NCBI GenBank assembly: GCA_003527485.1
Contig: DPXI01000088.1
Span: 209,638-273,637 of the forward strand
Origin: Treponema sp.
GTDB lineage: Bacteria; Spirochaetota; Spirochaetia; Treponematales; Breznakiellaceae
Reading direction: 5' to 3'
Length of the DNA stretch: 64,000 bases
Both the position numbers and the translations under genes were made by a program. The notes under the pieces were generated by a model. The model saw nothing but the letters and a program-made list of their open reading frames with translations, had not been told where the DNA came from and did not search any database. Below, one piece after another: positions 1-64,000 of this stretch. Within the stretch, counting starts at the first letter, position 1, and each line of letters starts with the position of its first letter.

Positions 1-1295
1 CGTTCCCGATCGATTTCCAATCCGTTTCGTCCGTGAGCTTCTCGTTCTTTCCGAGAATGACCAAGCCCCGGGATTTCATCTTGTCGGAAAAATCGCCGAA
101 CACGCGCGATTGGTCCGAGGGCGACAGGAATGAAAGAAGATCGCGCGCGAGGACTAAATCCAATTCCGGGAAGGGATTCGCGTTCAAGACGTCATGATAC
201 TCGAATGTGATCGCATCGCGTATCGCAGCGTTGAAGCCATAGCCGTTCTTGCCCTTGGACATGTACTCCCGGCAATAATCGGGCACGTCCTCCAGATCGA
301 ATACCATATTCGGTGCGCTGGAAATGGACAGCAGATCGTTGTCGTTCGCCCAGATCTTGATGCGGACATCAGGATAACGATTTTTGAGTACGCATGCGAA
401 GGAGAAAGTCTCATGGCCTTTGCCGCATCCGGGATTCCAAGCCTGAATCGTCTTTGAGGAGAAATCGGGCAGTATCGACTGCACGGAGGCCGCGTACTCG
501 TCGCTCCAGAAGGTCGCGGTATAGGGGGAGAAGAATCCCTCCAGGAATTGTTCGGCATCATCGATGTTGCGGAGCTGGAGGTCCGATCCCTTCTTCATCG
601 ATTTCCACTCAGCGAAACGAGCATTCAGCCAGCCGTCGTTGAGTTCGGTCGCTCCGAATCGCTTGAGCGCGAACAGCGTTTCCTTGATGAAATCGAGCTC
701 GGATGTTGCGGAAGAGCCACGGTCGTAGGCTTCTGAAGGCTCGGCGATGACGATCGGCGCGGAAAGGGCGGCCGTCTCCGCGACCACGCGGGGTTTTTCC
801 TCTTCTTTAGGAGAAAAGATGCGCACGACATCCAGGATGATGTACAGGCGGCCCTGATTCTCCACCACCCCGCTGATGTACTTGATATTGATGTCGCCGA
901 AGATGGGATGCGGCGGCTGTATGGCGGCCGACGAAATTCCGACCACCTTGTCGATATTGTCGACTACCACCCCGAAAATATGATCGCCTATCCTGAGGAT
1001 GAGGGTGCTTTCAAGGGCGTCCTCATCCTTCTTCTCCGCCGGCAGATGGAAAAAGACGCGCAGGTCGATGACCGGGATGATATCGCCGCGGAGATTGTAG
1101 ACGCCACGGAGGAAAGGAGCGGCGTTCGGGACAAAGGTGAACTTTCCAGCCTTCGCGATCTCCTTGACGTTCATGATATCGATGCCGTAGTCCTTGCCCG
1201 AAAGGGAAAAGGTCACCATCTTGAAATTGATCGCGTCGATGCGATCCTTCCTCTCCGCCGTTCCGACGACGGAAGGTCCTTCGTTGCCTGTCATG
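1..1295 (-). CDS. cheWR: CheW-CheR fusion protein. An N-terminal CheW domain is followed by a CheR-like SAM-methyltransferase domain. The 3' part runs off the window start.
   Basis: My manual reverse translation from ATG at 1295 gives MTGNEGPSVVGTAERKDRIDAINFKMVTFSLSGKDYGIDIMNVKEIAKAGKFTFVPNAAPFLRGVYNLRGDIIPVIDL… which is CheW-like. It continues into …FWSDEYAASVQSILPDFSSKTIQAWNPGCGKGHETFSFACVL…LARDLLSFLS…, which is CheR-like. There is no stop before position 1, so the ORF track could not list it. It lies 9 nt downstream of the cheA stop. Confidence 0.8.
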
Positions 1296-1304
1296 CTTCC
1301 CCCG

Positions 1305-3734
1305 CTACCGTATCGTCGCCTCGCGGCGGCGTCGCTCTTCGAGTTCCTTCTTGAGACCGAGGTCGAGCAGCTGGCTCACGTCGATGATGAGCGAGACGGA
1401 GCCGTCTCCCAGGATGGACGCGCCGGCGATGCCGGGAGAATTGGTGAATTGGTCGCGCAGGGGCTTTATTACGACGTCCTCTTCCCCGATGAGGCTGTCG
1501 ACCATGAGGCCCATCTTCTTCTCCGCCGTCCCGACGACCACCACGAAGTGGTATTCGCGCTGCTCGCTCGTCTTGATCCCGAAAAGCCGGTTGAGCCTGA
1601 GCAGCGAAATGACGTCATTGCGGATGTTGAAGACCTCGTAATTGTCGATCATCTTGATTTCCGTCGGCTTGATACGATGGCTCTCAATGACCGAAGTGAT
1701 CGGGATGGAGTAGATCTCCCGCCCGACGCGTACCAAAAGGCCCTGGATGATGGCCAGGGTCAGAGGCAACTTGATCGTGAATTTGGATCCCTTGCCCCGC
1801 TCGGAGGAGACGGTGACCGTTCCGTTGAGCTTCTCGATCTGCCTGCGGACCACGTCCAAGCCGACCCCGCGGCCTGAGATGTTCGTCACCTGCCTGGCGG
1901 TGGAGAAACCGGCCTCGAAGATGAGGTTGAAAGCCTCAATGTCGGTGAGGATCTTGTTCGGATGGATGAGGCCGCGTTCCACGGCCTTGGTCTTCACGGC
2001 CTCCACGTCAATGCCATGCCCGTCGTCGGAGATTTCGATGACGATCATGTTGCCTTCATTGCTCGCCTTCAGGACGACGGTCCCTTCCTCGTTTTTCCCC
2101 GCAGCCACGCGGTCGGCCGGGGATTCTATGCCGTGGTCGATGGAATTCCGCACCGAGTGCATGATGGGATCGAGCAGGTCCTCGATGACCGACTTATCCA
2201 GCTCGGTATCCTCGCCTTCGATGACGAGGTTGATCTTCTTGCTCAGGCTCTTGGAAAGATCGCGCACCAAGCGCGGGAAACGGCTGAAGATTTGGCTGAT
2301 CGGCACCATGCGGATGCGCATGACCCCTTCCTGGAGCTCGCCGGTGATGCGGCCCAGGTTCTGCGCGGTGGAACGGAACTTGCCGACGTTCGTCTTCAGG
2401 GCGGCTTCGAAGGGGTCGAAGAGAGTGAAGAGATCGCCGTAGCGCTCCCCGATCTCCTTGCGGACTTCCTTCACCGTCCTGCCCTGCCGGATTCCTTCCA
2501 TGTAATCGGGCAGTGAATCGAACAAGTCCTTGACCTTCTCGCGGTAGACGGATTCGGTCGCCTGGAGCTGGGACGAGAGCTCGCCGAACTGGGTGGAAAC
2601 CTGGTTGAAGGTCGCCTTGGTGATGACGGTTTCGGAAACGAGGTTCAGGAGATTATCGATCCGTTTGGAATCCACACGGAGAATGGCTCCCGCTTCCCGG
2701 CCTGCCTTCTTCGCGTCGGCGTCCTGACGGCTCCTGTCCGGCTCTTCGGGAGCGGCAACGGGCTCCGACGCCGCCGGTGCGGCCGCGGCCGTCCGGACTT
2801 CCGGCTCGGGCGCGGAACGCTCGGCGGCCATGCGCGGCTTGGGAGCGGCGGCGGCGGCAGGAGCCGCCTTGGCGGGGCTCGCCGCCGCGGCGGAACCGGC
2901 CACGCGAACCTCCGCGCCGAGGGTCACGTCGGGGATGCGGATGAGGCGTTTCAGGGCTTCCTCGTCCCGCGATGTAGCGACGTAGTATTCGACCACCGGA
3001 TAGAAATTATCCTCGTAAAGTCGTTCGAATTCCGGGATCGTCCTGAGTACGGCCCCCGCTTCCTTGAGCGCCGCGAACACCTGGATGCCGCCGACGGTGT
3101 TCATGATGTTGTCTTCGTTGAAGGTGACGGACACCTGGTAGACGGTGGTTCCGGGCTCGGCCGCCTGCTTGATTTCCAGGAGCTCGTACTCGGAGATCTT
3201 GCCGCCTTCCGCGGCGGCTGGCGCGATAGTCTGCGGTTTCGGGACTTCCTTCCGCTTCGGACCGGCCTTCTTGCGTCCGCTGCCCTCAGGGAGGATGGCG
3301 GCGAGCAAGACCTCGACTTCGGAGGTGTCGGCGGAATAGACACGCCCTTCCATCCGCTCGTGTAGCATGGCCTTCACGATGTCGATGGCGGCGAGAAGGG
3401 TGTCGACCACCGTACCGTCCACGCCGACCGCGTCGGAACGGATGGCGTCCAGCACGTCCTCCACCAGATGGGTGAAGGACGCGAGCTCGGTCATCTCGAC
3501 CGTTGCCGCACCGCCTTTGAGGGTATGCGCCGCGCGGAATATCTCGTCGACCGCGTCGCGGTTTCCTGTCTCGTTTTCGAGCACGAGGACGTTCTGTTCC
3601 AGGGTATCGACCTGGGCCTGCGCTTCGCTGAAGAAATCCTTCAGGAGTTCCTCGTTGTTGGGATCCAAATAGTCGCTCATTTCGTTGATAATGTTTATAC
3701 ACAAAACGTCTTCCGTCAAGTGACGCGCGTCCAA
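1305..3734 (-). CDS. cheA: Chemotaxis histidine kinase CheA
   Basis: 809 aa. HPt motif HTLKGGAATVEM, HATPase G-boxes (GRGVGLDVV) and a C-terminal CheW-like P5 domain. Confidence 0.93.
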   Translation of the reverse strand: MDARHLTEDVLCINIINEMSDYLDPNNEELLKDFFSEAQAQVDTLEQNVLVLENETGNRDAVDEIFRAAHTLKGGAATVEMTELASFTHLVEDVLDAIRSDAVGVDGTVVDTLLAAIDIVKAMLHERMEGRVYSADTSEVEVLLAAILPEGSGRKKAGPKRKEVPKPQTIAPAAAEGGKISEYELLEIKQAAEPGTTVYQVSVTFNEDNIMNTVGGIQVFAALKEAGAVLRTIPEFERLYEDNFYPVVEYYVATSRDEEALKRLIRIPDVTLGAEVRVAGSAAAASPAKAAPAAAAAPKPRMAAERSAPEPEVRTAAAAPAASEPVAAPEEPDRSRQDADAKKAGREAGAILRVDSKRIDNLLNLVSETVITKATFNQVSTQFGELSSQLQATESVYREKVKDLFDSLPDYMEGIRQGRTVKEVRKEIGERYGDLFTLFDPFEAALKTNVGKFRSTAQNLGRITGELQEGVMRIRMVPISQIFSRFPRLVRDLSKSLSKKINLVIEGEDTELDKSVIEDLLDPIMHSVRNSIDHGIESPADRVAAGKNEEGTVVLKASNEGNMIVIEISDDGHGIDVEAVKTKAVERGLIHPNKILTDIEAFNLIFEAGFSTARQVTNISGRGVGLDVVRRQIEKLNGTVTVSSERGKGSKFTIKLPLTLAIIQGLLVRVGREIYSIPITSVIESHRIKPTEIKMIDNYEVFNIRNDVISLLRLNRLFGIKTSEQREYHFVVVVGTAEKKMGLMVDSLIGEEDVVIKPLRDQFTNSPGIAGASILGDGSVSLIIDVSQLLDLGLKKELEERRRREATIR

Positions 3735-3882
3735 AGGGGCTACCTTATAGAGGGCATTGCCACGGATTCGTCGTTGCGGGGACGGCGGATGCTTTAGCGG
3801 AGGCGCCGGATACCGATAGGATATAGGAGGACCTTTTGTATAAGCGAGGCCCTTATGCTATGATGAGAACCGGGAGAACGGG
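3735..3882. promoter_or_regulatory. Divergent intergenic promoter region between cheA (-) and the OMP-like gene (+)
   Basis: 148-nt AT-richer spacer between two divergent start codons. Confidence 0.4.
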
Positions 3883-5154
3883 ATGGTAAAAGGTTTCCGG
3901 CGCGTCGCTGCCGCGTTGATCGCTACATCGGCGTCTCTGCCGCTCGCCGCGGCCGAATTGTCCGTCTCCAACCTGGAGCTCGCGACCACGGGTTCGGTTG
4001 AAGGCCAGGATTTCGTCCTCGCTTCCCACGCCGCCGCCGAACTTTCTGTCTCGGGCGGCTACAAATTCGGCGGTACGCTGAAATTCGCCTTCGATTCGAA
4101 CGATCTGGAGAAGACCCTCGGCTACTCTATGATCGCCCCGACGGATCCCATCTCGGATCCGAACCTCACGACGGCGACCCAGGCCGATTACAATGCGCTC
4201 GTGGACGAACTCGCCGACCGGATAGCCAATGACGCGTCCCTGGCCTTCCGGCTCGCCCGCATCTCGATCCGCGAACCCTTTTCGCTCCCGGTGGAATTCG
4301 GCTACTTCATCGGCCGATCCGACGTCTTCTGCTCGGGCGACGAATTCCCGTTGCGCTTCGGCACCGTGCCCTTCGGTACCGCCTTCCGCGGCTTTTCCTA
4401 TTTCCCGGAAGGCATCGGGGGGAACACCGCGCTTCAGTACGACGGCATACACGGGGTTTCGGGAACCGGCTTCTCGCTGTCCTGGACGGGCGCGAAAGAT
4501 TTCGTGCCCATTCTGTACGCCTATCAGGACGCTTCCATGGCGATCGCCGACCAGACGTCGGGGGAATTGGACAGGGGCCGCTATTCGGCCGACCTCCGCC
4601 TGCTCGCCAATGGCAAGATGGTCAAATTCGAGGCTTTCGCGGGCGGAACCTGGCCCTACGGGTCCACCGGTTTATACCGGGGAGGCGTACTCGCCTATTT
4701 CTCCTCCGGCGCCGGGGCGAACTTCCTGGCCCAGGTCGGCATTCCCCGCTGGGATCCAGGCGCGGCCTTCAGTATCGACAACCTGTTCTTCCTATTCGAA
4801 CCCCGGGTGGATTTCGGGTTCGCTTCCATCTTCGTGACCCTCTTCTACCATCCGTTCTACTATATGCAGAGCGAAACCGGCGAGAAGGGCGCCACGGACG
4901 TCAATTTCAGGTTATTGCTCGGCGACCTGCAAGAAACGAACATCGAAGGCGGTTTCGAGACCACCATCGGCCTCAAAGGGACGGCGGCGACGGCCGTCGC
5001 GGTGACCGACCAATTCTCGCTGATTCTCGCCCCCTACTTCTCCCTCGTCACGGAGGGCGTGCGCTGGGATTTCAAGGTCAGGGTCCACCCCCTCCGTTAC
5101 GCCAAACCACTTGAAATCGTCGAAACCTTCATCGGCGTACGGACGGCCTTCTGA
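3883..5154 (+). CDS. Secreted protein with signal peptide and aromatic C-terminus, possibly an outer-membrane beta-barrel protein
   Basis: 423 aa. N-terminal MVKGFRRVAAALIATSASLPLAAA signal peptide, alternating Gly/aromatic-rich strands, ends …GVRTAF. Confidence 0.5.
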   Translation: MVKGFRRVAAALIATSASLPLAAAELSVSNLELATTGSVEGQDFVLASHAAAELSVSGGYKFGGTLKFAFDSNDLEKTLGYSMIAPTDPISDPNLTTATQADYNALVDELADRIANDASLAFRLARISIREPFSLPVEFGYFIGRSDVFCSGDEFPLRFGTVPFGTAFRGFSYFPEGIGGNTALQYDGIHGVSGTGFSLSWTGAKDFVPILYAYQDASMAIADQTSGELDRGRYSADLRLLANGKMVKFEAFAGGTWPYGSTGLYRGGVLAYFSSGAGANFLAQVGIPRWDPGAAFSIDNLFFLFEPRVDFGFASIFVTLFYHPFYYMQSETGEKGATDVNFRLLLGDLQETNIEGGFETTIGLKGTAATAVAVTDQFSLILAPYFSLVTEGVRWDFKVRVHPLRYAKPLEIVETFIGVRTAF

Positions 5155-6152
5155 TGAAAAGAACCATTCTGATCCTGATCGCCCTGAGCCGCACCCTCGC
5201 CTGGTCCCTGGAGATCGAGAGTTCCGTCACCGTCGGGAACCTTTCCTTCGACGTAAACTCGGAAAATGCGCTGTCGGATGTGCCGGACGGCGATCCCGGC
5301 GAGGCTTTCGAAGGCTTCTGGGGCTACGGCGGATCCTTGAGCGCGACGGAAAAGCTCGGAGACAACGTATATTTCTCCGCCGGTTTCGAGCGGAGCGACA
5401 CGCTTCGCAATCTCGTGTTCACGCGGGTGGGCTTCGACGCCGGCTTCGCGAAACTCGCGGTCGGCCCCTTCTTCGGCCCTTTCAACGCGGCCGGTTCGGT
5501 GTTGACCTCGGGCCTTTCCACAACGCTCAGGATGGAATGGCCCGGCCTCGCCTTCGGTTCTTTCCGCTCCGATTCGACCATCGGCGCCGGCATCGCGGCA
5601 CCCGGGGATTACGTCCAGGAAAGCAGCGAAGTCCTCGTCGGCTTCTGGGTGCCGAACGTAGTCCTTTCCGCCCGGCTCGCTTCCGAATCCTTCACCTACA
5701 AGCGGACCGCGTCGCTGCTGACGGTGGACGAGCGCATACGCTACGAGATGATCGCCGATATATTCAAGAAAAACATCCCGTATACGGTCAGGCTGAACCT
5801 GGGTTACGAGAACGTGAAGCGATCCTATGTCGGCGAAACCGTGGCCGAGACCTTCCTGGATGAAATAGGCGCGGCGGTGCTCGGGCTGGAACTGGCGGCG
5901 ACCGTATCCGCCAACCTTCGTTTCACATTGGGCGCCGAGGCGTCATTGTACGCATGGGGCATCGGCAAGGTCACGAGCCCGCCGACCGATATGGCGCTTT
6001 TCAGCGCCCACGCCGGCTTCGCGATTTCCTTCAATCCTCCGGAGGAGGCGCCGGCGGAGGCGCCAGCGGGGGAGTCGGCGGAGGCGCAAGCGATGGAGTC
6101 CCCGGCTCAGGATGCCAAAGCGATGCCCGCGGAAAACGCGGCACAGGAATAG
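5154..6152 (+). CDS. Secreted protein, possible OMP partner of the preceding gene, with an Ala/Glu/Pro-rich C-terminal tail
   Basis: 332 aa. Start overlaps the upstream stop (TGATG). Signal peptide MKRTILILIALSRTLA. Low-complexity tail PPEEAPAEAPAGESAEAQAMESPAQD. Confidence 0.5.
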   Translation: MKRTILILIALSRTLAWSLEIESSVTVGNLSFDVNSENALSDVPDGDPGEAFEGFWGYGGSLSATEKLGDNVYFSAGFERSDTLRNLVFTRVGFDAGFAKLAVGPFFGPFNAAGSVLTSGLSTTLRMEWPGLAFGSFRSDSTIGAGIAAPGDYVQESSEVLVGFWVPNVVLSARLASESFTYKRTASLLTVDERIRYEMIADIFKKNIPYTVRLNLGYENVKRSYVGETVAETFLDEIGAAVLGLELAATVSANLRFTLGAEASLYAWGIGKVTSPPTDMALFSAHAGFAISFNPPEEAPAEAPAGESAEAQAMESPAQDAKAMPAENAAQE

Positions 6153-6172
6153 CGGTTCCTTCCAAATAAAAC

Positions 6173-6204
6173 GGGCTGTCCCGGCAGGGTTCCGGAAACA
6201 GCCC
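6173..6204. terminator. Hairpin between convergent genes, a possible bidirectional terminator
   Basis: GGGCTGT-N18-ACAGCCC perfect 7-bp stem. It sits between the 5154..6152 (+) and 6303..7676 (-) stops. There is no strong T-run. Confidence 0.35.
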
Positions 6205-6302
6205 GATCCTTCAAATCACCTACCGCGTTCAGGTCTTCCCATCCGGGCTTCCCCCGTCAGGCTTACCCGTCCAGGCTTCCCCCTTCAGGGCCGGGGGCTT
6301 GG

Positions 6303-7676
6303 TCAGGATCCCCAGGGCTTGATCGCTTTCTTCAGCTTTTCGTAGCCTTCCAGGTAAAGGGGCGTCTTGTCGCCGTAGATCCCGTCGAAAATCGCCAGTT
6401 GCGCGTCGAGCCAGCTTGCGAGTTCGGTATTCCCCGGATTCGCGGCCTTGTACGCCTCGCTGATGAGGACGAAGTGGATGCGGGGATCGTAGGGCTTTTT
6501 CGTCCCTCCCAGCGTCTCGTCGCCGGACAGTAGCCTCAGGAGCATCATGTCGGCGGAACCCAGGGTCTGTTCCAGGATCGGCTCGCCTTCCATGCGGTAC
6601 ATGACGCTCATCATGTCTTTGCCGTTCTTCATGGTGAAGCCCATTTCGGACCAGACTTTCTGCATGTCCGTTCCCGGTTTGACGTGGTCCAGGATCATCT
6701 GGCCCCAGGCGCGGAGCGCGTCGGGGGCATCGGCCAGGAGGTCTGTCAGGCGGTCGCCGTCGAGGTCCGTCGCGTAGATGATGCAATTCCGCTTGTTTAT
6801 CATGTCGTGGAGCATCAGGCCGAAGTTGGTGTCCGAGATGTGCTCGTGGATCTCCCCGGCCCAGTTCTCCATGCCGGCTTTGAAGTCCTTCGGGAGCAGG
6901 GCGATGATGGCGTCGATATTCGCCCTGTGCTCTTCATAGGCATCGACCGCGTACTTGCGCTTGAGTTCGAACTTGGTGCCCTGCATGAGCCAGCGCATGA
7001 TGCCCGCGTTGACGGCGTCCTCCTGGGCCTGGGTGGGCTTGGTCGCGACGCGGCCGATATGGCCCGTCTCATGGACCATCTTGAGGAAGAGCCGGGCCGC
7101 GTAGGCCATCCTGACGCCGGGGGTGTTCATCTCGGAGTGGATATTGCCGGTGACCGGATCCACGCTGAATTTCTTCTTGTCCTGGGAATACGGAAGGCCG
7201 GGCATGAAACGTATGCTCGTGATGGTTCCGTACGGCCTGATATTGCAGTACACGCCGGCCATGGTGCGGAGCGGAGCGTTGGCGGATTTGCCGAATACGA
7301 CGACCTTTTTGCCGCCCTCGTTGACCATGAAGTCGCCGGCGGTGGACCACTTGATCGCCGTATAGTCGAGCTTGCCGAACCATTCCAGCGAAGCGAGCTT
7401 GGTGTCGTGCCGGAACTGGGCCATCATCGGCACGCCGAGGAAGGGAAGGCCGAGGACGTCGAGGGCCATCAGCGTTCCGTTCAGGGCAAACATGTCGGTG
7501 AAGGCATGGGCGACCGGCTTCACGCCGCCGGAAGCATTACCGCCCTCCCAGATTATCGCGTCCGATACGCCCTTGGGCTGGACCTTCGATCGCTTGAAGA
7601 GGCTGTCCAGATGCTTGAATAGGTCCCCGCTCTGCTCTTCCCGGGCGATTTTCAAGAGGTCGAGTCGTGTGCTCAT
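6303..7676 (-). CDS. Conserved hypothetical protein, 457 aa, family not recognised
   Basis: Long uninterrupted ORF with ordinary, non-repetitive amino-acid composition. No motif I can assign. Confidence 0.55.
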   Translation of the reverse strand: MSTRLDLLKIAREEQSGDLFKHLDSLFKRSKVQPKGVSDAIIWEGGNASGGVKPVAHAFTDMFALNGTLMALDVLGLPFLGVPMMAQFRHDTKLASLEWFGKLDYTAIKWSTAGDFMVNEGGKKVVVFGKSANAPLRTMAGVYCNIRPYGTITSIRFMPGLPYSQDKKKFSVDPVTGNIHSEMNTPGVRMAYAARLFLKMVHETGHIGRVATKPTQAQEDAVNAGIMRWLMQGTKFELKRKYAVDAYEEHRANIDAIIALLPKDFKAGMENWAGEIHEHISDTNFGLMLHDMINKRNCIIYATDLDGDRLTDLLADAPDALRAWGQMILDHVKPGTDMQKVWSEMGFTMKNGKDMMSVMYRMEGEPILEQTLGSADMMLLRLLSGDETLGGTKKPYDPRIHFVLISEAYKAANPGNTELASWLDAQLAIFDGIYGDKTPLYLEGYEKLKKAIKPWGS

Positions 7677-7800
7677 AACTCCGGGTCTCCATTTGTAGTG
7701 GGAATGATTCGACGATCGCGTCGAATTATCGTATTACCAATACGGAGAGCCGTCAAGCCGTCCTGATTTCCGGCTTCGATGAACAACTTATGGACGAGGT

Positions 7801-8289
7801 TCACGCCAGGGTTTCGAAAACGCCCTTTTCGTAATTCTTCTTGACGCCGTTCCAGGGGAAGGCCCGGCCGTTCATGGATACCCAGACGCCCCGGGGGAGC
7901 AGCTGGACGGCCTGGAAGGCGCTGCCGAGATTGAACAGAGCATCGCTGCCGGCCACCGAATAGGGCACCATGGCGCCGGTCAGGACGATGGTTTTGTCCA
8001 AACCCGCGGCGCCGAGGACTTTCGCGGTCTCGACCATGCGGTCGGTTCCGTGGGTGATGACGATCCGGTCCTCCGCCGAGCGGCGGCAGGCTTCCAGTAT
8101 GCTGTTCCGGCTTTCGTCCCCCATCTCCAGGCTGTCCACGAGCTGGTTGATTTCCAGCTCCACCCGTTCGGTGATGCGCACCTGGCGGAGGATGTCCGGC
8201 AGGTGGCTGTCCTTGAAGTTGAGTACTCCCTTCAGCTCGTCGTAGCGCTTGTCGAAGGTCCCGCCGGTGATGATGATTCGAATGGCCAT
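7801..8289 (-). CDS. Asparaginase N-terminal-domain-like protein (short, 162 aa)
   Basis: MAIRIIITGGTFDK… resembles the TGGT threonine motif of the L-asparaginase/GatD N-domain. It lies 28 nt downstream of dapL on the same strand. Confidence 0.5.
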   Translation of the reverse strand: MAIRIIITGGTFDKRYDELKGVLNFKDSHLPDILRQVRITERVELEINQLVDSLEMGDESRNSILEACRRSAEDRIVITHGTDRMVETAKVLGAAGLDKTIVLTGAMVPYSVAGSDALFNLGSAFQAVQLLPRGVWVSMNGRAFPWNGVKKNYEKGVFETLA

Positions 8290-8320
8290 GAGCCACTATA
8301 CGCGCGCGGGCTCCGGTAGA

Positions 8321-9529
8321 TCAAGGACGCAGCGCGGGCAGGCGGCGGCAGGCTTCCTCGACGTCGGCGCGGTGGCCGAAAGCCGAGAAGCGGATGAAGC
8401 TCTCCCCCGCGGGGCCGAAACCGGAACCGGGAGTGGTCACCACATGGCACTTCTCGAGTATCTCCGCGAAGACGTCCCAACTCTTCCTGCCGGGGAACCG
8501 GGCCCAGATGTAGGGAGCGTTGTCCCCGCCCACGCAGGCGATGCCGAGCCCTTCCAGGGCGGCCCGGATTATGGCGGCGTTGCCCAGGTAGAAATCGGTG
8601 AGCTCCCGCATCTCCTTGAGTCCGGCGCTCTCGAGCGCGGCGAGGCCGCCGTATTGGGCGATGTTGGAGGCGCCGTTGAAGACGGTGGTGCAGATCCTGT
8701 TCCAGTCCTCTATCACGCTCTCCCCGCCGGAATACTTCAGGTCCTTCGGAACCACGGTCCAACCGAGCCGTACGCCGGTGAAGCCGATCGGCTTGGAGAA
8801 GGAATTCACCTCTATCGCGCAGGAACGCGCGCCTTCGATTTCATAGATGGATTTGGGCAACGCGGGATCCCGGATGTATTCGGCGTAGGCCGCGTCATAT
8901 ATGATGATCGCGCCCTTCTCCGTCGCCGCCTTCACGAGTGAGGAGAGCTGGGAACGCGTCGCGACGGCGCCGGTGGGATTGTTGGGCGAGCAGAAATAGA
9001 CGATGCCGTCCTCAGGCAGCGCGGAAAGGTCAGGGAAATAGCCGTTGGCGGCGACGCAGGGCAGGTAGGTGATGCCCTCGTAACCGGAACCGGTCCATTC
9101 GCCCGCGGCTCCGATGAGCACCGACCCGTCCACGTAGACGGGATAGGAAGGATCCTGGACCGCCACTTCCACCTCGGGGCCGAACAGGAGCTGAAGTCGA
9201 CCGATGTCGCACTTTGCCCCGTCGGAAATGAAGACCTCGTCGCTTGCGATCTTCCCGCCGTAGAACGCGGCCGCTATGCGTTCGCGCAGCGCCGTGAGGC
9301 CCTGCTCGTCGCCGTAGCCCGAATAGCCCGAAGCCGTACCGAGCCTCCGCGCGCCTTCCGTGAGACCCGAGTCTATGTGCGCGGTCAGGGGTTCGGTCGT
9401 GTTCCCGATGCCGAGGCTGATGATCTTCGCGTCCGGATGGGCGGCGGAGAACTCCCGGCGTCTGCGGGCGATCTCGGGGAACAGGTAGCCGGCCGTCAGG
9501 TTCGAAAGGCCGTAATTGCGCGTCGCCAT
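8321..9529 (-). CDS. dapL: LL-diaminopimelate aminotransferase
   Basis: 402 aa. N-terminus NYGLSNLTAGYLFPEIARRRREFSAAHPDAKIISLGIGNTTEPL matches the DapL signature. Aminotransferase class I fold. Confidence 0.85.
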   Translation of the reverse strand: MATRNYGLSNLTAGYLFPEIARRRREFSAAHPDAKIISLGIGNTTEPLTAHIDSGLTEGARRLGTASGYSGYGDEQGLTALRERIAAAFYGGKIASDEVFISDGAKCDIGRLQLLFGPEVEVAVQDPSYPVYVDGSVLIGAAGEWTGSGYEGITYLPCVAANGYFPDLSALPEDGIVYFCSPNNPTGAVATRSQLSSLVKAATEKGAIIIYDAAYAEYIRDPALPKSIYEIEGARSCAIEVNSFSKPIGFTGVRLGWTVVPKDLKYSGGESVIEDWNRICTTVFNGASNIAQYGGLAALESAGLKEMRELTDFYLGNAAIIRAALEGLGIACVGGDNAPYIWARFPGRKSWDVFAEILEKCHVVTTPGSGFGPAGESFIRFSAFGHRADVEEACRRLPALRP

Positions 9530-9542
9530 GTCGGAGCCTCCG

Positions 9543-10823
9543 CTAGTCGTTGGGGATCGAAGAAGGGAAATTTTCCAGCGCGGCGAAATCCAGGGTGGCG
9601 AAATAGTCGTCGACCGTCTCCGCCCTCCTGATGCTCACCGCCGAACCGTCGGTCCGCAGCAGGAGCTCGCCGCAGCGGAGCTTGCCGTTGTAGTTGAAGC
9701 CCATGGCCCGGCCGTGGGCACCCGCGTCGTGGATCACGAGCAGGTCGCCGACGGCGATCTTGGGAAGCCGGCGCTGGACGGCGAATTTGTCGTTGTTCTC
9801 GCAAAGGCTGCCGACGACGTCGTAGGTCTCGGTCGCAAGAGCGCCTTCCTTCCCGGAAACCGTGAGGTGGTGGTAGGCGCCGTACATGCCCGGCCTCATG
9901 AGATCGGCCATCGACGCGTCCACCCCGATGTATTCCCGGTAGATGCTCTTGGTATGGATGGCCTTCGTGACCAGCCAGCCGTACGGCCCCGTCATCACGC
10001 GCGCCCATTCCATCCGCAGGCCCAGCGGATCGAGTCCGGCGGGAACCACGATGGAGTCGTAGGCTGCGCGCATGCCCTTGGCCATGTATCCGTAGTCCAG
10101 ATCGTCCTGCTCAGGCCGGTAGGGAATGCCCGCCCCGCCGCCTATGTTGACGAATTCCGCCCTGATGCCGGTCTTTCGCTTCAACTCGACCGCGAGTTCG
10201 AACAGGATCTTCGCCGTCTCGATGTGGTAGTCGGCGTTGAGCTCGTTGGAGGCGACCATCGCGTGGATGCCGAAGCGCGTAACGCCTTTTGCTTTCAGGC
10301 GGACGAAACCTTCGATGAGTTGCTCGCGCGTGAAGCCGTACTTGGCCTCTTCGGGCTTGCCGATGATGGCGTTTCCCTCTTTCAGAGGTCCCGGATTGTA
10401 GCGGCAGGAGATCAGCCCGGGAATGCCCGCCGCGGTTTCAAGAAAATCGATGTGGGTGATGTCGTCCAGGTTGATCACCGCGCCCTGGGCCTTGGCTGCG
10501 ACGTACTCGCGGGCGGGAGTCTCGTTGGAGGTGAGCATCACCGCCTCGCCCTTCATGCCCGCCGCATCGGCCAGCATCAGCTCGGGGAGGCTCGCGCAGT
10601 CGGCGCCGAAGCCCTCGTCCGCGAGGATCTTCAGGACGAAGGGATTGGGGAGGGCCTTGACGGCGAAATGCTCCTTGAACGAGGGGAAAACGGAAAAAGC
10701 CTTCAGTACGGCGCGGGCGTTCTTCCGGATCGCCGCCTCGTCGTACAGGTAGAACGGCGTCGGGAAGCGGTCGGCCAGCGCGCGGAGCTTTTGGGAATCA
10801 AGCGGGAAAGACTTTGTGCTCAT
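9543..10823 (-). CDS. lysA: Diaminopimelate decarboxylase
   Basis: 426 aa. Orn/DAP/Arg decarboxylase family (PTPFYLYDE…, the FAVKALPNP region and a Gly-rich loop). Confidence 0.88.
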   Translation of the reverse strand: MSTKSFPLDSQKLRALADRFPTPFYLYDEAAIRKNARAVLKAFSVFPSFKEHFAVKALPNPFVLKILADEGFGADCASLPELMLADAAGMKGEAVMLTSNETPAREYVAAKAQGAVINLDDITHIDFLETAAGIPGLISCRYNPGPLKEGNAIIGKPEEAKYGFTREQLIEGFVRLKAKGVTRFGIHAMVASNELNADYHIETAKILFELAVELKRKTGIRAEFVNIGGGAGIPYRPEQDDLDYGYMAKGMRAAYDSIVVPAGLDPLGLRMEWARVMTGPYGWLVTKAIHTKSIYREYIGVDASMADLMRPGMYGAYHHLTVSGKEGALATETYDVVGSLCENNDKFAVQRRLPKIAVGDLLVIHDAGAHGRAMGFNYNGKLRCGELLLRTDGSAVSIRRAETVDDYFATLDFAALENFPSSIPND

Positions 10824-11917
10824 AGATACCCTTTCGCCTTCAGAAGCTCCGCGTTGAGGATGCCGCCGCCGGCGGCGCCGCGCACGGTGTTGTGGGAGAG
10901 GCCCACGAAGCGCAGGTCGAACAGGGGACAGGGACGTACGCGACCCACCGTCACCGCCATCCCCTTGTCCGCGTCGCGGTCCTTGCGAGGCTGGGGCCGG
11001 TCGGCCTCCTCGCGGACTATGATGGGATGCAGGGGGGCTGAAGGCAGGCCGAGCTCCTGGGGCAAGGCCCGGAATGCTTTCCAGACGGCCCTCACCTCGT
11101 CAACCGAAGGCTTCCGGTCGCCGAATTCCATGGAGACGCAAGCCGTGTGCCCGTTCACGACCGGAACCCGGTTGCAGTGGGCGGCGATCAGAGGCCCGGA
11201 AGCGTTCTCGATGAGGCCGCCGTCGATCCGGCCCAGGATCTTGAGCGGTTCCTTTTCGGACTTTTCCTCTTCCCCGCCGATGAAGGGCACGATATTGTCG
11301 ATCATGTCCAAGCTGGGCACGCCCGGATAGCCGGCGCCGGAAACGGCCTGAAGGGTCGTCACGAACATGCGGCGGACTTCGAATCCTGCTTCCATCAGGG
11401 AATGGACCGGCGTCATGTAGCACTGGATGGAGCAGTTTGGTTTCACCACTATGAAGCCCTTGTCCCAGCCGCGGGATTTGCGCTGGACGGGGATGATGTC
11501 GGCATGGTGGTGGTTGATCTCGGGGATGAGCATGGGCACGTCGCCGGTCCAGCGATGGGCCGAGGCGTTGGACACCACCGGCAGGCCGGCGGCGGCGTAG
11601 GCTTCCTCGAGCGCCTTGATCTCGTCTTTGCCCATCTCCAGGGCGGAAAAGACGAAGGCGCAATCCCCGCGCGCGGCGGCGGCAGCCGCGGCCTTCACGT
11701 CATTCGCGTCGGCTACGATGAGGGACGCCACCTTGGCATCGTAGTCCTGCGCGAGCTGCCAGCGGCCGGCCACGGCCTCTGCGTAGCTCTTGCCGGCGCT
11801 CCGGGGGGAGGCCGCGACGAAACGGACTTCGAACCAGGGATGATCCCTGAGGAGGGCGATATATTGCTGTCCGACCATGCCCGTCGCTCCGAGCACGCCG
11901 ACCGGTATCCTGTTCAT
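10820..11917 (-). CDS. asd: Aspartate-semialdehyde dehydrogenase
   Basis: 365 aa. VGVLGATGMVGQ Rossmann motif and SGAGYPGV. Overlaps the lysA start. Confidence 0.85.
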   Translation of the reverse strand: MNRIPVGVLGATGMVGQQYIALLRDHPWFEVRFVAASPRSAGKSYAEAVAGRWQLAQDYDAKVASLIVADANDVKAAAAAAARGDCAFVFSALEMGKDEIKALEEAYAAAGLPVVSNASAHRWTGDVPMLIPEINHHHADIIPVQRKSRGWDKGFIVVKPNCSIQCYMTPVHSLMEAGFEVRRMFVTTLQAVSGAGYPGVPSLDMIDNIVPFIGGEEEKSEKEPLKILGRIDGGLIENASGPLIAAHCNRVPVVNGHTACVSMEFGDRKPSVDEVRAVWKAFRALPQELGLPSAPLHPIIVREEADRPQPRKDRDADKGMAVTVGRVRPCPLFDLRFVGLSHNTVRGAAGGGILNAELLKAKGYL

Positions 11918-11933
11918 GATGGCTCCTTGAAAT

Positions 11934-12845
11934 TCATGTGCGTAGGACGATGCCCGCGGCGGCCAGGGCCGCGCGGAGCTTCGGGACGCTTTCGGGCATG
12001 AGCTCGCAAAGGGGAAGCCGCGTCGGCCCCGCCGGAAGTCCGGCCCAGCCCATCGCGGCCTTTATCGGTATCGGATTGGTTTCCACGAAGGCGCCTTTGA
12101 ACATGGGCAGCAAGGCGTAATGGAGCCGCCGGGCTTCCTTGTAGTCGCCGGCGAGGCAAGCCTTGGCGAGGGCGGCCACGCGCGCGGGCACGAGATTGGA
12201 AACGACCGACACCACTCCGTCTCCGCCCATGGCGCAGAGCGGCAGCGCGAATGAATCGTCGCCCGAGAGCACCGCGAAGAACTTCCCCTCGGCTTTGCGG
12301 ACCGCGGCGACCTCATTCACGATATCGCCGATCTGGCCGATGTCGCCGAAGGACTCCTTGACGCCGATTATGGTCGGAATCCCGGAAAGCCGGGCCATGG
12401 TCGGAACGTCGATGTTCTTGCCGGTTCGGGAGGCGATGTTGTAGATGAGCACGGGAATATCCGTCGCATCGGCGATCGCGGCGAAATGCCGGTAGATGCC
12501 CTCGTTGGTCGGTTTGTTGTAGTAAGGGGTCACGACCAGCGCGGCGTCCGCCCCCAGCTCCTTGGCCCGTTTGGCGTTCTCCACGGCATGCCGGGTCGAA
12601 TAGGATCCCGCGCCTACGATCACGGGAAGGCGCCCGCCGGCTTCTTCCACGGCGATCCGGATGATCCTGTCCTGCTCGTCACGTTCGAGCGTGGGCGTTT
12701 CGCCGGTGGTCCCGAGCGGAACGAGGCCGTCTATTCCCTGCTCGATCTGGAAGCGGACGAGAGTACGGAAACCGTCGTAGTCAACGTCGCCGGCTGCCGT
12801 CATGGGGGTGACGAGAGCCGTGAAGGCTCCCCGGAGTTGTTGCAT
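11934..12845 (-). CDS. dapA: 4-hydroxy-tetrahydrodipicolinate synthase
   Basis: 303 aa. GAFTALVTPM…, DapA/NAL family. Confidence 0.88.
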   Translation of the reverse strand: MQQLRGAFTALVTPMTAAGDVDYDGFRTLVRFQIEQGIDGLVPLGTTGETPTLERDEQDRIIRIAVEEAGGRLPVIVGAGSYSTRHAVENAKRAKELGADAALVVTPYYNKPTNEGIYRHFAAIADATDIPVLIYNIASRTGKNIDVPTMARLSGIPTIIGVKESFGDIGQIGDIVNEVAAVRKAEGKFFAVLSGDDSFALPLCAMGGDGVVSVVSNLVPARVAALAKACLAGDYKEARRLHYALLPMFKGAFVETNPIPIKAAMGWAGLPAGPTRLPLCELMPESVPKLRAALAAAGIVLRT

Positions 12846-12889
12846 GGTACGCTCCGAATGAAAGATTATAGAAGATACACGTAAAATAT

Positions 12890-12903
12890 TGCATAATTAT
12901 GCA
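12890..12903. promoter_or_regulatory. Perfect 14-bp palindrome TGCATAATTATGCA in the dapB-dapA intergenic region. Candidate operator or internal promoter element.
   Basis: Seen directly. It is flanked by ATATT/AATAT. Related TGCAT motifs recur upstream of lysC. Confidence 0.4.
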
Positions 12904-12924
12904 GGATATTCAAGAGGCCGGCGC

Positions 12925-13680
12925 CTACGGGAGAATATCCGCCAATACGTCGTCCATAGTGAAGGTTCCCGTCCTCGGACGCTCCGTGAACCATTCGGCG
13001 GCGCGGACGGCGCCGCGGGCGAGACCTTCGCGGTTACGGGCCGTATGCGTGATTTCGATGGTATCGGCAGCCGAATCGAAGAAGAGCGAGTGCGTGCCCG
13101 GCACCGCGCCGACGCGGAGGCTCGGGAAATGCAGTTCGTCCGGCGCGGGAGGTCGGTCGAGCGTCTCGTACACGGCAGTAGTCTTCCGCGTCATCTCGGC
13201 GAGAACCCGCTCCACCAGGGTCTTCGCGGTGCCCGAGGGACTATCCGCCTTCTTGTTATGGTGGGCTTCCCAGCCTCCCACGTCGTACTCCGCGAAGGGA
13301 TCCACCAGGCCGGCCGCATAGGCGGCAATCCGGTAGAACAGGTTGACGCCGAGGGAGAAATTGGAGGACCACAGGAGGGCCACCCCCGCCTCATCCGCCG
13401 CGGCGCTGGCGACGCCCAGCTTTTCGTGCCAGCCGGTGGTCCCGACGACGACGCCCACGCCGCGGGCGGCCAGCGCCTGGATATTAGCGAGCGCGGTATC
13501 CGGCCGCGAGAATTCGATCGCCACCTGGGCATCCTTCAAGGCGACCGCCGATGCGACATCCTTGGCGTCCGCTTCGGGAGCGAATGGATCGATGCGGCTC
13601 ACGATGGAATGTCCCCTTTCCAAGGCAACCGCCTCTATCATGCGGCCCATTTTTCCGTATCCGACCAACGCTATTCTCAT
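12925..13680 (-). CDS. dapB: 4-hydroxy-tetrahydrodipicolinate reductase
   Basis: 251 aa. MRIALVGYGKMGRMI… NAD-binding N-terminus, DapB fold. Confidence 0.85.
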   Translation of the reverse strand: MRIALVGYGKMGRMIEAVALERGHSIVSRIDPFAPEADAKDVASAVALKDAQVAIEFSRPDTALANIQALAARGVGVVVGTTGWHEKLGVASAAADEAGVALLWSSNFSLGVNLFYRIAAYAAGLVDPFAEYDVGGWEAHHNKKADSPSGTAKTLVERVLAEMTRKTTAVYETLDRPPAPDELHFPSLRVGAVPGTHSLFFDSAADTIEITHTARNREGLARGAVRAAEWFTERPRTGTFTMDDVLADILP

Positions 13681-13702
13681 ACCGTCCTCCTCGAAGAGCG
13701 GA

Positions 13703-15034
13703 TCAGGCGAAGAAGGCCGCGTGCAGCGCCTTCACCACCTCGCCCGCCTGGTCGTCGTCGACTATGAAACTGATATTCACCTTGCTGGCTCCCTGGGAGA
13801 CCATCTGCACCTGCACGCCGGAGCGCGCGCAGACGCCGAAGGTCGTTTCCAGGATTTCCGACGATCGGGACACGTCCCCGATGAGCGTCACGATGGCTTT
13901 GCCCTTCCTGATATCCACGCTGGCGATCTTCTCCAGCTCCCGCTTCAGGGCGACGAGATCGTGAGCGGCGTCCAGGGTCAGTGAAATGGAAACCTCGCTC
14001 GTGGCGACCATATCCACGGAGAGACGCCGCTCCTCGAAGGACGCGAACACGCGCGCGAGGAAACCGTGCTGCCCCAGCATGCGCGATGACACGATATCCA
14101 CGAGGGTGACGTTCTTCTTGGAGGTGATCGCGCGCACCGGCAGTGCGCCCGCTTCCAAGGAAGAGACGATGCGGGTGCCGGGGGCCGCGGGATTGTAGGA
14201 ATTCTTTACGCGTACCGGCGTACTCGTGCGCTTGCAGGGCTGCATGGAACGGGGATGGAGGACCTGGGCCCCGAAATAAGCGAGTTCGGAAGCTTCTTCG
14301 TAGGTGACCGTGCTGACCGGCCGCGCATCCTTGACCAGGCGGGGATCGGCGGTGAGGATGCCGTCCACGTCCTTCCAGACCTGGACCTCCTCGGCTCCCG
14401 CCGCGGCGCCTATCACCGTCGCGGTCAGGTCCGAACCGCCGCGGCCGAGGGTGGTGATATGACCGTCGGCGGTTTTGGCGATGAAGCCCGTTACCACCGG
14501 CAGGATACCGGATTCGACCAGCGGGCCGATGACGGCGGCGATCGAGGCGTAACTTTCGTCCAGCACTTCCGCGCTCGTGTAGTTCGAATCGGAACGGAGG
14601 CCGGCGTCCCAGGCATCCAGGGCTTTGGACTTCACGCCGATGGAACGGAAGTAAGCGGCGGCCACCCGGACGGAAAGACGCTCGCCGAAGGAAACGAGGT
14701 AGTCCTTGGTTCGCCCGGTCAGTTCCCTGATGAGGGATATGCCGATGAGCAAGCTTTTCAGTTCTTCCAGCAGGGGGAGGATTTCCGTGCGCGCGACGTC
14801 CTCTCCGAGACCGAGCGCCCCGATCGCGGCGAGGTGGAGTCCTTCGATCCTCTCTATGGATACCTTCCCTCCGAGCGCCTCATCGGCGGCTTCAAGGAGA
14901 TGGTCGGTGGTGTCTCCCATGGCCGAGAGGACCAACACCGGTTTTCGGGGAAGGAATTCCTTGACGATGAGCGCGACATGGCGGATACGCTCGGCGTCCG
15001 CGACCGAACTGCCCCCGAATTTCATGACAATCAT
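13703..15034 (-). CDS. lysC: Aspartate kinase. The start is probably at the internal Met MIVMKFGG, and the listed ORF extends to 15076.
   Basis: KFGGSSVAD… kinase motif and C-terminal ACT domains. Confidence 0.88.
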
Positions 15035-15076
15035 CGCCTGCCTCCTGAACGGTTGGGCATGATAGCAAGAAGACAT

Positions 15077-15213
15077 TGCACGCGCAACACCTTTTATGCA
15101 TTTTTATGCATTCCTAGGGCGAATTTTGCATATATTCGGCATATTATTGCCTTTCACATGCCCCGGCACCGAACTTGAGGCCGCGCGCGGACGCATGCTA
15201 TTGTAAGGCACTT
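15077..15213. promoter_or_regulatory. AT-rich divergent promoter region with TTTTATGCA direct repeats (lysC leader and RNase II-like promoter)
   Basis: TTTTATGCATTTTTATGCATTCC tandem repeat plus TTGCATATAT. The AT content is unusually high for this genome. Confidence 0.4.
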
Positions 15214-17037
15214 ATGATAATCGAAAAGAGTCTGGCGCTGTACAAGAACCGGCCCGCGATCGTGGCCGATGTCGGCGAAAAAATAACTCTCCTGCTACCG
15301 GGCGGGGAAAAGATCCGCGTCAGGGAAAAGGATTTCGAAGTCCTGCACCCGGGCCCCGCTTCCAAACCCGAGGATATCGAGGACGCGAAGGTCGAAGGCG
15401 ACGCCGAGCTTGCCCGGGAACTGGTGGAAGGCGGAGAGGTGCCGCTTTCGGAACTCGCCGAGCTTGCGTTCGGCTCTTTCGAGCCACGGACAGCCTGGGC
15501 AACCTGGCTCCTGCTGAAGGACGGCCTCCGTTTTTCGGGTACCGTCAACGCCATCCGCGCCAGAAGCTCGGCGGAGGTCGCGGCGGAGGAAGCGAAGCGC
15601 GGAGGCAAGGCGAAGGACGCCGCCGAGCGCGAGGCCTTCCTGTCCCGGCTCGCCTCCCGCACGCTGAACCTTGAAGAAGACGCCAGGCGCATGCAGGACG
15701 TGGAAGCACTGGCCTACGGGAAGACGGACAAGAGCAGAACCCTGAAGGACGCGGGAAAGCAGGAAACGCCGGTAGAAGCGCACAAGCTGCTCCTGGCGAC
15801 CGGAGTCTGGACGGACGCGGTCAATCCCCATCCCGCCCGCTTCGGCCAGGTCCTCGCCTCGGCCAAGGTGCCCCTGGCTCCGCCGCCCGAGGAGGAGCGG
15901 GTCGATCTCACCCGGCTGCGCTCCTTCGCGATCGACAACGCCTGGAGCTCGGACCCCGACGATGCGGTTTCGGTGGACGGCAACTCGGTCTGGGTCCACG
16001 TGGCGGACCCCGCGGCCTCCGCGCCCACCGATTCGCCCTGTGACCTGGAGGCGCGGGAGCGCGGGGCGACCTTGTATCTGCCCGAAGGCACCTACCGCAT
16101 GTTCGAGGAAGGGTCCTTGGAACATTTCGCCCTCGGCCTGTCCGGGACATCGCCCGCCCTTTCCTTCAGGATGGAGCTGGACGCGGACGCGGGCATCGTC
16201 GATACGGAAATCGTCCGCTCGATCGTCCGGGTCGAGCGGCTCAGCTACGAGCAGGCCGATGAACGCGCCGGCGAGAGCGGGCTCGCGCGCCTGTTCGCCC
16301 TTGCCGAAGCCCTGCTCGCCCGCCGGCTCGCGGCCGGCGCGGTCACCATAGAACTGCCGGAAACGCACATGGTCGTTTCCGGCGGGGAAGTCAGGATCGA
16401 GAAGATCGCGGACACCCGCGGGTCGGCCATGGTACGGGAGTTCATGCTCTTGGCCGGAATGGGCGCAGCCCGCTGGGCGATTCGCCACCGCGTCCCCTTC
16501 CCCTTCGTAACCCAGGAGCTGGGCGACCTCCCCGCCGAGCCCCTGGGCGGCCTGGCCGGATCGTACCAGCTTCGCAGGTGCATGAGGCCGCGCCGGCTAT
16601 CCGCCCAGCCCGGTTCGCACGACGGCTTGGGACTGTCCGAGTACACCCAGGTGACGAGTCCCCTGCGCCGGTATTCCGACCTCGTCGCCCACCAGCAGAT
16701 CAGGTCCTTCCTTTCCGGAACGAGGCCTCTCGGCACGGAAGAGGTGCTGGAACGCATAGCGGCAGGAGAAGCGGCCGCCCAGGCGACCGTCCAGGCGGAA
16801 CGGGCCTCCCGGCAGCACTGGACCATGGTTCTGCTCTCGCGGATGAAAGGTTCGGAATGGGACGCCGTCGTCGTAGAACGGAAGGGCCCTCGGGCCGTCG
16901 TCCTCATCCCCGACCTGGCCCTGGAGACCCTGTTGAACGCGGGATCCGACGCCAAGCCGAACGACGCCATCCGCGTCGCGGTTTCCGCGGTTTCCATCCC
17001 GGACCTGGAAGCGCGCTTCATCGCCGTCAAGGCATGA
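15214..17037 (+). CDS. RNase II/R family 3'-5' exoribonuclease (RNB domain)
   Basis: RNB signature …HDGLGLSEYTQVTSPLRRYSDLVAHQQI… The start was chosen at MIIEKSLALYKNRPAIV. Confidence 0.75.
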   Translation: MIIEKSLALYKNRPAIVADVGEKITLLLPGGEKIRVREKDFEVLHPGPASKPEDIEDAKVEGDAELARELVEGGEVPLSELAELAFGSFEPRTAWATWLLLKDGLRFSGTVNAIRARSSAEVAAEEAKRGGKAKDAAEREAFLSRLASRTLNLEEDARRMQDVEALAYGKTDKSRTLKDAGKQETPVEAHKLLLATGVWTDAVNPHPARFGQVLASAKVPLAPPPEEERVDLTRLRSFAIDNAWSSDPDDAVSVDGNSVWVHVADPAASAPTDSPCDLEARERGATLYLPEGTYRMFEEGSLEHFALGLSGTSPALSFRMELDADAGIVDTEIVRSIVRVERLSYEQADERAGESGLARLFALAEALLARRLAAGAVTIELPETHMVVSGGEVRIEKIADTRGSAMVREFMLLAGMGAARWAIRHRVPFPFVTQELGDLPAEPLGGLAGSYQLRRCMRPRRLSAQPGSHDGLGLSEYTQVTSPLRRYSDLVAHQQIRSFLSGTRPLGTEEVLERIAAGEAAAQATVQAERASRQHWTMVLLSRMKGSEWDAVVVERKGPRAVVLIPDLALETLLNAGSDAKPNDAIRVAVSAVSIPDLEARFIAVKA

Positions 17038-17038
17038 G

Positions 17039-17650
17039 TCAACGGTCGAAGAAGGTAATCGTTCCGGCTTCGCGCTCCTTCGCCCGGATCCGTTCGCCGT
17101 AGGATTCCTCCTCGCGTTCGATCGCGGCGATGAGCGAGCCCGTGATCCGTTTGAGCAAGACCTTCCCGTCGCGCACGAAGAAGAGGATCTTGCGCGCCTC
17201 GTAGCCCCCCACGTCGGAGGAGAGGACGGGGATGGATTCAGCCTTCAGGTATTCGAAAGCGAAATCGATGTTTCCCTTGGGTACTTTCCCCAGGCTCGAC
17301 TTTCCCCTGCCGAGGACGGAACCGCCGCCGAAAACCTTGGCCGTCAGCCGGTCCTTCCGGCATCCCAGGTCGAGAAGATCGTTGACCAGCAGCTCCATGG
17401 CGTACATGCCGTAGCGCGCGTCCTCCGTCGCGAAGGGAGACGCGCGGCCGCGGGCGGGACGTTCCTGTTCTTCTCCGGGAAGCATGAAATGGTTCAGGCC
17501 GCCGATGCCCGCCCGTCCGTCCTTGAGCGCGACGGCGATGCAGGAGCCGAGGACTGTCGCGATGATGATGTCGTCTCCCGTCGCCAGATATTCTCCGGGA
17601 TGGATGATCGTCACCGGCTGGGCGAATGCGGAAAACGAATGGGCGTACAT
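17039..17650 (-). CDS. cheD: Chemoreceptor glutamine deamidase CheD, with a C-terminal extension
   Basis: …ATGDDIIIATVLGSCIAVALKDGRAGIGGLNHFMLPG… CheD motif. 203 aa. Confidence 0.85.
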   Translation of the reverse strand: MYAHSFSAFAQPVTIIHPGEYLATGDDIIIATVLGSCIAVALKDGRAGIGGLNHFMLPGEEQERPARGRASPFATEDARYGMYAMELLVNDLLDLGCRKDRLTAKVFGGGSVLGRGKSSLGKVPKGNIDFAFEYLKAESIPVLSSDVGGYEARKILFFVRDGKVLLKRITGSLIAAIEREEESYGERIRAKEREAGTITFFDR

Positions 17651-17652
17651 CG

Positions 17653-19530
17653 CTAGAAAAAGGTGACGTCTCCGACGGCCACGGAATCCTCCACCTGGAA
17701 TCCTCCGAGGTCCGCGGCCACGCGCTTGTGGGCATAAATGGTGAAGCGTTCGATCACTTCTTTCAGGCGTGCCGAATGCGGGTCTGCGCGGAGAGTATCG
17801 CCTCCGGCGCCGCCTCCCGTGTCGCCGCCCGCGCCCCGCAGCGTGGCCTCGGAGGTCGCCTCCATCGCAGCTAGGATCACCGACACCGCGTCCAGCGCCC
17901 CTATCAAGCGTTCAAAGCTTTCCTCGCCCCCGGAAGCCGTCTCCAATAGGTCGATGAAATCCTTGGTGAACAGTGAGAAATCCAGAACTCCCCGCTTGAT
18001 GGATTCCTGGAGGGCGGACAGGCGTCCGTGCGCGTCCTTGAGGTCACCCGCGGTGCGCTCGATGAATTCCGCGTCCTTCTCCGAATTCTCGGCGTAGTCG
18101 CGGACCGCGGATTTCGTCTCGCCGATGAAACTCCTCGTCGTGAGGAGCGCCTCGTCGACATCCTCCGCGATCCGGTCCGTGAGCAAAGACATCTCCACGA
18201 CGGTATCGTTCATGGTGCGCAGGATGGACTGTTTGGACACCTCGATGCGGGAAGCGATGTCGATGGTCCTGAAACGGTTAAGGATCTTGGAGAAGGCTTT
18301 GAACCCGCCTTCCAGTTCCGCCACGGACGAGGAAAGACGGGATCCGGAATTGGCGATGCTTCCCTTGGTCCTCATGTAGACGCCGGACTGGGTGCCGATT
18401 TCTTCCAAAATCCGGGAAGCGTCCTGGAAACTGCGGTCCGAAGAACCTTCACGCCCCTTGCCGAAATAGGACTCGATCACGGCGCGCCTTCGGCTCTCCC
18501 CCTCGGAAACGATGCCCCGGACGGCGGCTGAATCCCTTCGCAGCGCGGCGAGGGCGGCCTCCAGACGGGAGCGGACGTCGGCTATGATGGAGATCGATAT
18601 GCTCGCCAGCCGGGAATGGAAAACGCAGTCGTCCAGAGGATCGTCGGAGGAGACGGATACGATCTCGTCCATGGCCATGACCACATGATCCAGCGACTGC
18701 TTGACCAGGTCCTGGATCTGGACCATCTCCATAATGCTCCGGATCGGTCCCCCGACGCCCGCGGAGAGTTCGACGAGCCGGGCGAGGGAGGTTCCGATTT
18801 CGCGCACCACGGATTCCAGCGTCACGAATCGGGAGTGGATGGTCTCGTCCAATCCCTCGAACAGCTGCACGCGGGTCGCCTCCAGGCCTTCGACTTCCTT
18901 GCGGTATTTCAGGAAGTGGTCCAGCAGCGTCCGGCCGTTTTCGGTGAGCATGTCGGTGAGGTCGATGGTGCGGGCGGACAGGCGCTTGAGTTCGTCGGTG
19001 ATCACGGAAAAGGCTTTTCCCGCGGCGCCGGACTTGAGCGCGACGGTCATCGCGTTCAGGGAGATGAGCTCCATCTCCATGGAATCATCCTTGATCCGCG
19101 CGATCACCGCGTCGAGGCCCGAAAGCCGATCGATCCCCGCGCTGAGTGAAACCAGAAGGGTCTTGTCCCGCTCCTCCATGGAATCGAGGCTCCTCGTCGA
19201 ACGGCCGATGGTCGCGCGCGTGGATTCGAATAGGTTGCGCATGGCTTCGTCCATCGAAGCGCCGGCGCCCATGGAAGAGAGGGAGCTCGCGGATTCCCGG
19301 AGGCTGCGCTCGAGTTCGCGGACGAAGGAAGGATAAGTATCCGCCACCTTCCGGAAGAGAATTTCGGAATCCCCGATCAGGGAGGAGACGCGTTGCTTTA
19401 TTTCGTTCGCTGAGGAGGCGATGCGATCTTCCATCGGTTCAGTATAGGATGTCAGCGGGCAAGGAAGCAAGCGAACGGATTCCCGAACGGATTCCCGGGC
19501 GGATATCGGATTAGGGTTCATGCGCTGCAT
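17653..19530 (-). CDS. Cytoplasmic methyl-accepting chemotaxis protein with no transmembrane segment
   Basis: Signalling-tip motif ISLNAMTVALKSGAAGKAFSVITDELKRLSART matches the MCP consensus [33 protein letters not shown]. No hydrophobic segments. Immediately upstream of cheD. Confidence 0.65.
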   Translation of the reverse strand: MQRMNPNPISARESVRESVRLLPCPLTSYTEPMEDRIASSANEIKQRVSSLIGDSEILFRKVADTYPSFVRELERSLRESASSLSSMGAGASMDEAMRNLFESTRATIGRSTRSLDSMEERDKTLLVSLSAGIDRLSGLDAVIARIKDDSMEMELISLNAMTVALKSGAAGKAFSVITDELKRLSARTIDLTDMLTENGRTLLDHFLKYRKEVEGLEATRVQLFEGLDETIHSRFVTLESVVREIGTSLARLVELSAGVGGPIRSIMEMVQIQDLVKQSLDHVVMAMDEIVSVSSDDPLDDCVFHSRLASISISIIADVRSRLEAALAALRRDSAAVRGIVSEGESRRRAVIESYFGKGREGSSDRSFQDASRILEEIGTQSGVYMRTKGSIANSGSRLSSSVAELEGGFKAFSKILNRFRTIDIASRIEVSKQSILRTMNDTVVEMSLLTDRIAEDVDEALLTTRSFIGETKSAVRDYAENSEKDAEFIERTAGDLKDAHGRLSALQESIKRGVLDFSLFTKDFIDLLETASGGEESFERLIGALDAVSVILAAMEATSEATLRGAGGDTGGGAGGDTLRADPHSARLKEVIERFTIYAHKRVAADLGGFQVEDSVAVGDVTFF

Positions 19531-19587
19531 AAAAAAGCCGTCCGGCGGTATGCCGGGCGGCCTCGTAAGTTCAGGACGACAGGAAAA

Positions 19588-20709
19588 TTACGCCATCGCC
19601 GCGGTGTCGATTTCGGCGAGGATGGAAAGCTCGGTATCCTTGTCGAAGTAGCGCGCCTTCGCCATCTTCGGCGTGAAGTTCGCCATGTCGCCGATGCGGA
19701 AGGTGTGCTGGGGCTCGGTCCGCGCCACGAGGGGCTGGGTCTTGGTGCTGAGCCAGAGATGGATGTCGGCGCCGAGGGGCTCGACGACGGTCACCTTCAG
19801 GTTCATGTTGTTCTCGCCCGCGGGATTGTCCTGATAGTTGAGGTCTTCCGGACGGATGCCGAAGTAGATCTCCTTGCCGACGTACTTTTTCAGGTACTTC
19901 GCGTGCTCCTCGGACGGCTTCACCTCGAAAGAACCTTCGTCCAGCATGACCGCGCCGTTCTTCTCCAGCACCTTCACGGTGAGGAAGTTCATGGGCGGGG
20001 AGCCGATGAACCCGGCGACGAACTTGTTGATCGGATGGTTGTACAGGTACAGCGGGGAACCGATCTGCTGGACCTTTCCGTCCTTCATGACGACGATCTT
20101 GCTCGCCATGGTCATGGCCTCGACCTGGTCATGGGTGACGTAGATCATGGTCGCGTTCAGGCGGATATGGAGGTCGGAGAGTTCTGCGCGCATCTGGACG
20201 CGGAGTTTGGCGTCCAGGTTGGAAAGCGGTTCGTCGAAGAGGAAGACTTTCGGATTGCGGACGATCGCGCGGCCGACGGCGACGCGCTGGCGCTGGCCGC
20301 CGGAAAGGGCCTTCGGCTTGCGCTCAAGGAGCTTCTCGATGTCGAGGACACGGGCGGCCTCGTGCACGCGGCGGTCGATCTCGGCCTTGTCCACTTTCTT
20401 GATGCGGAGCCCGAACGCCATGTTGTCGTAGACGGACATGTGCGGGTACAGCGCGTAATTCTGGAACACCATCGCGATGTTCCGGTCCTTCGGCGGCACG
20501 TCGTTCATCAGTTCGCCGTCGATGTACAGTTCGCCTTCGGAAATGTCTTCCAGCCCGGCGACCATGCGCAGGGTCGTGGATTTTCCGCAACCGGAGGGAC
20601 CGACGAAAACGACGAATTCCTTGTCGTTGACCGTGATGTTGGCATTGTCTACGGCGCGGACGGATCCCTCGTAGACCTTGCTGATGCCCTTCAACTCTAC
20701 CTTAGCCAT
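19588..20709 (-). CDS. Sugar ABC transporter ATP-binding protein (MalK/UgpC/MsmX type)
   Basis: GPSGCGKSTTLRMVAGLE Walker A, LSGGQRQRVA signature and a C-terminal TOBE regulatory domain. Confidence 0.9.
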   Translation of the reverse strand: MAKVELKGISKVYEGSVRAVDNANITVNDKEFVVFVGPSGCGKSTTLRMVAGLEDISEGELYIDGELMNDVPPKDRNIAMVFQNYALYPHMSVYDNMAFGLRIKKVDKAEIDRRVHEAARVLDIEKLLERKPKALSGGQRQRVAVGRAIVRNPKVFLFDEPLSNLDAKLRVQMRAELSDLHIRLNATMIYVTHDQVEAMTMASKIVVMKDGKVQQIGSPLYLYNHPINKFVAGFIGSPPMNFLTVKVLEKNGAVMLDEGSFEVKPSEEHAKYLKKYVGKEIYFGIRPEDLNYQDNPAGENNMNLKVTVVEPLGADIHLWLSTKTQPLVARTEPQHTFRIGDMANFTPKMAKARYFDKDTELSILAEIDTAAMA

Positions 20710-20806
20710 GTAGCCTCCCTATAGGGGTTAGTTTATCGTCGTTCAGTTTAAGATCGGATTCCCGAATTGTCAACCGAGGCCGGCGAACGAAAAAACTACT
20801 CCCGGA

Positions 20807-21604
20807 TTACAGGCCGACCACCGCGGCGAGCCGCGCGATCGCGGGGTCGAAGAGCACGAAGACGATCATGGACACGAGGGAAGGAAGGAAGTCGGCGGTC
20901 TTGATCTTCTTCAGGCCCAGCAGGTTCAGGCTGATCATGATCACGAGGGCGCCGCCGATTCCCGTGAGCTCGGAGAGCATGAGGGCGGAGACGAAGGGCT
21001 TTAGGAAACCGGCGGCCAGCGTCAGCGCGCCTTGGTAAACCAGGATGGGCAAGGCGGAAAAGGCGACTCCGGGGCCCATGGCGGCGGTCATCAGGATGGC
21101 CATGAAGCCGTCCAGCACCGACTTGGTCAGGATGAGGGTAGAGTCCCCCTCCGTGCCTGCGCGGAAGGAACCGACCAGGGCCATGGCACCGACGCAAAAC
21201 AGTACGGAGGCGTTGAGGAAACCGTGCCCGAAGTTCCAGCCGCGATCGTCGCCGGAGGCCGCCGCGGAGGCCGCCGCCGCGGAGGCCGCCGCCGCGGCGG
21301 CCGCGGGAACGGCCTTGGCCGCGCGATGCCTTCCCATCGTCAGCCGCTCCAGAAAGACGCCGAAGCCGAGGATGGCGCCGTCTATGTTCATCAGGGTACC
21401 GGCCAGGCCGCCGAGGATGAGGGAGACTGCCAGGGCGATGATCCGGCCGCTCTGCAGGGCCATCGAGACGCCGATGATGAGGGTGGTGACGCCCGCGCCG
21501 TCGAACACGACCGAGCGGTAGTTCTCCTTGACCCGCCCGGAGACGAGGAGCCCGATCAGGGAGCCGAAGATGACCGCGAGACAGTTGATGATGGTTGCGA
21601 ACAT
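20807..21604 (-). CDS. DUF554 family membrane protein with an internal Ala-rich insertion
   Basis: MFATIINCLAVIFGSLIGLL… DUF554-like N-terminus, multiple TM helices, internal AAAAAASAAAASAAAS run. Confidence 0.65.
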   Translation of the reverse strand: MFATIINCLAVIFGSLIGLLVSGRVKENYRSVVFDGAGVTTLIIGVSMALQSGRIIALAVSLILGGLAGTLMNIDGAILGFGVFLERLTMGRHRAAKAVPAAAAAAASAAAASAAASGDDRGWNFGHGFLNASVLFCVGAMALVGSFRAGTEGDSTLILTKSVLDGFMAILMTAAMGPGVAFSALPILVYQGALTLAAGFLKPFVSALMLSELTGIGGALVIMISLNLLGLKKIKTADFLPSLVSMIVFVLFDPAIARLAAVVGL

Positions 21605-21615
21605 AGGGGAGGAGC

Positions 21616-22155
21616 CTATCGGCGCGCGACGGCGCTGTCAACGCGCGGACCGGAAGAATGATCGAGAACCTTCTCATAACAATGGAAGAGTTCCCGCCGG
21701 CCCTTGAAGTTGATGTCTCCCGCGCGCCTGAAGCCGAGTTTTTCGAACAGGCCGTTCATGCGCGGATTTTTGGAATAGGTATCCGAGCGCAGGTAGCCGG
21801 TGCCGTTCCCGGCGGCCGTTTCCTCCGCGAAACGCATGAGGATGGAGGCGATGCCCCGCCCGCGGAGATCGGGATCCACGGCCAGCCGGTGGACGACCGT
21901 CGCGCTCCTCGATCGGGACCACGGCACGGGGCCGTATTCAGGTGGTTCTTCCCGGTTCACGCAGACGAAACCGCATACGGCGCCGGCCTCCTCGTCGACG
22001 AACAGCTCTTCCTTCGAAATATCCGTACGGAAGTCCTCCGCGCGCGGATACTCGTCGTTCCACTGGTCGTTGCCCTCCGCGGCCATGATCCGGACGGTTT
22101 CCGCCACGATTCGCATGATCGCAGGCAGGTCGGCCTCACTCGCTTTTCTCACCAT
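21616..22155 (-). CDS. GNAT family N-acetyltransferase
   Basis: …RLAVDPDLRGRGIASILM… acetyl-CoA-binding motif. Confidence 0.8.
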   Translation of the reverse strand: MVRKASEADLPAIMRIVAETVRIMAAEGNDQWNDEYPRAEDFRTDISKEELFVDEEAGAVCGFVCVNREEPPEYGPVPWSRSRSATVVHRLAVDPDLRGRGIASILMRFAEETAAGNGTGYLRSDTYSKNPRMNGLFEKLGFRRAGDINFKGRRELFHCYEKVLDHSSGPRVDSAVARR

Positions 22156-22615
22156 TCGCGCCCTCCTTGCGTTTCTTCAAGCCGAACCACAGTTCGTCCA
22201 GGTTCTCCCGCAGCCGCGCCGCGTACCGCCCGACCGCGTCGATTTCCTCCGGCGAGAATCCGCGGAGGCAGGAGTCGATCAGTCCGTTCTCTTCCTTGAT
22301 GAGCGCGTCGTAGACGACGAGGCCCTTCTCCGTCGGTGAAAGCCGTTGGGACCGGCCGTCCAGCTCGTCACGTTCCGTATCCAGGTAACCGAGCGAGACG
22401 AGCTTCTGGACGGCCTTCGTGGTCGTCGTCTTGTCGACCCGCGCGAGGTCCGAGAGCCGGGCCAGGTTGGTCCCCGGGTTCTCGCAGACGCGGGTCAGGA
22501 AAACGAATTGGCCTTTCTGGAGACGGTACGCCTTGAAAGCGACATCCGAGCGGGCGACGATCGTCCGGGCTATCGATCCTATTTCGCGCAGGATGGGCAG
22601 GGAAAGTTCGCGCAC
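22136..22615 (-). CDS. MarR family transcriptional regulator
   Basis: 159 aa. Winged-HTH core …LTRVCENPGTNLARLSDLARVDKTTTTKAVQKLVSLGYL…. Confidence 0.85.
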   Translation of the reverse strand: MRELSLPILREIGSIARTIVARSDVAFKAYRLQKGQFVFLTRVCENPGTNLARLSDLARVDKTTTTKAVQKLVSLGYLDTERDELDGRSQRLSPTEKGLVVYDALIKEENGLIDSCLRGFSPEEIDAVGRYAARLRENLDELWFGLKKRKEGANGEKSE

Positions 22616-22623
22616 TCGAAGGA

Positions 22624-22654
22624 CTCCTTATGGTTGAATGTTCAACCATAAGGA
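22624..22654. promoter_or_regulatory. Perfect inverted repeat TCCTTATGGTTGA-ATGT-TCAACCATAAGGA immediately upstream of the MarR gene. Probable MarR operator.
   Basis: Seen directly. 13-bp perfect arms. A second palindrome GTTGAAATTGCAAC follows at about 22670-22684. Confidence 0.6.
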
Positions 22655-22701
22655 GGATAAGCAATATTAGTTGAAATTGCAACTATAAAGCGCAGGAATC
22701 T

Positions 22702-23202
22702 TCAGATCGAAGCCGGATCGTCCTCCGCTGCCGTGACCTTCCATTCCTGCTCGTCGGCGTTGAAATCGGCGATCTTCTCCAGCGGCAGTTTCATGTAACG
22801 GCCGGTCGCTTCCACCGCGACGCTGCCGTCGGCCAGGAGTATCTCTCCGGAACCCTCAAAGACGCGCCCGCCGTCCTTGGTGATCCGGCCTGTGGCGACG
22901 ATGACTCCGTCCAGGGGGACGGGCTTCCGGTACTTCACGTTCAGCTCGACGGTGACGCCCCAGACGCCGTCGGGATGGAGGGCGTTGATCGCGCGGCCCA
23001 TCGTCTCGTCCAGTACGGATGCCGCGATTCCGCCGTGCAGCCGCCCCGGATAGCTCTGGTGGTGCTCGCAGGGGACGAAACGGGCGCGGAGCTCGTTCGA
23101 TTCGGTCTGGAAGAAGGATGCCTTCACGCCCTTTTCGTTCTTCAAGCCGCAGACGAAACAGTATTTGGAGTTCTCCTGTTTCTTGACGATGCGCTCTGCC
23201 AT
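22702..23202 (-). CDS. PaaI/hot-dog fold acyl-CoA thioesterase
   Basis: 166 aa from MAERIVKK, with AAGGAG RBS. …GRLHGGIAASVLDETMG… motif. The listed 324-aa ORF is an upstream overextension. Confidence 0.75.
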   Translation of the reverse strand: MAERIVKKQENSKYCFVCGLKNEKGVKASFFQTESNELRARFVPCEHHQSYPGRLHGGIAASVLDETMGRAINALHPDGVWGVTVELNVKYRKPVPLDGVIVATGRITKDGGRVFEGSGEILLADGSVAVEATGRYMKLPLEKIADFNADEQEWKVTAAEDDPASI

Positions 23203-23228
23203 TTTTCGATGCTCCTTTATTGGGTGGT

Positions 23229-24443
23229 TCAGATCTGGTTGGAACGACCGGGGGCTTCCAGAGCCTTCATCGTCGCCGTGAACAAGGCGAGGCTCGCCAA
23301 CGCGAAGACGATGAACGACGCGAAGAGGACGCGGTATCCGGCGGCCTCGACGATGAAGCCGCCCGCTGTGCTGCCAAGGAAGGTGGGCAGGCCGTTGCCG
23401 AGGGAAAGGTACATCGCCATGCCGACGCCGCGCCGTTCCTTCGGGACCTTGGTTGCGACGAAGGCGACGGCGGCCGGATGGAAAAGGCCGAAGCAGAGCG
23501 AATGGAGGAGCTGCCCCGCGACCGCGCCCGCGAAGGTGGGAAACAGCGCGTAGACGGCAAGCCGTGCGGCGACGGCCACGACCGAAGCGGCAAGGAGGCG
23601 GGGCGGGCCGAAACGACGGATGAGCCAGGTGGAGAAGTACATGAAAGGTATTTCCGAACCTGCGGAAAGGGCCCACATGAGGGCGACCGCGTCGACCTTG
23701 AGTTCCTCCACGACGTACAGGGAAAAAAAGGAGGAGATCGGCGCCATCGCCAGGCGGCCCAGGGCGATCGCGGCGAGGCCGACGAGGAAGGCCGGGTCCC
23801 AGGGAGCGCGGCGCTCGCCCCGGGAAGCGGGGCCGTGTTCGGCGCCGTGCTCGGCACGCCGCGCCTTCAATTCGGCGGGATCGCGGTCGGGCAGCACGGA
23901 CAGTGAAGCAAGCGTCCCGAGAATGGCGACGGCTATCCAGAACGCTATGCGCGCGGGGGAATGGGGAGGAAGGATGGAGGAATACTGGAGGAAGAGGGCC
24001 ATCAGCACGAAACTCACCGACCCGGCCGCGCGCGGACGTCCGTAATCCCCGCCTGGGCCGAGCGTTAGGGTCGCCGTCGCATCAAGGAGGGGGAGAATGG
24101 AGCGGAGGCCGATCGCGAAGACTACAAGCGCGAGCGCGGTCAGCGCCGGGTGGCGGAACAGTGCGAGCGGGCCGAGGGAAACGAGGGCGAGCGCGAGGGC
24201 GAGCGCGAGGCTGGGTCGGTAACGGCCCAACCTGTCGGAAAGGCGGCCCAGGAGGAAGGGACCCGCGATGCCGGCTACTTCGAAGATACCGAGGAGGATG
24301 CCCACGAGAGCCGGCTCATAACCGAGGCTGCGCACCAGTACGGGCAAGAAGGGCGAAGCTACGCCGAAGATGGTGAAGGCGGCGAAGAAGGGGAGCGCAA
24401 GGGGCATGGAGCCCATTCTAGCGACAGCCACGGCCGTGGACAA
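23229..24443 (-). CDS. MFS transporter
   Basis: 404 aa, 12 predicted TM helices, …GRLSDRLGRYRP… MFS loop motif. Confidence 0.8.
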   Translation of the reverse strand: MSTAVAVARMGSMPLALPFFAAFTIFGVASPFLPVLVRSLGYEPALVGILLGIFEVAGIAGPFLLGRLSDRLGRYRPSLALALALALVSLGPLALFRHPALTALALVVFAIGLRSILPLLDATATLTLGPGGDYGRPRAAGSVSFVLMALFLQYSSILPPHSPARIAFWIAVAILGTLASLSVLPDRDPAELKARRAEHGAEHGPASRGERRAPWDPAFLVGLAAIALGRLAMAPISSFFSLYVVEELKVDAVALMWALSAGSEIPFMYFSTWLIRRFGPPRLLAASVVAVAARLAVYALFPTFAGAVAGQLLHSLCFGLFHPAAVAFVATKVPKERRGVGMAMYLSLGNGLPTFLGSTAGGFIVEAAGYRVLFASFIVFALASLALFTATMKALEAPGRSNQI

Positions 24444-24508
24444 GCGGAGGCCGGTGCGGCGCTGGCGCGGCGCTGGCGCGGCGGGAGCCTATCGTGTAGG
24501 TTTGAATC

Positions 24509-25747
24509 ATGGATATTTTGATCGAAGGTGCCCGGCTAGCGTTCGACGAGGGCATAGAGCCGGGGAGCGTACGCGTACGCGACGGGCGCATCGCCGAACT
24601 GGCCAGAGGCTCGGAACCGCTCCCACTGTCGGGAGACGCCGGGCCGGCGATGGTCGGGGGGACGACGGGCGGCGTGCCGGCGACCATCGTGGACGCGCGC
24701 GGCTTTGTCCTGGCGAGCGGCTTCATCGATCTTCACTGCCACGGAGGCGCGGGGGCGGACGTCAACGACGCGACGGACGAGGCGTACGCGCGCCTGGCGG
24801 AGTACCACAGGAGCAGGGGCGTCACCGCTTTCGCGCCGAGTCTTTCCGTGGATCCTTTGCCGGTGCTGGAAAGGGCCTTTGATGTGGTGCGGCGGGCAAA
24901 ACGGGAGAACGCGCCGGGAAAGACGGAAAACCTCGGCGCCCATTTCGAGAGTCCCTACATCAACCCGCGCTTCAAGGGCTGCCAGGCTGCCGAGCGGCTC
25001 CTTCCCTTCGACGCGGAAGCGCTGGCTTTGATCAAGAGGAACGCGGACGCGATCGCGCGCATCACCGTGGCTCCGGAGCTTGAAGGCGTCATGGAGGCCA
25101 TTCCCCTGCTGAGAGAACTGGGCCTCGTGGTTTCGGGCGGACATTCGGACGCCGACGCCGCCGCCTTCCGCGCGGCCGCCGACCGCGGCATGACGATGGC
25201 GACCCATCTGTACAACGCGATGTCGTCCGTCCGGAAAGAAGGCCCCTTCCGGGTTCCCGGTGTCCTGGAAGCGGCCCTCGTCGACGACCGCATCTACGCG
25301 GAGCTGATCGCGGACGGCAAGCACGTCCCCGCCGAACTCGTCCGGATCGCTCTAAGGTGCAAGGGCGAGGACCGATTCCTCATCTGCTCCGACGCGAGCC
25401 GGGCCGCAGGCATGACGGGAGAAGGTCCCATCTATGTCTGCGGACAGGAAGTCGTAGTGGTGGACGGAGCGGCGATGCTGAAGGACCGTTCGAGCCTGGC
25501 TTCATCGGCGACGGCCCTGGACGGCATGGTCCGCTGGCTCGTCCGCCGAGCCGGCTTCACCCTGCACCAGGCCCTCCGCGCGGCCTCCGCCGTCCCCGCC
25601 GCCGCGATCGGCGTCGCCGGCAGGAAGGGGCGCCTTGCCGTCGGATACGACGCCGATCTCGTGCTACTGGACGAGGACCTGCAGGTCCGCGCAGTCTGGT
25701 GCAAGGGCGTCGGGGGCTTCCTGGGCGAGGCCGCGGCTAGAACCTGA
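24509..25747 (+). CDS. nagA: N-acetylglucosamine-6-phosphate deacetylase
   Basis: 412 aa. …GFIDLHCHGGAGADV… amidohydrolase metal site, NagA-like. Confidence 0.85.
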   Translation: MDILIEGARLAFDEGIEPGSVRVRDGRIAELARGSEPLPLSGDAGPAMVGGTTGGVPATIVDARGFVLASGFIDLHCHGGAGADVNDATDEAYARLAEYHRSRGVTAFAPSLSVDPLPVLERAFDVVRRAKRENAPGKTENLGAHFESPYINPRFKGCQAAERLLPFDAEALALIKRNADAIARITVAPELEGVMEAIPLLRELGLVVSGGHSDADAAAFRAAADRGMTMATHLYNAMSSVRKEGPFRVPGVLEAALVDDRIYAELIADGKHVPAELVRIALRCKGEDRFLICSDASRAAGMTGEGPIYVCGQEVVVVDGAAMLKDRSSLASSATALDGMVRWLVRRAGFTLHQALRAASAVPAAAIGVAGRKGRLAVGYDADLVLLDEDLQVRAVWCKGVGGFLGEAAART

Positions 25748-26873
25748 GTTTCGCCTTGGCCGAGAGCGAGAAACTCCGGCCCGCGGCAACGGGGCCGAAC
25801 TCACCCCTATTGCCCGAGGAGGAGAAGGTCCGTTCGTCCAGGGGAAGACGCCCCGAGATGCTGAGCGCCATGCCCTGGAAGGGTTCGTGCGACAGGGTAA
25901 GCGAAGGGACGGCGGAAAAGTCGTCCAGGCTCGCGCCGCAATCCAGCGCCGCCGAGCTGTAATCGTCGATGCGCCAGTTCGCTGCCGCGTAGACGTAATT
26001 CCTCGGCCCGTAGCCCTCGCGCGGATCGAGCGCGCCTCCGCCCGAATACAGGTACTGGGCCAGCAGGTACAGGTCTCCGTCCAGCAATGAATAATCGGCG
26101 CCCAGCGCCGCCATGAGCCCCCTCGCCGCGTTCCAGTCCAGCCCGTGGTAGTCGCCCGAACGAACCGTCACTCCGTCCAGCTTATACAGCGCATCCAGGG
26201 CAAGGCCGACGACCGCGTCCGCCTTTATCGAGAGTCCCCCGCGGTGCACCGCATCCGCCGCGCCTGAATCGTCGGCCTGGATGGCGTACAGGACCTGCAG
26301 GCTTCCCGATCTTCCGTGGTACTCGGCCGAGGCTCCCGCGACAGCGCCCTCCCCGTCCGCGGCCATCGGATCGTTGCCGGCGGCCGCGAAGGCTGTCGCC
26401 TGCCACTCGTCCGACGGGTACGCGGTCGCGGCCGCGCCGAGGATACCCCGCGGCCGGGCGTCCGGAACCAGGGGATTCCGCGCCGCCATGAAGTCCGAGG
26501 GGCTCCAGGCCTGGCCGAAACCGAACGCCAGGCGGAACAGGCCAGCCTCCGCGTCGAAGGCGTCCTCTTCGATCCGATAGTACAGCCGCTCCAGTTCGAT
26601 CACCGGATCGCTATCGGTGGAGGCGAAAAGGTTAGCAGCGGCATGGAAGGTGCCCTTCACGCCCGCGCGGGCTTCCAACCGCAGATTCGCGTATTGTTCG
26701 AAGCTGAGTGAATTGCCCCCGTCGCCGCCGTCCTCGTCCGCCAGCCGCGCCGCGCGCAGGTTCGATTCGACCGTGCCCGAGAGTTCCTGATCCTCCGCTG
26801 CCGCCGGAAGGGACAGGACAAGGAAGGCGGCGAAGAAAAAGACTTGCGCGCCAGCCGGGAACCGTCCCTTCAT
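25737..26873 (-). CDS. Outer-membrane-like protein with signal peptide and C-terminal Phe. Last gene of the ABC/LolA-like operon.
   Basis: Starts MKGRFPAGAQVFFFAAFLVLSLPAAAED at 26873, overlapping (ATGA) the upstream LolA-like stop. Ends …AKAKLRF. The listed 829-aa ORF is a frame read-through artefact. Confidence 0.6.
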   Translation of the reverse strand: MKGRFPAGAQVFFFAAFLVLSLPAAAEDQELSGTVESNLRAARLADEDGGDGGNSLSFEQYANLRLEARAGVKGTFHAAANLFASTDSDPVIELERLYYRIEEDAFDAEAGLFRLAFGFGQAWSPSDFMAARNPLVPDARPRGILGAAATAYPSDEWQATAFAAAGNDPMAADGEGAVAGASAEYHGRSGSLQVLYAIQADDSGAADAVHRGGLSIKADAVVGLALDALYKLDGVTVRSGDYHGLDWNAARGLMAALGADYSLLDGDLYLLAQYLYSGGGALDPREGYGPRNYVYAAANWRIDDYSSAALDCGASLDDFSAVPSLTLSHEPFQGMALSISGRLPLDERTFSSSGNRGEFGPVAAGRSFSLSAKAKLRF

Positions 26874-27694
26874 TTTTTCAGGTTCCTTTGGCTGAACACC
26901 GAATCCGGCACGGAAGCGTCCAGGACCACGTCCGTCATATGGAAGGTCGTACGGCTCCCCTTGCGCAACAGGTCGCGCATCTGCATCTCCACCGGGAAAC
27001 GGCGCGAGCCGATCGTTTCGGCTTTCAGGAGGACGTATTCCTTGAGTTTGGCCCCGGAGAGCGCGTACTGCTCCGAGCGCAGCAGGTCGCCCGTCTGCGC
27101 ATCGATCCAGAGCGTCTGTTTCGGGTAGCTCTCCGTTTTCTTCTTCGCGGCGAGTTCGAGTATCCAGGCCGCCTTCCCGTCCAGTTCCGTTCTGCCGGCG
27201 AGCGTCGGCGTATAGCGGGCGGAAAGCTTCTCGTTCTCGATGGTGTCCTCGTATGAAAGGTCCGAGCCCATCATCGACTCCTTCAATAAATGGCCGGAGA
27301 TCAACATGACCTCTTCGGTGTCCGGCGAATACACGTACAGTCGGCCGTCCTTCTTGAGGTACTTCGTGCCCCTGTCCTCGCTGTTCGTGAACTCGATGAA
27401 ACTGTCCGCTCCCCCGCGGGCCGCGGCCTCGAACTTCTTCACGTAGCGCTTGCCCTGGTACTCGATGACCATTTCCCCGGAGTAGGTGATGGACGAGTAG
27501 CCCTCGTTCGCGTCGATGCGCGCCAGAAGCTCGGCTGCCGTCGGATCTGCGGCAAAGGCGGGGGTGGCGGCGAGCAGGATCGCGCCGAGGATGGCCGTCC
27601 GGGAGACCGTCCGGGAGGCAGACCGTGCGGGCGACCGTGCGGCCGCGGCCGTGGCTGATCGCGCGGCCGTAGCCGATATCAACTTTCGGTTCAT
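26870..27694 (-). CDS. LolA-like / outer-membrane lipoprotein-sorting (DUF4367-type) periplasmic protein
   Basis: Signal peptide …AILGAILLAATPAFAADP. Domain architecture typical of LolA-fold partners of FtsX-type ABC exporters. Confidence 0.6.
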   Translation of the reverse strand: MNRKLISATAARSATAAAARSPARSASRTVSRTAILGAILLAATPAFAADPTAAELLARIDANEGYSSITYSGEMVIEYQGKRYVKKFEAAARGGADSFIEFTNSEDRGTKYLKKDGRLYVYSPDTEEVMLISGHLLKESMMGSDLSYEDTIENEKLSARYTPTLAGRTELDGKAAWILELAAKKKTESYPKQTLWIDAQTGDLLRSEQYALSGAKLKEYVLLKAETIGSRRFPVEMQMRDLLRKGSRTTFHMTDVVLDASVPDSVFSQRNLKK

Positions 27695-27754
27695 AAAAAC
27701 TCCTATCAGGGTCCGACTCCAGAGGCAGACCGCAGAGGCCGACCCAAAAACCGG

Positions 27755-29029
27755 TCAGCGCCTCAGGGCCTCGACGGGCTCGATGAAAGCGCTTTTGAGC
27801 GAAGGCAACAGGGTGCAGCAGGCCGAGACCGCGACGCCGAAGAAGAAGCCGCTGGCGATCACGACCGGGGAGAATACGAGGAAGAGGGTTCCCGAAATGG
27901 GCATCTCCTTCATGCCGCCCCCGGTGAAGAGTTCCATGTCTATCGGGAAGCGGGAGCCTATCGCGGTGGCGACGCCGGCGACAAGGCAACCCGCGGCCGC
28001 GCCCAGGACGCTCAGGAAGACGGACTCGAAGAAGAACACGAGCACGATCTCGCGCCGCGTCATGCCGAGCGCGCCCATCATGCCGATCTCCTTGATCCGC
28101 TCGTGGATCACCATGAGCACGGTGTTGATGATGAGGAAGCTCGCGACGATCTGGAACACGCCGAACACGATCACGTAGACGAAGGAACTCTGCCGCATCA
28201 CGGCGACCCAATAGTTCTCCGTCCACTCGCGCACCACGTGGCCCTCTCCGACGACCCCGGACACGGCGGCCTTGATCCGGCCCGATTCCTCCGCGTCATC
28301 CGCGTACACGAAGAGCTGCTGGGTCGAATCGCCGAGCACGAGAAGGCGTTGCAGCCGGTCGATGGGCACGATCACTACGCCGTCGTCGTACTTCGCGTAA
28401 TCGAACTCGAAGATGCCCACCACGGTCGGATTCCAGTACTTGTCCGAAAACTGAGCCGAAACGGTCTTGAACGGCAGCTTGTCCCCGATCCTCAGTCCCG
28501 TCTTGACGGCTGTCTCGGTTCCGATCGCGCATTCGTTCGCCCCGAGGGAAGGAAAGCGGCCTTCGACGAGGCCATCGTCGCGGTCGGTGAGATTCAGGTG
28601 GTTGGCCGCCGCCTCCCGCTCCGGATCCACGCCCCAGAGCAGCGCGTGCTTTTTGTTGCTGTCGAAGAGGGTCGCGTAGGCCGTGATGCGCGGCAGGACC
28701 ACCTTCACGCCGGGAATGGCCTCGATCGCGGCGACGAGGTCAGCCGCGCTCCGGCCGTCGGCGATGGGATACTGGACGGGGAAGTATTCCTTTTCCGCTT
28801 CGAAGCGGGAAGATACGACGTTCACGTGCCCCGTCTCGAAGGTGCGCACGGCCACTTCGATACCGTCCATCATCCCGTCGATCCAGGACTGCATGAAGAT
28901 ATTGAAGAAGACGGCGATCGCGACGGCTACGATGCAGAGTGCGGTGCGCCGCCCGTTCCGCCAGATGTTCCGGTACGCGATCGTCGCGAGGGCTCCGATT
29001 CCTCCGGTCTTGACCTTTCCGGTATTCAT
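27755..29029 (-). CDS. ABC transporter permease, FtsX/MacB family
   Basis: 424 aa. N-terminal TM, large periplasmic domain and C-terminal 3-TM FtsX fold. Confidence 0.8.
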   Translation of the reverse strand: MNTGKVKTGGIGALATIAYRNIWRNGRRTALCIVAVAIAVFFNIFMQSWIDGMMDGIEVAVRTFETGHVNVVSSRFEAEKEYFPVQYPIADGRSAADLVAAIEAIPGVKVVLPRITAYATLFDSNKKHALLWGVDPEREAAANHLNLTDRDDGLVEGRFPSLGANECAIGTETAVKTGLRIGDKLPFKTVSAQFSDKYWNPTVVGIFEFDYAKYDDGVVIVPIDRLQRLLVLGDSTQQLFVYADDAEESGRIKAAVSGVVGEGHVVREWTENYWVAVMRQSSFVYVIVFGVFQIVASFLIINTVLMVIHERIKEIGMMGALGMTRREIVLVFFFESVFLSVLGAAAGCLVAGVATAIGSRFPIDMELFTGGGMKEMPISGTLFLVFSPVVIASGFFFGVAVSACCTLLPSLKSAFIEPVEALRR

Positions 29030-29038
29030 GGTCCCCCC

Positions 29039-30759
29039 TTACTCGAAACGCAGGCTTTCGGTCACGGGCATGCGGAGCGCCCGCAGCGTCGGCAGAATGG
29101 CGGCCGCGGCCGACAACAGGATGGCGGCGAAGCCGGTCAGCGCGATCGAAGCGGGATTCCATGCCGACTTGAACAGCGTCGCGATCCGGTATCCGAAATC
29201 CCCGCCCATCTCCGCCGCGACCGCGGAATAGTCGACTCCGTATTCGACCATCGGAATGTTGATCAGGCAGCCGACGATCACTCCCGCGACGGACCCTATC
29301 GCGCCGATGAGGCCCGCCTCGATCACGTAGGCCAGCAATATCTGCCCGTCGGTCATGCCGAGGGCGCGGAGCATCCCCGTCTCCTTGGTCCGCTCCAGGA
29401 TCGCCATCAGCATCGTGTTGGCGATCCCGATGAAGGAGAGCAGGAAAAGGAAGAATATCATCACGCGGGTGGATACGTTATCGCCGTTGGAAGCGGCGAT
29501 GTAGTCGGCCACGTAATCCAGCCAGCCGTGCGCTGCCATGCCTTCGGGGAGCCGGGGACCGAGACTCGCCGCGATCGTTTCCGCCGACTCGTCTTTTCCC
29601 GGAAGGGATGAATCGTCGGCCCCCGCCTTCCGCACGAGGAGCTCCGTGACACGTCCTTCCAGCATGAGGCCGGCCTCGTCCTGCAGCGCGTCCAACGGTA
29701 CGAAGGCCACGTTGCCGTTCGTCTTCGGGTTGGGCGAATTGACGACGCCGACCACCACGGCGTCGATAAGCTGGTTGACGTGCCGCACGGCGCCGGAGAA
29801 GTCCGCGGCGACCAAGTCGGCAAGCACGACCTTCAAAGCCGCTTCGTCCGTGGCGGCGAGGTAATAGTCGCCGGTCACCGGATCCTGGGCGTAGGCGGCC
29901 CCGATCCGGGAATGTGCAGCGTCGGAAAGGGAAGGCAGCAATTCCTTTTCGAACTTGCTCTTGCTGATCGTCTCCGGCGCCGCCTTAAGGTCGATGGTCG
30001 TGGAAATCCGCACGTCCATGCGGCCGGACACGGCCAGGATCGACCAGAATCTATCCAGCTCCTCCCTGGTCGCGTCCTTCCTGAGCGCGAGCCTGGACGC
30101 GTCACGGGCGAGCTTGACCGAATCATTGTTCGCGAACAATCCCTTTTTGCCCTTCTTCGGCACGGGCGCCGGACCGTAAAGGCTCCGGACGAATGCCGCT
30201 TCATCCTCGGTCGCCGCGGCGTCGACAAGCTCCCCGAACTCCTGGATAGTGGGCCGGTTCGGGATCCCGATGCGGAGCTTTTCCGCGGCCAGAGTGCCGA
30301 CGGCCAGCTCAAGGGCGCCCGGCCGGGGGAAGCGGCCCGATTCCATGAAGGGAACATAGCGGAGGAGCTGTTCCTCCCGCGGTACGTCCACGGCGTTGAA
30401 CTCCATCGGCGCGGTCCCCGAACGGGAATACAGGGTCCCCGAAAACACGAAGCGGGGAGCCGAATCGTACCCTTCTTCCGCGAGGGCGTCGGCGATCTTC
30501 TCCCAACCGGAGAAGCTCTCGTACATCGGAAGCTCGTCTTTTTTTGCGAAATACGCGGCGCTCTGGATCTTGGCGGCACCGATCTCGTAGGAAACAATAT
30601 TGCGCCGGGAATCCAGGTTCATGCCCAGCAGCCAGGAATCCATGAATATGTACAGCGCGACGCTGACCGCCACCGCGATCGTCGTGATCACGGTCTTCGT
30701 CTTGTGCCGCGAAAGGTTGCGCAGCGACATGAGCGCGATGTCGCGGAATCCCGCCGCGT

Positions 30760-30763
<4 letters not shown>
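29039..30763 (-). CDS. ABC transporter permease, FtsX/MacB family, long form
   Basis: 574 aa. Same topology as the downstream paralog. Confidence 0.8.
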
Positions 30764-31429
<666 letters not shown>

Positions 31430-31446
<17 letters not shown>

Positions 31447-32572
31447 CGTCCTCCTTCGTCGCGTCGCGCACGGTGCCCGTCCGCGCCTCATGGCGCCTTG
31501 TTTCCATCAAGGATTGCAGGCCGAACAAGTCCTTGGACTTCAGTTCCTCGGTTATGGAATTGGGCACGAGCATCATCGAGTTGCCTGCCTTCAGGCCTTC
31601 CGTAAGGATCGAAAGGTTCTTGAGCTTCATGGCGGTCTCGTTCGATCCGTATATCTTCGCCGCCTCTTCGAAACGGCGGGCCACTTCTATCTCCGCCTCC
31701 GCCAGGAGCACCCTTCCGCGCTTCTCCCGTTCCGCCTGGGCTACGCGGCTCATCGAATTCTGGAGTTCCTCGGGGATCTGTATGTCGGTAATCTCGATAT
31801 GCTGGACGGTGATTCCCCAATCGGTGGTTTTTTTGTCCACAGTCCCGCGGATCTGCTCCTCGATGGTCTCGCCCCGTTCCAGGAAGGTGGAAAGGTCGTT
31901 CTTGCTCACCGCCGCGCGGAGCGCCGTCTTGGAGGAGAGGACGACAGCCTCTTCATAATCCTCCACCTCCAGGATCGCCTTCTCGGCGTCCCACACGAGC
32001 CAGAAGCAGAGGGCGTCCACGGTGACCGTCACCGAGTCCCGCGTCAACGTGGTCTCGGCGGAAAAGTCGGTCACCCGGATGCGCAGGTCCACGACGCGGG
32101 CGACGCGGTCGGCGAAGGGGAACAGCAAGAAAAGGCCGGGGCCCCGTACCGCCTGGAATTTGCCGAAGCGCAGCACGATCGCGCGTTCCCATTCCTCCAG
32201 CTTCTGCACTGACGGCGCCAGGAGAGCGCCGATCGCCGAGAAGGCGAGAATGAGGCCCGCCTCCGGAAGGCCGGAAACCGCCGCGCTCCATGAGGCCAGC
32301 GCAACGGCGAAGAGGAGGAGCGACTTCACGGCGGCGCTCCAGCGCGGAAAAAGGGTCATGGCGGCCGCTCCCGCGACCGGCGCCGCGAGCAGGCCGCCGA
32401 AGGACCATACCGAAGGGACGTTTCCCGAAAGCAACCTGACCGCGATGGCGAACGCGGCAAGCACGGCCAGGAGGGCGACGCCTGCCGCGTTCAGGGAAAA
32501 ATCCCTCCGCGGCCCGCGCTTGCGCGCGTTCTTTATCAACGGCTCGACAGCCGGTTTCTTCTCAAACCACAT
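31430..32572 (-). CDS. SPFH/band-7 (stomatin/HflK-like) membrane protein
   Basis: Band-7 core …VVDLRIRVTDFSAETTLTRDSVTVTVDALCFWLV… with an N-terminal TM region. Start chosen at MWFEKKP, which has a GGAGGA RBS. Confidence 0.75.
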
Positions 32573-32972
32573 CAAGGTCCTCCTTGAAAGCTCCGACGAG
32601 GAAAGCCGCCTCATCCCTGGACGCGCCGAGCGCCGCCATTTCGCTCACGAAGCGGGCGACCTTCTCCTCCAGCTTCCGCGTTCGCGCATCGTCGTCCGGT
32701 TCGGGTTGCTTGTTCGACACGTAGGTGCCGCTCCCTACCTGGGTGACTACGATGCCCCTCAGTTCCAGTTCCCCGTAGGCCTTGGCGATGGTGTTCGGGT
32801 TGATTTTGAGCCCGATCGCCAGCGCCCTGATCGTCGGCAGCCGATCGCCCGGCAGCAGTTTTTTCGCCAGGATCGCGTGCTCGATACGCTGGATTATCTG
32901 CCGGTAGAAGGGAACCCCGCTCGCCGGGTCGAGGGCGTACATGATGTCCCGTTCCACGTTTGTACTATTCAT
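32562..32972 (-). CDS. GntR family (YtrA-subfamily, short) transcriptional regulator
   Basis: 136 aa. …GDRLPTIRALAIGLKINPNTIAKAYGELELRGIV… wHTH. This subfamily typically precedes ABC exporter operons. Confidence 0.8.
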   Translation of the reverse strand: MNSTNVERDIMYALDPASGVPFYRQIIQRIEHAILAKKLLPGDRLPTIRALAIGLKINPNTIAKAYGELELRGIVVTQVGSGTYVSNKQPEPDDDARTRKLEEKVARFVSEMAALGASRDEAAFLVGAFKEDLDVV

Positions 32973-32973
32973 C

Positions 32974-32995
32974 TAGTACAATAATAATTGTACTA
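32974..32995. promoter_or_regulatory. Inverted repeat TAGTACAAT-AATA-ATTGTACTA plus extra GTAC half-sites overlapping the GntR start. Probable YtrA-type operator.
   Basis: Seen directly. 9-bp arms. GTAC cores match the GntR T.GT…AC.A logic. Confidence 0.5.
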
Positions 32996-33072
32996 CTACA
33001 ATAAGTCAATACCAAAGCGAAAAAAAAGCCGCCCCGGTTTCCCGGAGCGGCTTGTTCCGTACGCGGTAGATG

Positions 33073-33891
33073 TTAGCGGGCGGCCTTGAGTGCCTCTGCT
33101 GCGAGCGCGAGGAAGGGGGAAACGGCGATGGAAACGCCGGTCACCGCGTCGGTCTTGCCGTCGGCCTTGACGGCGATGGAGGCGGGGTCCTGGGCCTTGA
33201 CGAGGGCGGCTTCCGCTTTGGCGGTCTGGACGTCCCACTCGGACTGCGCTTTCCCGAATTTGACCATTCCGTATTTGCCGGTCACGGATTCCGTTATCTT
33301 GGACTTCTTCTTGGCGTCGCTGGAAATGCCGTTCCAGACGGCGGAAACGACGCGGCCGTTGACCACGGTCACGAGGACGGTATCCTTCCAGGTGGACTTG
33401 GCGTCGAAGGCGGCCTGCTGGGCGTAGAACCAGCCGTCCTTCTGATAACTGCCCTTGGCCACCGGGCCCGCGGCGACGGCCTTCTTGGCCAGATCGAAGA
33501 AGCCCTTCACGGTGATCGAGGCGCCTGAGATGGCGTCGGTCTTGCCGTCGGCCTTGATCTTGGAGAAGGCGAGATCCTGGCTGGAAACGAGGTACGCTTC
33601 CACCTTCGCGGCTTCCTCCCACCATTCGCCCTGGGACTTGCCGAATTTCTTCATGTTGTACTTTCCGGCCTTGTCGTAGGCCTTCTTGTCCGCGGCGCCC
33701 GCTATGTTGCTTACGCCGTTCCAGTCGGCGGCGGCGATCTTTCCGCCCTTGACCTCAAGGACGATCTGGTCCTTCCAGCCGCTGGAGGAGAATGCTTCTT
33801 CCTGGGCGAAATAGAGCCCGTCCTTCAGGGTCTGGGCGAACGCGGTCGCGGCGAACGCGACGAGTGCGACTGCGACGATTATTCTTTTCAT
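33073..33891 (-). CDS. Secreted lipoprotein with two tandem FMN-binding (FMN_bind) domains, PplA-like
   Basis: Signal peptide MKRIIVAVALVAFAATAFA. Two about 130-aa repeats carry KDG(L/W)Y… and flavinylation-type motifs DAISGASITVKGF and DAVTGVSIAVSPF. Confidence 0.65.
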   Translation of the reverse strand: MKRIIVAVALVAFAATAFAQTLKDGLYFAQEEAFSSSGWKDQIVLEVKGGKIAAADWNGVSNIAGAADKKAYDKAGKYNMKKFGKSQGEWWEEAAKVEAYLVSSQDLAFSKIKADGKTDAISGASITVKGFFDLAKKAVAAGPVAKGSYQKDGWFYAQQAAFDAKSTWKDTVLVTVVNGRVVSAVWNGISSDAKKKSKITESVTGKYGMVKFGKAQSEWDVQTAKAEAALVKAQDPASIAVKADGKTDAVTGVSIAVSPFLALAAEALKAAR

Positions 33892-33954
33892 CTCAAATGG
33901 CCTCCATGAATAGTGTGCGGGGAACATTATAATCAATAATCCTGACACCGGGAA

Positions 33955-34749
33955 TCACCCATAACTATGGAGCCCCGGAAGCAGGTAATTGACGCCGAAA
34001 AACGTGAACACGGTGCAGACGAATCCCACCACCGCGATGGCGGAAGCCAACGCGTCCTTCCGTTTCATCACGAGGCGGACGTGCAGGTAGGCGGTGTAGA
34101 CGAGCCAGGTCACCAGGGCCCAGGTCTCCTTGGGATCCCAGCTCCACCAATGTCCCCAGGCCCGTTCCGCCCAGATCGCCCCGAAGACCAGGGCGCCCGC
34201 GGTGAAGATGGGATAGCCGACGGCTATGGCCGCGTAGGTCACCCTGTCCAGGGCCAGCCGGCGGTCCGCGTCCCCGGAGAAAAGGAAGGCGAGGGAGGAG
34301 GCGAAGGAGACGACGAAGAAGGCTTCGCCGATAAAGGAAAAAGCGACATGGAGGGCCAGCCAGGACGAATTGAGCGCGGGTATCGGCGGCAGGGCGTCCT
34401 TGGGCAACAACGGAGAAGACGCGACGGCCAGAAGCGCCGCGGCGAAGAAGGTGGAGGCGAAGGCGACGAAGGGGGAGAAGGGAATGCGCCTCTGGAAGCG
34501 GTACAGGGCGACGACGAGGGCGACGACGGCGGCGTAGAAGACGAGAGATTCGAAGGTGCTCGTAAGCGCCGCGAAGCCGATCTCGAAGCTGCGCTGGAGG
34601 GAAAAACCGAAAAGGAGCAGGGCGGCGGCGGCGAGCAGCCAGACGGAGACCGGGTCGCCTTTCCCGCCGGGGCGGAAGAGCCGGATGGCCTGCAGAGCCG
34701 CGGCCGCGAGCAGGAGGATGAAAGCGATCGCGGGGATTGCCGGTATCAT
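33955..34749 (-). CDS. ccsA: Cytochrome c-type biogenesis protein CcsA/ResC (System II)
   Basis: WGHWWSWDPKETWAL tryptophan-rich WWD haem-handling motif, multiple TM helices. Confidence 0.85.
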   Translation of the reverse strand: MIPAIPAIAFILLLAAAALQAIRLFRPGGKGDPVSVWLLAAAALLLFGFSLQRSFEIGFAALTSTFESLVFYAAVVALVVALYRFQRRIPFSPFVAFASTFFAAALLAVASSPLLPKDALPPIPALNSSWLALHVAFSFIGEAFFVVSFASSLAFLFSGDADRRLALDRVTYAAIAVGYPIFTAGALVFGAIWAERAWGHWWSWDPKETWALVTWLVYTAYLHVRLVMKRKDALASAIAVVGFVCTVFTFFGVNYLLPGLHSYG

Positions 34750-35699
34750 ACGGTCTCCTTGATTTTTCGGGCGAAGGTCACCGCGGTGCCGAGGGCCACC
34801 AGGATGAGGCCGGCGAGGACGAACTTGTATCCGGGATCGACCACCGCCTGCAGACCGGTGACGGCCTCGGCGCTCAGCGTGGCGCGCCAGGGGCCTGCGT
34901 CGACGCCGGCGCCGGAGCCTGCGGCGAGGCCGGCGCCATCGGCCGTCAGGCGGATCACCTCGTCGCTGTTCGATACCCGGAGCAAAACCGACCCCGATTC
35001 TTCGATCGTCATGAAGAAGACGGAAACTCCGCCTTCTTCATAGGTTTCGCCGCGCGCCAGCCGGTGCGTTACGCCGTCGGGCCCGATGAGCCGAACCGTA
35101 GGTTCCGAGCCGTAAGTGGCTTGGTACAACGTCAATCCGGGGCGGCGCAGGGGAGTGTTGACCCGGATTCCGCGATCCGCGACCAGGATTTTTCCCTCTT
35201 TGGCGATATCCACCACGCTGATCCAGTCCTTGGGTCTGCCGTCATCGTAACGAACGTCAGTAAAGCTTTTGAGCGTAAGGGTTTCCCCTCCTGGAAGCTC
35301 CACTCCGTCCCCGACTTTCAGGGAAACCGCCCCTTCCTTCCTTTCGGAATAGCTCACGAGCGATCCGACGACAAGCACGAGCAGCCCGACATGCAGGATA
35401 TCCGGACCATGCCGCCGCGGACCCTTTTTCCTCAGTTCGCGCGCGAGCCTTGAGACCGTGCAAGCCGACAGATTGAAGAAAAAGGCGAAGGCGGGAAACA
35501 GGAAAAGAAGCGAGGAGAAATAATGGGAAAGCCCGGTCTCAGTCACCAGCAGGGCGACGATCCGCGGATACAACTGAAAGTATCGCTCCGCGTCCAATCC
35601 CTGGGGAATCAGGGTCGCAAGCGTGGAAAAGGAGGCCAAGGCGATGATCAAGCCGATCGCAAGCCGGACGGATTTGAGGAAACGCCAGAAACTATTCAC
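34746..35699 (-). CDS. ccsB: Cytochrome c biogenesis protein CcsB/ResB (System II)
   Basis: 317 aa, ResB-like topology. Overlaps the ccsA start. Confidence 0.7.
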   Translation of the reverse strand: MNSFWRFLKSVRLAIGLIIALASFSTLATLIPQGLDAERYFQLYPRIVALLVTETGLSHYFSSLLFLFPAFAFFFNLSACTVSRLARELRKKGPRRHGPDILHVGLLVLVVGSLVSYSERKEGAVSLKVGDGVELPGGETLTLKSFTDVRYDDGRPKDWISVVDIAKEGKILVADRGIRVNTPLRRPGLTLYQATYGSEPTVRLIGPDGVTHRLARGETYEEGGVSVFFMTIEESGSVLLRVSNSDEVIRLTADGAGLAAGSGAGVDAGPWRATLSAEAVTGLQAVVDPGYKFVLAGLILVALGTAVTFARKIKETV

Positions 35700-35821
35700 T
35701 GATGCTCCTGCGGTCCGTCCGCGCGGACGGGTTATCAGCGCAGTCTATTACCCGTCCGAGAACGCTGTCAAGATATCGGCATATCGAATACCTTATATAA
35801 ATAATAATATATCTATATGAC

Positions 35822-35850
35822 TTTACATATTCAAGGAGGGGCCGTATAGT
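35822..35850 (+). promoter_or_regulatory. Sigma70-like promoter for the cytochrome c/rhodanese operon: TTTACA-17 nt-TATAGT
   Basis: Seen directly within a very AT-rich block (35770-35850). The following 5'UTR of about 120 nt contains GC palindromes, including CGCGTCG-T-CGACGCG. Confidence 0.5.
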
Positions 35851-35978
35851 GCTTTCAGGTTGCTTTCGCGCTGCGCGTCGTCGACGCGGAGCGCGGCCGT
35901 TTTCCGCGCCTGCGCCCGGGAATTCGGTCGACGGGGTTTTTCCCGCCAAGCCGCCGCGAATGAATCAGGAGGTGCCCC

Positions 35979-37202
35979 ATGAAAAAGGCGACCTTCGGGT
36001 CCTCGCTCATCCTCATCGCCCTTGTCGGGACCGGTTCCGCGTACGCCGCGGCTTCGTCCTGCCTTGATTGCCACGGCAATATCGAGACGATGAAGTCGAT
36101 GGTGAGCATGCCCGTAGCCAGTTCCGCCGAGGGGGAAGGGTGAGCGGGTGCCCCTCCCCCGGTCCGGGCGGATTATTACATGGGATACGTGGTGGATACG
36201 AAAATGGCCGCGGCGGATCCCCACTTCCAGCAGGGCTGCGTCGCCTGCCATGAAGGAAACGCTTCAGGAAAGGACAAAGCCCAGTCCCACGCGGGGCTCG
36301 TGAAACGGCCGTCCGACGATCCGTCGGTCTGCGGGACCTGCCACGAGGGCATCGCCAAGACCTATACTCTGTCCCTCCATTACTCGAACGCCGGCATGAA
36401 GAACGGCATCTCCCCGCGCTTCTCAAAGGATGAGAAACATACTTACGACACGGCCGTCTTCGAACAGTCCTGCCGGAGTTGCCACGCATCCTGCGGCGAT
36501 TGCCACGTGAAGAGTCCGGTGATTTCGGGGGTCAATACCGGCCTCATGGACGGTCACGCCTTCGTGAGAAAAGACGAATCCAAGACCTGCGCCCTCTGCC
36601 ACGGCGGGCGGGTATACCCGGAGTTCACCGGCGATTACGGCGGCACTCCGGACGTCCATTACCGCAACGGCATGACCTGCCTCGACTGCCACACGTCCAC
36701 CCAGATGCACGGGAACGGAATGTCGTACGAAGGTCGCCGGGATGTCGAAGACAAGCCTTCCTGCCTTGCCTGCCATCCGCAGGGATCGGAAAAAACCGAA
36801 GAAGCCAAGTCGGCCCATGGCGACCATGGCGAAAAGGTGTCCTGTTCGGCCTGCCATACGGCGACCGGCTACCGCCAGTGCTCATCCTGCCACCTCGGAG
36901 AAGGAGCCGCCGCGAGCCCTGCGCTCATCCTCGGCTTGAATCCGCGCAAGGAAGGCCAACTCACCACGCTGCGCCTCATCCCCACGGTGCGGTCCACCTT
37001 CGAAAAGGCCGGCATCAAGCAGATGAATTTCGATTCCGTGCCGAATCTATGGGACACGGTTCCCCACAATGTGAAGAAGAGGACCGAAAGGACCCGGGAC
37101 TGCGCGCTTTGCCATTACGAGCAGGAGAATTACCTGACGGAGGAATCGCTTCCGAAGGACGGTTCGAGCGCCAACCTCAAGTTGATTCCCGCGGGCCATT
37201 AA
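35979..37202 (+). CDS. Multihaem (11 CxxCH) c-type cytochrome interrupted by a single in-frame UGA at 36141-36143. Annotate with a recoding or pseudogene caveat.
   Basis: ATG 35979 with AGGAGG RBS. MKKATFGSSLILIALVGTGSAYA signal peptide, then CLDCH, then TGA. It continues in the same frame (AGAPPPVRADYY, MGYVVD…) through 10 more CxxCH motifs. The downstream portion alone lacks any signal peptide. Confidence 0.6.
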
Positions 37203-37225
37203 GACCTGCCGGAAAGGAGTATTTT

Positions 37226-38104
37226 ATGAAGAGAATGTTGATCGCGGCGCTTGCCCTGTGCTTCGCCGCCCCCCTGTTCGCCCGCGACGTCGAGGCGATC
37301 GTGACCGCCGATTGGCTGGAGGCCAACCTCTCGAACCCCAAGGTCGTGGTCGTCGACGTACGCAAGGTGGAAGAGTACAAGGCCGCCCACATCAAGGGCG
37401 CGGTGAACGTGCTCGGGAGCAGCCTTTACGTGCCCGCGGCAGGACTCAGCAACGAGCTGCCGAACGCCGACGACCTCTCCGACATCCTCGCCGACGCGGG
37501 CATCGACGCGTCCTCGATAGTGGTGGTGGTGGAAAGCGACAGCGCCGCGCGCTTCGCCTGGGCCACCCGCGTGGCATGGACCCTCGCCTGGGCTGGCCTG
37601 GACAACGTGGCCGTGCTCTCCGGCGGCCAGAAAGCCTGGACGGACGCGAAAAAGCCTGTGGACGCCGACAAGGTCGCGAAAGCCGCCACCAAGTTCTCCG
37701 TCAAACCGCGCAACGAATACCTGGCGCTCCTCGGCGATGTGCTGAAAAGCAAGGGGCAGGTGATCGACAACCGTACCTACGACACCTACTTCGGCATCGT
37801 CAAGCAGGGTTTCGTCGCCCAGGCCGGCCATTACCCGAACGCGATCGCCCTGCCCTCCTCATGGATCGTCGGCGCCGACGGCCTCGTGAAGTCCCAGACG
37901 GAGCTCGCCAAGATGCCCGTGCTCCTCGGCCTTGATCCCTCGGTCGACACCATCACCTACTGCGATTCCGGCGTGCTCGCCACCGGCTGGTGGTGGATAC
38001 TCCACGAGCAGCTGGGTTGGAAAAACGTAAAAAGCTACGACGGCTCGTCCCAGGACCTGACCAAGGATCCCTCGGTCAAGTACGTGACCCACGTCTGGAA
38101 GTAG
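37226..38104 (+). CDS. Periplasmic tandem-rhodanese sulfurtransferase (thiosulfate/polysulfide sulfurtransferase-like)
   Basis: 292 aa from ATG 37226 (GGAAAGGAG RBS). Signal peptide MKRMLIAALALCFAAPLFA. Two rhodanese domains. Active-site Cys in …ITYCDSGVLATGWW…. Confidence 0.75.
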   Translation: MKRMLIAALALCFAAPLFARDVEAIVTADWLEANLSNPKVVVVDVRKVEEYKAAHIKGAVNVLGSSLYVPAAGLSNELPNADDLSDILADAGIDASSIVVVVESDSAARFAWATRVAWTLAWAGLDNVAVLSGGQKAWTDAKKPVDADKVAKAATKFSVKPRNEYLALLGDVLKSKGQVIDNRTYDTYFGIVKQGFVAQAGHYPNAIALPSSWIVGADGLVKSQTELAKMPVLLGLDPSVDTITYCDSGVLATGWWWILHEQLGWKNVKSYDGSSQDLTKDPSVKYVTHVWK

Positions 38105-38202
38105 GCTATCCGGAACGGCGGCTGTCGGACACGAAGGACGCCGCCAAAAAATGAAGCCTCCGCGGCCGCCGGAAACGGCGGCTGCGGAGGATGCGGGGGT
38201 AC

Positions 38203-38259
38203 GGAGGATGGCCGCCCGACGCGGATGCGTCTTCGCGTTCCATCCTCCGCCTGTTTTTT
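38203..38259 (+). terminator. Rho-independent terminator after the rhodanese gene
   Basis: GGAGGATGG…CCATCCTCC stem followed by GCCTGTTTTTTTATC. Confidence 0.6.
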
Positions 38260-38275
38260 TATCTAAGGTATCGGA

Positions 38276-38710
38276 TCAAAAATACGCAGGAAGCTCGAAA
38301 GCGTCGAAGGCCCGGAAGTCGTCGGGGTTTGCCGTAAGTAGCGCGGTGACCCCCGCAGACCGGTACGCCGCAGCCATATGAGTATCGATGATCCGTTTCC
38401 TTCCCAATTTGAACGCGACCGTCCATATCCGGGCTTGTTCGAAGGACTCCGCGGATTGATGCACGATCCGTACCCGTCTTTGGCGCATCCAGAAATGGGA
38501 GCGGACCAAGGCTTCGGGAAAGGAAAGCGGCGAATCGAAACGCTTCGGATCCGTAACGATGTGCATGAATTCCAGAAAGACATGGTCATAAACGGCAAAT
38601 AAATTATCCGAATCGCGACGCCAGTCCTCAAAATAGCGAAGCGCCCCGGCGTGACGGGGCGACTCGATCACCTCGAGATCCACCAGGAAGCTGGTATCAA
38701 TACCGGTCAT
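38276..38710 (-). CDS. vapC: PIN-domain toxin VapC
   Basis: MTGIDTSFLVDLEV… PIN acidic residues. Overlaps the antitoxin gene by 14 nt. Confidence 0.75.
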   Translation of the reverse strand: MTGIDTSFLVDLEVIESPRHAGALRYFEDWRRDSDNLFAVYDHVFLEFMHIVTDPKRFDSPLSFPEALVRSHFWMRQRRVRIVHQSAESFEQARIWTVAFKLGRKRIIDTHMAAAYRSAGVTALLTANPDDFRAFDAFELPAYF

Positions 38711-38948
38711 CGAGCATCTCGTCCCGGAAATCCCCCAAGGCCCAATCCTTTTTTATCCCCCCCAGGGAGATCGGTTTCCAATTCTCCAATGTGCTTGCGC
38801 CCAGGATACGATTCCTCGCGTAGTCTTCCATCGCTTCTCGGATGAGCTCCGATGCTGTCCTATCGGAACCAAGCGCCGTCTCCTTGAAAAGCTGGTAAAG
38901 CGGTTCTGATACATTGATAGTAACAGGCTTCATATGGTTATCATACAT
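38697..38948 (-). CDS. vapB: VapB-type antitoxin (RHH/CopG-like)
   Basis: 83 aa, …TASELIREAMEDYA… ribbon-helix-helix. Immediately upstream of and overlapping vapC. Confidence 0.65.
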   Translation of the reverse strand: MYDNHMKPVTINVSEPLYQLFKETALGSDRTASELIREAMEDYARNRILGASTLENWKPISLGGIKKDWALGDFRDEMLDDRY

Positions 38949-39034
38949 ATATTACACGTAAAAAGCAAATATTATTACCGGAAGGCGACTGCCGCTCAGA
39001 GCCGACCCCGATTGCCTTAACTCCGCCCCGCCCC

Positions 39035-39874
39035 CTACAGCCTGTACTCAGCCCCGACTGCCAGAGGCCGGTACGCGGGAAGCCGTGCCGCCAGGGAAGC
39101 TTTCCCCGCGTCCCCGGTGCAGTGCCCGAGCGCCGCGAGGCTGCAGGAAGTTGCCCCGAGATAGTCGACCGTCGACGAAATCCGTTCCGCGTCCGCATCG
39201 ACCAGATGGGAGCCTCCGAAGACCGCGACCACCGTCTTCCCGAAAGCCTTGCGGACCGCGTCCAGCATGTTCATTATTCCGGGATGGGCGCAGCCCAGCA
39301 CCGCGGCGATGCCGCCGGGAACCTCGATCGCGAGGCAGACCTCATCCCGGAAATCGTCCATCGTCCGGCGCCCGTCCCGGTCCACCACGAATCGCGGATT
39401 CGGCCGCTCCCGGGTATGGAGGCGCGGAAAACCGTTGACCACAAAGACGCCGGGCAACGCCTCCATAAAAGCGGTATCCCCGCCGGATGCGGTGACTGTA
39501 CGGTGTTCGATCCGCCGGCTTAAAAGGAAATCTCCGTCAAAGTCCACGCCCAGATAACGGGGGGCAGGCTCTTCGTCGGCCCATTTCTTGTCGAAGAATC
39601 CGCCGCCCGTATACAGCGGTCCGTTGAAGGCGGTCCGGTCGAGAAGGGCGCGGACTCCTCCGCCGTGGTCGTAATGGCCGTGGCTGACGACCAGCGCCTC
39701 CGCCGCGCCCGGTTCCGCGCCGAGCCCGCGGGCATTGTCCAGGAAAGCGCCGCTCCCGCCGGTATCGAAGAGCAGGGACCTTCCGTCCCTCTCGACCAGG
39801 AAGCAAAGGCCGTGTTCGGCCGTCGTGCCTGCGCGTCCCGGGGAATTGTCCATGAGGGTAATAATCCGGATCAT
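39035..39874 (-). CDS. MBL-fold metallo-hydrolase, downstream of selD
   Basis: HGHYDHGGG motif. Start at MIRIITLMDN with GGAGG RBS. 21 nt after the selD stop. Confidence 0.75.
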   Translation of the reverse strand: MIRIITLMDNSPGRAGTTAEHGLCFLVERDGRSLLFDTGGSGAFLDNARGLGAEPGAAEALVVSHGHYDHGGGVRALLDRTAFNGPLYTGGGFFDKKWADEEPAPRYLGVDFDGDFLLSRRIEHRTVTASGGDTAFMEALPGVFVVNGFPRLHTRERPNPRFVVDRDGRRTMDDFRDEVCLAIEVPGGIAAVLGCAHPGIMNMLDAVRKAFGKTVVAVFGGSHLVDADAERISSTVDYLGATSCSLAALGHCTGDAGKASLAARLPAYRPLAVGAEYRL

Positions 39875-39897
39875 AGGCTCCTCAGAAAAACGGAAGG

Positions 39898-40986
39898 CTA
39901 GCCGACGACGCGGATGCGGGCGCCGTCGGCGGCGCCGCGTCCCGCGCGCGGGACGCATTCGCCGATCACCGCGAATTCCACGCCGCTGGCCGCAAGGGCG
40001 CCGAGGGCTGCTCCGAGTCCGGCGGGCGGGACCGCGGCCAACAGGCCGCCGGAGGTTTCCGGCGCGAAAAGGAGGGTCCTGAAGGCTTCGTCGGCGCAGG
40101 GAGCGCCTTCGCCTTCGAATGCGACCTTTCCCGCATACGCGTGCCGGTTACGGGCGGCGCCGCCGGGCACAAAGCCCCCGCGGACGCAGTCGGCCGCGCC
40201 CGCGATCATGGGAACGGCCGAAGCGCGCACGAGGAGATCGATCCCGCTCTTGTCAGCGAGCTCAAGGGCGTGGCCCGCGAAGCCGAAGCCGGTGACGTCG
40301 GTCGCGCTGAGGCAGTCCGCCGCCAGGAAGGCGCGCGCGGCGTCGCGGTTGAGCAGTTTCATGGAAGCCACCGCCGCCGCGAGGACCCCGGCGGGGGCGG
40401 CGCGCGACTTTGCGGCCGTAGTGATGATCCCCGTCCCCAGCGCTTTGGTCAGCACCAGGACGTCTCCGGCCCGCGCGCCGGTCTTCAGCAGGAGCCTGTC
40501 CGGCTTGCCGATGCCGAGCACGGCCAGGCCGAACTTCGGCTCGGCGTCCATGATGGTGTGGCCGCCGGCGACCGCGCACCCGGCCTCGGCGGACTTCTCG
40601 GCGCCTCCGCGGATGATCTCGGCGATGACCGAGGGATCCAGGTCGGAAGGAAAGGCGGCGATATTCAGGGCCATGATCGGCTCGCCGCCCGTAGCGTAGA
40701 CATCGGAGAGCGCGTTTGCCGCGGCGATGGCGCCGAAATCGTAGGGATCATCCACCACGGGGGTGAAGAAGTCCGTCGTGAAAATCAAGGCCGTATCGTC
40801 GTTCAGGCGGTAGACGGCGGCGTCGTCGCCTTCGGCCAGCCCGACCAAAAGGTCGGCGCGGCGCTCGGGAGGAACAAAGCCTGACAGGGGACGCAGGACC
40901 TGCGCCAGGGCCTCAGGGCCCATTTTTGCCGCTCACCCCGCCGCGGAGCAGAGCGACGTCAGCCGAACGATGTCGTCCTTGGTCAT
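39898..40986 (-). CDS. selD: Selenide, water dikinase (selenophosphate synthetase) containing selenocysteine. In-frame UGA at 40933-40935.
   Basis: Manual translation from ATG 40986 (AAGGAG RBS) gives MTKDDIVRLTSLCSAAG-U-AAKMGPEALAQ…, which aligns with E. coli LTQYSHGAG-C-GCK. The downstream region has the AIR-synthase-like fold. A GGGCCCUGAGGCCC hairpin starts 12 nt after the UGA. The ORF track lists only 39898..40923. Confidence 0.85.
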
Positions 40987-41043
40987 CGGATCTCCTTCGA
41001 GCCGAGTGTAGGGGGAGATCTGCCGTGAGGTCAAGGAAGGATT

Positions 41044-42000
41044 CTACGCTTCGCAATCCTGCAGGGATAGCCTGAGCGCTTCGGCATCGAAGTCCTTCCC
41101 GATGAAGATCATCGCGCTCAGCCGTTCCTCTCCGTTTTTCCAGGGCTTGGCCGCCAGCAGGGGGCGGCCGCCGACGTACTGCAGGATGTACTTGCTTTCC
41201 TCGGTCCGCGGGTCGGAAAAGCGCAGGAAACCCTTGGCCCGCACGACGGAACGCGGCAGGACGTCCAGGAAGGCGCTGAAACGCTCCAGGTCCAGAGGCT
41301 TCTCCGTCTTGTGGAAATAGCTCTCCACATGGGCGTGCCTGCCGCCGTGCCCGCTGCAGTACCCGCCTTCGCCGAGCTGCCCGTTCTCCAGGGCAGCCAA
41401 GTCCTCATGGTCGTAGCGGGCGCCCTCCGTCACGAGTGAAGTCGGAAAATCGGCGTCAAGCGACAGGATGCGCGCGTCCCTTTTCCGGCTCAGGATGAAT
41501 TTCCTCACACGCGCGGCCGCTTCGGGTCCGGCGAGCTCCAATTTATTCAGCAGGATGAAATCCGCGAATTCGAGCTGCTGGACAGCGATGGCAAAATCCT
41601 CGATCGAATCCAGGTAATTCAGCGTATCCACCACGCAGACGATCGAATCGAAATGGAGCCGCCCGTCGAGGTCGTTGAGAATGAAGGCCGCGGCGATGGG
41701 CACCGGATCGGAGAGGCCCGACGCTTCCAGCAGGATATGGCCGATATTTTTCCCCACCGCCAGCAAGCCTTCTATCGTTTTCACCAGGTCGTCCCGCACC
41801 ACGCAGCACATGCAGCCGTTCGGCAATTCCGCGATTTCGTTGTCCCCCGCCTCCACGATCTTGCTTTCCAGCTTCACGTCGCCGAATTCGTTCAGCACGA
41901 GGCCGAAGCGGATCTCCGGATGCTCGGCGACGATGCGGCTGATGAAGGTGCTCTTGCCGGCGCCCAGGAAACCGCAAATCAGGGTGACGGGAATCTTCAT
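41044..42000 (-). CDS. COG0523 (CobW/ZigA/YeiR-like) metallochaperone GTPase
   Basis: GFLGAGKST P-loop, GCMCC metal-binding motif, C-terminal CobW_C domain. The listed ORF extends to 42102 through the 9-nt tandem repeats. Confidence 0.8.
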   Translation of the reverse strand: MKIPVTLICGFLGAGKSTFISRIVAEHPEIRFGLVLNEFGDVKLESKIVEAGDNEIAELPNGCMCCVVRDDLVKTIEGLLAVGKNIGHILLEASGLSDPVPIAAAFILNDLDGRLHFDSIVCVVDTLNYLDSIEDFAIAVQQLEFADFILLNKLELAGPEAAARVRKFILSRKRDARILSLDADFPTSLVTEGARYDHEDLAALENGQLGEGGYCSGHGGRHAHVESYFHKTEKPLDLERFSAFLDVLPRSVVRAKGFLRFSDPRTEESKYILQYVGGRPLLAAKPWKNGEERLSAMIFIGKDFDAEALRLSLQDCEA

Positions 42001-42139
42001 AAGCGGCAGTATAAGGCCCGGCTCCGAAAACGGGCAAGGATAAACGGAATCCTGCCGGACCTGCCGGTCCTGCCGGTCCTGCCGGTACGCGCCGGAGGCC
42101 AAGCTTGACGGTCCTCCCGCCCTCGCCTAGTATTGGCGA

Positions 42140-42229
42140 GGAAGCGGATGGGGTCCGGCGGCCCCCGCGGTCTTCAAAACCGTTGGCCGCGATTCATCGC
42201 GGCGGCAGGATCGACACCTGCCCCTTCCG
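42140..42229 (+). tRNA. selC: tRNA-Sec (selC), anticodon UCA
   Basis: GGAAGCGGATGGGGTCCGG…GGTCTTCAAAACCG…long variable arm…GCAGGATCGACACCTGCCCCTTCCG. This is collinear with E. coli selC, with anticodon loop CUUCAAA (UCA at 42174-42176) and T-loop GGATCGACACC. The long acceptor stem has one C-C mismatch. Confidence 0.75.
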
Positions 42230-42247
42230 TATTTCCCCGGAGGCCCC

Positions 42248-43648
42248 ATGGAACAAGAGGACGTCAGGTCGCGTCTGCCCCAAGTCGAGCGCCTGCTCGG
42301 TCTTCCGGAGGTGTCCGCCTACTTCGAACGCATTTCCCGACCGCTCGCCGCCCGCGCGGTTTCCCGCGTCCTCGCGGCGGAACGCCAGAGGCTGACGGAA
42401 GAGCCGGACAGCGGAATCGGGGAAGACGAACTGCTCGCCGCGGTGATCGCCGCCCTGGACGAACTCGATCGAAGGCGGATACGCAAGGTCGTCAACGGTA
42501 CGGGCATCGTGCTGCACACCAACCTGGGGCGCTCACCTCTATCCCCGGCCGCCTGGAAAGACGCCGCCGAGGCTGTGGAAGGGTATTCCAACCTGGAGTT
42601 CGAGGTCGAAGCCGGAAAGCGGGGCAGGCGCGGGGGACTCTCATCCGAACTCCTGCGCGCCTTGACGGGAGCCGAGGACGCCCTGGTCGTCAACAACAAC
42701 GCCGCGGCGATGGTGCTCGCCCTCGCCTGCTTCGCGTCGGGCAAGGACGTGCTCGTGTCCCGCGGAGAGGCCGTGCAAATCGGCGGAGGCTTCCGAGTGC
42801 CGGACATACTGGCGATGTCGGGCGCGCGCCTGAAGGAAGTCGGGACCACGAACGTGACGACCGAAGAAGACTACCTGAACGCGATAGACGGCGAAACGGC
42901 AGTGGCGCTCTCCGTCCACGCTTCCAATTTCGCCATCCGCGGCTTCACGCGCAAGCCCGATCTCAGCCTGCTTTCCGCCGCCCTTCCGAAGAACGTGATC
43001 CTGATCGCCGACCAGGGCTCGGGCTGCTGCGAAGCGGGCGTGCCCGCGGAAACGCCCGTGCGCAATTACCTCCGCGACGGGGTCCGTCTGGTCTGCTTTT
43101 CCTGCGACAAGATACTCGGCGGTCCCCAGGCAGGGGCGATCGTGGGCGATGCCGCGCTCATCGCCCGGCTCTCCCGGCATCCCCTGATGCGCGCCTTCCG
43201 TCCCGGCAAGGTGACCCTCGCGGTCCTGGAGCGCTGCCTGGTCGCCCGCTTGGGGGGAAATCCCGGCAACGGCGACGAGCCTCCCGCCGGATCTCCCGTC
43301 GAGCGCGCGCTCCGCAGGACTTCGACCGAAGGCATCCATGAGCTCAAGGCGCTCGGCCGGCGCGTCATCAGGCGGCTCCCGAAAGCCTCCGCGATCCTGG
43401 TCGAATCGCGCGCGGCGATAGGCGGCGGGAGTTCCCCCGACGAGACCCTCCCCTCCTTCGCCCTGGTCCTGAAGGGCGCGCGGGGTGCTGAATCCCTGCT
43501 GGCCGCCTTGCGCCTCGGAAGGGTCCCGCTCATCGGGAGAGTGGAATCCAGCTCCGTGATCGTCGACCTGCTGACCCTCGCCGACGAGGACGACAAGCTC
43601 GTCTCGAACCTCATCCTTGAAGCCCTGGAAAAAGAGGGCGGTTCTTGA
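42248..43648 (+). CDS. selA: L-seryl-tRNA(Sec) selenium transferase
   Basis: 466 aa. …[11 protein letters not shown]… and the PLP-lysine motif [13 protein letters not shown]. Confidence 0.9.
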
Positions 43649-45636
43649 TAGTCGTCGCGCTCGCGGGCCACGTCGACCACGGGAAGACGGCCCTCGTCCG
43701 CGCGCTCACGGGAATCGACACCGACCGGCTGCCGGAGGAAAAGGCGCGGGGCATGACGACCGACCTCGGCTTCGCCGCCCTGGATCTGCCGCCGGGCGAC
43801 GGAGCTTCCGGCTCCACTCGGCCTGCCCGCAGGGTAGGCCTCGTAGACGTACCCGGCCACGAGCGCTACATCCGCAACATGGCCGCGGGAGCCTGGGGAG
43901 CCGACCTCTGCTTCCTGTGCACGGCCGCGGATGACGGCTGGATGGATCAGACCGAAAACCATTGCCGCCTCCTTTCGGCCTTCGGCCTTCCGCGCGCGAT
44001 CGTGATAGTGACCAAGATCGACTTGGTCGAAAGGAAACGCGCACAAGAAGTCGGCGCCGATGCGCGCCGGCGGGCGGCCATCATCCTCGGGGAAGCGGCC
44101 ATCGCGGAAGGCTTCATCGCGACGAGCGCGCTGACGGGCGAAGGCCTGGCCGAAACCATGGAGCTGGCCGCGCGTGAATGCGACGCCATCCTGACCGCCC
44201 GCGCCTCCGCGGGACGCGCCTCCGCGGGACGCGCCTCCGCGGAACGGGCCGCTCCTGAACGGGCCGGCGCGGGAGCGGGCGCCTGGCTCTTCGTCGACCG
44301 CGTCTTCTCCAAGAAAGGCGCGGGCCTGGTGGTCTGCGGCACCCTGCGCGGCGGCGCCGTCCGAGTCGAGGACGAGCTTGTCCTCCGCCCCGCGGGCGAG
44401 ACGCTCCGGGTCAAGGGAGCCGAAAGCCTCGGCGCGGCCGTCGGACAGGCGGAGCCGGGAGGCCGGGTAGCCTTCAACACGACCAAGCCGAAAGTGGAGA
44501 TTCGCCGCGGCGACCTGCTTTGCGCTCCGGGAGCCGCGACCTTGCAGGCGTCCGAGTTCATCGTGCGCGTGGAGGAAACCGGGCGATCTATCGAGCGCCG
44601 CGAAAAGGCCGACCGCGCGCTGACCAAGGGCGGAGAGGCCGAACTCGTCGCCGGCAGCGCGCGGCGGACCGTCCGGCTGGAACCATTCGGCAAGGGCGGC
44701 TTCTTCAGGCTCATCTGCGACGAAAAGCTGGCCGTACCGCGCGGGATCCGGGCCGCCCTCGTCCGCTCTGGAGGGGCTGAGCTCCTCGGCGCCGTTACCT
44801 TCGTCCATGCGGGTGACTGCGGAAAAGCGGGCCGCAAACGGGCGCGTGAAACTGCGGCCGCCGTCGCGACCGCCGTCGCGGCCGCCGATGCGGGCGCGGC
44901 CGCCGCCGTAGCCACCGGCGTGGCCGCGGACGGACGTTTCGCGGCCCTCGCGGTGGCGACCGCCATCGACGGGGCGACTCCCCTCGATCGGGAGGCGCTG
45001 GGCTATCTGCCCGACCCCGAGGCGCTTGAGGAGTGCGGCTTCATCGTCATCGTCGGTCATCTGGTGGACAAGCGGGCAGCCAAACCGACCCGCCCCGCCG
45101 GCGGCCCCGGGACCATGAACCCGAAGACGAACGGGAACGGTAACCGGAAGCAGGGAGACGCGACTTTCAGGCTCCCGCAGCCTGTAGCGCTCGCCCTGGC
45201 CGAAAAAGCGGCGGCAGCCACCAAAATCCGCGTTCCGGAACGGACCGGACCTTCTCCCGCTGCGCTGGACGCCGAACGCGCGCTGCGCGCCGCGGGGATC
45301 GCGGGCATCGAGCCGAACGCCGCGCCGGAGCGGGGAAAGCCGCCGCCCCCCCAACGCAAGCTCCTGGAGGAACTCTGCTCCGCAAAGCTCGCCGTGCCCC
45401 TGGACCGCGACCTCTTCTGGCATACGGAAACCTACGACCGCGCCGCGGCCTCCGTGCTTTCGGGCCTGGAACCCGGCGGGCGCCTCACCATCGCCGACGC
45501 CAAGCAGCGCGCCGGCCTTTCCCGGAAATACGCCATCCCCTTCCTGAACCGCCTTGAACGCGACGGCTGGGTCAAGCGGGACGGGGAAACCCGCGTCGTG
45601 CAGAAACGATGGACGGCGGACGGTGGAGATGAATAA
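43645..45636 (+). CDS. selB: Selenocysteine-specific elongation factor
   Basis: [43 protein letters not shown]…[15 protein letters not shown]… matches E. coli SelB closely. Long C-terminal winged-helix extension. Confidence 0.9.
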
Positions 45637-45673
45637 AGCGGTACGTCGAAGAAGCCCGATCCTCCGATCGTCG

Positions 45674-45704
45674 AGGACGGCCGTCAGGATTCGGCTGCCG
45701 TCCT
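45674..45704. terminator. Hairpin AGGACGGC-N15-GCCGTCCT between the convergent selB and HAD genes. Possible bidirectional terminator.
   Basis: Seen directly. Overlaps the HAD stop codon. No T-run. Confidence 0.3.
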
Positions 45705-46565
45705 GATCCAAGCCGGCGTTCGGGGCAAGGCGGCCCGGAAAGAAGCGAGCAAGTCGGACTCCTCCCGCTCCCCGTACCTTCCCGCAAGCCAGGCATCCAG
45801 GACTTCATCGGCAAGCAGGCGCCAGGATTCCGTCTCCGAACCGGGGACGATCGGGAAAAATCGCGCTCCCGCCTCCCGTGCTGCATCCAGGTCACCCGGC
45901 GCGTCCCCCACCATGAGGGCAGGACCCCGCACTTCGGAGAGGCCCCAATTGAGCTGTTCCGCTTTGGATCCGAATTCCTGTCCTGCCGCGATCCAGATGA
46001 ACTCCAGCAAGCCGTTGGCTTCCCATTCGCGTTCGATCGCTTCCGCGGGCGTCTGGGAGACGACCATCAGGTCCGCAACGCGGCTCGCGCGCTCCAGCGT
46101 CCCGGCGACCCGCGGAAAGGGGGGAACGGACTTCGCGACCGCGGCGACGGCGGCATTCACGTCACGCGACCAGGCCAGAACGAGCGGGAGTTCGTCCGAA
46201 CGCGTTCCGGCGATGAATCGTTCCAAGGCGGGCTCGGATAGGCTGTCGGATCCGGCCACCCAGGCTTCAAGACCGGGCAGATCGGGCACCGTGAACCCGC
46301 GGGCCGCAATATCGGGATGCGACTTGAGCAGACGGAGCGCGGCCAGTACGGCCCTGAACCGGTTGACGCCCCTCGTCGTCGAGTCAAGGTTGACGAATTC
46401 CCAGGTTTCCCGTGCGGCTTTGGAAACAGCCTGCAGCCCGAAGCGGCCTATAAAAGCCGGGCAGAAGCATTCGCGGTGCTTCAGGCCCATCGAATCGAAT
46501 ACGCAACCATCCGAATCGAATCCGATCAGGGCGGCATGTCCGCGCGGCGCAACTTTCATCTTCAT
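45684..46565 (-). CDS. HAD-superfamily hydrolase
   Basis: MKMKVAPRGHAALIGFDSDGCVFDS… HAD motif I. The start overlaps the DUF2264 stop. Confidence 0.7.
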   Translation of the reverse strand: MKMKVAPRGHAALIGFDSDGCVFDSMGLKHRECFCPAFIGRFGLQAVSKAARETWEFVNLDSTTRGVNRFRAVLAALRLLKSHPDIAARGFTVPDLPGLEAWVAGSDSLSEPALERFIAGTRSDELPLVLAWSRDVNAAVAAVAKSVPPFPRVAGTLERASRVADLMVVSQTPAEAIEREWEANGLLEFIWIAAGQEFGSKAEQLNWGLSEVRGPALMVGDAPGDLDAAREAGARFFPIVPGSETESWRLLADEVLDAWLAGRYGEREESDLLASFRAALPRTPAWIRTAAES

Positions 46566-48607
46566 TTCTTCCCCGATTCGATCAGGCTGCTCTCGCGACC
46601 GTCGGTTTCCAGGAGGAACGCGAGGGTTCCCGCCTGTATCCTCCTGCCGAGGAAGGATGCTGGAACAGAAGCGGCATCCGGAGTCCTGATCAGCGCGCAG
46701 GCGCCGTCGGCGAAGGTTACGCGGAGTTCGCCGTTGCGGAATTCCGCTGTCGTGAGGGCGCCCGCCGCCTGTCGCGGCGTATCGGGGCCGACGCGCGCGA
46801 CCACCAGGGTCGCGAGGTGGAACGGGCTGACTGTATCCGGCTGCCCGGCAATAGCCTCCAGACGCGGTGTAGCCGAACGGACCCAGCGGACATTCGCGCC
46901 GAGCCGGTCCTGGGCAAAATTCTCCACTCCGGCTGCCTTCTGCCAGCCCCAAAGACTCCGTATGAGGGAGATCCTGCCGTCGGCGGAGGCGGATACCCCG
47001 GGACCGAGACCGCGGTCCTCTTCCGCCGCGATGGATTCCCCCCGGATCTCTGCCCCCGAGGAGCCCGCGGCAAAACCGCCCTCGCGCAGGGAGAGGGTCC
47101 GGGTAGCGCGGATCGCATGGAGGTGGATGAGGACGTCGCCGCGCATAAGGGTGGTCGTCGTCGCGGACCCTTCGCCGTCCGCCTCGAACAGGGGATAGCG
47201 CGACGCGCCGCCGAGCGGGGAGCACGCGAGGGTTTCCATGGTCCACCGCTGGTGCCACGCGGCGCCGTCGGCGGAAAATTGAAGTACGGCATCGCAATCG
47301 GAATTCCCGTATATCCGGCGCGCTTGGTAGGTGAAGGCGGTCGCGTACGCGAATTTCGTATACTTGTCATTGTATTCGGCTTTGTCGTGCCGGGCCTTGT
47401 GGTTGACCAGGGTGATCCGCCCGGATGGGCCGTCGCCCGAGATCGTCAGGCCCGCCTCCGGGATCGCCGCCGAGAAGGAACCCTTGTGGATGGGCAACGG
47501 GGATTCGGGAACGGTCCAGAAGGGGTGGTCCGCGGGCAGGGCGAGCACGTTGAACGCCTTTACGGCCCAGTACGGCGATCCGCTGCAGGAATAGTGCTCC
47601 AGCATGTCGTTGCACGCGCCGACGTAGCCCAGGGACAGGTGGCCGGCTTCGGTCAGCACATCCTTCGTCAGGAACCATTTGACGCCGAGGTCGGCGAGGG
47701 TGCGGAGTTCCCCGGCAAGATCCTCCTCCCCGAGCATGGCGAACAGGGCTATCGGCGCCACGAAGCCGAAGCGGTAGATCTCCGAACGGCCGAAGCAGGG
47801 CGTCTCACCGTCCGCGGCCATCAGGTACGCGAATGAACGAAGGAAGAGCCGCGCCTTCTCCCGGTGAGCGAGGGCCAGATCCGGCTTCGAATCGCCGTCC
47901 AGGATCGCCCACATGAGGTAGTAATAGTGGAAGGCCCAGGCGTTGTAGTAGTCGATACGGGGGACGTCCCCGTCCTGGTACCAACCGCCGCCCAGATACA
48001 TCCTGTCGCAGAACACCAGGTTTTCGTCGATCTGTTCCTGACGATACGGCATGCCGAACCTTTTCAGGACCGCGTTCGTCACGACGTTGAAAAGAAGCCA
48101 GTTGTTCGGATGGTACTTCACCCTGGTGCAGGCGTACAGATATGCCGCCACCCTCCCGCGCTCGTCGGCGGTGAAACGGTCCCAGATCCGTGCCCGGGAA
48201 AGCCACAGGCCCCAGGCCAAGGAGGCGCACTCCACCAGATGCTGGGCAAAGTCGACCGGATCGCCCCAGTACTCCGGAGATGCCGGATCCGTCCCCGCAA
48301 GGATGCCCCGGCGGTAGAACGCTGCGACATCGTAGGTATCACCGTCCAGCCGGAACGAATCGCCGCCGGATGCCGCGAGCCAGGGCGCGGCCATGATGAA
48401 GCTGCGCGTGAAACCTTCCAGCTCGTCGGCAAGGCGGCCGTGATGGCTGCGGGGCCCCGGAATGAGCTGCCTGGAACCCAGAGGCGATGCGCTGGCGAAT
48501 ATGGGGACCATCAGATGCTTGAAGGATTCTTCCCAGTGCTCGCGCTTCCACCCCGAAAACGCTGAGGACGCGAAATCGAAAGGGGTGGAAAGATTGATCC
48601 GGCTCAT
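46562..48607 (-). CDS. DUF2264 domain protein, a glycoside-hydrolase-like six-hairpin enzyme
   Basis: 681 aa. Composition and length are typical of DUF2264. Embedded in a sugar-utilisation operon. Confidence 0.6.
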   Translation of the reverse strand: MSRINLSTPFDFASSAFSGWKREHWEESFKHLMVPIFASASPLGSRQLIPGPRSHHGRLADELEGFTRSFIMAAPWLAASGGDSFRLDGDTYDVAAFYRRGILAGTDPASPEYWGDPVDFAQHLVECASLAWGLWLSRARIWDRFTADERGRVAAYLYACTRVKYHPNNWLLFNVVTNAVLKRFGMPYRQEQIDENLVFCDRMYLGGGWYQDGDVPRIDYYNAWAFHYYYLMWAILDGDSKPDLALAHREKARLFLRSFAYLMAADGETPCFGRSEIYRFGFVAPIALFAMLGEEDLAGELRTLADLGVKWFLTKDVLTEAGHLSLGYVGACNDMLEHYSCSGSPYWAVKAFNVLALPADHPFWTVPESPLPIHKGSFSAAIPEAGLTISGDGPSGRITLVNHKARHDKAEYNDKYTKFAYATAFTYQARRIYGNSDCDAVLQFSADGAAWHQRWTMETLACSPLGGASRYPLFEADGEGSATTTTLMRGDVLIHLHAIRATRTLSLREGGFAAGSSGAEIRGESIAAEEDRGLGPGVSASADGRISLIRSLWGWQKAAGVENFAQDRLGANVRWVRSATPRLEAIAGQPDTVSPFHLATLVVARVGPDTPRQAAGALTTAEFRNGELRVTFADGACALIRTPDAASVPASFLGRRIQAGTLAFLLETDGRESSLIESGKK

Positions 48608-50403
48608 GAGGGTACCCCCGGCCGGGCCTCAAAACGGGGGCCCGGCCGGGTCCCCAACCGGAAGGGATCGAAGTTGGACAGCGGCCACTGGCCCTGGGGC
48701 AATTCGCGTCCGAACAAAACATCCCGCGCCATCCGCAGGCCTTCGGGAGACAGGTTCATGTCTATCACGAGCGTCCGCGCGCTCGGGATCGCTCCGCCCG
48801 TTCCCTTGGCGCAATACGGATCGTTCGTGAGGAGTACGACCGGGTATCCCGCGTCGATGAGCGCCTTGACGTAGGTCTGCGGCTTGGCCGAACGGTCATA
48901 CCAGTTGGTGCAGATGATGAGGTCGAATTCCCTGCCCGCGACGTACGCGAGCAAACGCTTTTCTTCTTCATGGTCCAGGGAAAAGGCGGTCTCATAGGTT
49001 TGCAGATCGGGAAGCTCGGCCTCCATCAGATCCTGGAAAAGGGCCGGATGATCCCAGACATCGTTGGGGCTCTTCACTTCGTTCCGCTGGTTCACCAGAA
49101 GCATCCGTTTGGACCTGTCCAGCGGTATGGCGCCGAGCTCGTCCTTGGCGATCAGGATAGCCTTCCGGGCAGCCTCGCGGGCGGTGGAGAGGACGACTGG
49201 GTCCCGGTAGGGCTCGTCGGCCTTGCCCGGATCGACCATGCCCATGGTATCGAAAAGACCGTACTTCTCCTTGAGGGTCAACACCCGGCGGACCTTGGCG
49301 TCCAATTCGGCTCCGGAAATGCGTCCGTCCTCCACCCAGGTCCGTATCGTATGGAAGGTTTCCCCCCGCCACTGGTTTTCGGCTTTCATGAGCACCACGT
49401 CTATGCCCGCCGCCAGAGCGCGGGCGCAGGATTCGCCGACGCCGAACTTGTCGATGAGAGCGCCCATTGTCATCGAATCCGAGGTGATCAGACCTTCAAA
49501 GCCGAGTTCGTCTCGGAGAAGGCCGGTCACGATGCGCCGGGAAACGGTCGCGATTTCATCGTCCAGGGCCGGATAGACGCAGTGGGCCATCATGACCGAA
49601 TCCAGCCCGGCGGCGATCAGGCGCCGATAGGGCAACAGTTCCACCGCATCCAACCTGGCCCTGTCCACGTCCAGGCGCGGACAGGCATGGTGGGCATCCG
49701 TCGCCGAATCCCCGCGGCCCGGGAAGTGCTTCGCCGCGGCGATCACGCGCTCGGCCTGGAATCCCCTCATCATCGCGATGGCCTGCTCGGCCACGACCTC
49801 GGGATCGTCGGCGAAGGCGCGGCGGCCGATTTCAGGATTGTCGGGATTCACATTCACGTCCACCACCGGAGAATGGATCATGTCCAGACCCGAAGCCTTC
49901 AGCTGCCTGCCGACGGCGCGCGCGACGCGGTAGGTGAGATCCGGATCCCGCGCGGCCGCGAGGCCCAGGTTGGACGGGAACTGCGCCACGCCGCCCCGCG
50001 CCAGATCCTTGCTCGTATCCCCTTCCTGGTCGATCACCATATGCAGGGGAATCGCGGGACTGCGCGCCGCGGCGAGGGAGCGGAGTTCATTGAGCGTCGC
50101 CGCATAACCGGCGGGCGTCGCATGGGGAGGAAGCCCCTCCCCGGCCATTTTTTCCATGCTCGGCCTGAATCCGGGACCGAATTCCTGCGCCTTCGCCTTG
50201 TCGTCGCTGAAATAACGGAAAATGCGCGCGAAGGGCGAAAGGCGGACGCCGCCCGCATGGTAGCGGACGACCGCCTCCCGAAGGTCGTTGGTGATGCGGG
50301 TACCGGACATGCCGATGACCACGCATTGTCCGATCTTCTGTTCAAATGTCATGGCCGCGATCATGCGGTCGATATGGTCGCTCACGGGACGCTCCTTGGG
50401 CAC
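48604..50403 (-). CDS. Glycoside hydrolase family 3 (beta-N-acetylhexosaminidase/beta-glucosidase-like)
   Basis: 599 aa, GH3 N-terminal domain. Confidence 0.75.
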   Translation of the reverse strand: MPKERPVSDHIDRMIAAMTFEQKIGQCVVIGMSGTRITNDLREAVVRYHAGGVRLSPFARIFRYFSDDKAKAQEFGPGFRPSMEKMAGEGLPPHATPAGYAATLNELRSLAAARSPAIPLHMVIDQEGDTSKDLARGGVAQFPSNLGLAAARDPDLTYRVARAVGRQLKASGLDMIHSPVVDVNVNPDNPEIGRRAFADDPEVVAEQAIAMMRGFQAERVIAAAKHFPGRGDSATDAHHACPRLDVDRARLDAVELLPYRRLIAAGLDSVMMAHCVYPALDDEIATVSRRIVTGLLRDELGFEGLITSDSMTMGALIDKFGVGESCARALAAGIDVVLMKAENQWRGETFHTIRTWVEDGRISGAELDAKVRRVLTLKEKYGLFDTMGMVDPGKADEPYRDPVVLSTAREAARKAILIAKDELGAIPLDRSKRMLLVNQRNEVKSPNDVWDHPALFQDLMEAELPDLQTYETAFSLDHEEEKRLLAYVAGREFDLIICTNWYDRSAKPQTYVKALIDAGYPVVLLTNDPYCAKGTGGAIPSARTLVIDMNLSPEGLRMARDVLFGRELPQGQWPLSNFDPFRLGTRPGPRFEARPGVPS

Positions 50404-50496
50404 GGCGGGTACTTTGGGAAAATTCTTGATGTACAGGTCAGGATTCGGGGAGGAGCGGCCGGGACCGACGGCCCTTCGCGCCTCTCCCCATTCGCG

Positions 50497-52077
50497 CTAT
50501 TTCTTCGCGGCCTTCCTGTCATAGGCGGCCTGATAGATCTTGACGAGGTCGTCGAGTCCGACCTTTTTCATTTCTTGTACGGTCTTCTCGAAATCGGCGG
50601 GAGCGATGGCCCCCACCATGGCGCGGGCGCTCATCTCGGTCGTCAGCGTTCGGATCTGGCTGTACTTATCCTTGATGATTTCGGCTTCCCCGGCCGTGAA
50701 CGAGAGGAGCGGGAATTCGTCGACGATGTACTTGTCCATGTATTCCAACCGGGCGGCCGTCGCGGCGGCATTCGCGAACTGCTTCTCGTATTCGATGGAC
50801 TGGATCATGCCGATCTTCCACTGGGCGCCCGCCGTCACGAGGGATTCGTGCATGCCGAGTCCCGCCGGGTTCTTCGTGATCGCTTCCGTGTACACGGGTT
50901 TCCCGTCCTTGAGTACGTAAGTCTTTCCCTCCACTCCAAAATTCGTCAGGATGATCCCTTCGGGCGAATAGACGTAATCCATCATCTTGATGGTTTCAAC
51001 CGGGTTCTTGTCCTTGACCGTAATGGACCAGCCGCCGTCCGCGCGGACCTTCGTCTGCTGGATGCGGGTGAACGGCGTCTTGTATGTCCCCGTGGGCGGA
51101 GCGAAATGCATCAACCGGAAGCCGGGGACGGTCTTGCCGACCTTCCCGTTGAGGTCCGCGGTGGATGCGAACCAATCATGCAGCACTCCGGTCATATTCA
51201 GGGAAAGAAGTTCGTCCCGCGGATTACCCTTGCGCGTCAGGATCTCCTGGTCGATGAGCTTCTCGCGGTAAAGTTTGGAGATGTACGCCAGGAAATCCCG
51301 GTATTGCGATTCCGCGGGGCCGAACGAAACCTTTCCGTTCCGGAGCACCCAATCGGGATCCGCGTCAAAGGCGTAGGCTAGCGCCCCGAGGTTGTAAATC
51401 CAGTCGTCCCCGCGGCGGCGGGCGATCATCGGAATCTCGTCCTTCAGGCCGTTGCCGTTGGGATCTCCGTCACGGAAGGCGACGAGCACCTTGTACAGTT
51501 CATCGGTCGTGGCGGGTGCCTTCAAACCGACCTTCTCCAGCCAATCGGCACGGATGAACCAGCCGCGGGCGGCGTTCAGTGCCGAAAGCATCGGCACGTA
51601 GTAGATATGTCCGTCCGGCGCGGTCACCGCGGTGCGTATGGCCGGGTCGTCCAGAATCACCTTCTTGAGATTGGGCGCGTTCTTGGCTATCAAATCCTCC
51701 AACGGGATGAAGGCGCCCTCGCTCCCGAGCTTTTCGATCGTCTTGTGGCCGCCCGAGCCCTCGTAATAGGCGATGATATCCGGGAGATCGCCGGAAGCCA
51801 TCATCAGATTGAATTGTTGATCCTTGACCTCGGAGAGCGTGCTGACGAATTTCCAGGAAATGTCCGTATTCGTTTTCTGCTCTATCATATTCCACGCATC
51901 TATCGTATCCGGCGTCAGCGGAATCTCCGCGGCCATGACGGACCAAACGGAAAGGGGAACCAGCCCCTTGGCGCCGGGTTTGGAGGACGGAGCGGCGGCG
52001 TTCTCCTTGCCGCCTTCAGCGAACGTAAAAGATGCGGCCAAAAGAGCCGCGGCCATGAGCAATACCTGTTTCTTCAC
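50497..52077 (-). CDS. Extracellular solute-binding lipoprotein of a carbohydrate ABC transporter (LplA/YtcQ-like)
   Basis: 526 aa. Signal peptide MKKQVLLMAAALLAASFTFA. SBP family-1 architecture. Confidence 0.8.
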   Translation of the reverse strand: MKKQVLLMAAALLAASFTFAEGGKENAAAPSSKPGAKGLVPLSVWSVMAAEIPLTPDTIDAWNMIEQKTNTDISWKFVSTLSEVKDQQFNLMMASGDLPDIIAYYEGSGGHKTIEKLGSEGAFIPLEDLIAKNAPNLKKVILDDPAIRTAVTAPDGHIYYVPMLSALNAARGWFIRADWLEKVGLKAPATTDELYKVLVAFRDGDPNGNGLKDEIPMIARRRGDDWIYNLGALAYAFDADPDWVLRNGKVSFGPAESQYRDFLAYISKLYREKLIDQEILTRKGNPRDELLSLNMTGVLHDWFASTADLNGKVGKTVPGFRLMHFAPPTGTYKTPFTRIQQTKVRADGGWSITVKDKNPVETIKMMDYVYSPEGIILTNFGVEGKTYVLKDGKPVYTEAITKNPAGLGMHESLVTAGAQWKIGMIQSIEYEKQFANAAATAARLEYMDKYIVDEFPLLSFTAGEAEIIKDKYSQIRTLTTEMSARAMVGAIAPADFEKTVQEMKKVGLDDLVKIYQAAYDRKAAKK

Positions 52078-52101
52078 GATGAACCTCCTGTAGAGATGGA
52101 T

Positions 52102-52992
52102 TCAACCTTTGACGGAACCGAGCGTGACGCCCTTGACGAAATACTTCTGAAGGAAGGGATAGACGGCCGCGATCGGAGCCGTTGAGACGACGATGGCAGC
52201 GTACTTGACCGCCTCGGCGGTCGTACCCGCCCTTTCGATGGACATGTCCAACTCCTCGCCCATCCGGGCGGCGACGATCAGCTGGCGGAGCACCACCTGC
52301 AATGGGAGCTTGTCCGGGTCGCTGATGAAAACCATCGCCCAGAAATAGCCGTTCCACCTGTTGATGAGGTAGTACAACCCGATAGTCGCCAGCGCGGCGC
52401 CCGACACCGGAAGGGCTACCCGGAAAAGGATCGTCCACTCAGACGCTCCGTCTATCCGTGCGGCTTCGAACAATTCCTCAGGAATCGTCTCAAGGAACGA
52501 CCTCATGAGGATTATGAAGAAGGGGAAGGCCGCGAATACGATCAACAGCGAAAGCCGGGTATCGAGCAACCCGAAGCTTTTGACCACCAGGAAGAGCGGG
52601 ATCATCATGCCGGTGGCGGAGATGAACATCGTCATCGACACGAACACGTTCATGAACTTCCGTCCGCGGAATTTCTTCCGCGACATAGGATAGGCGGCCA
52701 AAACGGTGACGGCCAGATTGATGGCCGTACCGACGACGGCGTAGAAAATCGTATTCGCGTAGCCGACCCAGATCCGCGCATCGTTGAACACCAGCCGGTA
52801 CGCCTCGGAGCTCAGGGGTCCGACGGGACCCAGGATCACGCGATTCTCCCGGATCGCTTCGGGGGATGAGATCGAAGCCGCGAGCACGTAGACGAAGGGA
52901 TACAGCATCGCCGCGCAGATGACGACGAGCAGCGTATTGATCAATAGGTCCGCCGCGATGCCGGCATCGATGCGCTTACCAGAGGGATGCGG
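52102..52992 (-). CDS. Carbohydrate ABC transporter permease (LplC/YtcP-like)
   Basis: EAA-loop permease. The start is probably at MPHPSGKRIDAG; the listed ORF extends to 53058. Confidence 0.8.
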   Translation of the reverse strand, partial: PHPSGKRIDAGIAADLLINTLLVVICAAMLYPFVYVLAASISSPEAIRENRVILGPVGPLSSEAYRLVFNDARIWVGYANTIFYAVVGTAINLAVTVLAAYPMSRKKFRGRKFMNVFVSMTMFISATGMMIPLFLVVKSFGLLDTRLSLLIVFAAFPFFIILMRSFLETIPEELFEAARIDGASEWTILFRVALPVSGAALATIGLYYLINRWNGYFWAMVFISDPDKLPLQVVLRQLIVAARMGEELDMSIERAGTTAEAVKYAAIVVSTAPIAAVYPFLQKYFVKGVTLGSVKG

Positions 52993-53917
52993 CATCTCTG
53001 AACCTCCGGGCGATGGCGTTCGATCCGATGACGAGAGCGAGGGCGACGACCGTCTCAAAGAGGCCGACGGCGGTCGCGTAGGAATAGTCGGCGCCTATCA
53101 GGCCGCGCCGGTAGACGTAGGTGGAAATGACCTCCGAAGTTTCCAATATCACGTCGTTCTGGAGGAGCAGGACCTCCTCGAAGGAAACGCTGACGATATT
53201 GCCGATCCTTACCAGGAACATGAGTACGATGGTCGGAATCAGCGAAGGCAGGGTGATGGAGACCAGCTTCCGCATCCGGCCAGCCCCGTCCACCTCGGCG
53301 GCCTCGTACAGCGTCGGGTCGATGGCGGAGAGCGCCGCGAGATAGACGATGGCCTCATAACCGGTTTCCTTGAAAATACGGATGGCGGTATAGATTCCCT
53401 TGAAGTATTCCTGCTTCTGCATGAAGAAAACGCTCTCGCCTCCCAGGGCCTGGATGACCAGATTCACCACGCCGGTCCGGGGTGAGAGCATGTTGACCGC
53501 AAGGCCCGCGATGACGACGAAAGACACGAAATGGGGCAGCAGCGTTATGGTCTGGAAGGTGCGCTTCATGGGCGGGCTCGCGACGGAATTGAGCATCAAG
53601 GCGAGCGCGACGGGGGCCGGGAACGCGAAGAGCAGATAGTACGCGCCGATGACCAGGGTATTGCGCAGCACGCGGGGGAAATAAATGGAAGCGAAGAATT
53701 GCCTGAAATATTCCAGGCCGTTCCACGGGCTGTCCGAAAAACCCAGGAAAGGACTGAACTTTTTGAGCGCGATCGCCACTCCCGCCATAGGCAGGTAGCG
53801 GAAAAAAACGAAGTATGCGACCACCGGGATCAGCATGATCCACAAGGCCCGCTCATCCGCGTACCGTCCTTTTCGTCGCAAACGCGGATATGGCTTGGTA
53901 GCCTCGGCAATGCGCAT
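52976..53917 (-). CDS. Carbohydrate ABC transporter permease (LplB-like)
   Basis: Start MRIAEATKPYPRLRRK at 53917 with GGGAGGAAGG RBS. MalF/G-type permease. The listed ORF is overextended to 54160. Confidence 0.8.
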   Translation of the reverse strand: MRIAEATKPYPRLRRKGRYADERALWIMLIPVVAYFVFFRYLPMAGVAIALKKFSPFLGFSDSPWNGLEYFRQFFASIYFPRVLRNTLVIGAYYLLFAFPAPVALALMLNSVASPPMKRTFQTITLLPHFVSFVVIAGLAVNMLSPRTGVVNLVIQALGGESVFFMQKQEYFKGIYTAIRIFKETGYEAIVYLAALSAIDPTLYEAAEVDGAGRMRKLVSITLPSLIPTIVLMFLVRIGNIVSVSFEEVLLLQNDVILETSEVISTYVYRRGLIGADYSYATAVGLFETVVALALVIGSNAIARRFRDAASLW

Positions 53918-53968
53918 CACCTTCCTCCCATCGTGCGGTTGATCGTCAGGGCAAGTCTCACAAAAATA

Positions 53969-54023
53969 TTGTACCACACAATAAACGAATGTCAATGAGT
54001 TTTGTAACTTTTGTATGGTACAA
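53969..54023. promoter_or_regulatory. Two GntR-type operator sites (TTGTACCACACAA and TTGTATGGTACAA) in the promoter region of the sugar ABC operon
   Basis: Seen directly at 53969-53981 and 54011-54023. T.GTA…TAC.A palindrome logic. Confidence 0.55.
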
Positions 54024-55109
54024 CTAAGGCGCCCTGAAGGCTGATTGGCGAAGGGAAAGCGTCGTCGGCACTTCGATCTCGATCCGGAGGGGCGCCGACC
54101 CGGAAGCCAGCTCGTCCAGCGCCGCGAAGGCTTTCCGCACGAGATCCCTGCGGTCCACATGGATCGTGGTGAGCGGCGGCGATGCGATCTGGGCCAGCGC
54201 GATATCGTCGAAACCGACTATGCTCAGATCCCGGGGCAGGTCGAGCCCGATGCGCGCGGCCAGACCGTACAATCCGAGCGCGGAGACGTCGTTGTATGCG
54301 ACGGCAGCGGTCCGGCCGGCCGTCACCTCCGAAGCGAGCAGATCGGCATGGCGCGCAGAAGCTTCCGTATACACGAACGGTACGACAGCGTCTTCGTCCA
54401 GGCCCCAGCCGTCAAGTCCGCATCTGAAAGCCGACATCCGGGCTTCGAATTCCGCGTTCAGTTCAAAACGGTCCGAAAGCGCGAACAGGAAACGCCGATG
54501 ACCCAGGCTGGCCAGGTAATTCGCCATCTCCTTCAGGCGATCCATGGGTATGAGCACGGACGCGAAACGCCCTCCGACCTGCGTCGGCTTCCGGTTTATG
54601 AGGACCGTCGGTATATCCATCGCCGCCAGCACCGCGCTCCTGCACTCAGGCAGGCTGCCCTGGACGATGACGCCCCAAGCGCCCGCCATCTCTTCAGCGA
54701 ATCCTTCGGGCGCCGCGTCCTCGTCGCGGTCGTAAATCATGAAACCCGATGCATCTCCCCTTACGGCGGTCTCCATCAGATAGCCGAGATAGATGTCCTT
54801 CCCGTGGAAATTCGCGATATCGTCCAAATCATCCAGCAGGCGGGCACGGGAACGGTCCACCAGCATGGGCACGCGCCGACGGACGGATACCGCGGTCGGC
54901 TTCCTCACCGTGGAACCCGCGCCGCGGCGGGCATCCAGGTAACCGAGCGACGCAAGATAGGCGGTCGCCTTGTTGACCGTTTGCGGATTCACCCCATAGA
55001 TCTCCGCGAGCTTGCGGATCGGCGGGATCTTGCTCCCCTCCGGGAATACGCCACGGTCGATGTCCGTCCGTATCTTCTCGGCTATGGCTATGTACTTCTT
55101 TTCGACCAT
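54024..55109 (-). CDS. GntR-HTH transcriptional regulator with a LacI/PBP-type sugar-binding effector domain
   Basis: 361 aa. N-terminal …IPPIRKLAEIYGVNPQTVNKATAYLASLGYL… wHTH and a C-terminal periplasmic-binding-protein-like fold. Confidence 0.75.
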   Translation of the reverse strand: MVEKKYIAIAEKIRTDIDRGVFPEGSKIPPIRKLAEIYGVNPQTVNKATAYLASLGYLDARRGAGSTVRKPTAVSVRRRVPMLVDRSRARLLDDLDDIANFHGKDIYLGYLMETAVRGDASGFMIYDRDEDAAPEGFAEEMAGAWGVIVQGSLPECRSAVLAAMDIPTVLINRKPTQVGGRFASVLIPMDRLKEMANYLASLGHRRFLFALSDRFELNAEFEARMSAFRCGLDGWGLDEDAVVPFVYTEASARHADLLASEVTAGRTAAVAYNDVSALGLYGLAARIGLDLPRDLSIVGFDDIALAQIASPPLTTIHVDRRDLVRKAFAALDELASGSAPLRIEIEVPTTLSLRQSAFRAP

Positions 55110-55146
55110 TCGCTTGTCCTCATCAATTCCGTGTATGATAGTTCAT

Positions 55147-55159
55147 TGTACCATACAAT
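55147..55159. promoter_or_regulatory. Third copy of the operator TTGTACCATACAA, upstream of the regulator gene (autoregulation) and of the divergent lipoprotein gene
   Basis: It is the exact reverse complement of the 54011-54023 site. Confidence 0.55.
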
Positions 55160-55257
55160 CACGCGAATGTATCGGCTTAACTTCCATCCCCCCAACCCAC
55201 ATCGTGCTGAAGCGGCGGGCGGTGGACGCGGCGGGGATGAGCGGCTACAATCATGCC

Positions 55258-55992
55258 ATGAAGAAGCGAACGGGAAACAGCCGGACCGCTCTCCTTCCGG
55301 TCCTGTACGCGACCCTCGCGCTCACGGCGGTCGGTTGCCCCAGCCTGGGCGCGCGTCCTTTCGCCTTCGCCTCTCCCCCCGAAAAGGCGGCGGAAGAGGA
55401 TCGGGAACGAAAGCGCGTGGTCGAATCGGCCAGGGAACTGCTGGGCAGGAAGCCAAACGAGAAGGTCACGGTGCGCGGCAGGGTATTCATGCTGGACTGC
55501 ATCGGCACGGTGAGCGCCGCGTACTGGGGCGCCGGGTACGACCTGCAGCGCGATTTCGCCAAGCACGGCGGCAACGGCGTCCTCCGCCTCCACTCAAGCC
55601 TCAAAGCCTGGGGAGCCCTCCACGAACTGAAGGAAACCGAACGCGGGGACATCGTCTTCTGGGCGAATACGTACGACAGGAACGAAGACGGCAAGATGGG
55701 AAACGACGGCATCACGCATGCCGGGATCGTCGTCCAGGCGGACGAAGACGGCACGATCCATTACCTCCACGCCAGCGTCACCCGCGGCGTCGTCATCGCC
55801 TACTTCAACCTGCGGCACCCCGACGTCGCCAAATCCCCGGCGGGCAAGATCTGGAATTCGCCCATGTACCTCGGCTCTAATTACGGGCTGGCGAACAATC
55901 CGCCCCACTGGCTCTCCGGCGACCTCTGGAGTTCCTTCGGCGACGCGGAAAAGACGGCCAGGGAACTGGGAAGCGGCGGAAAGGGAACCTGA
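55258..55992 (+). CDS. NlpC/P60-like (CHAP-like) cysteine peptidase lipoprotein
   Basis: MKKRTGNSRTALLPVLYATLALTAVGC lipobox. Cys…His (DCIGTVSAAYW, ITHAGIV). TACAAT 7 nt upstream of the ATG suggests a leaderless transcript. Confidence 0.55.
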   Translation: MKKRTGNSRTALLPVLYATLALTAVGCPSLGARPFAFASPPEKAAEEDRERKRVVESARELLGRKPNEKVTVRGRVFMLDCIGTVSAAYWGAGYDLQRDFAKHGGNGVLRLHSSLKAWGALHELKETERGDIVFWANTYDRNEDGKMGNDGITHAGIVVQADEDGTIHYLHASVTRGVVIAYFNLRHPDVAKSPAGKIWNSPMYLGSNYGLANNPPHWLSGDLWSSFGDAEKTARELGSGGKGT

Positions 55993-56107
55993 AGAAGTCA
56001 AACCCGCCCGTCATAGGCTTCCATGAGTCCGCTCCCGTTCAACGCGTCCCTCTTTTTCGCGGGCATCGGATTTTCCGTCTGCCCGGGTAGGGAAACGTCG
56101 CAGGCGC

Positions 56108-57313
56108 TCATTCCAGGGTCTCCGCCTTCTGCACGTCTTTGCCGTAAACCGCGAACAGGAAGGTTCCGATGACGCCGAAGCCCGCGGCGACCAGGAAATT
56201 CGTGGCGGGAGAAATGTTCCATAGTAAGGCGCTGGAAAGGGCGGCAAGCGACACGACCACGTCGCGCAGGAGGTAGTAGGCTCCGAAGGTCCGCGCTTTC
56301 GCGTTTTCGGGCGCGAGGTCCATGATGAGCGCCTTGCGGGTCGGTTCTCCGAATTCTTTCAGGCCCCTGACGATGAAGGCGACGACGAACATCGGGAAGG
56401 AACGGGAAAAGAGCAGGACCAGGGGAAACGAAGTGAAGAAGACGAAGGTCATCAGGACGAATCGCTTCTTGCCGTAGCGGTCCGCAAACCAGGCGACGGG
56501 AATGTAGACGAGCATCGCGACCGCCATCTCTATGGTGGTCAACAGGCCGAACTGAAGGGCCGTGAGTCCGTTGTTCTCCACCGCCCATATGACCACGAAC
56601 GCGTAGGGAATCTGCTCCGCGAAGCGGATGAGGATATCGCTGGCCAGGAGGCTCCTCAGCGCGGGACTGAACAGGGTGCCGAGTTTCGTCCTGTTCCGCT
56701 CCGCGGCGGCGCCCGCGGGTTCGTCGTCGTCCATGTACCTCTGGACCACCGCCAGGGCGACCGCCCCCATAGCGAAGGCGGCTACAAACGCGATCCGCAC
56801 GCCGGACACGCGGCCCCACTTTCCTATCAGAATGCCGCCGACGACAGGTCCGAGGGCCATTGGAATGCGGCGGAAAAAGGAATGGAGGGATACGCCGAAG
56901 CTCCGACGTTCCTTGGGAACCGCCTTGGACACGAGGCTCATGATCGCCGGCAGGGAAACCGCCGTCCAGGAGATGAAGAAGACCGAGCCGACCAGCACGG
57001 CCTGCCAGGCCGGGATGAGGATCACCAGCAGGTAGCCGAACATCGCGACGAGGGTGAAAAGTTGCAGCGACTTCTTGTGGCCCAGGCGGTCCGACAGAAA
57101 GCCGCCGGGAACGGAATACAAGGCGGAAAGCATGTTGTCCATGGAATTGAGGATGCCCACCGTCCAGGCGCCTCCTCCCAGGGCCAGTAGATACAACGGC
57201 AGGAAGCGCTCCGCCATTTTTTCGCCCATGCCGACGAATATGACGAGGACGAGCATCGCGGTCATGCTCCGGTTCCGCTTCATCAAGCTTTTGATGTCAA
57301 TTTTCTGCGGCAT
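56108..57313 (-). CDS. MFS transporter. The start could be as far up as 57415.
   Basis: 12 TM helices, MFS loop motifs. Confidence 0.75.
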   Translation of the reverse strand: MPQKIDIKSLMKRNRSMTAMLVLVIFVGMGEKMAERFLPLYLLALGGGAWTVGILNSMDNMLSALYSVPGGFLSDRLGHKKSLQLFTLVAMFGYLLVILIPAWQAVLVGSVFFISWTAVSLPAIMSLVSKAVPKERRSFGVSLHSFFRRIPMALGPVVGGILIGKWGRVSGVRIAFVAAFAMGAVALAVVQRYMDDDEPAGAAAERNRTKLGTLFSPALRSLLASDILIRFAEQIPYAFVVIWAVENNGLTALQFGLLTTIEMAVAMLVYIPVAWFADRYGKKRFVLMTFVFFTSFPLVLLFSRSFPMFVVAFIVRGLKEFGEPTRKALIMDLAPENAKARTFGAYYLLRDVVVSLAALSSALLWNISPATNFLVAAGFGVIGTFLFAVYGKDVQKAETLE

Positions 57314-57329
57314 CGGAGTCTCCTTTCCA

Positions 57330-57764
57330 TTATCGCGCGGACGCGGTCTGAAGTCTGCACCAGGCATACAGGGAATCATAAACCTCGAATTGCTTAGCCA
57401 AGTTCTCGGCGTCATCGGGAAAACGCAGCGAATAACCTACGGCCAAGGCTTCGAGCCCGGCGGCGACCGGGTGATCGGCAAGCCTGCCGGTATCCGCGCA
57501 ACCGACGATCCCGGCGAGAATCCCGAGGGCGGGATCCGTAAGCCCGTAGACTTTGACGATGGTCTGGAAGGAACAGTCCCCGCCATGGTGGCCGAGCTCC
57601 ACCCCGGGCGAATCGAAGGGCGTGGCGCCCCTTTCAGCGGCCGTCTCCCCGACGCGCGCAGCGGGAACGAAAATGAACTCAGCCTCGCTGTCTACGAATC
57701 GCTTTATGAGCCACGGGCAGGCCACCCTGTCGACATGCACATGGGAACGCGTCACCCATTTCAT
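57330..57764 (-). CDS. ChrB C-terminal-domain-like (chromate-resistance family) protein
   Basis: MKWVTRSHVHVDRVACPWLIKRFVDSEAEFIFV… matches the family signature. Confidence 0.6.
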   Translation of the reverse strand: MKWVTRSHVHVDRVACPWLIKRFVDSEAEFIFVPAARVGETAAERGATPFDSPGVELGHHGGDCSFQTIVKVYGLTDPALGILAGIVGCADTGRLADHPVAAGLEALAVGYSLRFPDDAENLAKQFEVYDSLYAWCRLQTASAR

Positions 57765-57767
57765 AAT

Positions 57768-58007
57768 TTACCCCTTCGATTTATCTTCCAGCAACCTGTT
57801 CACGAACTTCATTTCCCTTTCCAGCTGGCCGATCTTGTCTTCCTTTTCGACTATCGACGATTCCAAAATCCGAACCCTCTTCTCAAGGTCCTCGAGCATG
57901 GCCGCCGAGGCTGCGCCTTTCAGTTTCGACCTCTTCCCCAGATAGTCGAAGCCCGAGGCGATCAAGGTCATCAGCGTCAGCCCCGCGACGATCGTCAATG
58001 TCAGACC
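57768..58007 (-). CDS. PspB-like envelope-stress membrane protein. Probably starts at the internal Met MGLTLTIV.
   Basis: Single TM followed by LEDLEKRVRILESSIVEKEDKIGQLERE, which is PspB-like. Confidence 0.4.
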   Translation of the reverse strand, partial: GLTLTIVAGLTLMTLIASGFDYLGKRSKLKGAASAAMLEDLEKRVRILESSIVEKEDKIGQLEREMKFVNRLLEDKSKG

Positions 58008-58159
58008 CATGAAATTCCTCCCCGTTGCCGGCCTTCCGACATCCAACCCGAGTCCGGCTCCTACGGCCGGGACTTCCTGTCGAGTATAGTACGTTTTCCC
58101 GAACTTGAGGTCATGCGTTTTGCCGTAAAACCGCGCTACGCGACAGCCTGCACCGATCG

Positions 58160-58807
58160 TCAAGCTCCTGATGCGCGTACGTATCGCAAATGCGTTGCCG
58201 ATGGCGTCGCAAGAACCCCGTCGATCCGAAAACCGGGCACCGTATCGGAGATATTTTCAAAAAGCCGCCGGCCGCTTCCGAAAATGACCGGCGCGAGCGA
58301 GATTTCAAGTTCATCCACCACGCCCATATTCAGGTATTGTTGAATCACGTCCGCACCACCGGCGATACGGATGTCCCTTTCGCCCGCCGAGACGCGCGCT
58401 TGCTCAAGCGCCGCCTCGATACCGCTATCCACAAAAAAGAACGTAGTGCCGCCCGGCCGTACCCAAGGCTCCCTCTTCTCATGCGTCAACACGTACACCG
58501 GCGTATGGAACGGCGCTTCCTCCGGCCATCCCAGCTCTCCCCCTTCAAACATCCGCTTCCCCATGATATTCGCTCCGATACGCTCGGTGGTCCGCTTGAG
58601 CATCTCGTTGACCGGGCCGGTTTCCCCTCCGGGCCCCAACTTGAGATTGTCCCTGAAGTGTTGCTGATTGATAACCCAGCCCATCATCGCTTCCCACTTG
58701 GCGGCCCAGTTCTTATAGCCCGGGTTATTCCAGTTCTTGAGAGTCATCCCTTCCGGAGCCAGGTAGCCGTCAAGGCTCAGACCTACGTTTACGAACACTT
58801 TCGCCAT
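58160..58807 (-). CDS. Dihydrofolate reductase-family (RibD C-terminal domain) protein
   Basis: MAKVFVNVGLSLDGYLAPEG… RibD_C/YwjB-like. Confidence 0.75.
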   Translation of the reverse strand: MAKVFVNVGLSLDGYLAPEGMTLKNWNNPGYKNWAAKWEAMMGWVINQQHFRDNLKLGPGGETGPVNEMLKRTTERIGANIMGKRMFEGGELGWPEEAPFHTPVYVLTHEKREPWVRPGGTTFFFVDSGIEAALEQARVSAGERDIRIAGGADVIQQYLNMGVVDELEISLAPVIFGSGRRLFENISDTVPGFRIDGVLATPSATHLRYVRASGA

Positions 58808-59045
58808 ATCGTCCTCCTGATCGGCGGCAGGACCTCCGATCAGGATTCAATATACAAAATATTGCATATTTCCCAAAGTTCCGATAACCCTATACTTGGC
58901 TTGTGAAGGGCAGAACAATACAAGTCCTGTTTCTTCCCCGCCCGGTGGGTTTGTGAAACGTAGAGACAGGCAGCGGTTATGCGCAGAAAAGCATTAGTTG
59001 ATCATGCCTGGTACTTGTTGCGTAGTCCTACGTCCAGATCGTACA

Positions 59046-59444
59046 TTAGCTGATCCAATCGGCTTTTCCCTCCGGTTCTCCGGGGCATCTCCAGCAATAT
59101 GTCGCAGGTCCCAATAAGTGCTTGGTTTGTTGGACATCCCTCAATGGATGCGTAAAGGCCGTTGCCGCAGCCTGGCTCGCGGCTTGAGCAGCGGCGGAAG
59201 CAGCGAAATGCTTTATTTCGCGCGCTGCCCGAAACGCATCCATCGCCAGCACACGCAATTTCGCGTTTCGTTTTCCATTGTCGGAGAAGACGCGTATGCC
59301 GGCGATCGCATCGCGCGGACGAGCATCGCCTTCATAATATTCCTCATAGATCGGCAATGCCCTTTCGGCACAATCGGCCGCCCATTTTCCAAGAAGTCGC
59401 AACGACTCGATTTTGAGCTCAAAATACTCTTTTTGTTTTCCCAT
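59046..59444 (-). CDS. Small all-alpha protein, paralog of 61237..61773. Tentatively immunity-protein-like.
   Basis: …LGKWAADCAERALPIYEE…RPRDAIAGIRVF…AAREIKHFAASAAAQAASQAAATAF… shares an ordered motif set with the downstream paralog. In the low-GC island. Confidence 0.5.
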   Translation of the reverse strand: MGKQKEYFELKIESLRLLGKWAADCAERALPIYEEYYEGDARPRDAIAGIRVFSDNGKRNAKLRVLAMDAFRAAREIKHFAASAAAQAASQAAATAFTHPLRDVQQTKHLLGPATYCWRCPGEPEGKADWIS

Positions 59445-60237
59445 ATGCTGTCATCCTTTCAATCAGGCATTTACTCGCTCTACTTTCCGGATTCGTGAAG
59501 TCCATATGGGAACCGCCTTCGATTTTTATCAATTCGATTTCATCGCCGGCTGCTTTGGAAGCGGACGCGTAGGCCTCGGATTCCTCGACCGGAACGGAGG
59601 CGTCATCGGAACCATGTATCACCAATCGCGCCATGGCCATGGGAATCAGCGAAATTGGTGATACGCGTTGATACTTATCCATCGCTTCCGATGGCGGCGT
59701 CTGATTCATAAGCGCAAGCACGTACCCGGATCTCTCTTGATCTCCGTAGCACTTGAGTAGGTCGGTAACAGGAGCAAGACCGATCAGCGCAGTCGGCGTA
59801 AGTTCCAGAGTGTTCACGGCAACCCCGCTGCCCTTGTTACCCAACCACAATGCGAGGTGGCCGCCTGCGGAATGGCCGGCAACGTAGAGCGGCTTGAGAT
59901 TCATTTGGTCATACTTCTTCTTCAGCGTCGTAAGGTAGTTGACGGCATCTACCGCATCGTCGAAAGTGCCCGGATATCCGCCTCCCTTCCAGCCGGTCCT
60001 TCTGTACTCAATGTTCCAGACAGTAAAACCGTTCGCAGCAATCGCTTCCGCAAGTTCAGAAAGCTGGGTGCGATCGTAGGGCATTTTCCAGAAGCCACCG
60101 TGAAACAGACAAACCGTTCCGTTTTCAGGATGCTTGGGAAGGTACAAGTCGCCTTTTTGGTACTGGTCCTTTCCGTAACTTTCCGTATGGAAATCACATT
60201 CCAGGTGATGGGCTTCTTTCATAACAATATCTCCCAA
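59419..60237 (-). CDS. Alpha/beta hydrolase (esterase/formamidase-like)
   Basis: HGGFW oxyanion region and GHSAGGHLAL nucleophile elbow. Confidence 0.75.
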   Translation of the reverse strand: MGDIVMKEAHHLECDFHTESYGKDQYQKGDLYLPKHPENGTVCLFHGGFWKMPYDRTQLSELAEAIAANGFTVWNIEYRRTGWKGGGYPGTFDDAVDAVNYLTTLKKKYDQMNLKPLYVAGHSAGGHLALWLGNKGSGVAVNTLELTPTALIGLAPVTDLLKCYGDQERSGYVLALMNQTPPSEAMDKYQRVSPISLIPMAMARLVIHGSDDASVPVEESEAYASASKAAGDEIELIKIEGGSHMDFTNPESRASKCLIERMTAYGKTKRVF

Positions 60238-60338
60238 TTCATCGATACGCTGAGCCGTAAGTTGAATTTATGAAACGGGGTACGTTTTGCTCTGAAAACC
60301 GCATTTCCGCTGCATAAGGCTCGTTGTTCAGGCTGATC

Positions 60339-61136
60339 CTAATGTCCGCCAGCTGTTTTTTCTCCGGAAATTCGAGGCACTACATACTCCCGCAGGAAAC
60401 GACTGAGCGTATCTTCGGAAAAGTGCCCTCCCCCATCTCGTTTTATGAATTCGGAACCCGGTATCAGCGATGCGGTTAGGCTGGCTGTCCTGAACGGTAC
60501 TTGCTCGTCATCCAGGCTGTGCTCATATAGTACTTTGCCATGAATCTCCGCGAGGGAAAAGCCCCAATCCTCCGCGCGAATCTTCAAATCCAGTGCGGGT
60601 CCATAGAAATCATTCTTCCTGGAGTCGATTACATCATTCCTTCCCGCTCTGGAGGGGTCGCTCATCCACCCGAAAATCTCGCTCGCGACTTTCTGGAAAT
60701 GCGCAACCGATTTTCCCTGCTCCAGAGGATAGGGCCAAAGAGCGGCTACGTGGGGATTGGTCAAAAGCGGCGTTCCGCTAAAAATGAAGGCACTCTTGGT
60801 ACGTTCCGGCAACCGGTGAGAGACTGACAAGGCGTAGGGTGCGCCGGATGAAGTTCCCAGAACGGAAAAATCTGATATTCCCAAATAGTCCAGAAGTTCA
60901 GCGGCTATATCGCCATATTCGCTTATGTCCTTCAACTCATAACAGCTACTATCACCGTATCCTGGTCGAGCTATCGAAACGACACAAATGTTTCGGTCAA
61001 CCATATTTCGGAATAGTTCGGCATCCTTGATACTCGCGATCATTCCATGCTGGACCAGCAATACTGGATTACGGCTATTTCCCAATATGGAATACGAGAG
61101 CAGCAGGTTTTTCATTGATTTGAATGATTTGATCAT
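60339..61136 (-). CDS. Alpha/beta hydrolase fold protein
   Basis: …VLGTSSGAPYAL… GxSxG and abhydrolase topology. Confidence 0.7.
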   Translation of the reverse strand: MIKSFKSMKNLLLSYSILGNSRNPVLLVQHGMIASIKDAELFRNMVDRNICVVSIARPGYGDSSCYELKDISEYGDIAAELLDYLGISDFSVLGTSSGAPYALSVSHRLPERTKSAFIFSGTPLLTNPHVAALWPYPLEQGKSVAHFQKVASEIFGWMSDPSRAGRNDVIDSRKNDFYGPALDLKIRAEDWGFSLAEIHGKVLYEHSLDDEQVPFRTASLTASLIPGSEFIKRDGGGHFSEDTLSRFLREYVVPRISGEKTAGGH

Positions 61137-61236
61137 ATCCCCTACCTCTTTCTGGTCCGTTCAACAACGAATTTAAATATGGAACGATTTATCATTCCAA
61201 TCAGTTCATGCTTGATGCAGGAATGCGGATCATCTC

Positions 61237-61773
61237 TTACGCTTGGAAAACATTCCAACATATCTCGTTCCGGTTTTTCTGATCATCCATAACCAATTCC
61301 TTGATCTTTTCCGGCAACTGGTCCCGTTGCCATTCGCATTCTTTACGACCATTCTCACTTTTCTCGCTTTCTTCACCAGCTGCCATTACCGCCTTTATTG
61401 CATATGCCGCGGCGCCCAGTTCATGAGCCGCTACATGGGCTACTACAGCTGCCTGTCCCGCTGACAGGGCAGCGAATTTTGGCGCTCCAGCCAATTCACG
61501 AGCCGCGGCATTTGAATCATAAGCTCCTTTTTTTGATTCGGTCAATGATATTTCTTCACGAGACCAAGCCCGTGCTAATTCAATGGCTTTGCGAGGTCGT
61601 TCGTCCCCTGGTCGCTCATTTTCAAAATAATGAAGAACATGTTCAGCGCATTGCGCCGCCCAAATCGCCAACAAATAGTGATCCTTGTCAGCTAAAGTTC
61701 CGCCTCGCCTGATTGTGATAAATCTTGAATCCCTGATTTTTGGCAGAATCACAAGGCTCTCCATAATAAACAA
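61237..61773 (-). CDS. Small all-alpha protein, paralog of 59046..59444, immunity-protein-like
   Basis: …LAIWAAQCAEHVLHYFENERPGDERPRKAIELARAW… and …AARELAGAPKFAALSAGQAAVVAHVAAHELGAAAYAIKA…. Confidence 0.5.
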   Translation of the reverse strand: MFIMESLVILPKIRDSRFITIRRGGTLADKDHYLLAIWAAQCAEHVLHYFENERPGDERPRKAIELARAWSREEISLTESKKGAYDSNAAARELAGAPKFAALSAGQAAVVAHVAAHELGAAAYAIKAVMAAGEESEKSENGRKECEWQRDQLPEKIKELVMDDQKNRNEICWNVFQA

Positions 61774-61924
61774 TGCGAGCTTTCACGAAAGGGACTTGAA
61801 TACCCGATATTTCCCGTCATCCAGCATTTTCTGATCTGCGCCTCACTTTCCGCTAAGCGGATTTGCGCGGTTTTCTCGTCAAGAACACAACGACTGCACA
61901 AACCATGATAAAGGGCAAGTCAGA

Positions 61925-62785
61925 CTATATAGTTTCCGGCTTTCCTGAATCACTCCCTATTGCTTCATTTTTAAATTCAGGATGATGCTTTTTCATGCAA
62001 TCAGGACATATTCCATGACTAAACTCGGCTTTAGAATGCTCTTCTATGTATAATTCGAGAATCTGCCATTGTTTTTTATCATCCCGTATTTTCTTGCAAT
62101 ACGAACATATCGGCAAAAGACCTTCTAGTTTGCTTACCTTTTCCTCGCTCGCTTCAGCCCTAATTCTTATTCGATCCACAACCATCGCTACCATTCCAAA
62201 TGCCGCAAGTACATGAAAGCCTGCCAATATTCCAAATTGCAATTCACTTGATTTTACAATTTTCCATATGGCCGTAAACAATATATAGCTTCCCCACAAT
62301 AACATACCAGAAGCCGCGAGATTCTTTCCTACAAGCTTTGCATTCTGTTTTTGGGTAAATATCATTATTGCGGCAGATATGAATATTATCGATCTAAATA
62401 GACGCAGCAAAAATATTCCCGACTGAAGGTCCGCTTTCAGCATTGCAATAGAAAAAAGCCAAAACACCAGACCTGAAATCAATACAAGTATTACACGCTT
62501 ATTCCATTTATTTCCGAAAAAGGAGTAGGCTCCATATACCAAGGCAGCAAATCCCAATATATGGAAGACTTCGCCAATAATATATAACTGCCATAACAGT
62601 AGCGGAATAACATTTGACCAAAAAAGGAATCCGATGCCATTCAGGGCAAAGCTAATAAGCCATATCGATATAGCCGATTCTTCTTTATCCACATTACGCA
62701 AGAATGCAAACCCTACGCAAATGCAAGCGAATATTGCGAAAAGCGCTAAATTGCTTGAGTAATTTTGGCTCAAATATGCATTCAT
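61925..62785 (-). CDS. 7-TM membrane sensor with a C-terminal Cys-rich domain (CxxC…H…HGICPDC)
   Basis: Seven hydrophobic helices. C-terminus LPICSYCKKIRDDKKQWQILELYIEEHSKAEFSHGICPDCMKK, which is typical of 7TMR-type sensor C-terminal zinc modules. Confidence 0.55.
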   Translation of the reverse strand: MNAYLSQNYSSNLALFAIFACICVGFAFLRNVDKEESAISIWLISFALNGIGFLFWSNVIPLLLWQLYIIGEVFHILGFAALVYGAYSFFGNKWNKRVILVLISGLVFWLFSIAMLKADLQSGIFLLRLFRSIIFISAAIMIFTQKQNAKLVGKNLAASGMLLWGSYILFTAIWKIVKSSELQFGILAGFHVLAAFGMVAMVVDRIRIRAEASEEKVSKLEGLLPICSYCKKIRDDKKQWQILELYIEEHSKAEFSHGICPDCMKKHHPEFKNEAIGSDSGKPETI

Positions 62786-63624
62786 GCGGGTTTTCCTTTT
62801 ATCATCAGTGCAGATGTATTCATATTGTCTTTACCTGCGCGCGTAATATCAAACTAGCGCAGAATTAACCTGCGTTATGTGTGGCGCGGTTGCTGCGCAA
62901 GCAAGAACCTTGACGCCCAAATATGTCAGCTGAATAGGCCGGAGGAATTTCACCTCCAGCACCTCACAGAACCGCACGTGACTCTCTCAAATCATACAGC
63001 TCTTCATATTCCGCCAGTACGGCTTTGTTTGATCCACCAACTCCTCCTGTTTCCAGTTGACCGCTGGACCAGACCGAATATGTCAGCCCCTTCGCTACAT
63101 TCTCATTACAAGAACTTCATCACTATTATGAGCTGATCCGCTATCGTGCCGTGCTTTGATACTTTCCTGCTTGCGGGATCTCCGCTTTCAGCGTTCTCTT
63201 ACCATCACGACGACAGGTTCCCACGTTCCGCATCACCGCCAGTCTCAGGGGTCACACCGCCTCTATGCCGAAGACCACATACACGGTAATCAGGTTTCCC
63301 GTCTGCTGTCCAAGGCGTTTTAACATCCACCATTTTTGATCCTCATGTTCAACTTTTCGACACCTTATCGGCGGTTCAGTTTCGTTCGTCTCCTCAGGAC
63401 AACCTGACAGGATCATTCCTGCCTCTTCCGTCAACGTTCACCACCATGTCACTAGCCCACAGTAGCTTGTGGCGGTTTCAGACCTGCTCCTAAAAGCCGA
63501 TCCCGAGGGGCCAGTCTCTTATTGCATCGACTCCCTCATTAGTGATGCAGTTCCATCACCTCCTTCCTATTCAGAATATAAGCGCCATTTTCGTGGCACA
63601 CGTTGAACTGGATGATATGCACTT

Positions 63625-63996
63625 TTATCGTGGTTTCGATCCTTGCAGTCTATGGATATCGCCGTAGAGTCTACCAAGATTCTGCCCGATCTCGGAGAAG
63701 TCTTCACAATCGAGCATCAGATCCAAAACACCTTCTATTTCCTGGATATATCCGAAAGCAGCATTGTCCCAATTATCAAGAGACTTGAACTCATATTTCC
63801 CAGATACGAGATAAGCAGTTGTCTCAAAATCTACAGCTTCGGGATATGGTGTCATTTCTCTATGAATCCGGAATCTGATATAGTTTGTATGAATGCTTAG
63901 TATGTCAACTCTAGTTTTCACCTCGCCCGAGATTACGACTTTCCCTTTTCCATCAATACCTTCCCAGTTCTCTGAGAGTGAGTAGGACACTTCCAA
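63625..63996 (-). CDS. Hypothetical small protein in the low-GC island
   Basis: 123-aa ORF. No recognisable motif. Confidence 0.35.
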   Translation of the reverse strand: MEVSYSLSENWEGIDGKGKVVISGEVKTRVDILSIHTNYIRFRIHREMTPYPEAVDFETTAYLVSGKYEFKSLDNWDNAAFGYIQEIEGVLDLMLDCEDFSEIGQNLGRLYGDIHRLQGSKPR

Positions 63997-64000
63997 AAGT

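What the first reader, a model, noticed from the sequence alone, without database searches (positions are those of the whole stretch)
33073..38104. Respiratory/EET-like module in a spirochete-type genome: PplA-like FMN-binding lipoprotein, CcsBA, multihaem cytochrome and periplasmic rhodanese
Divergent operons pair three things. One is System II cytochrome c maturation (ccsB, ccsA). One is a secreted protein with two FMN_bind domains carrying [S/T]GA[S/T]-type flavinylation motifs. That architecture is known from the Listeria PplA flavin-based extracellular electron transfer protein. The third is an 11-haem cytochrome followed by a two-domain periplasmic rhodanese, which is reminiscent of Sud-type polysulfide/thiosulfate sulfur delivery. 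Treponema-like spirochetes are generally cytochrome-free fermenters, so this cluster suggests an acquired anaerobic respiration or extracellular-electron-transfer capacity linked to sulfur compounds.
Basis: inference. Interest (0 to 1): 0.65.

Follow-up and report, generated by a model that had tools for sequence, protein, structure and literature searches.

The report
Unannotated selenocysteine 11-haem cytochrome with rhodanese
The cytochrome gene in this spirochaete cluster only makes an exportable 11-haem protein if an in-frame UGA is read as selenocysteine, which identifies a widespread selenoprotein family that public annotation truncates and that is almost always paired with a periplasmic rhodanese, probably to reduce sulfur compounds.

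Summary
All four gene sets are at the stated coordinates: ResB/CcsA, a secreted tandem FMN-binding-like protein, a multihaem cytochrome and a two-domain periplasmic rhodanese.

The cytochrome gene (35979-37202) carries an in-frame TGA at 36141-36143. Upstream of it lie the only signal peptide and the first CXXCH. Downstream lie the other ten.

The same TGA, in the motif GEG-U-AG(A/P)PP, is present in 81/81 homologous loci from Spirochaetota, Desulfobacterota, Nitrospirota and Bacillota. A conserved GGU-loop hairpin with frozen synonymous sites follows it. selD (itself UGA-containing), tRNA-Sec, selA and selB lie 2-8 kb downstream.

Public gene calls split or truncate the gene. No NCBIfam model matches it, and a 2026 selenoproteome review does not list it.

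The rhodanese follows the cytochrome in 67/76 loci. ccsBA is adjacent only in spirochaetes. The FMN-binding protein is adjacent in 0/76 loci. It belongs to a common spirochaete family, has no lipobox, and is not PplA.

Most likely function: a rhodanese-fed, Sec-dependent reductase of sulfane sulfur that acts as an electron sink. The EET reading is not supported.

The parts
35979..37202 (+). Gene for a periplasmic 11-haem c-type cytochrome selenoprotein, 407 aa with Sec at residue 55. AGGAGG lies at 35967-35972. The signal peptide is MKKATFGSSLILIALVGTGSAYA|A.
   Evidence: Frame translation shows the signal peptide and CLDCH, then TGA, then 10 further CXXCH. Protein sequence is conserved on both sides of the stop in 81/81 loci. 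Public gene calls split it into 54-aa and 340-aa products.
36141..36143 (+). In-frame UGA read as selenocysteine, in the motif EGEG-U-AGAPPPVR.
   Evidence: TGA at the same position in 77/77 loci, plus L020, L023 and L064 and L038. The 'W' in database protein P0061 is TGA in its DNA.
36155..36172 (+). SECIS-like hairpin UCCCCC-GGUCC-GGG(C)GGA. The loop GGU starts 21 nt from the U of UGA.
   Evidence: 86-89% of cells pair, against 34-69% when partners are slid. Third-codon entropy is 0-0.35 bits at stem columns 18, 30 and 33 and 1.09 at stem column 21, against 1.4-2.0 bits outside the stem. Covariation is weak: only 3 compensatory cells.
37226..38104 (+). Periplasmic tandem rhodanese, 292 aa. 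It has a signal peptide and an active-site Cys246 in CDSGV. It starts 23 nt after the cytochrome stop.
   Evidence: Pfam Rhodanese 94 bits with 2 stretches. Directly downstream of the cytochrome in 67/76 loci. The Cys is invariant in 71/71 sequences.
34746..35699 (-). ResB/CcsB-like subunit of the System II cytochrome c synthase.
   Evidence: Pfam ResB 85.4 bits. Divergent from the cytochrome in 37 loci, all but two of them (L068, L080: weak hits about 6-7 kb downstream) Spirochaetota.
33955..34749 (-). CcsA-like haem-handling subunit with the WWD motif.
   Evidence: Pfam Cytochrom_C_asm 137.5 bits. TIGR03144 scores 183.7 against a cutoff of 187.6. Adjacent in 32 loci, all but one of them (L080, a weak hit about 7 kb downstream) Spirochaetota.
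33073..33891 (-). Secreted tandem FMN-binding-like protein, 272 aa, with motifs DAISGASIT and DAVTGVSIA. It is probably co-transcribed with resB-ccsA here but is not a conserved part of the module.
   Evidence: PDB 2KZX E 3.5e-32. Homologue adjacent in 0/76 loci. Homologues stand alone in housekeeping contexts. Terminator-like hairpin immediately downstream.
33026..33053 (-). Terminator-like hairpin (12 bp, 9 GC, T-run) that closes the resB-ccsA-FMN-binding transcription unit.
35700..35978 (.). AT-rich divergent control region. Promoter-like hexamers lie at 35771-35742(-) and 35822-35850(+).
   Evidence: 7 promoter-like sites against 1.1 expected in the scanned region. Sequence.
39898..40986 (-). 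selD (selenophosphate synthetase). It is itself a selenoprotein: TGA at 40933-40935 in the motif SAAG-U-AAK.
   Evidence: translation. Pfam AIRS/AIRS_C on record.
42139..42230 (+). tRNA-Sec (selC), anticodon UCA.
   Evidence: ARAGORN. Rfam RF01852 63.9 bits, E 1.4e-11.
42248..43648 (+). selA (selenocysteine synthase).
   Evidence: Pfam SelA on record.
43645..45636 (+). selB (Sec-specific elongation factor).
   Evidence: Pfam GTP_EFTU and WHD_3rd_SelB on record.

Best explanation
The core of the region is a two-gene operon. It encodes a periplasmic 11-haem c-type cytochrome that contains one selenocysteine (U55, UGA 36141-36143) and a periplasmic tandem rhodanese.

Shown:
- The UGA is conserved in frame in every homologue examined.
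- A conserved GGU-loop hairpin follows the UGA.
- Without read-through the haem-rich part has no export signal.
- The complete Sec machinery (selD, tRNA-Sec, selA, selB) is adjacent.
- In spirochaetes a dedicated CcsBA haem-attachment system is divergently encoded next to it.

Inferred mechanism:
- The rhodanese takes up sulfane sulfur (from polysulfide, S0 or thiosulfate) as a persulfide on its invariant Cys246.
- It passes that sulfur to the selenolate of U55.
- U55 lies at, or as an axial ligand of, one of the two haems that have no conserved distal His.
- Electrons funnelled through the other haems reduce the Se-S intermediate and release sulfide.

In a sugar-fermenting spirochaete this would be an electron sink, or a simple sulfur respiration. 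How electrons reach the periplasmic cytochrome is not resolved, because no quinol dehydrogenase is in the window. The neighbouring FMN-binding protein shares a transcript with ccsBA here, but it is a lineage-specific neighbour and not part of the conserved system.
For: Selenoprotein status:
- TGA in 81/81 loci, with flanking protein conservation.
- The 340-aa ORF has no signal peptide, and all 11 CXXCH motifs in the window lie in these two fragments.
- Hairpin pairing 86-89% against 34-69% for slid controls. Synonymous sites are frozen only at stem columns.
- tRNA-Sec, selA, selB and selD are adjacent.
- sel genes are also adjacent in 10 other spirochaete loci.
- Cys occupies the Sec-aligned site (CGG motif) in 30-38%-identical homologues.

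Coupling to rhodanese:
- Directly downstream in 67/76 loci across phyla.
- Invariant active Cys.
- Homologue P0151 is a cytochrome-rhodanese fusion.

Catalytic rather than purely electron-carrying role:
- 20 invariant His, of which 11 are in CXXCH and only 9 are elsewhere.
- No Cys outside the CXXCH motifs.

Sulfur chemistry:
- MccSep shows that a multihaem Sec enzyme in a rhodanese-containing cluster is a polysulfide reductase (PMC13510729).
- Dethiobacter DealDRAFT_1917 has 10 CXXCH, no signal peptide and a rhodanese next door, which is the signature of a truncated member. It was upregulated on thiosulfate (PMC10376724).
Against: - No biochemical or mass-spectrometric evidence exists for this family.
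- SECIS support rests on conservation. RNAalifold found no compensatory pairs. The single-sequence fold is less stable than shuffled controls (z +2.19).
- The AF2 model has low confidence around the Sec loop (pLDDT below 50 at residues 51-75), so the position of Sec relative to any haem is unknown.
- The substrate is inferred by analogy only. MccSep is not homologous by sequence.
- No electron-input component is conserved nearby.
- Membership of the Dethiobacter protein was not verified by sequence.
- One natural variant (P0063) has Ala in place of Sec.
- ars genes neighbour the module in about a quarter of loci, which hints at a different or additional substrate.
Confidence: 0.6

Rival explanations
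1. First reader's model. This is a flavin-based extracellular electron transfer module in which a PplA-like flavinylated lipoprotein works with the cytochrome and rhodanese.
For: - The FMN-binding gene lies on the same strand 63 bp after ccsA, with a strong terminator only after it.
- Domain 1 carries a DAISGAS flavinylation-type motif.
- PDB 2KZX-type FMN-binding-like fold.
- Weak PplA similarity, 37 bits.
Against: - No lipobox Cys.
- PplA model score 37 against a cutoff of 325.
- Pfam FMN_bind below its threshold.
- Homologue absent from all 76 other loci with the cytochrome.
- The family is common in spirochaetes, as a lone gene among housekeeping genes.
- No ApbE, Ndh2 or EetAB-like genes in the window.
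Confidence: 0.08
2. An OTR/TsdA-like enzyme acting on tetrathionate/thiosulfate, possibly in the oxidative direction, or on nitrogen oxides. The rhodanese would have only an accessory role.
For: - The only significant structural match is octahaem tetrathionate reductase.
- OTR-family Sec forms are listed in the 2026 review.
- The probable Dethiobacter member was induced on thiosulfate.
- TsdA and SoxAX use a chalcogen-ligated haem for thiosulfate chemistry (cited in PMC13510729).
Against: - TIGR04315 does not match the protein at E<0.01.
- 11 haems rather than 8.
- The tight and ancient coupling to a sulfane-sulfur carrier, including a fusion protein, fits persulfide or polysulfide delivery better.
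Confidence: 0.17
3. A metalloid-handling system for selenite, tellurite or arsenic-sulfur species, serving detoxification rather than energy metabolism.
For: - The best NCBIfam similarities are weak ones, to the selenite/tellurite-operon proteins ExtM and ExtH.
- MccSep also reduces selenite.
- ArsR, ArsC(LMWP), ACR3 and ArsP genes lie within 2-7 kb in 19/76 loci, in several clades.
- One carrier is Geobacter sp. OR-1.
Against: - No ars genes are next to the module in this window.
- The NCBIfam scores are far below the cutoffs (37 vs 800; 51 vs 200).
- About three quarters of the loci have no ars genes nearby.
Confidence: 0.12
4. The TGA is a genuine stop. The gene would then be split or decaying, and only a 340-aa cytochrome or nothing would be made.
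For: - All public gene callers annotate it this way.
- The window hairpin alone is not unusually stable.
Against: - The 340-aa product has no signal peptide, so it could not receive haem.
- Identical TGA placement, with purifying selection on both sides, in 81/81 loci across four phyla.
- The Sec machinery is adjacent.
- Cys homologues exist.
Confidence: 0.02

Closest known systems
MccSep / ExtKL (GSU2937-2936) of Geobacter sulfurreducens, a multihaem cytochrome c selenoprotein polysulfide reductase (Sci Adv 2026, PMC13510729)
   Same: - Periplasmic multihaem c-type cytochrome with a single UGA-encoded Sec.
- The gene is annotated as two ORFs.
- Encoded in a cluster with a rhodanese (ExtH).
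- Occurs in Desulfobacterota and Nitrospirota from anoxic aquatic habitats.
- Plausible Se-S chemistry next to a haem.
   Different: - 5 haems there, 11 here.
- Sec lies in a C-terminal Ig-like domain (DGUP) there, and 23 residues after haem-1 in GEGUAG here.
- MccSep needs a haem-ligating Cys239, whereas this family has no Cys outside CXXCH.
- No sequence match: NF040886 is not hit and there is no PDB sequence hit.
- This family is abundant in Spirochaetota.
Octahaem tetrathionate reductase OTR (PDB 1sp3; TIGR04315)
   Same: - Periplasmic multihaem enzyme acting on sulfur compounds.
- Sec-containing OTR-family members are recorded in GenBank annotation.
   Different: - 8 haems there, 11 here.
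- TIGR04315 does not match.
- The N-terminal Sec loop and haem 1 have no counterpart that was modelled with confidence.
Sud-Psr polysulfide respiration of Wolinella (own knowledge)
   Same: A periplasmic rhodanese-type sulfur carrier is proposed to hand sulfane sulfur to a terminal reductase.
   Different: - The reductase there is a membrane molybdoenzyme, whereas here it is a soluble haem/Sec protein.
- Sud has a single domain, whereas this rhodanese is a tandem MST/TST-like protein (NF008557 80 bits against a cutoff of 250).
TsdA / SoxAX His/Cys-ligated haem enzymes
   Same: Possible use of a chalcogen (Cys there, Sec here) at the distal side of a catalytic haem c for S-S chemistry.
   Different: - No homology was detected.
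- Ligation by Sec is a hypothesis here, not an observation.
Listeria PplA (NF041941)
   Same: Extracytoplasmic protein with two FMN-binding-type domains and a [S/T]G[A/V][S/T] motif.
   Different: - Not a lipoprotein.
- 37 bits against a cutoff of 325.
- Belongs to a spirochaete 273-aa family that JGI labels 'major membrane immunogen'.
- No EET gene neighbours.

Membership tests
Bacterial selenoprotein gene | In-frame UGA conserved among orthologues, with conserved coding sequence on both sides | tested here: met
   81/81 loci carry TGA at the same site. Signal peptide and CXXCH lie upstream and 10 CXXCH downstream.
Bacterial selenoprotein gene | SECIS stem-loop immediately 3' of the UGA, with G/U in the apical loop | tested here: inconclusive
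   The conserved hairpin has 86-89% of cells paired, against 34-69% for slid controls. Stem synonymous sites are frozen. Compensatory changes are almost absent, RNAalifold gives -4.75 kcal/mol, and the single-sequence z-score is +2.19.
Bacterial selenoprotein gene | selA, selB, selC and selD present in the genome | tested here: met
   All four lie within 8.5 kb downstream.
Bacterial selenoprotein gene | Homologues with Cys at the Sec position | tested here: met
   P0129, P0150, P0176, P0155 and others have C (CGG/CPP) in the equivalent loop. The alignment of this loop in 30-38%-identical sequences is approximate.
Bacterial selenoprotein gene | Selenium detected in the protein | not testable with these tools
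   Needs 75Se labelling or mass spectrometry.
MccSep / ExtKL (NF040886) | Match to the family model or sequence | tested here: not met
   NF040886 is not among the NCBIfam hits at E<0.01. No PDB sequence hit below E 0.005.
MccSep / ExtKL (NF040886) | Five CXXCH motifs, and Sec in a DGUP loop of a C-terminal Ig-like domain | tested here: not met
   Eleven CXXCH motifs, and Sec at residue 55 in GEGUAG.
MccSep / ExtKL (NF040886) | Strictly conserved haem-ligating Cys outside the CXXCH motifs | tested here: not met
   All 22 invariant Cys lie in CXXCH motifs.
Octahaem tetrathionate reductase (TIGR04315) | HMM match and eight haems | tested here: not met
   [not shown]
PplA flavin-EET lipoprotein (NF041941) | Score above the family cutoff | tested here: not met
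   37.2 bits against a cutoff of 325, and only one domain matched.
PplA flavin-EET lipoprotein (NF041941) | Lipoprotein signal peptide with a lipobox Cys | tested here: not met
   There is no Cys anywhere in the first 40 residues (translation).
PplA flavin-EET lipoprotein (NF041941) | Flavinylation motif with acceptor Ser/Thr in each FMN-binding domain | tested here: inconclusive
   Domain 1 DAISGAS is canonical, and the 2KZX homologue has DAISGAT. Domain 2 has TGVS. Actual flavinylation is not testable here.
PplA flavin-EET lipoprotein (NF041941) | ApbE/FmnB and EET partners encoded in the genome | not testable with these tools
   None is in the 64-kb window. The rest of the MAG could not be searched.
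System II cytochrome c synthase (CcsBA) | ResB and CcsA domains, and the WWD motif | tested here: met
   PF05140 85 bits and PF01578 137 bits. WGHWWSWD is present. TIGR03144 scores 183.7, just under its cutoff of 187.6.
Catalytic rhodanese (sulfurtransferase) | Rhodanese fold with an active-site Cys loop | tested here: met
   Two rhodanese stretches. The C-terminal domain has CD[ST]G with an invariant Cys, 71/71.

The most novel reading that the evidence does not exclude
Selenocysteine 55 could be the distal axial ligand of one of the two haems that lack a conserved His. That would make this the first natural selenolate-ligated haem c. It would define a new, widespread family of undecahaem selenoenzymes which, together with a dedicated rhodanese, give otherwise fermentative, cytochrome-poor spirochaetes, and many syntrophic Desulfobacterota, a compact two-protein sulfur respiration.

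Two observations are compatible with this reading. There are 9 conserved distal His for 11 haems. Across the wider superfamily the Sec-aligned position carries U, C, H or Y, all of which are residues that can ligate haem iron.
Probability: 0.2. Interest if true: 0.88.

Novelty: new variant of a known kind. Interest (0 to 1): 0.72.

Why it matters
1. Public annotation systematically gets this family wrong. Of the 120 best database proteins, 117 start after the UGA, and some are named 'thiosulfate sulfurtransferase'. Their haem counts, localisation and selenium dependence are therefore misread in metagenomic surveys of sulfur and metal cycling.

2. Until 2026 only one multihaem Sec enzyme (MccSep) had been characterised. 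A second, unrelated family with the same cytochrome, Sec and rhodanese logic suggests that haem-selenium catalysis of S-S bonds arose more than once and is common in anoxic groundwater and sediment.

3. It offers a concrete candidate for the long-observed sulfur and thiosulfate reduction by fermentative spirochaetes. It may also explain why such spirochaetes keep ccsBA and a full Sec machinery in a single island.

4. It provides a testable case for a possible Sec-ligated haem.

Tried and rejected
P0063, a natural Ala variant, was used instead.
- The PDB sequence search with the cytochrome gave nothing significant.
- RNAalifold and pair counting gave conservation but essentially no covariation for the SECIS. 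The single-sequence fold was not more stable than shuffles. Rfam found only the tRNA-Sec in the region searched.
- Literature searches for an undecahaem or octahaem Sec protein found only MccSep and the 2026 review.
- I looked for further conserved neighbours, such as a quinol dehydrogenase, porin or Fe-S protein, by all-against-all clustering of ORFs around 76 loci. Only the rhodanese, ResB and CcsA recur, plus ars-type genes in a minority and a histidine kinase in 11 loci.
- I looked for ApbE and respiratory genes in the window by Pfam and found none.
- I checked whether a cultured spirochaete with a similar CcsA carries the module. Breznakiella homolactica has ccsBA beside a different small cytochrome and a flavoprotein instead.
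- The two small ORFs at 38276-38948, which I first took for a PIN/RHH toxin-antitoxin pair, have no Pfam support.

Full report
**What is at the coordinates**

- On the minus strand: a ResB-like gene (34746-35699, PF05140 85 bits), a CcsA-like gene (33955-34749, PF01578 137 bits, WGHWWSWD motif) and a 272-aa secreted protein (33073-33891) made of two homologous FMN-binding-like domains.
- On the plus strand: a multihaem cytochrome and, 23 nt after its stop, a 292-aa rhodanese (37226-38104) with a signal peptide and two rhodanese domains.
- The spacer 35700-35978 is AT-rich and holds promoter-like hexamers on both strands.
- A 12-bp GC-rich hairpin with a T-run (33053-33026, minus strand) directly follows the FMN-binding gene.

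Two divergent transcription units are therefore plausible. The window is 100% identical to a protein of the MAG Treponema sp. RIFOXYC1_FULL_61_9. The other genes in the window are chemotaxis, lysine biosynthesis, sugar transport and glycosidase genes.

**The overlooked feature: an in-frame UGA**

The uninterrupted ORF 36180-37202 has ten CXXCH motifs and no signal peptide. Reading the same frame upstream gives an AGGAGG, then an ATG at 35979, then MKKATFGSSLILIALVGTGSAYA|AASSCLDCH...EGEG. TGA follows at 36141-36143, and then AGAPPPVRADYY... runs on into the ten-haem part.

These two fragments are the only CXXCH-containing ORFs in the whole 64 kb. Public gene callers split the gene into a 54-aa and a 340-aa product. 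Of the 120 best database homologues, 117 begin after this point. Two of the three full-length entries have 'W' there, and for P0061 the 'W' codon is TGA.

**Evidence that the UGA encodes selenocysteine**

1. A scan of GTDB species representatives returned 80 loci, and at least 523 relatives exist. All 80 loci and the window have TGA at the same position. The motif (E/A/V)G-U-AG(A/P)PP(P/S)V(R/K), a signal peptide and the first CXXCH are conserved around it. The carriers are Spirochaetota, Desulfobacterota (Geobacter sp. OR-1, Syntrophus, Smithella, Syntrophorhabdus), Nitrospirota, Bacillota and Deferrimicrobia.

2. Without read-through the haem domain could not be exported for haem attachment.

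3. A hairpin follows the UGA: UCC(C/G)CC-GGUnn(n)-GG(G)CGGA, at 36155-36172.
   - 86-89% of cells pair, against 34-69% when partners are slid.
   - Third-codon positions inside the stem are nearly invariant. Entropy is 0-0.35 bits at columns 18, 30 and 33, and column 21 carries only C or G apart from one A.
   - Third-codon positions outside the stem and in the loop vary freely, at 1.1-2.0 bits.
   - True compensatory changes are almost absent. RNAalifold is unimpressed, and the window hairpin alone is not more stable than shuffles. I therefore treat the SECIS as supported by conservation, not proven.

4. tRNA-Sec lies at 42139-42230 (ARAGORN; Rfam 63.9 bits), selA at 42248-43648 and selB at 43645-45636. 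selD lies just downstream at 39898-40986 and is itself a selenoprotein, with TGA at 40933-40935 in SAAG-U-AAK. The same sel genes flank the module in ten other spirochaete loci.

5. In more distant homologues (30-38% identity, same 11-haem layout), the equivalent loop carries Cys in a CGG or CPP context. Examples are P0129, P0150, P0176, P0155, P0132 and P0135. Others carry His or Tyr, or a 'W' that may again be UGA, as in P0161 GEGWAG. The alignment of that loop is approximate.

One close homologue (P0063) has a genuine GCA Ala codon but keeps the hairpin sequence.

**What is conserved around it**

Searching 76 loci with the window's proteins, and clustering all neighbouring ORFs, gave the following.

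- The rhodanese lies directly downstream in 67/76 loci, in every phylum.
- Its C-terminal active-site Cys (CD[ST]G) is invariant in 71/71 sequences.
- One distant homologue (P0151, 715 aa) is a fusion of the cytochrome with two rhodanese domains.
- ResB and CcsA lie divergently upstream in 37 and 32 loci. Apart from weak, distant hits in L068 and L080, all of these are spirochaete loci. This fits organisms in which this is perhaps the only cytochrome c to mature.
- No quinol dehydrogenase, Fe-S protein or porin recurs.
- The FMN-binding protein has a homologue in none of the 76 loci.

**The FMN-binding protein**

- It matches PDB 2KZX, an uncharacterised 131-aa protein, at E 3.5e-32.
- Domain 1 has the canonical DAISGAS motif. 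Domain 2 has TGVS.
- It has no Cys in its signal peptide, so it is not a lipoprotein.
- Pfam FMN_bind is sub-threshold and the PplA model scores 37 against a cutoff of 325.
- It belongs to a very common spirochaete 273-aa family, with three-domain forms in Sphaerochaeta. JGI labels the family 'major membrane immunogen'.
- In Gracilinema caldarium and other spirochaetes it is a lone gene among housekeeping genes.

Its position in a probable resB-ccsA-FMN-binding transcript is specific to this lineage. A local role, for example in periplasmic electron supply, cannot be excluded, but nothing supports a PplA-type EET system.

**What the cytochrome resembles**

- No NCBIfam model comes near its cutoff. 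The best are ExtM at 37 against 800 and ExtN at 31 against 200. The models for the cytochrome-type selenoproteins listed in the 2026 review (ExtKL NF040886, GSU2204 NF041027, OTR TIGR04315) do not hit.
- There is no PDB sequence match.
- An AF2 model of P0063 (pLDDT 71.9; the C-terminal half scores 80-95; the Sec loop scores below 50) gave no Foldseek match.
- In 69 full-length sequences there are 20 invariant His, of which 11 are in CXXCH and 9 are elsewhere. M232 and K367 are invariant and K202 is nearly so (97%). There is no Cys outside the haem motifs. Two haems therefore lack a conserved distal His, which leaves room for a catalytic haem. Sec, 23 residues after haem 1, is a candidate ligand or neighbour. 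This is inference.

**Comparison with the literature**

MccSep (ExtKL) of G. sulfurreducens was shown in 2026 to be a periplasmic pentahaem Sec enzyme that reduces polysulfide and, less well, selenite. It uses Sec325 next to a His/Cys-ligated haem, is essential for S0 respiration, and is encoded in the ext cluster with the rhodanese ExtH (PMC13510729). The protein here works on the same design but is not a member of that family. The haem number, the Sec position and motif differ, there is no ligating Cys, and there is no sequence match.

In Dethiobacter alkaliphilus, DealDRAFT_1917 is tabulated with 10 CXXCH and no signal peptide, and is followed by a rhodanese. It was formerly mis-named 'thiosulfate sulfurtransferase', the same mis-naming JGI applies to four homologues. 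It was significantly upregulated on thiosulfate relative to ferrihydrite (PMC10376724). This looks like a truncated annotation of the same family, but I could not compare sequences.

**Evolution**

An NJ tree (no support values) places all spirochaete sequences except L024 in one clade, sister to two Bacillota sequences and apart from the Desulfobacterota/Nitrospirota group. GC content of the module equals that of its surroundings. The module therefore appears to be an old component of a free-living spirochaete lineage and not a recent import. The closest CcsA relatives are all spirochaetal. Breznakiella homolactica has ccsBA beside a different small cytochrome.

**Mechanism and verdict**

- That this is a Sec-containing 11-haem cytochrome with a cognate rhodanese, a dedicated CcsBA and an adjacent Sec toolkit is well supported, at about 0.95.
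- That it reduces rhodanese-borne sulfane sulfur (polysulfide, S0 or thiosulfate) as an electron sink is the best reading, at about 0.55. It rests on gene fusion, synteny, fold similarity and analogy.
- Alternatives are OTR/TsdA-type tetrathionate and thiosulfate chemistry, or metalloid handling. For the latter, ars-type genes lie within 2-7 kb in 19/76 loci.
The EET/PplA part is not supported.
- The selenoprotein nature was missed. It makes the locus more interesting than first described.

Noticed in passing
window 39898-40986 (-), TGA at 40933-40935: selD is itself UGA-interrupted (MTKDDIVRLTSLCSAAG-U-AAKMGPEAL...), so it is a Sec-type selenophosphate synthetase. Public calls start it after the TGA, giving 336-341 aa.
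   Followed up: partly
loci L012, L015, L018, L027, L028, L029, L035, L042, L050, L059 and others (19 of 76), 2-7 kb from the cytochrome: Arsenic-resistance-type genes recur near the Sec-cytochrome/rhodanese pair in several clades and phyla: ArsR HTH_5, an LMWP-type ArsC, an ACR3/SBF transporter and an ArsP_1 permease. They are not present in this window. This is a possible link to arsenic-sulfur or metalloid chemistry.
   Followed up: partly
L084:1142-6172 (protein P0063): A close homologue has GCA (Ala) in place of the Sec codon but keeps the hairpin sequence. It is followed by an extra 665-aa octahaem cytochrome, a different 246-aa rhodanese and a 318-aa multihaem protein.
   Followed up: partly
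protein P0151 (715 aa): A distant homologue is a natural fusion of the 11-haem cytochrome with two C-terminal rhodanese domains. It has Tyr at the Sec-aligned site (GEG-Y-A).
   Followed up: partly
proteins P0161, P0136, P0141/P0234, P0162, P0172: Several 30-38%-identical homologues show 'W' at or near the Sec-aligned position, for example GEGWAG in P0161. These may be further UGA/Sec subfamilies translated with another genetic code.
   Followed up: no
window 41044-42102 (-): A CobW/G3E-family GTPase (cobW and CobW_C domains) sits between selD and tRNA-Sec, inside the sel gene block. Its relation to selenium or metal handling is unknown.
   Followed up: no
window 38276-38948 (-): Two small overlapping ORFs (144 aa and 83 aa) lie between the rhodanese and the MBL-fold gene. 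Their arrangement looks like a toxin-antitoxin pair, but they have no Pfam match.
   Followed up: partly
window about 58000-64000: GC content falls from about 0.62 to 0.44-0.55, with strongly negative GC skew. The ORFs there include alpha/beta hydrolases. This may be foreign or differently evolving DNA.
   Followed up: no
L091 (Breznakiella homolactica CP067089.2, 3107698-3122489): A cultured spirochaete has resB-ccsA next to a different 177-aa c3-type cytochrome and a 624-aa FAD_binding_2 flavoprotein, with Tat genes alongside. Cytochrome c modules in spirochaetes are therefore not limited to the one studied here.
   Followed up: partly

What the first reader, a model, noticed from the sequence alone, without database searches (positions are those of the whole stretch)
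35979..37202. Eleven-haem cytochrome c split by one in-frame UGA inside a hairpin loop. Candidate selenoprotein, readthrough event or pseudogene.
ATG 35979 (AGGAGG RBS) encodes a signal peptide plus the first CxxCH (CLDCH), then TGA at 36141-36143. The same frame continues without a frameshift (AGAPPPVRADYY-MGYVVD…) through ten more CxxCH motifs to 37202. The downstream part has no signal peptide of its own. It therefore cannot be matured by the adjacent CcsBA system unless it is translated as a fusion. The UGA sits in the 10-nt loop of a 10-bp G/C stem (GGGGGAAGGG / CCCCTCCCCC, 36131-36160). A complete Sec machinery, including a Sec-containing SelD, lies 3 kb away, so Sec insertion is mechanistically available. 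No Cys flanks the UGA, however, and the hairpin is not a canonical bacterial SECIS. Readthrough, a TGG-to-TGA error or a recent pseudogene are equally live. A Sec- or readthrough-dependent multihaem cytochrome would be new.
Basis: partly seen in the sequence, partly recalled or inferred. Interest (0 to 1): 0.8.

Follow-up and report, generated by a model that had tools for sequence, protein, structure and literature searches.

The report
Unannotated selenocysteine eleven-haem cytochrome family
The in-frame UGA is a genuine, deeply conserved selenocysteine codon with its own insertion hairpin, in a periplasmic eleven-haem cytochrome that pairs with a sulfur-carrier (rhodanese) protein; databases cut this widespread family in two, and it is distinct from the one multihaem selenoenzyme characterised so far.

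Summary
The sequence facts are as reported. ATG 35979 with an AGGAGG ribosome-binding site, a signal peptide, CLDCH, TGA at 36141-36143, then the same frame through ten more CxxCH to TAA 37202.

The TGA is not an error, pseudogene or plain readthrough. All 80 related genomic loci examined, from four phyla, carry TGA at this codon inside the motif GEG-U-AG(A/P)PP(P/S)V. Distant homologues carry Cys there.

A bacterial SECIS hairpin lies at 36155-36172, 11 nt after the UGA, with an invariant G-U in its loop. It is conserved, shows compensatory changes and has frozen synonymous positions.

tRNA-Sec, SelA, SelB and a Sec-containing SelD lie within 2.7-9.5 kb downstream, and TGA ends ordinary genes nearby.

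A periplasmic tandem rhodanese follows the cytochrome in 66 of 80 loci, and one homologue is fused to rhodanese domains.

A multihaem selenoenzyme is already known: MccSep/ExtKL, a polysulfide reductase (2026). This family shares no detectable sequence similarity with it. It has 11 haems rather than 5, an N-terminal Sec and no partner Cys. Its only fold match is octahaem tetrathionate reductase.

Likely function, inferred: a Sec-dependent reductase of sulfane sulfur.

The parts
35967..35972 (+). Ribosome-binding site AGGAGG, 6 nt upstream of the start codon
   Evidence: Read directly from the sequence.
35979..37202 (+). Complete gene for a 407-residue periplasmic undecahaem cytochrome c with Sec at residue 55. 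It is annotated in public records only as its 340-aa C-terminal piece from ATG 36180.
   Evidence: Translation. There are 11 CxxCH motifs. 80/80 related loci keep the same frame across the TGA. The public protein P0001, 100% identical, is the truncated form.
35979..36047 (+). Signal peptide (MKKATFGSSLILIALVGTGSAYA, probable cleavage after AYA)
   Evidence: By inspection. Every relative has an N-terminal hydrophobic leader before the first CxxCH.
36060..36074 (+). First haem-binding motif CLDCH (residues 28-32), upstream of the UGA
   Evidence: Conserved in the relatives.
36141..36143 (+). UGA encoding selenocysteine 55, inside the conserved motif EGEG-U-AGAPPPV
   Evidence: TGA sits at the homologous codon in 80/80 loci. 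Distant homologues have Cys there.
36155..36172 (+). Bacterial SECIS hairpin. The stem pairs 36155-36161 with 36165-36172, with C36169 bulged. The apical loop is GUC (36162-36164). An 11-nt spacer separates it from the UGA.
   Evidence: Local fold of -9.1 kcal/mol. In the 81-sequence gapless alignment A2, 92.4% of cells pair against at most 64.6% when slid. Three pairs show compensatory double changes, and 0/500 shuffles reach the observed values. Loop G22 and U23 are invariant. Third-codon positions in the stem are frozen (T15 76/81, G27 80/81, G30 81/81).
36131..36160 (+). It is not a functional element; it is a by-product of Gly/Glu codons facing Pro codons.
   Evidence: z = 0.21 against shuffles. 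Across 81 sequences only 66.7% of cells pair against 53-56% when slid, there are no compensatory changes, and 2/81 have 7 or more contiguous pairs.
37226..38104 (+). Periplasmic tandem-rhodanese partner gene (292 aa). It has a signal peptide and a C-terminal active-site loop C-DSGVLA.
   Evidence: PF00581, 94 bits, two stretches. Weak matches to 3-mercaptopyruvate sulfurtransferase and ExtH models. A homologue lies directly downstream of the cytochrome in 66 of 80 loci.
34746..35699 (-). ResB-like CcsB, part of system II cytochrome c maturation
   Evidence: PF05140, 85 bits. Co-located in 13-14 related loci, nearly all spirochaete.
33955..34749 (-). CcsA haem lyase/exporter subunit (motif WGHWWSWDPKETW)
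   Evidence: TIGR03144, 183.7 bits against a cut-off of 187.6.
39898..40986 (-). SelD (selenophosphate synthetase), itself a selenoprotein, with an in-frame TGA at 40933-40935 (...SAAG-U-AAKMGPEAL)
   Evidence: TIGR00476, 338 bits. Upstream translation.
42139..42230 (+). tRNA-Sec (anticodon UCA)
   Evidence: ARAGORN. Rfam RF01852, 63.9 bits.
42248..43648 (+). SelA (selenocysteine synthase)
   Evidence: TIGR00474, 447 bits.
43645..45636 (+). SelB (Sec-specific elongation factor that binds the SECIS)
   Evidence: TIGR00475, 228 bits against a cut-off of 242.

Best explanation
Window 35979-37202 is one gene for a 407-residue periplasmic cytochrome c with eleven haems. Codon 55 (UGA, 36141-36143) is decoded as selenocysteine.

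Decoding is directed by a bacterial SECIS hairpin that starts 11 nt downstream (36155-36172, apical loop GUC). SelB carrying Sec-tRNA(Sec) would read it, and both are encoded 6-9.5 kb downstream. The full-length precursor is exported through its signal peptide, and the adjacent CcsBA system attaches the haems.

The protein belongs to a widespread family found in Spirochaetota, Desulfobacterota, Nitrospirota and Bacillota. Public annotation truncates it at the UGA. The family is functionally coupled to a periplasmic tandem rhodanese encoded directly downstream.

Proposed mechanism (inferred). The rhodanese picks up sulfane sulfur from polysulfide, thiosulfate or S0 (or the selenium analogue) as a Cys-persulfide. 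The Sec55 selenolate attacks this to form a Se-S adduct next to a catalytic haem. Two electrons from the haem chain then release sulfide. In relatives the haem chain is fed from the quinol pool through membrane b-type cytochrome or NrfCD-like modules.

Step-by-step confidence: Sec insertion about 0.93; a functional partnership with rhodanese about 0.8; a sulfane-sulfur or polysulfide/thiosulfate reductase function about 0.5.
For: UGA conservation.
- TGA is at the same codon, in the same frame, in 80/80 related loci. In each it follows a signal peptide plus a first CxxCH and sits in the motif (E/A)G(E/V)G-U-AG(A/P)PP(P/S)V.
- 117 of the best 120 database homologues are 299-354 aa fragments that start just after the UGA. 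All 120 are such fragments in a second search.
- One 'W' at this position (P0061) is a TGA called with another genetic code.
- TGA is an ordinary stop for selA, ccsA, ccsB and two ABC-transporter genes in the window.

SECIS.
- In the gapless 81-sequence alignment, the stem (columns 15-20 / 27-32) pairs in 92.4% of cells, against at most 64.6% when slid.
- Compensatory changes occur at three pairs (G:C to U:A, G:C to A:U, C:G to G:C, C:G to U:A). Some are coupled to amino-acid replacements.
- 0/500 shuffles reach the observed values. The loop G-U is invariant and the third-codon positions in the stem are frozen.

Sec/Cys pair. 8 of 27 distant full-length homologues have Cys in the Sec column (G-C-GG-x-x-P), and 3 more have Cys one column over.

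Machinery. tRNA-Sec, SelA, SelB and a Sec-containing SelD are present.

Rhodanese link.
- A tandem rhodanese lies directly downstream in 66/80 loci.
- The homologue P0151 is fused to two rhodanese domains.
- The Cys-type homologue P0150 sits in an operon with a cytochrome b561-type protein and a rhodanese.
- The only Sec-to-Ala variant found (L081) lacks the adjacent tandem rhodanese.

Electron input. Relatives are clustered with a c-haem/b-type membrane fusion or with Fer4 + NrfD.

Precedent. MccSep/ExtKL is a periplasmic multihaem selenoenzyme whose Sec attacks polysulfide. It is encoded in the extHIJKL cluster, which also encodes the rhodanese ExtH (PMC13510729; PMC6148476).

Against: - There is no direct evidence of selenium incorporation, of a full-length product or of any enzymatic activity. 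Everything here is comparative.
- No Rfam SECIS family matched.
- The stem lies in coding sequence for a conserved Pro-rich peptide, so part of its conservation is protein-level.
- In the window's own variant the simple register has a C.C mismatch and needs a bulged C.
- There is no conserved partner Cys. The MccSep mechanism (Cys-ligated haem plus Sec) therefore cannot be transferred as such.
- The structure model is only moderate (pLDDT 70), and the Sec segment is below 50. The position of Sec relative to any haem is therefore unknown.
- 14 of 80 loci lack the downstream rhodanese. Desulfonema magnum (L064), a complete genome, is one of them.
- The substrate is inferred only from the rhodanese association and by analogy.
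- The window contains no obvious quinol-oxidising partner.
Confidence: 0.85

Rival explanations
1. Sequencing or assembly error, or a recent pseudogene: a TGG, TGC or other sense codon mutated to TGA in this genome only.
For: The record is a metagenome-assembled genome (P0001 is named Treponema sp. RIFOXYC1_FULL_61_9). Raw reads could not be inspected.
Against: The same TGA is present in 80/80 independent loci from four phyla, with an intact frame and a conserved peptide on both sides. A covarying SECIS follows it.
Confidence: 0.01
2. UGA terminates translation. The locus then makes a 54-residue mono-haem peptide and, from an internal start, a separate ten-haem protein. Alternatively the downstream part is untranslated.
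For: All public gene calls use this model. An ATG exists at 36180.
Against: The downstream part has no signal peptide and could not reach the haem-attachment machinery. The stretch between the UGA and the first Met (AGAPPPVRA...) is among the most conserved parts of the protein, although it lies outside the called ORFs. The position of the first in-frame ATG varies. In Geobacter sp. OR-1 it lies beyond haem motif 3.
Confidence: 0.03
3. Non-Sec readthrough: UGA is read by a near-cognate tRNA (Trp, Cys or Arg), or UGA is reassigned in these organisms.
For: Some distant homologues have real TGG (Trp) at the aligned column.
Against: TGA is a normal stop in 5 of 13 neighbouring genes. A SECIS with an invariant loop G-U and compensatory changes is maintained. 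A complete Sec system, including a Sec-SelD, is encoded nearby. Simple readthrough would not explain UGA being retained in 80/80 loci when a sense codon would be more efficient.
Confidence: 0.03
4. Sec is inserted, but the enzyme's role is not sulfur reduction. It could be a selenite/tellurite or other oxyanion reductase, a nitrite/hydroxylamine-type reductase, or an electron-transfer cytochrome for extracellular acceptors in which Sec tunes a haem.
For: MccSep also reduces selenite. OTR, the only fold match, also reduces nitrite and hydroxylamine (title of Atkinson et al. 2007 in the reference list of PMC8840924; MccSep discussion). Pfam gives weak MtrC/MtrF-domain matches. The weak NCBIfam matches are to Ext-cluster cytochromes.
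Against: The tight and repeated association with rhodanese points to a sulfane chalcogen substrate. It takes the form of an adjacent gene in 66/80 loci and of a gene fusion. A probable family member in Dethiobacter alkaliphilus is up-regulated on thiosulfate, but that link was not verified by sequence.
Confidence: 0.25

Closest known systems
MccSep / ExtKL (GSU2937-2936) of Geobacter sulfurreducens, a multihaem cytochrome c selenoprotein and polysulfide reductase (PMC13510729; PDB 9wt8-9wtc; NCBIfam NF040886)
   Same: Both are periplasmic c-type multihaem proteins. Both have a single in-frame UGA that databases read as a stop, so the gene is split in two. Both have a SECIS-like hairpin directly after the UGA and have Sec/Cys homologues. 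Both are encoded next to a rhodanese-family gene (ExtH). The Sec sits in a Gly/Pro-rich loop in each (DG-U-P there, EG-U-AGAPPP here). The probable chemistry on sulfane chalcogens is the same.
   Different: No sequence similarity is detectable. phmmer and the family profile do not reach the MccSep chains even at E = 10, although those chains are in the library, and no NF040886 match was found. This family has eleven haems rather than five. Its Sec is at residue 55, between haem motifs 1 and 2, not in a C-terminal Ig-like domain. It has no conserved non-motif Cys to act as the haem ligand and partner of Sec. Its taxonomic centre of gravity differs (Syntrophales, Syntrophorhabdaceae, Spirochaetota).
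Octahaem tetrathionate reductase (OTR) of Shewanella oneidensis (PDB 1sp3; family TIGR04315, some members of which are annotated as selenoproteins according to PMC13188914)
   Different: OTR has eight haems, not eleven. There is no sequence-level match to TIGR04315 or to 1sp3. Identity over the aligned residues is 17%, and the model is of moderate quality. Whether Sec55 lies at the equivalent active site could not be determined.
Periplasmic rhodanese-type sulfur carriers that feed respiratory reductases (ExtH of the Ext cluster; Sud of Wolinella succinogenes, the latter from my own knowledge)
   Same: Each is a periplasmic rhodanese-fold protein encoded with, or acting on, a respiratory reductase of sulfur compounds.
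   Different: Here the partner is a tandem-domain rhodanese of the mercaptopyruvate/thiosulfate sulfurtransferase type with a signal peptide. ExtH is a lipoprotein. No biochemical data exist for this pair.
His/Cys-ligated haem enzymes of sulfur metabolism (TsdA, SoxAX), as discussed in PMC13510729 and PMC5146829
   Same: Each places a chalcogen nucleophile at a c-type haem to make or break S-S bonds.
   Different: Those enzymes use Cys as the haem ligand. This family has no conserved extra Cys. The only conserved chalcogen residue outside the CxxCH motifs is Sec55.

Membership tests
Bacterial selenoprotein gene (criteria used in the field, e.g. PMC1088965) | An in-frame UGA conserved at the same position in orthologues, with conserved flanks | tested here: met
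   80/80 loci have TGA in the motif GEG-U-AG(A/P)PP.
Bacterial selenoprotein gene (criteria used in the field, e.g. PMC1088965) | A SECIS stem-loop immediately downstream of the UGA, with a small apical loop containing G | tested here: met
   The hairpin at 36155-36172 has the loop GUC. The loop G-U is invariant in 81 sequences. 92.4% of cells pair, with compensatory changes. No Rfam SECIS model matched.
Bacterial selenoprotein gene (criteria used in the field, e.g. PMC1088965) | Homologues with Cys aligned to the Sec position | tested here: met
   8 of 27 distant homologues have Cys in the column, and 3 more have it in the adjacent column.
Bacterial selenoprotein gene (criteria used in the field, e.g. 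PMC1088965) | The Sec-decoding machinery (tRNA-Sec, SelA, SelB, SelD) is present in the genome | tested here: met
Bacterial selenoprotein gene (criteria used in the field, e.g. PMC1088965) | Selenium is physically incorporated into the polypeptide | not testable with these tools
   This needs 75Se labelling or mass spectrometry.
MccSep / ExtKL family (NF040886) | Five conserved CxxCH motifs | tested here: not met
   There are eleven CxxCH in the window protein and in 71/81 reconstructed members.
MccSep / ExtKL family (NF040886) | [quoted passage not shown] | tested here: not met
   Sec is at residue 55, between haem motifs 1 and 2, in the motif G-U-A-G.
MccSep / ExtKL family (NF040886) | A strictly conserved non-motif Cys that ligates the active-site haem (C239) | tested here: not met
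   No conserved Cys is found outside the CxxCH motifs in 81 sequences.
MccSep / ExtKL family (NF040886) | Detectable sequence homology to MccSep | tested here: not met
   There is no hit to 9wt8/9wt9 by phmmer (E up to 1) or by the family profile (E up to 10), and no NF040886 match.
OTR family octahaem cytochromes (TIGR04315) | A match to the family model, and eight haems | tested here: not met
   No TIGR04315 match at E up to 0.01. The protein has eleven CxxCH.
OTR family octahaem cytochromes (TIGR04315) | A shared fold and haem-core architecture | tested here: inconclusive
OTR family octahaem cytochromes (TIGR04315) | A catalytic haem ligated by a Lys from outside the CxxCH motif | not testable with these tools
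   Model coordinates and haems are not available. K367 is invariant, but its role is unknown.
GSU2204-family CXXCH selenoprotein (NF041027) | A match to the family model | tested here: not met
   No match at E up to 0.01.
Substrate of system II (CcsBA) cytochrome c maturation | An exported apoprotein with CxxCH motifs, and ccsBA present | tested here: met
   A signal peptide and 11 CxxCH motifs. CcsA and a ResB-like gene are adjacent.

The most novel reading that the evidence does not exclude
Sec55 is itself the distal axial ligand of one of the eleven haems, or it sits directly over an open catalytic haem with no Cys partner. That would give a natural His/Sec-coordinated haem centre in an OTR-like fold.

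The counts allow this. Eleven haems face only nine invariant non-motif His, one near-invariant Met (M232) and the invariant Sec.

Such an enzyme would be a second, mechanistically distinct class of multihaem selenoenzyme. Together with its dedicated periplasmic rhodanese it could be the missing sulfur/thiosulfate respiratory reductase of Syntrophales, Syntrophorhabdaceae, groundwater Spirochaetota and some Bacillota.
Probability: 0.12. Interest if true: 0.85.

Novelty: new variant of a known kind. Interest (0 to 1): 0.6.

Why it matters
Multihaem selenoenzymes entered the literature as a characterised class only in 2025/2026, with MccSep. This locus shows a second, unrelated family of that kind.

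- It has more haems, a different Sec site and no Cys partner.
- 517 relatives were confirmed among species-representative genomes, and all 80 of the best that were examined are Sec-type.
- Public databases annotate it uniformly as a truncated, signal-less 'cytochrome c3 family protein' or 'hypothetical protein', and sometimes even as a sulfurtransferase.

Recognising the family has three consequences. It corrects hundreds of gene models. It links selenium availability to periplasmic sulfur redox metabolism in syntrophs and spirochaetes. It also offers a natural comparison for how Sec and haem cooperate in S-S bond cleavage. Cultured carriers exist for direct tests, namely Geobacter sp. OR-1 and Desulfonema magnum 4be13.

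Tried and rejected
Rejected because it is no more stable than shuffles, is not conserved and shows no compensation. It would also be melted by a ribosome positioned at the UGA (inference).
- Rfam scan of 30000-45000 at E up to 1. It found only tRNA-Sec and no SECIS family.
- NCBIfam. There was no specific family, only sub-threshold ExtM/ExtN/NrfB-type matches.
- First genome scan with the single protein. It found nothing, and an alignment query was needed.
I therefore modelled the Ala-variant homologue P0063. The Sec segment came out at low confidence.
- Foldseek against the PDB gave no match. The afdb50 library was unavailable.
- Checking whether RefSeq holds a U-containing full-length record failed, because the look-up tool does not accept 'U'.
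- Dethiobacter alkaliphilus DealDRAFT_1917. It has 10 CxxCH, no signal peptide, the same Pfam matches and a rhodanese next door, and it is up-regulated on thiosulfate. I tried to confirm by sequence that it belongs to this family. A second homologue search returned no named Dethiobacter entry, so the link remains a lead.
- Membership in MccSep, the OTR family or the GSU2204 family. Rejected on tested features (see the membership table).
Full report
**1. The observation**

The sequence is as described.
- AGGAGG lies at 35967-35972 and ATG at 35979.
- The product begins with a typical signal peptide (MKKATFGSSLILIALVGTGSAYA|AASS), followed by CLDCH at residues 28-32.
- TGA is at 36141-36143. The same frame continues through ten more CxxCH motifs to TAA 37200-37202.
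- Read through, the product has 407 residues and eleven haem sites.
- It is the only CxxCH-bearing ORF of more than 150 aa in the 64-kb window.
- The 100%-identical public protein (P0001, 'hypothetical protein A2413_17275, Treponema sp. RIFOXYC1_FULL_61_9') is the 340-aa piece that starts at ATG 36180.

**2. The UGA is conserved, so it is not an error**

A protein search returned 488 homologues. Of the best 120, 117 are fragments of 299-354 aa that cover only 73-85% of the query and begin just after the UGA position. All 120 were such fragments in a second search seeded with a Bacillota member.

I then fetched genomic loci from one genome per species. 517 relatives were confirmed by tblastn, and the best 80 were kept. 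They come from these groups:
- Spirochaetota
- Syntrophales, including Smithella and Syntrophus
- Syntrophorhabdaceae
- Geobacter sp. OR-1
- Pelobacter
- Desulfuromonadales
- Desulfonema magnum 4be13
- Nitrospirota
- Bacillota

In 80 of 80 loci the same frame carries TGA at the homologous codon. It sits in the motif (E/A)G(E/V)G-U-AG(A/P)PP(P/S)V and is preceded by a hydrophobic leader and a first CxxCH.

Three database proteins appeared to be full length.
- P0061 shows W at the position, but its codon is a TGA translated under another genetic code.
- P0076, from a 2.4-kb contig, shows the same W. I did not check its DNA.
- P0063 has a real GCA (Ala) codon.

TGA is an ordinary stop for selA, ccsA, ccsB and two ABC-transporter genes in this window, so the codon is not reassigned. 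There is no conserved internal start. In Geobacter sp. OR-1 the first in-frame ATG after the UGA lies beyond haem motif 3.

**3. The real SECIS**

An alignment of the TGA plus 45 nt from 81 sequences is gapless (A2). Columns 15-20 pair with columns 27-32 around a six-base loop whose G22 and U23 are invariant. These two bases are the first two of the conserved Val codon.
- 92.4% of cells form standard pairs, against 35-65% when the 3' arm is slid by 1-3 columns.
- Three of the six pairs show changes on both sides that keep the pairing. L050 has G:C to U:A, L068 has G:C to A:U, L060 and L065 have C:G to G:C, and L063 has C:G to U:A.
- Several of these changes are coupled to amino-acid replacements (Ala to Glu, Val or Pro).
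- None of 500 column shuffles reaches the observed values.
- Synonymous third positions that fall in the stem are frozen. The Pro codon is CCU in 76/81, the codon before Ala ends in G in 80/81, and the Ala codon is GCG in 81/81. Third positions outside the stem vary freely.

In the window's 'CCCCC' variant the helix re-registers. It pairs U36155-G36161 with C36165-A36172, with C36169 bulged and the loop GUC at 36162-36164, at -9.1 kcal/mol.

The hairpin starts 11 nt after the UGA. From my own knowledge, this is the spacing required for the minimal E. coli fdhF SECIS. The small apical loop containing G is the feature the field uses to recognise bacterial SECIS elements (PMC1088965). No Rfam SECIS model matched. 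This is unsurprising for such short, lineage-specific elements.

**4.

GGGGGAAGGG / CCCCTCCCCC does fold, but it scores z = 0.21 against dinucleotide shuffles.

Across the 81 sequences its register pairs in only 66.7% of cells, against 53-56% for slid controls. Many G.G and A.C oppositions go uncompensated, and only 2 sequences have 7 or more contiguous pairs. It is a by-product of GGN/GAR codons facing CCN codons. Its 3' arm overlaps the SECIS 5' arm.

**5. The Sec machinery**

| Component | Coordinates | Evidence |
|---|---|---|
| tRNA-Sec | 42139-42230 | |
| SelA | 42248-43648 | TIGR00474, 447 bits, |
| SelB | 43645-45636 | TIGR00475, 228 bits, |
| SelD | 39898-40986, minus strand | in-frame TGA in ...SAAG-U-AAK..., |

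**6. Sec/Cys pair and the wider superfamily**

An exhaustive HMMER search of 1.84 billion cluster representatives gave 544 representatives at E up to 1e-3 and 87 at E up to 1e-30.

I aligned 27 distant (28-36% identical) full-length relatives, most of them with 10-12 CxxCH.
- Eight have Cys exactly in the Sec column, in the motif G-C-GG-x-x-P.
- Three more have Cys one column over.
- The rest have Trp, Tyr, Ala and other residues. The two Trp cases I checked are real TGG codons.

Across the 81 Sec-type members the invariant residues outside the CxxCH motifs are nine His (H82, H104, H134, H193, H227, H244, H280, H283, H363), Y298, K367 and U55. M232 is present in 80/81. There is no conserved extra Cys.

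**7. Genomic context**

A tandem rhodanese with a signal peptide (37226-38104; PF00581, two domains) follows the cytochrome directly in 66 of 80 loci. Further links to rhodanese:
- P0151 is an eleven-haem homologue fused to two rhodanese domains.
- The Cys-type homologue P0150 lies in an operon with a cytochrome b561-type membrane protein and a rhodanese.
- The single Ala-variant locus (L081) lacks the adjacent tandem rhodanese.

In 15-19 Desulfobacterota loci the pair is followed by three more genes:
- a 660-aa multihaem cytochrome;
- a second rhodanese;
- a c-haem/b-type membrane fusion.

A Trp-type relative sits beside Fer4 and NrfD genes. These are typical quinol-oxidising input modules.

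ccsBA is adjacent only in about a dozen loci, almost all of them spirochaete.

**8. Comparison with what is known**

ExtKL of G. sulfurreducens was predicted to be a Sec-containing pentahaem cytochrome encoded next to the rhodanese ExtH (PMC6148476, PMC5877670). It has now been characterised as MccSep (PMC13510729).
- It is a periplasmic homotetramer with five haems.
- Sec325 lies in a C-terminal Ig-like domain, beside a haem ligated by His and Cys239.
- It reduces polysulfide and is essential for S0 respiration.

A 2026 review table lists three selenoprotein families with c-type haem (CXXCH) motifs: ExtKL (NF040886), the GSU2204 family (NF041027) and OTR-family octahaem proteins (TIGR04315) (PMC13188914).

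The window protein matches none of these models at E up to 0.01. Neither the protein nor the family profile reaches the MccSep chains in the PDB sequence library, although those chains are present there.

This is therefore a different family of the same general kind. It may be remotely related in fold to OTR.

**9. Mechanism: what is shown and what is inferred**

Shown by comparative evidence:
- a conserved UGA;
- a covarying SECIS;
- Sec/Cys homologues;
- the Sec machinery;
- a signal peptide with 11 haem motifs;
- linkage to rhodanese, both as a neighbouring gene and as a fusion.

Inferred:
- Sec55 is a catalytic selenolate near a haem.
- The rhodanese delivers sulfane sulfur, or selenium, as a persulfide.
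- The Se-S adduct is reduced by the haem chain.
- Electrons come from the quinol pool.

With no Cys partner, the MccSep scheme (a Se-S-S(Cys) intermediate) cannot apply unchanged. The count of nine His, one Met and one Sec for eleven haems leaves open that Sec ligates a haem or faces an open catalytic haem. This is arithmetic only.

One lead supports a sulfur role. Dethiobacter alkaliphilus DealDRAFT_1917 has 10 CxxCH, no signal peptide, the same Pfam matches and a rhodanese next door. It was once mis-annotated as a thiosulfate sulfurtransferase, as are some homologues here. It is up-regulated on thiosulfate (PMC10376724). I could not verify by sequence that it belongs to this family.

**10. 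Verdict**

The finding is real, and the selenoprotein reading is correct. The pseudogene, error and plain-readthrough readings are excluded.

A Sec-containing multihaem cytochrome is no longer unprecedented. This one is a distinct, widespread and systematically mis-annotated family with a different active-site make-up.

Noticed in passing
window 39898-40986 (-), TGA at 40933-40935: SelD is itself a selenoprotein (MTKDDIVRLTSLCSAAG-U-AAKMGPEAL...). The ORF as listed starts only after the UGA. A CobW/G3E-family GTPase (41044-42102, -) lies between selD and tRNA-Sec.
   Followed up: partly
window 33073-45636: The cytochrome and rhodanese, ccsBA, an FMN-binding-like lipoprotein (33073-33948, with a weak PplA-type match) and the whole Sec machinery sit within about 13 kb, as a compact island. 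The cytochrome is the only c-type cytochrome in the 64-kb window. In related loci the sel genes are adjacent in only 3 and ccsBA in 12-14.
   Followed up: partly
L081:1142-2401 (GCA_023249795.1, protein P0063): This is a natural variant with GCA (Ala) in place of the Sec codon. It still has the SECIS-like stem (CCUCCGCC GGUCAG GGCGGA). Its next gene is the 665-aa multihaem cytochrome rather than the tandem rhodanese. It may be a decayed or repurposed copy.
   Followed up: partly
protein P0151 (715 aa): This is an eleven-haem homologue fused at its C-terminus to two rhodanese domains (PF00581, 129 bits). It has Tyr at the Sec column. It is a 'Rosetta-stone' fusion for the cytochrome-rhodanese partnership.
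   Followed up: partly
L027, L035, L037, L039, L046-L050, L053-L055, L058-L062, L070, L071, L074, L077 (about +2 to +7 kb from the TGA): In Syntrophales-type loci the pair is extended by three genes. These are a 660-aa cytochrome with 7-8 CxxCH, a second 255-aa double rhodanese, and a 624-aa protein that fuses c-haem motifs to a cytochrome b561/FdnI-like membrane domain. The layout recalls the ext cluster of Geobacter.
   Followed up: partly
proteins P0036, P0047, P0080, P0097: JGI names several truncated members of this cytochrome family 'thiosulfate/3-mercaptopyruvate sulfurtransferase'. The label was probably transferred from the neighbouring rhodanese. PMC10376724 reports the same mislabel for Dethiobacter DealDRAFT_1917.
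   Followed up: partly
L064 (Desulfonema magnum 4be13) and L025 (Desulfatirhabdium): This sub-group has the motif GEG-U-AGILPPV, with Leu replacing the first Pro of the Pro run. It has no rhodanese within the fetched downstream sequence (about 7 kb in L064, about 3 kb in L025). The pairing with rhodanese is therefore not universal.
   Followed up: no
window 38105-39034: This stretch of about 930 nt lies between the rhodanese gene and a metallo-beta-lactamase-fold gene (39035-39958, -). It holds only short ORFs with no Pfam match. I did not examine it for RNA genes beyond the Rfam scan.
   Followed up: no
L030, L052 (+1.4 to +3.7 kb from the TGA): In some Smithellaceae/Syntrophaceae loci the cytochrome is followed instead by a Tat-signal flavocytochrome c (TIGR01813, 484 bits for the homologue in L032) and a small six-haem cytochrome.
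   Followed up: no

What the first reader, a model, noticed from the sequence alone, without database searches (positions are those of the whole stretch)
39898..40986. selD is a selenoprotein. In-frame UGA at 40933-40935 with a downstream hairpin; the ORF track truncated the gene.
Reverse translation upstream of the listed SelD ORF (39898..40923) continues in frame through TGA to an ATG at 40986 with an AAGGAG RBS. The product reads MTKDDIVRLTSLCSAAG-[UGA]-AAKMGPEAL…. This aligns residue-for-residue with the catalytic N-terminus of E. coli SelD (LTQYSHGAG-C-GCK) and places UGA at the Cys17 position. Sec-containing SelD is a known phenomenon. A stem-loop GGGCC-CUGA-GGCCC begins 12 nt 3' of the UGA, consistent with a bacterial SECIS. 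A standard gene caller would start SelD at the internal Met and lose the active site.
Basis: partly seen in the sequence, partly recalled or inferred. Interest (0 to 1): 0.6.

Follow-up and report, generated by a model that had tools for sequence, protein, structure and literature searches.

The report
Selenocysteine-encoding selD gene, mis-truncated
The selD gene here really does contain an in-frame UGA that encodes selenocysteine at its catalytic site, so ORF finders cut off its first 21 codons; this is a correct but ordinary finding, because SelD is one of the two commonest bacterial selenoproteins.

Summary
On the minus strand an ATG (40986) with an AAGGAG ribosome-binding site opens a frame that runs through TGA 40935-40933 into the listed SelD ORF. 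The 362-aa product matches the SelD equivalog model from model position 1. The TGA falls on E. coli Cys17 and on the natural Sec site of Aquifex SelD. A tRNA-Sec gene, selA and selB lie 1.2-4.7 kb away. Of 148 related loci first typed at this codon, 136 carry TGA and 12 carry TGC/TGT. The peptide upstream of the TGA evolves as coding sequence.

[quoted passage not shown] The adjacent hairpin (HP2, GGCGCAG-GUC-CUGCGUC, 40906-40890) meets all four published criteria. HP2 is the more conserved of the two, shows covariation, and is largely lost in Cys-type genes. A two-hairpin layout for the selD SECIS has already been published (Mariotti 2015, supplement).

Verdict: a real, correctly interpreted and already known kind of feature. 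Its value is as an annotation fix. Interest is low.

The parts
39898..40986 (-). Full-length selD coding sequence: 362 codons (codon 18 is UGA, read as Sec) followed by the TAG stop
   Evidence: Searches give the sequence and translation. TIGR00476 scores 360.1 bits (cutoff 125), residues 8-322 on model positions 1-309. AIRS (PF00586) and AIRS_C (PF02769) domains. E. coli SelD 3u0o, E = 3e-68.
40992..40997 (-). AAGGAG ribosome-binding site, 5 nt upstream of the ATG
   Evidence: Read directly from the sequence. Function is inferred.
40984..40986 (-). True start codon ATG
   Evidence: Close relatives L163-L166 have an ATG at the same codon, L167 has one a codon away, and L001/L002/L081 have TTG or GTG at the equivalent position.
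40933..40935 (-). In-frame UGA, the selenocysteine codon (residue 18, equivalent to E. coli Cys17)
   Evidence: TGA occupies this codon in 136 of the 148 related loci first typed, and TGC/TGT in 12.
40921..40923 (-). Internal ATG (Met22), the false start used by ORF finders
   Evidence: One search lists the ORF as 39898..40923. Most database homologues are truncated at the same Met.
40908..40921 (-). It starts 11 nt after the UGA and its loop starts 16 nt after the UGA
   Evidence: fold.: -8.7 kcal/mol, but it fails the rule of a G in the first two loop positions; only 50.7% of cells are paired in this register across 135 sequences; the region still prefers its own arms (p = 3e-20).
40890..40906 (-). 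Hairpin HP2, GGCGCAG-GUC-CUGCGUC (loop at 40899-40897), the probable SelB-binding apex of the SECIS
   Evidence: 7 bp stem, 3-nt loop G-U-C, 33 nt spacing, -8.6 kcal/mol, meeting all four published criteria; 77.4% of cells paired and 6 of 7 pairs with double-sided changes; a compliant hairpin at this site in 94 of 138 Sec forms.
42139..42230 (+). selC, the tRNA-Sec gene (anticodon TCA)
   Evidence: ARAGORN. Rfam RF01852 scores 63.9 bits against a gathering score of 47.
42248..43648 (+). selA, L-seryl-tRNA(Sec) selenium transferase
   Evidence: TIGR00474 scores 447.4 bits against a cutoff of 267.9. PF03841 SelA. The gene ends on an ordinary TGA stop.
43645..45636 (+). [quoted passage not shown]
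   Evidence: TIGR00475 scores 227.8 bits, just under the 242.25 cutoff. PF00009 is present, and PF09107 SelB-wing_3 covers residues 612-651.

Best explanation
This is a Sec-type selD gene (selenide, water dikinase, also called selenophosphate synthetase). Translation starts at ATG 40986. At codon 18 the UGA is not read as a stop. Instead, SelB carrying GTP and Sec-tRNA(Sec) is tethered to a stem-loop in the mRNA just downstream and delivers selenocysteine. This yields a 362-residue enzyme whose N-terminal glycine-rich loop reads ...SAAG-U-AAK..., with Sec in place of E. coli Cys17 and with the Lys20 equivalent retained. All the trans-acting parts are encoded next door: tRNA-Sec, SelA and SelB. 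The SECIS is a two-hairpin module lying within codons 22-34. The distal hairpin HP2 (40906-40890, apex G-GUC-C) is the more likely SelB-binding apex. The proximal hairpin HP1 (40921-40908) probably acts as a spacer or helper. Because SelD makes the selenophosphate needed to charge tRNA-Sec, the enzyme depends on its own product. Shown here: the reading frame, the homology, the TGA/Cys correspondence, conservation across the TGA, the presence of the machinery, and the conservation and covariation of the hairpins. Inferred: actual Sec insertion, which hairpin binds SelB, and the start codon. My sub-probabilities are about 0.95 that the gene is Sec-encoding and about 0.6 that HP2, not HP1, is the SelB-binding apex.
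For: 1. The extended product matches TIGR00476 from model position 1 at 360.1 bits. The truncated ORF matches only from position 16 at 338.5 bits, and it falls just under the NF002098 cutoff (298.8 against 299, compared with 318 for the extended form).
2. The TGA aligns with E. coli Cys17 and with the Aquifex Sec-to-Cys site, and Lys20 is conserved.
3. Most close database homologues begin at MGPEAL..., while the Cys forms read IRLTSLCSAGG-C-AAKMGPEAL. At the DNA level, 136 of the 148 loci first typed carry TGA at this codon, preceded by the conserved peptide.
4. The 12 codons upstream of the TGA vary at 0.23, 0.11 and 0.52 at codon positions 1, 2 and 3, which is a coding signature.
5. tRNA-Sec, selA and selB are adjacent, and SelB carries the SelB-wing_3 domain.
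6. TGA is an ordinary stop elsewhere in the window, including at the end of selA.
7. HP2 meets all four published bSECIS criteria, whereas HP1 fails the loop-G rule (criteria from PMC13188914).
8. On 135 distinct sequences, HP2 is 77% paired and 6 of its 7 pairs show double-sided changes. The covariation score is 0.184, against 0.123 for shuffles (0 of 500 reach it) and at most 0.119 for slid registers.
9. A model-compliant hairpin is present in 118 of 138 Sec forms but only 2 of 14 Cys forms (p = 8e-8). Compliance at the HP1 and HP2 sites is negatively associated (odds ratio 0.13, p = 1e-6).
10. Third-position variation drops to 0.28 over the hairpins, against 0.52 upstream of the TGA.
11. 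Published work describes the selD bSECIS as two stem-loops. In Clostridiales stem2 lies downstream of stem1, and stem2 alone fits the model (PMC4561486 supplement).
Against: - There is no direct evidence of Sec insertion, such as proteomics or 75Se labelling.
- The folding energy of the region is no better than dinucleotide shuffles (z = +0.5).
- Rfam has no SECIS match here.
- HP2 is encoded by the conserved peptide A-Q-V-L-R. Part of its conservation, including the invariant G-U of the Val codon in the loop, could therefore be protein-level constraint. The CAG/CUG versus CAA/UUG covariation could partly reflect GC content.
- The Sec and Cys sets are not phylogenetically independent or lineage-matched, and only 14 Cys forms were available.
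- HP1, not HP2, sits at the 11-nt distance that E. coli requires (PMC8659212). The HP1 region also shows the stronger own-arm preference.
- SelB scores slightly below its equivalog cutoff.
Confidence: 0.93

Rival explanations
1. The gene is Sec-encoding, but the SelB-binding SECIS is the reader's hairpin HP1 (40921-40908). On this reading, HP2 is a by-product of the conserved AQVLR peptide in a GC-rich genome, or only an accessory element.
For: HP1 begins 11 nt after the UGA, exactly where the E. coli minimal SECIS begins (nt 15-31; PMC8659212). It is stable at -8.7 kcal/mol. The HP1 region shows the strongest own-arm versus swapped-arm preference (p = 3e-20). In some lineages, such as the Ardenticatenaceae-type loci, a long hairpin at this site with a GGA or GGC loop is clearly the compliant element.
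Against: In the window the loop CUGA has no G in its first two positions, so HP1 fails the published consensus. HP1 has no bulged U and no G-U apex. In the window's register only 50.7% of cells pair across 135 sequences. The arms are Gly-Pro and Ala-Leu codons (GGN CCN ... GCC CUG), which are inherently self-complementary, and 4-bp versions persist in Cys forms. Sequences with a compliant HP2 tend not to have a compliant HP1.
Confidence: 0.22
2. The TGA is a genuine stop. SelD starts at Met22 (ATG 40923) and the 17-codon upstream frame is fortuitous.
For: This is what ORF finders report, and it is how most database homologues are called. No proteomic data are available.
Against: The truncated protein lacks the catalytic Sec/Cys-x-x-Lys loop and starts at model position 16. 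The upstream peptide is conserved across phyla with a coding pattern of substitution. Cys forms carry TGC/TGT at exactly this codon. A strong RBS precedes ATG 40986, whereas only GCGGCAAAA precedes ATG 40923. The complete Sec machinery is adjacent.
Confidence: 0.02
3. The UGA is read through without selenocysteine. Either Cys or Trp is inserted by near-cognate decoding, or the gene is a decaying pseudogene or carries a sequencing error at a former TGC/TGT codon.
For: A single-base change converts TGC or TGT to TGA. Sec-to-Cys and Cys-to-Sec switches do occur in this family (L161 versus L005; PMC1794560 and the PMC4561486 supplement).
Against: TGA is found at this codon in 136 independent loci, including a 99%-identical relative from another sample (L163). 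The rest of the gene is intact and scores far above the family cutoff. A consensus-compliant SECIS is present downstream, and such elements are largely lost in Cys forms. TGA is a normal stop in this genome.
Confidence: 0.03

Closest known systems
Sec-containing bacterial SelD (selenophosphate synthetase), for example in Aquifex aeolicus, Deltaproteobacteria, Clostridia and Treponema denticola
   Same: It has the same family, the same Sec position in the N-terminal G-U-x-x-K loop, the same AIRS and AIRS_C fold, and the same dependence on selABC. The local sequence SAAG-U-AAKMGP closely resembles Aquifex SSG-U-AAKVGP. [quoted passage not shown]
   Different: Nothing differs in kind. This copy comes from an uncharacterised, spirochaete-like lineage; the closest named relatives are Spirochaetota and Treponema MAGs at 60-68% identity.
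E. coli SelD (Cys17 form; PDB 3u0o)
   Same: The alignment is full-length, with 233.8 bits and E = 3e-68. The Lys20 equivalent and the DDAAVY, TTDFF and TDVTGFG motifs are conserved.
   Different: E. coli uses Cys (TGC) and needs no SECIS. Here the codon is UGA and SECIS hairpins overlap codons 22-34.
Published selD bSECIS models (Mariotti et al. 2015, Supplementary S6, Clostridiales type)
   Same: There are two stem-loops after the Sec UGA. Stem2 lies downstream of stem1, has a minimal 3-4 nt apex, and alone fits the Zhang and Gladyshev 2005 consensus. That is the layout seen here.
   Different: Those models were built for Clostridiales, Campylobacter, Deltaproteobacteria and Pasteurellales, not for Spirochaetota or Chloroflexota. 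I could not see their figure, so the correspondence rests on the text description only.
E. coli fdhF SECIS (the experimentally defined paradigm)
   Same: It is a stem-loop inside the coding region just 3' of the UGA, with a G-U at the apex read by SelB. The HP2 apex G-GUC-C resembles the fdhF GGUC loop (the loop sequence is from my memory; G23/U24 are cited from PMC8659212).
   Different: In fdhF a single 17-nt hairpin starts 11 nt after the UGA and has a bulged U17. Here the G-U apex lies on the second hairpin, 33 nt from the UGA, with no bulged U. The hairpin at the 11-nt position (HP1) lacks the G-U apex.

Membership tests
SelD / selenide, water dikinase (TIGR00476, NF002098) | Equivalog HMM score above the curated cutoff over the full length | tested here: met
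   TIGR00476 scores 360.1 bits (cutoff 125), on model positions 1-309 of 311. NF002098 scores 318 bits (cutoff 299).
SelD / selenide, water dikinase (TIGR00476, NF002098) | N-terminal glycine-rich loop with a catalytic Sec/Cys and Lys (E. coli Cys17 and Lys20) | tested here: met
   In the alignment to 3u0o, the UGA codon (residue 18) corresponds to Cys17 and K21 to Lys20. The catalytic roles of these residues are from established knowledge.
SelD / selenide, water dikinase (TIGR00476, NF002098) | AIR-synthase-related N- and C-terminal domains (PurM-like fold) | tested here: met
   PF00586 scores 104.4 bits over residues 53-159, and PF02769 scores 52.5 bits over residues 172-348.
SelD / selenide, water dikinase (TIGR00476, NF002098) | ATP-dependent synthesis of selenophosphate from selenide | not testable with these tools
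   This requires an enzyme assay.
Bacterial selenoprotein gene (UGA-to-Sec recoding) | In-frame UGA aligned with Cys in homologues, with protein conservation on both sides | tested here: met
   The typing gave 136 TGA against 12 TGC/TGT at this codon. Cys homologues read ...GG-C-AAKMGPEAL. The upstream codons show 3rd > 1st > 2nd position variation.
Bacterial selenoprotein gene (UGA-to-Sec recoding) | Sec-decoding machinery in the genome (selC, selA, selB, selD) | tested here: met
   tRNA-Sec is found by ARAGORN and by Rfam at 63.9 bits. selA scores 447 bits. selB scores 227.8 bits and carries SelB-wing_3.
Bacterial selenoprotein gene (UGA-to-Sec recoding) | Selenium actually incorporated at the UGA position | not testable with these tools
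   This requires mass spectrometry or 75Se labelling.
bSECIS consensus (Zhang & Gladyshev 2005, as given in PMC13188914), applied to HP2 (40906-40890) | Apical loop of 3-9 nt, upper stem of 4-16 bp, a G in the first two loop positions (N1-G-[G|U]-N-N2), 16-37 nt from the UGA to the loop, and MFE of -7.5 kcal/mol or lower | tested here: met
   The loop is GUC (3 nt), closed by a G-C pair to give G-G-U-C-C. The stem is 7 bp, the spacing is 33 nt and the energy is -8.6 kcal/mol. This was my own implementation of the criteria, not the bSECISearch program.
   The loop is CUGA (4 nt), the stem is 5 bp, the spacing is 16 nt (at the lower limit) and the energy is -8.7 kcal/mol, so three criteria pass. 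There is no G in the first two loop positions, so that criterion fails.
E. coli fdhF-type SECIS | A single upper hairpin starting 11 nt after the UGA, with a bulged U17 and a G23-U24 apex | tested here: not met
   HP1 has the 11-nt spacing but no bulged U and no G-U apex. HP2 has the G-U apex but starts 26 nt after the UGA (features from PMC8659212).
Rfam SECIS families | Covariance-model match | tested here: not met
   In 39000-46000 at E up to 1, the only relevant hit is tRNA-Sec. Bacterial coding-region SECIS elements are poorly represented in Rfam, so this result carries little weight.

The most novel reading that the evidence does not exclude
Across Sec-type selD genes, the SelB-binding apex may alternate between two fixed sites. 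One is a proximal hairpin about 16-20 nt from the UGA, with GGA or GGC loops. The other is a distal hairpin 33 nt from the UGA, with G-U-N loops built from the Val codon of A-Q-V-L. Compliant hairpins at the two sites are negatively associated (odds ratio 0.13). In the window's lineage the proximal hairpin would then serve only as a structured spacer that brings a distal apex within reach of SelB. That would be a SECIS geometry not covered by the E. coli 11-nt rule.
Probability: 0.35. Interest if true: 0.3.

Novelty: already known. Interest (0 to 1): 0.15.

Why it matters
The main value is in annotation. Calling the gene from Met22 removes the catalytic Sec-x-x-Lys loop, drops the protein just under one equivalog cutoff (298.8 against 299), and hides the fact that this organism is a selenocysteine user. 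In the protein database searched, most close homologues carry the same truncation, so the error is systematic. Biologically, a Sec-type SelD means the enzyme that supplies selenium for Sec synthesis itself requires Sec. This self-dependence has long been noted for the family. The comparative data gathered here give a usable picture of the selD SECIS in lineages not covered by the published models. The data comprise 138 distinct Sec forms and 14 distinct Cys forms from Spirochaetota, Chloroflexota, Acidobacteriota and others. This refines known biology and is not a discovery.

Tried and rejected
1. An outer stem (P1) pairing the Ala-Ala-Lys codons with codons after Pro-Leu and enclosing both hairpins. 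It appears in the window's MFE fold and looked compensatory in several relatives. An own-versus-swapped duplex test showed no signal (p = 0.27), so I dropped it.
2. Thermodynamic significance of the fold. The z-score is +0.5 against dinucleotide shuffles, which is uninformative in a 62% GC coding region.
3. Rfam. There is no SECIS-family hit.
4. A second selenoprotein gene in the window, to compare SECIS loops within one genome. A scan for TGA-split frames with compliant hairpins gave 14 hits. Apart from selD, the two I translated are false: at 11102(-) the real gene starts downstream of the TGA and the upstream frame is Arg-rich noise, and 32647(-) is noise throughout. I did not translate the other 11.
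5. A clean Cys-form control with an identical peptide. L161 (P0064) has the same CAAKMGPEALAQVLRPL peptide. However, it is almost identical in this segment to the Sec form L005, so it looks like a recent TGA-to-TGC convert with a remnant SECIS and not an independent control.
6. DNA for two other Cys forms (P0007, P0079) could not be retrieved.
7. A reassigned genetic code (TGA as a sense codon). I rejected this because TGA ends 26 of 50 long frames, including selA at the end of its family model.
8. The cobW-like gene upstream as a CobW-related selenoprotein. It scores 33.9 bits against a cutoff of 180, so it is not a member.

Full report
**Observation.** On the minus strand the sequence reads ...GAAGGAGATCCG ATG ACC AAG GAC GAC ATC GTT CGG CTG ACG TCG CTC TGC TCC GCG GCG GGG TGA GCG GCA AAA ATG GGC CCT GAG GCC CTG.... 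The ATG is at 40986-40984 and AAGGAG is at 40997-40992. The in-frame TGA at 40935-40933 is codon 18. The ATG used by the ORF list is at 40923-40921, and the TAG stop is at 39900-39898.

**Identity of the product.** With the TGA read as Cys, the 362-aa product scores 360.1 bits on the SelD equivalog TIGR00476 (cutoff 125), with residues 8-322 on model positions 1-309. It scores 318 bits on NF002098 (cutoff 299). The truncated 341-aa ORF matches TIGR00476 only from model position 16, at 338.5 bits. It also falls just under the NF002098 cutoff, at 298.8 bits. Pfam finds the AIRS and AIRS_C domains. Against solved structures, residues 4-351 align to E. coli SelD 3u0o residues 3-341 (E = 3e-68). 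The UGA codon therefore corresponds to Cys17 and K21 to Lys20. The Aquifex aeolicus SelD crystal constructs read SSG-C-AAKVGP at the same place, against SAAG-U-AAKMGP here. From my own knowledge, that Cys replaces the natural Sec in Aquifex.

**Relatives.** In the large protein collection the closest homologues are named Spirochaetes, Spirochaetia or Spirochaetaceae where a name is given. Nearly all of them begin at MGPEALAQVLRPL, the Met three codons after the TGA. The few full-length ones read IRLTSLCSAGG-C-AAKMGPEAL. I fetched DNA for 168 related loci. At the codon aligned to Cys17, 136 of the 148 loci first typed carry TGA and 12 carry TGC or TGT. Eight further loci typed later gave 5 Sec forms and 3 Cys forms. 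The Sec forms have the (I/V)(R/K)LT...G peptide conserved upstream. They come from Spirochaetota, Chloroflexota, Acidobacteriota, a Blautia and others. A 99%-identical relative from another sample (L163) has the same TGA and the same selA / cobW-like / selD gene order. In the close set, the 12 codons before the TGA differ at rates of 0.23, 0.11 and 0.52 at codon positions 1, 2 and 3, which is a coding signature.

**Machinery and genetic code.** A tRNA-Sec gene (anticodon TCA) lies at 42139-42230 (ARAGORN; Rfam RF01852 at 63.9 bits against a gathering score of 47). It is followed by selA at 42248-43648 (447 bits) and selB at 43645-45636. SelB scores 227.8 bits, slightly under its equivalog cutoff of 242.25, and contains low-complexity Ala/Gly/Arg inserts. 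It retains the GTPase domain and the SECIS-binding SelB-wing_3 domain at residues 612-651. TGA is an ordinary stop in this window. It ends 26 of 50 long stop-to-stop frames, and it ends selA where the family model ends. The selD UGA is therefore a site-specific recoding event and not a reassigned code.

**The SECIS.** The 63 nt from the UGA fold into two adjacent hairpins.
- HP1 is GGGCC-CUGA-GGCCC at 40921-40908.
- HP2 is GGCGCAG-GUC-CUGCGUC at 40906-40890.

The fold energy is no better than shuffled sequence (z = +0.5), so the case has to be comparative. The published bacterial SECIS consensus has four criteria (Zhang and Gladyshev 2005, as restated in PMC13188914):
- a 3-9 nt apical loop on a 4-16 bp stem;
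- a G in one of the first two loop positions, usually in the pattern N1-G-[G|U]-N-N2;
- 16-37 nt between the UGA and the loop;
- MFE of -7.5 kcal/mol or lower.

[quoted passage not shown] HP2 has a 7 bp stem, the loop GUC closed by G-C (giving G-G-U-C-C), 33 nt spacing and -8.6 kcal/mol, so it meets all four.

I made an ungapped alignment of 135 distinct Sec-type sequences (A1) and counted pairs on it.
- HP2 is paired in 77.4% of cells, and 6 of its 7 pairs show double-sided changes. Examples are CAG/CUG to CAA/UUG, GCA/UGC to GUA/UAC, and GCG/CGC to GCC/GGU in the Blautia locus.
- HP1 in the window's register is paired in only 50.7% of cells, because its register and sequence differ between lineages.
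- The overall covariation score is 0.184, against 0.123 for shuffles (0 of 500 reach it) and at most 0.119 for slid registers.

A register-free chimera test compared each sequence's own 3' arm with arms swapped in from other sequences. It supports real pairing in both regions of the Sec forms (HP1 region p = 3e-20, HP2 region p = 2e-9). It does not support an outer enclosing stem (p = 0.27), so I dropped that stem.

Folding each site separately, with bulges allowed, gave the following.
- 118 of 138 Sec forms have a model-compliant hairpin, against 2 of 14 Cys forms (p = 8e-8). One of those two Cys forms is L161.
- 94 Sec forms are compliant at the HP2 site, with loops GUU, GUC, GUG or GUA.
- 37 Sec forms are compliant at the HP1 site, with loops GGA, GGC or CGGA.
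- The two sites are negatively associated (odds ratio 0.13, p = 1e-6). This is as expected if each gene has one SelB-binding apex at one site or the other.
- The window is compliant only at HP2.

Third-position variation over the hairpins is 0.28, against 0.52 in the 12 codons upstream of the UGA.

In its supplement, Mariotti et al. 2015 describe the selD bSECIS as two stem-loops. For Clostridiales they describe stem2 as lying downstream of stem1 with a minimal 3-4 nt apex, and as fitting the consensus on its own. That is the same layout as here.

**Caveats on the HP2 assignment.**
- HP2 is encoded by the conserved A-Q-V-L-R peptide, and the loop G-U is the Val codon. Protein constraint and GC content therefore contribute to its conservation.
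- The loci are not phylogenetically independent, and the Cys set is small.
- HP1, not HP2, sits 11 nt after the UGA, where the E. coli minimal SECIS sits (PMC8659212).
- I put about 0.6 on HP2 as the SelB-binding apex and about 0.2 on HP1. The remainder goes to a composite element.

**Comparison with what is known.** Sec-containing SelD is textbook. Zhang et al. [quoted passage not shown] They list SelD in the selenoproteomes of many Deltaproteobacteria and Clostridia, and they note that Treponema denticola is selenoprotein-rich. They also report Sec-to-Cys conversions in SelD that leave remnant SECIS-like structures (PMC1794560). I saw exactly that in L161 compared with L005. This gene is a member of the SelD family, and every testable defining feature is met. 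It is a bacterial selenoprotein gene by every criterion short of direct detection of selenium. Its SECIS is not of the E. coli fdhF type: no single hairpin combines the 11-nt spacing, the bulged U and the G-U apex. It does fit the general bacterial consensus through HP2.

**Verdict.** The feature is already known in kind. Its practical value is in correcting a systematic annotation error. Interest is 0.15.

Noticed in passing
window 42139-45636 (+) and 41044-42102 (-): selC (tRNA-Sec), selA and selB form a cluster that diverges from a cobW-like GTPase gene. That gene sits immediately 5' of selD on the same strand, with a 57-nt gap. The 99%-identical relative L163 has the same selA / cobW-like / selD order. 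The cobW-like protein has the usual GCMCC motif. It scores only 33.9 bits on the 'CobW-related selenoprotein' model (cutoff 180), so it is not that family.
   Followed up: partly
window 43645-45636 (+): SelB scores 227.8 bits, just under its equivalog cutoff of 242.25. It carries Ala/Gly/Arg-rich low-complexity inserts (for example [27 protein letters not shown] and [27 protein letters not shown]), but it keeps the SelB-wing_3 domain at residues 612-651. Its TTG start overlaps the selA TGA stop (TTGA).
   Followed up: partly
window 36180-38104 (+); L164 and L166: A multihaem c-type cytochrome (36180-37202) and a tandem-rhodanese protein (about 37240-38104) lie near selD. The two closest metagenomic relatives with long contigs show selB-selA / selD-SSF transporter-rhodanese-multihaem cytochrome. 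The association of selD with a rhodanese and a cytochrome is therefore conserved. A role in selenium or sulfur handling is possible but untested.
   Followed up: no
L015 (about 5048 and 6281): An Anaerolineae MAG contig carries two Sec-type selD copies in tandem. Each has TGA at the Cys17 position and the conserved upstream peptide.
   Followed up: no
L161 versus L005: A Cys-type selD (TGC) whose first 50 nt after the codon are almost identical to those of a Sec-type relative, with HP2 still mostly intact. It looks like a recent Sec-to-Cys conversion with a remnant SECIS, of the kind described by Zhang et al. 2006.
   Followed up: partly
window 38276-38948 (-): Two small overlapping ORFs (83 aa and 144 aa) lie between the rhodanese gene and the metallo-beta-lactamase-fold gene. 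Their arrangement resembles a toxin-antitoxin pair, but neither has a Pfam hit at E of 1e-3 or better.
   Followed up: partly
window 39035-39874 (-): A metallo-beta-lactamase-fold protein (PF00753, 48.7 bits) is encoded immediately downstream of selD, starting 24 nt after the selD stop. It may be co-transcribed. Its function is unknown.
   Followed up: no
window 40890-40923 (-) and the equivalent region in 12 close relatives: Synonymous (third-position) variation in the 12 codons after the UGA is about half that in the 12 codons before it (0.28 against 0.52). This is a footprint of RNA-structure constraint overlapping the coding sequence.
   Followed up: yes
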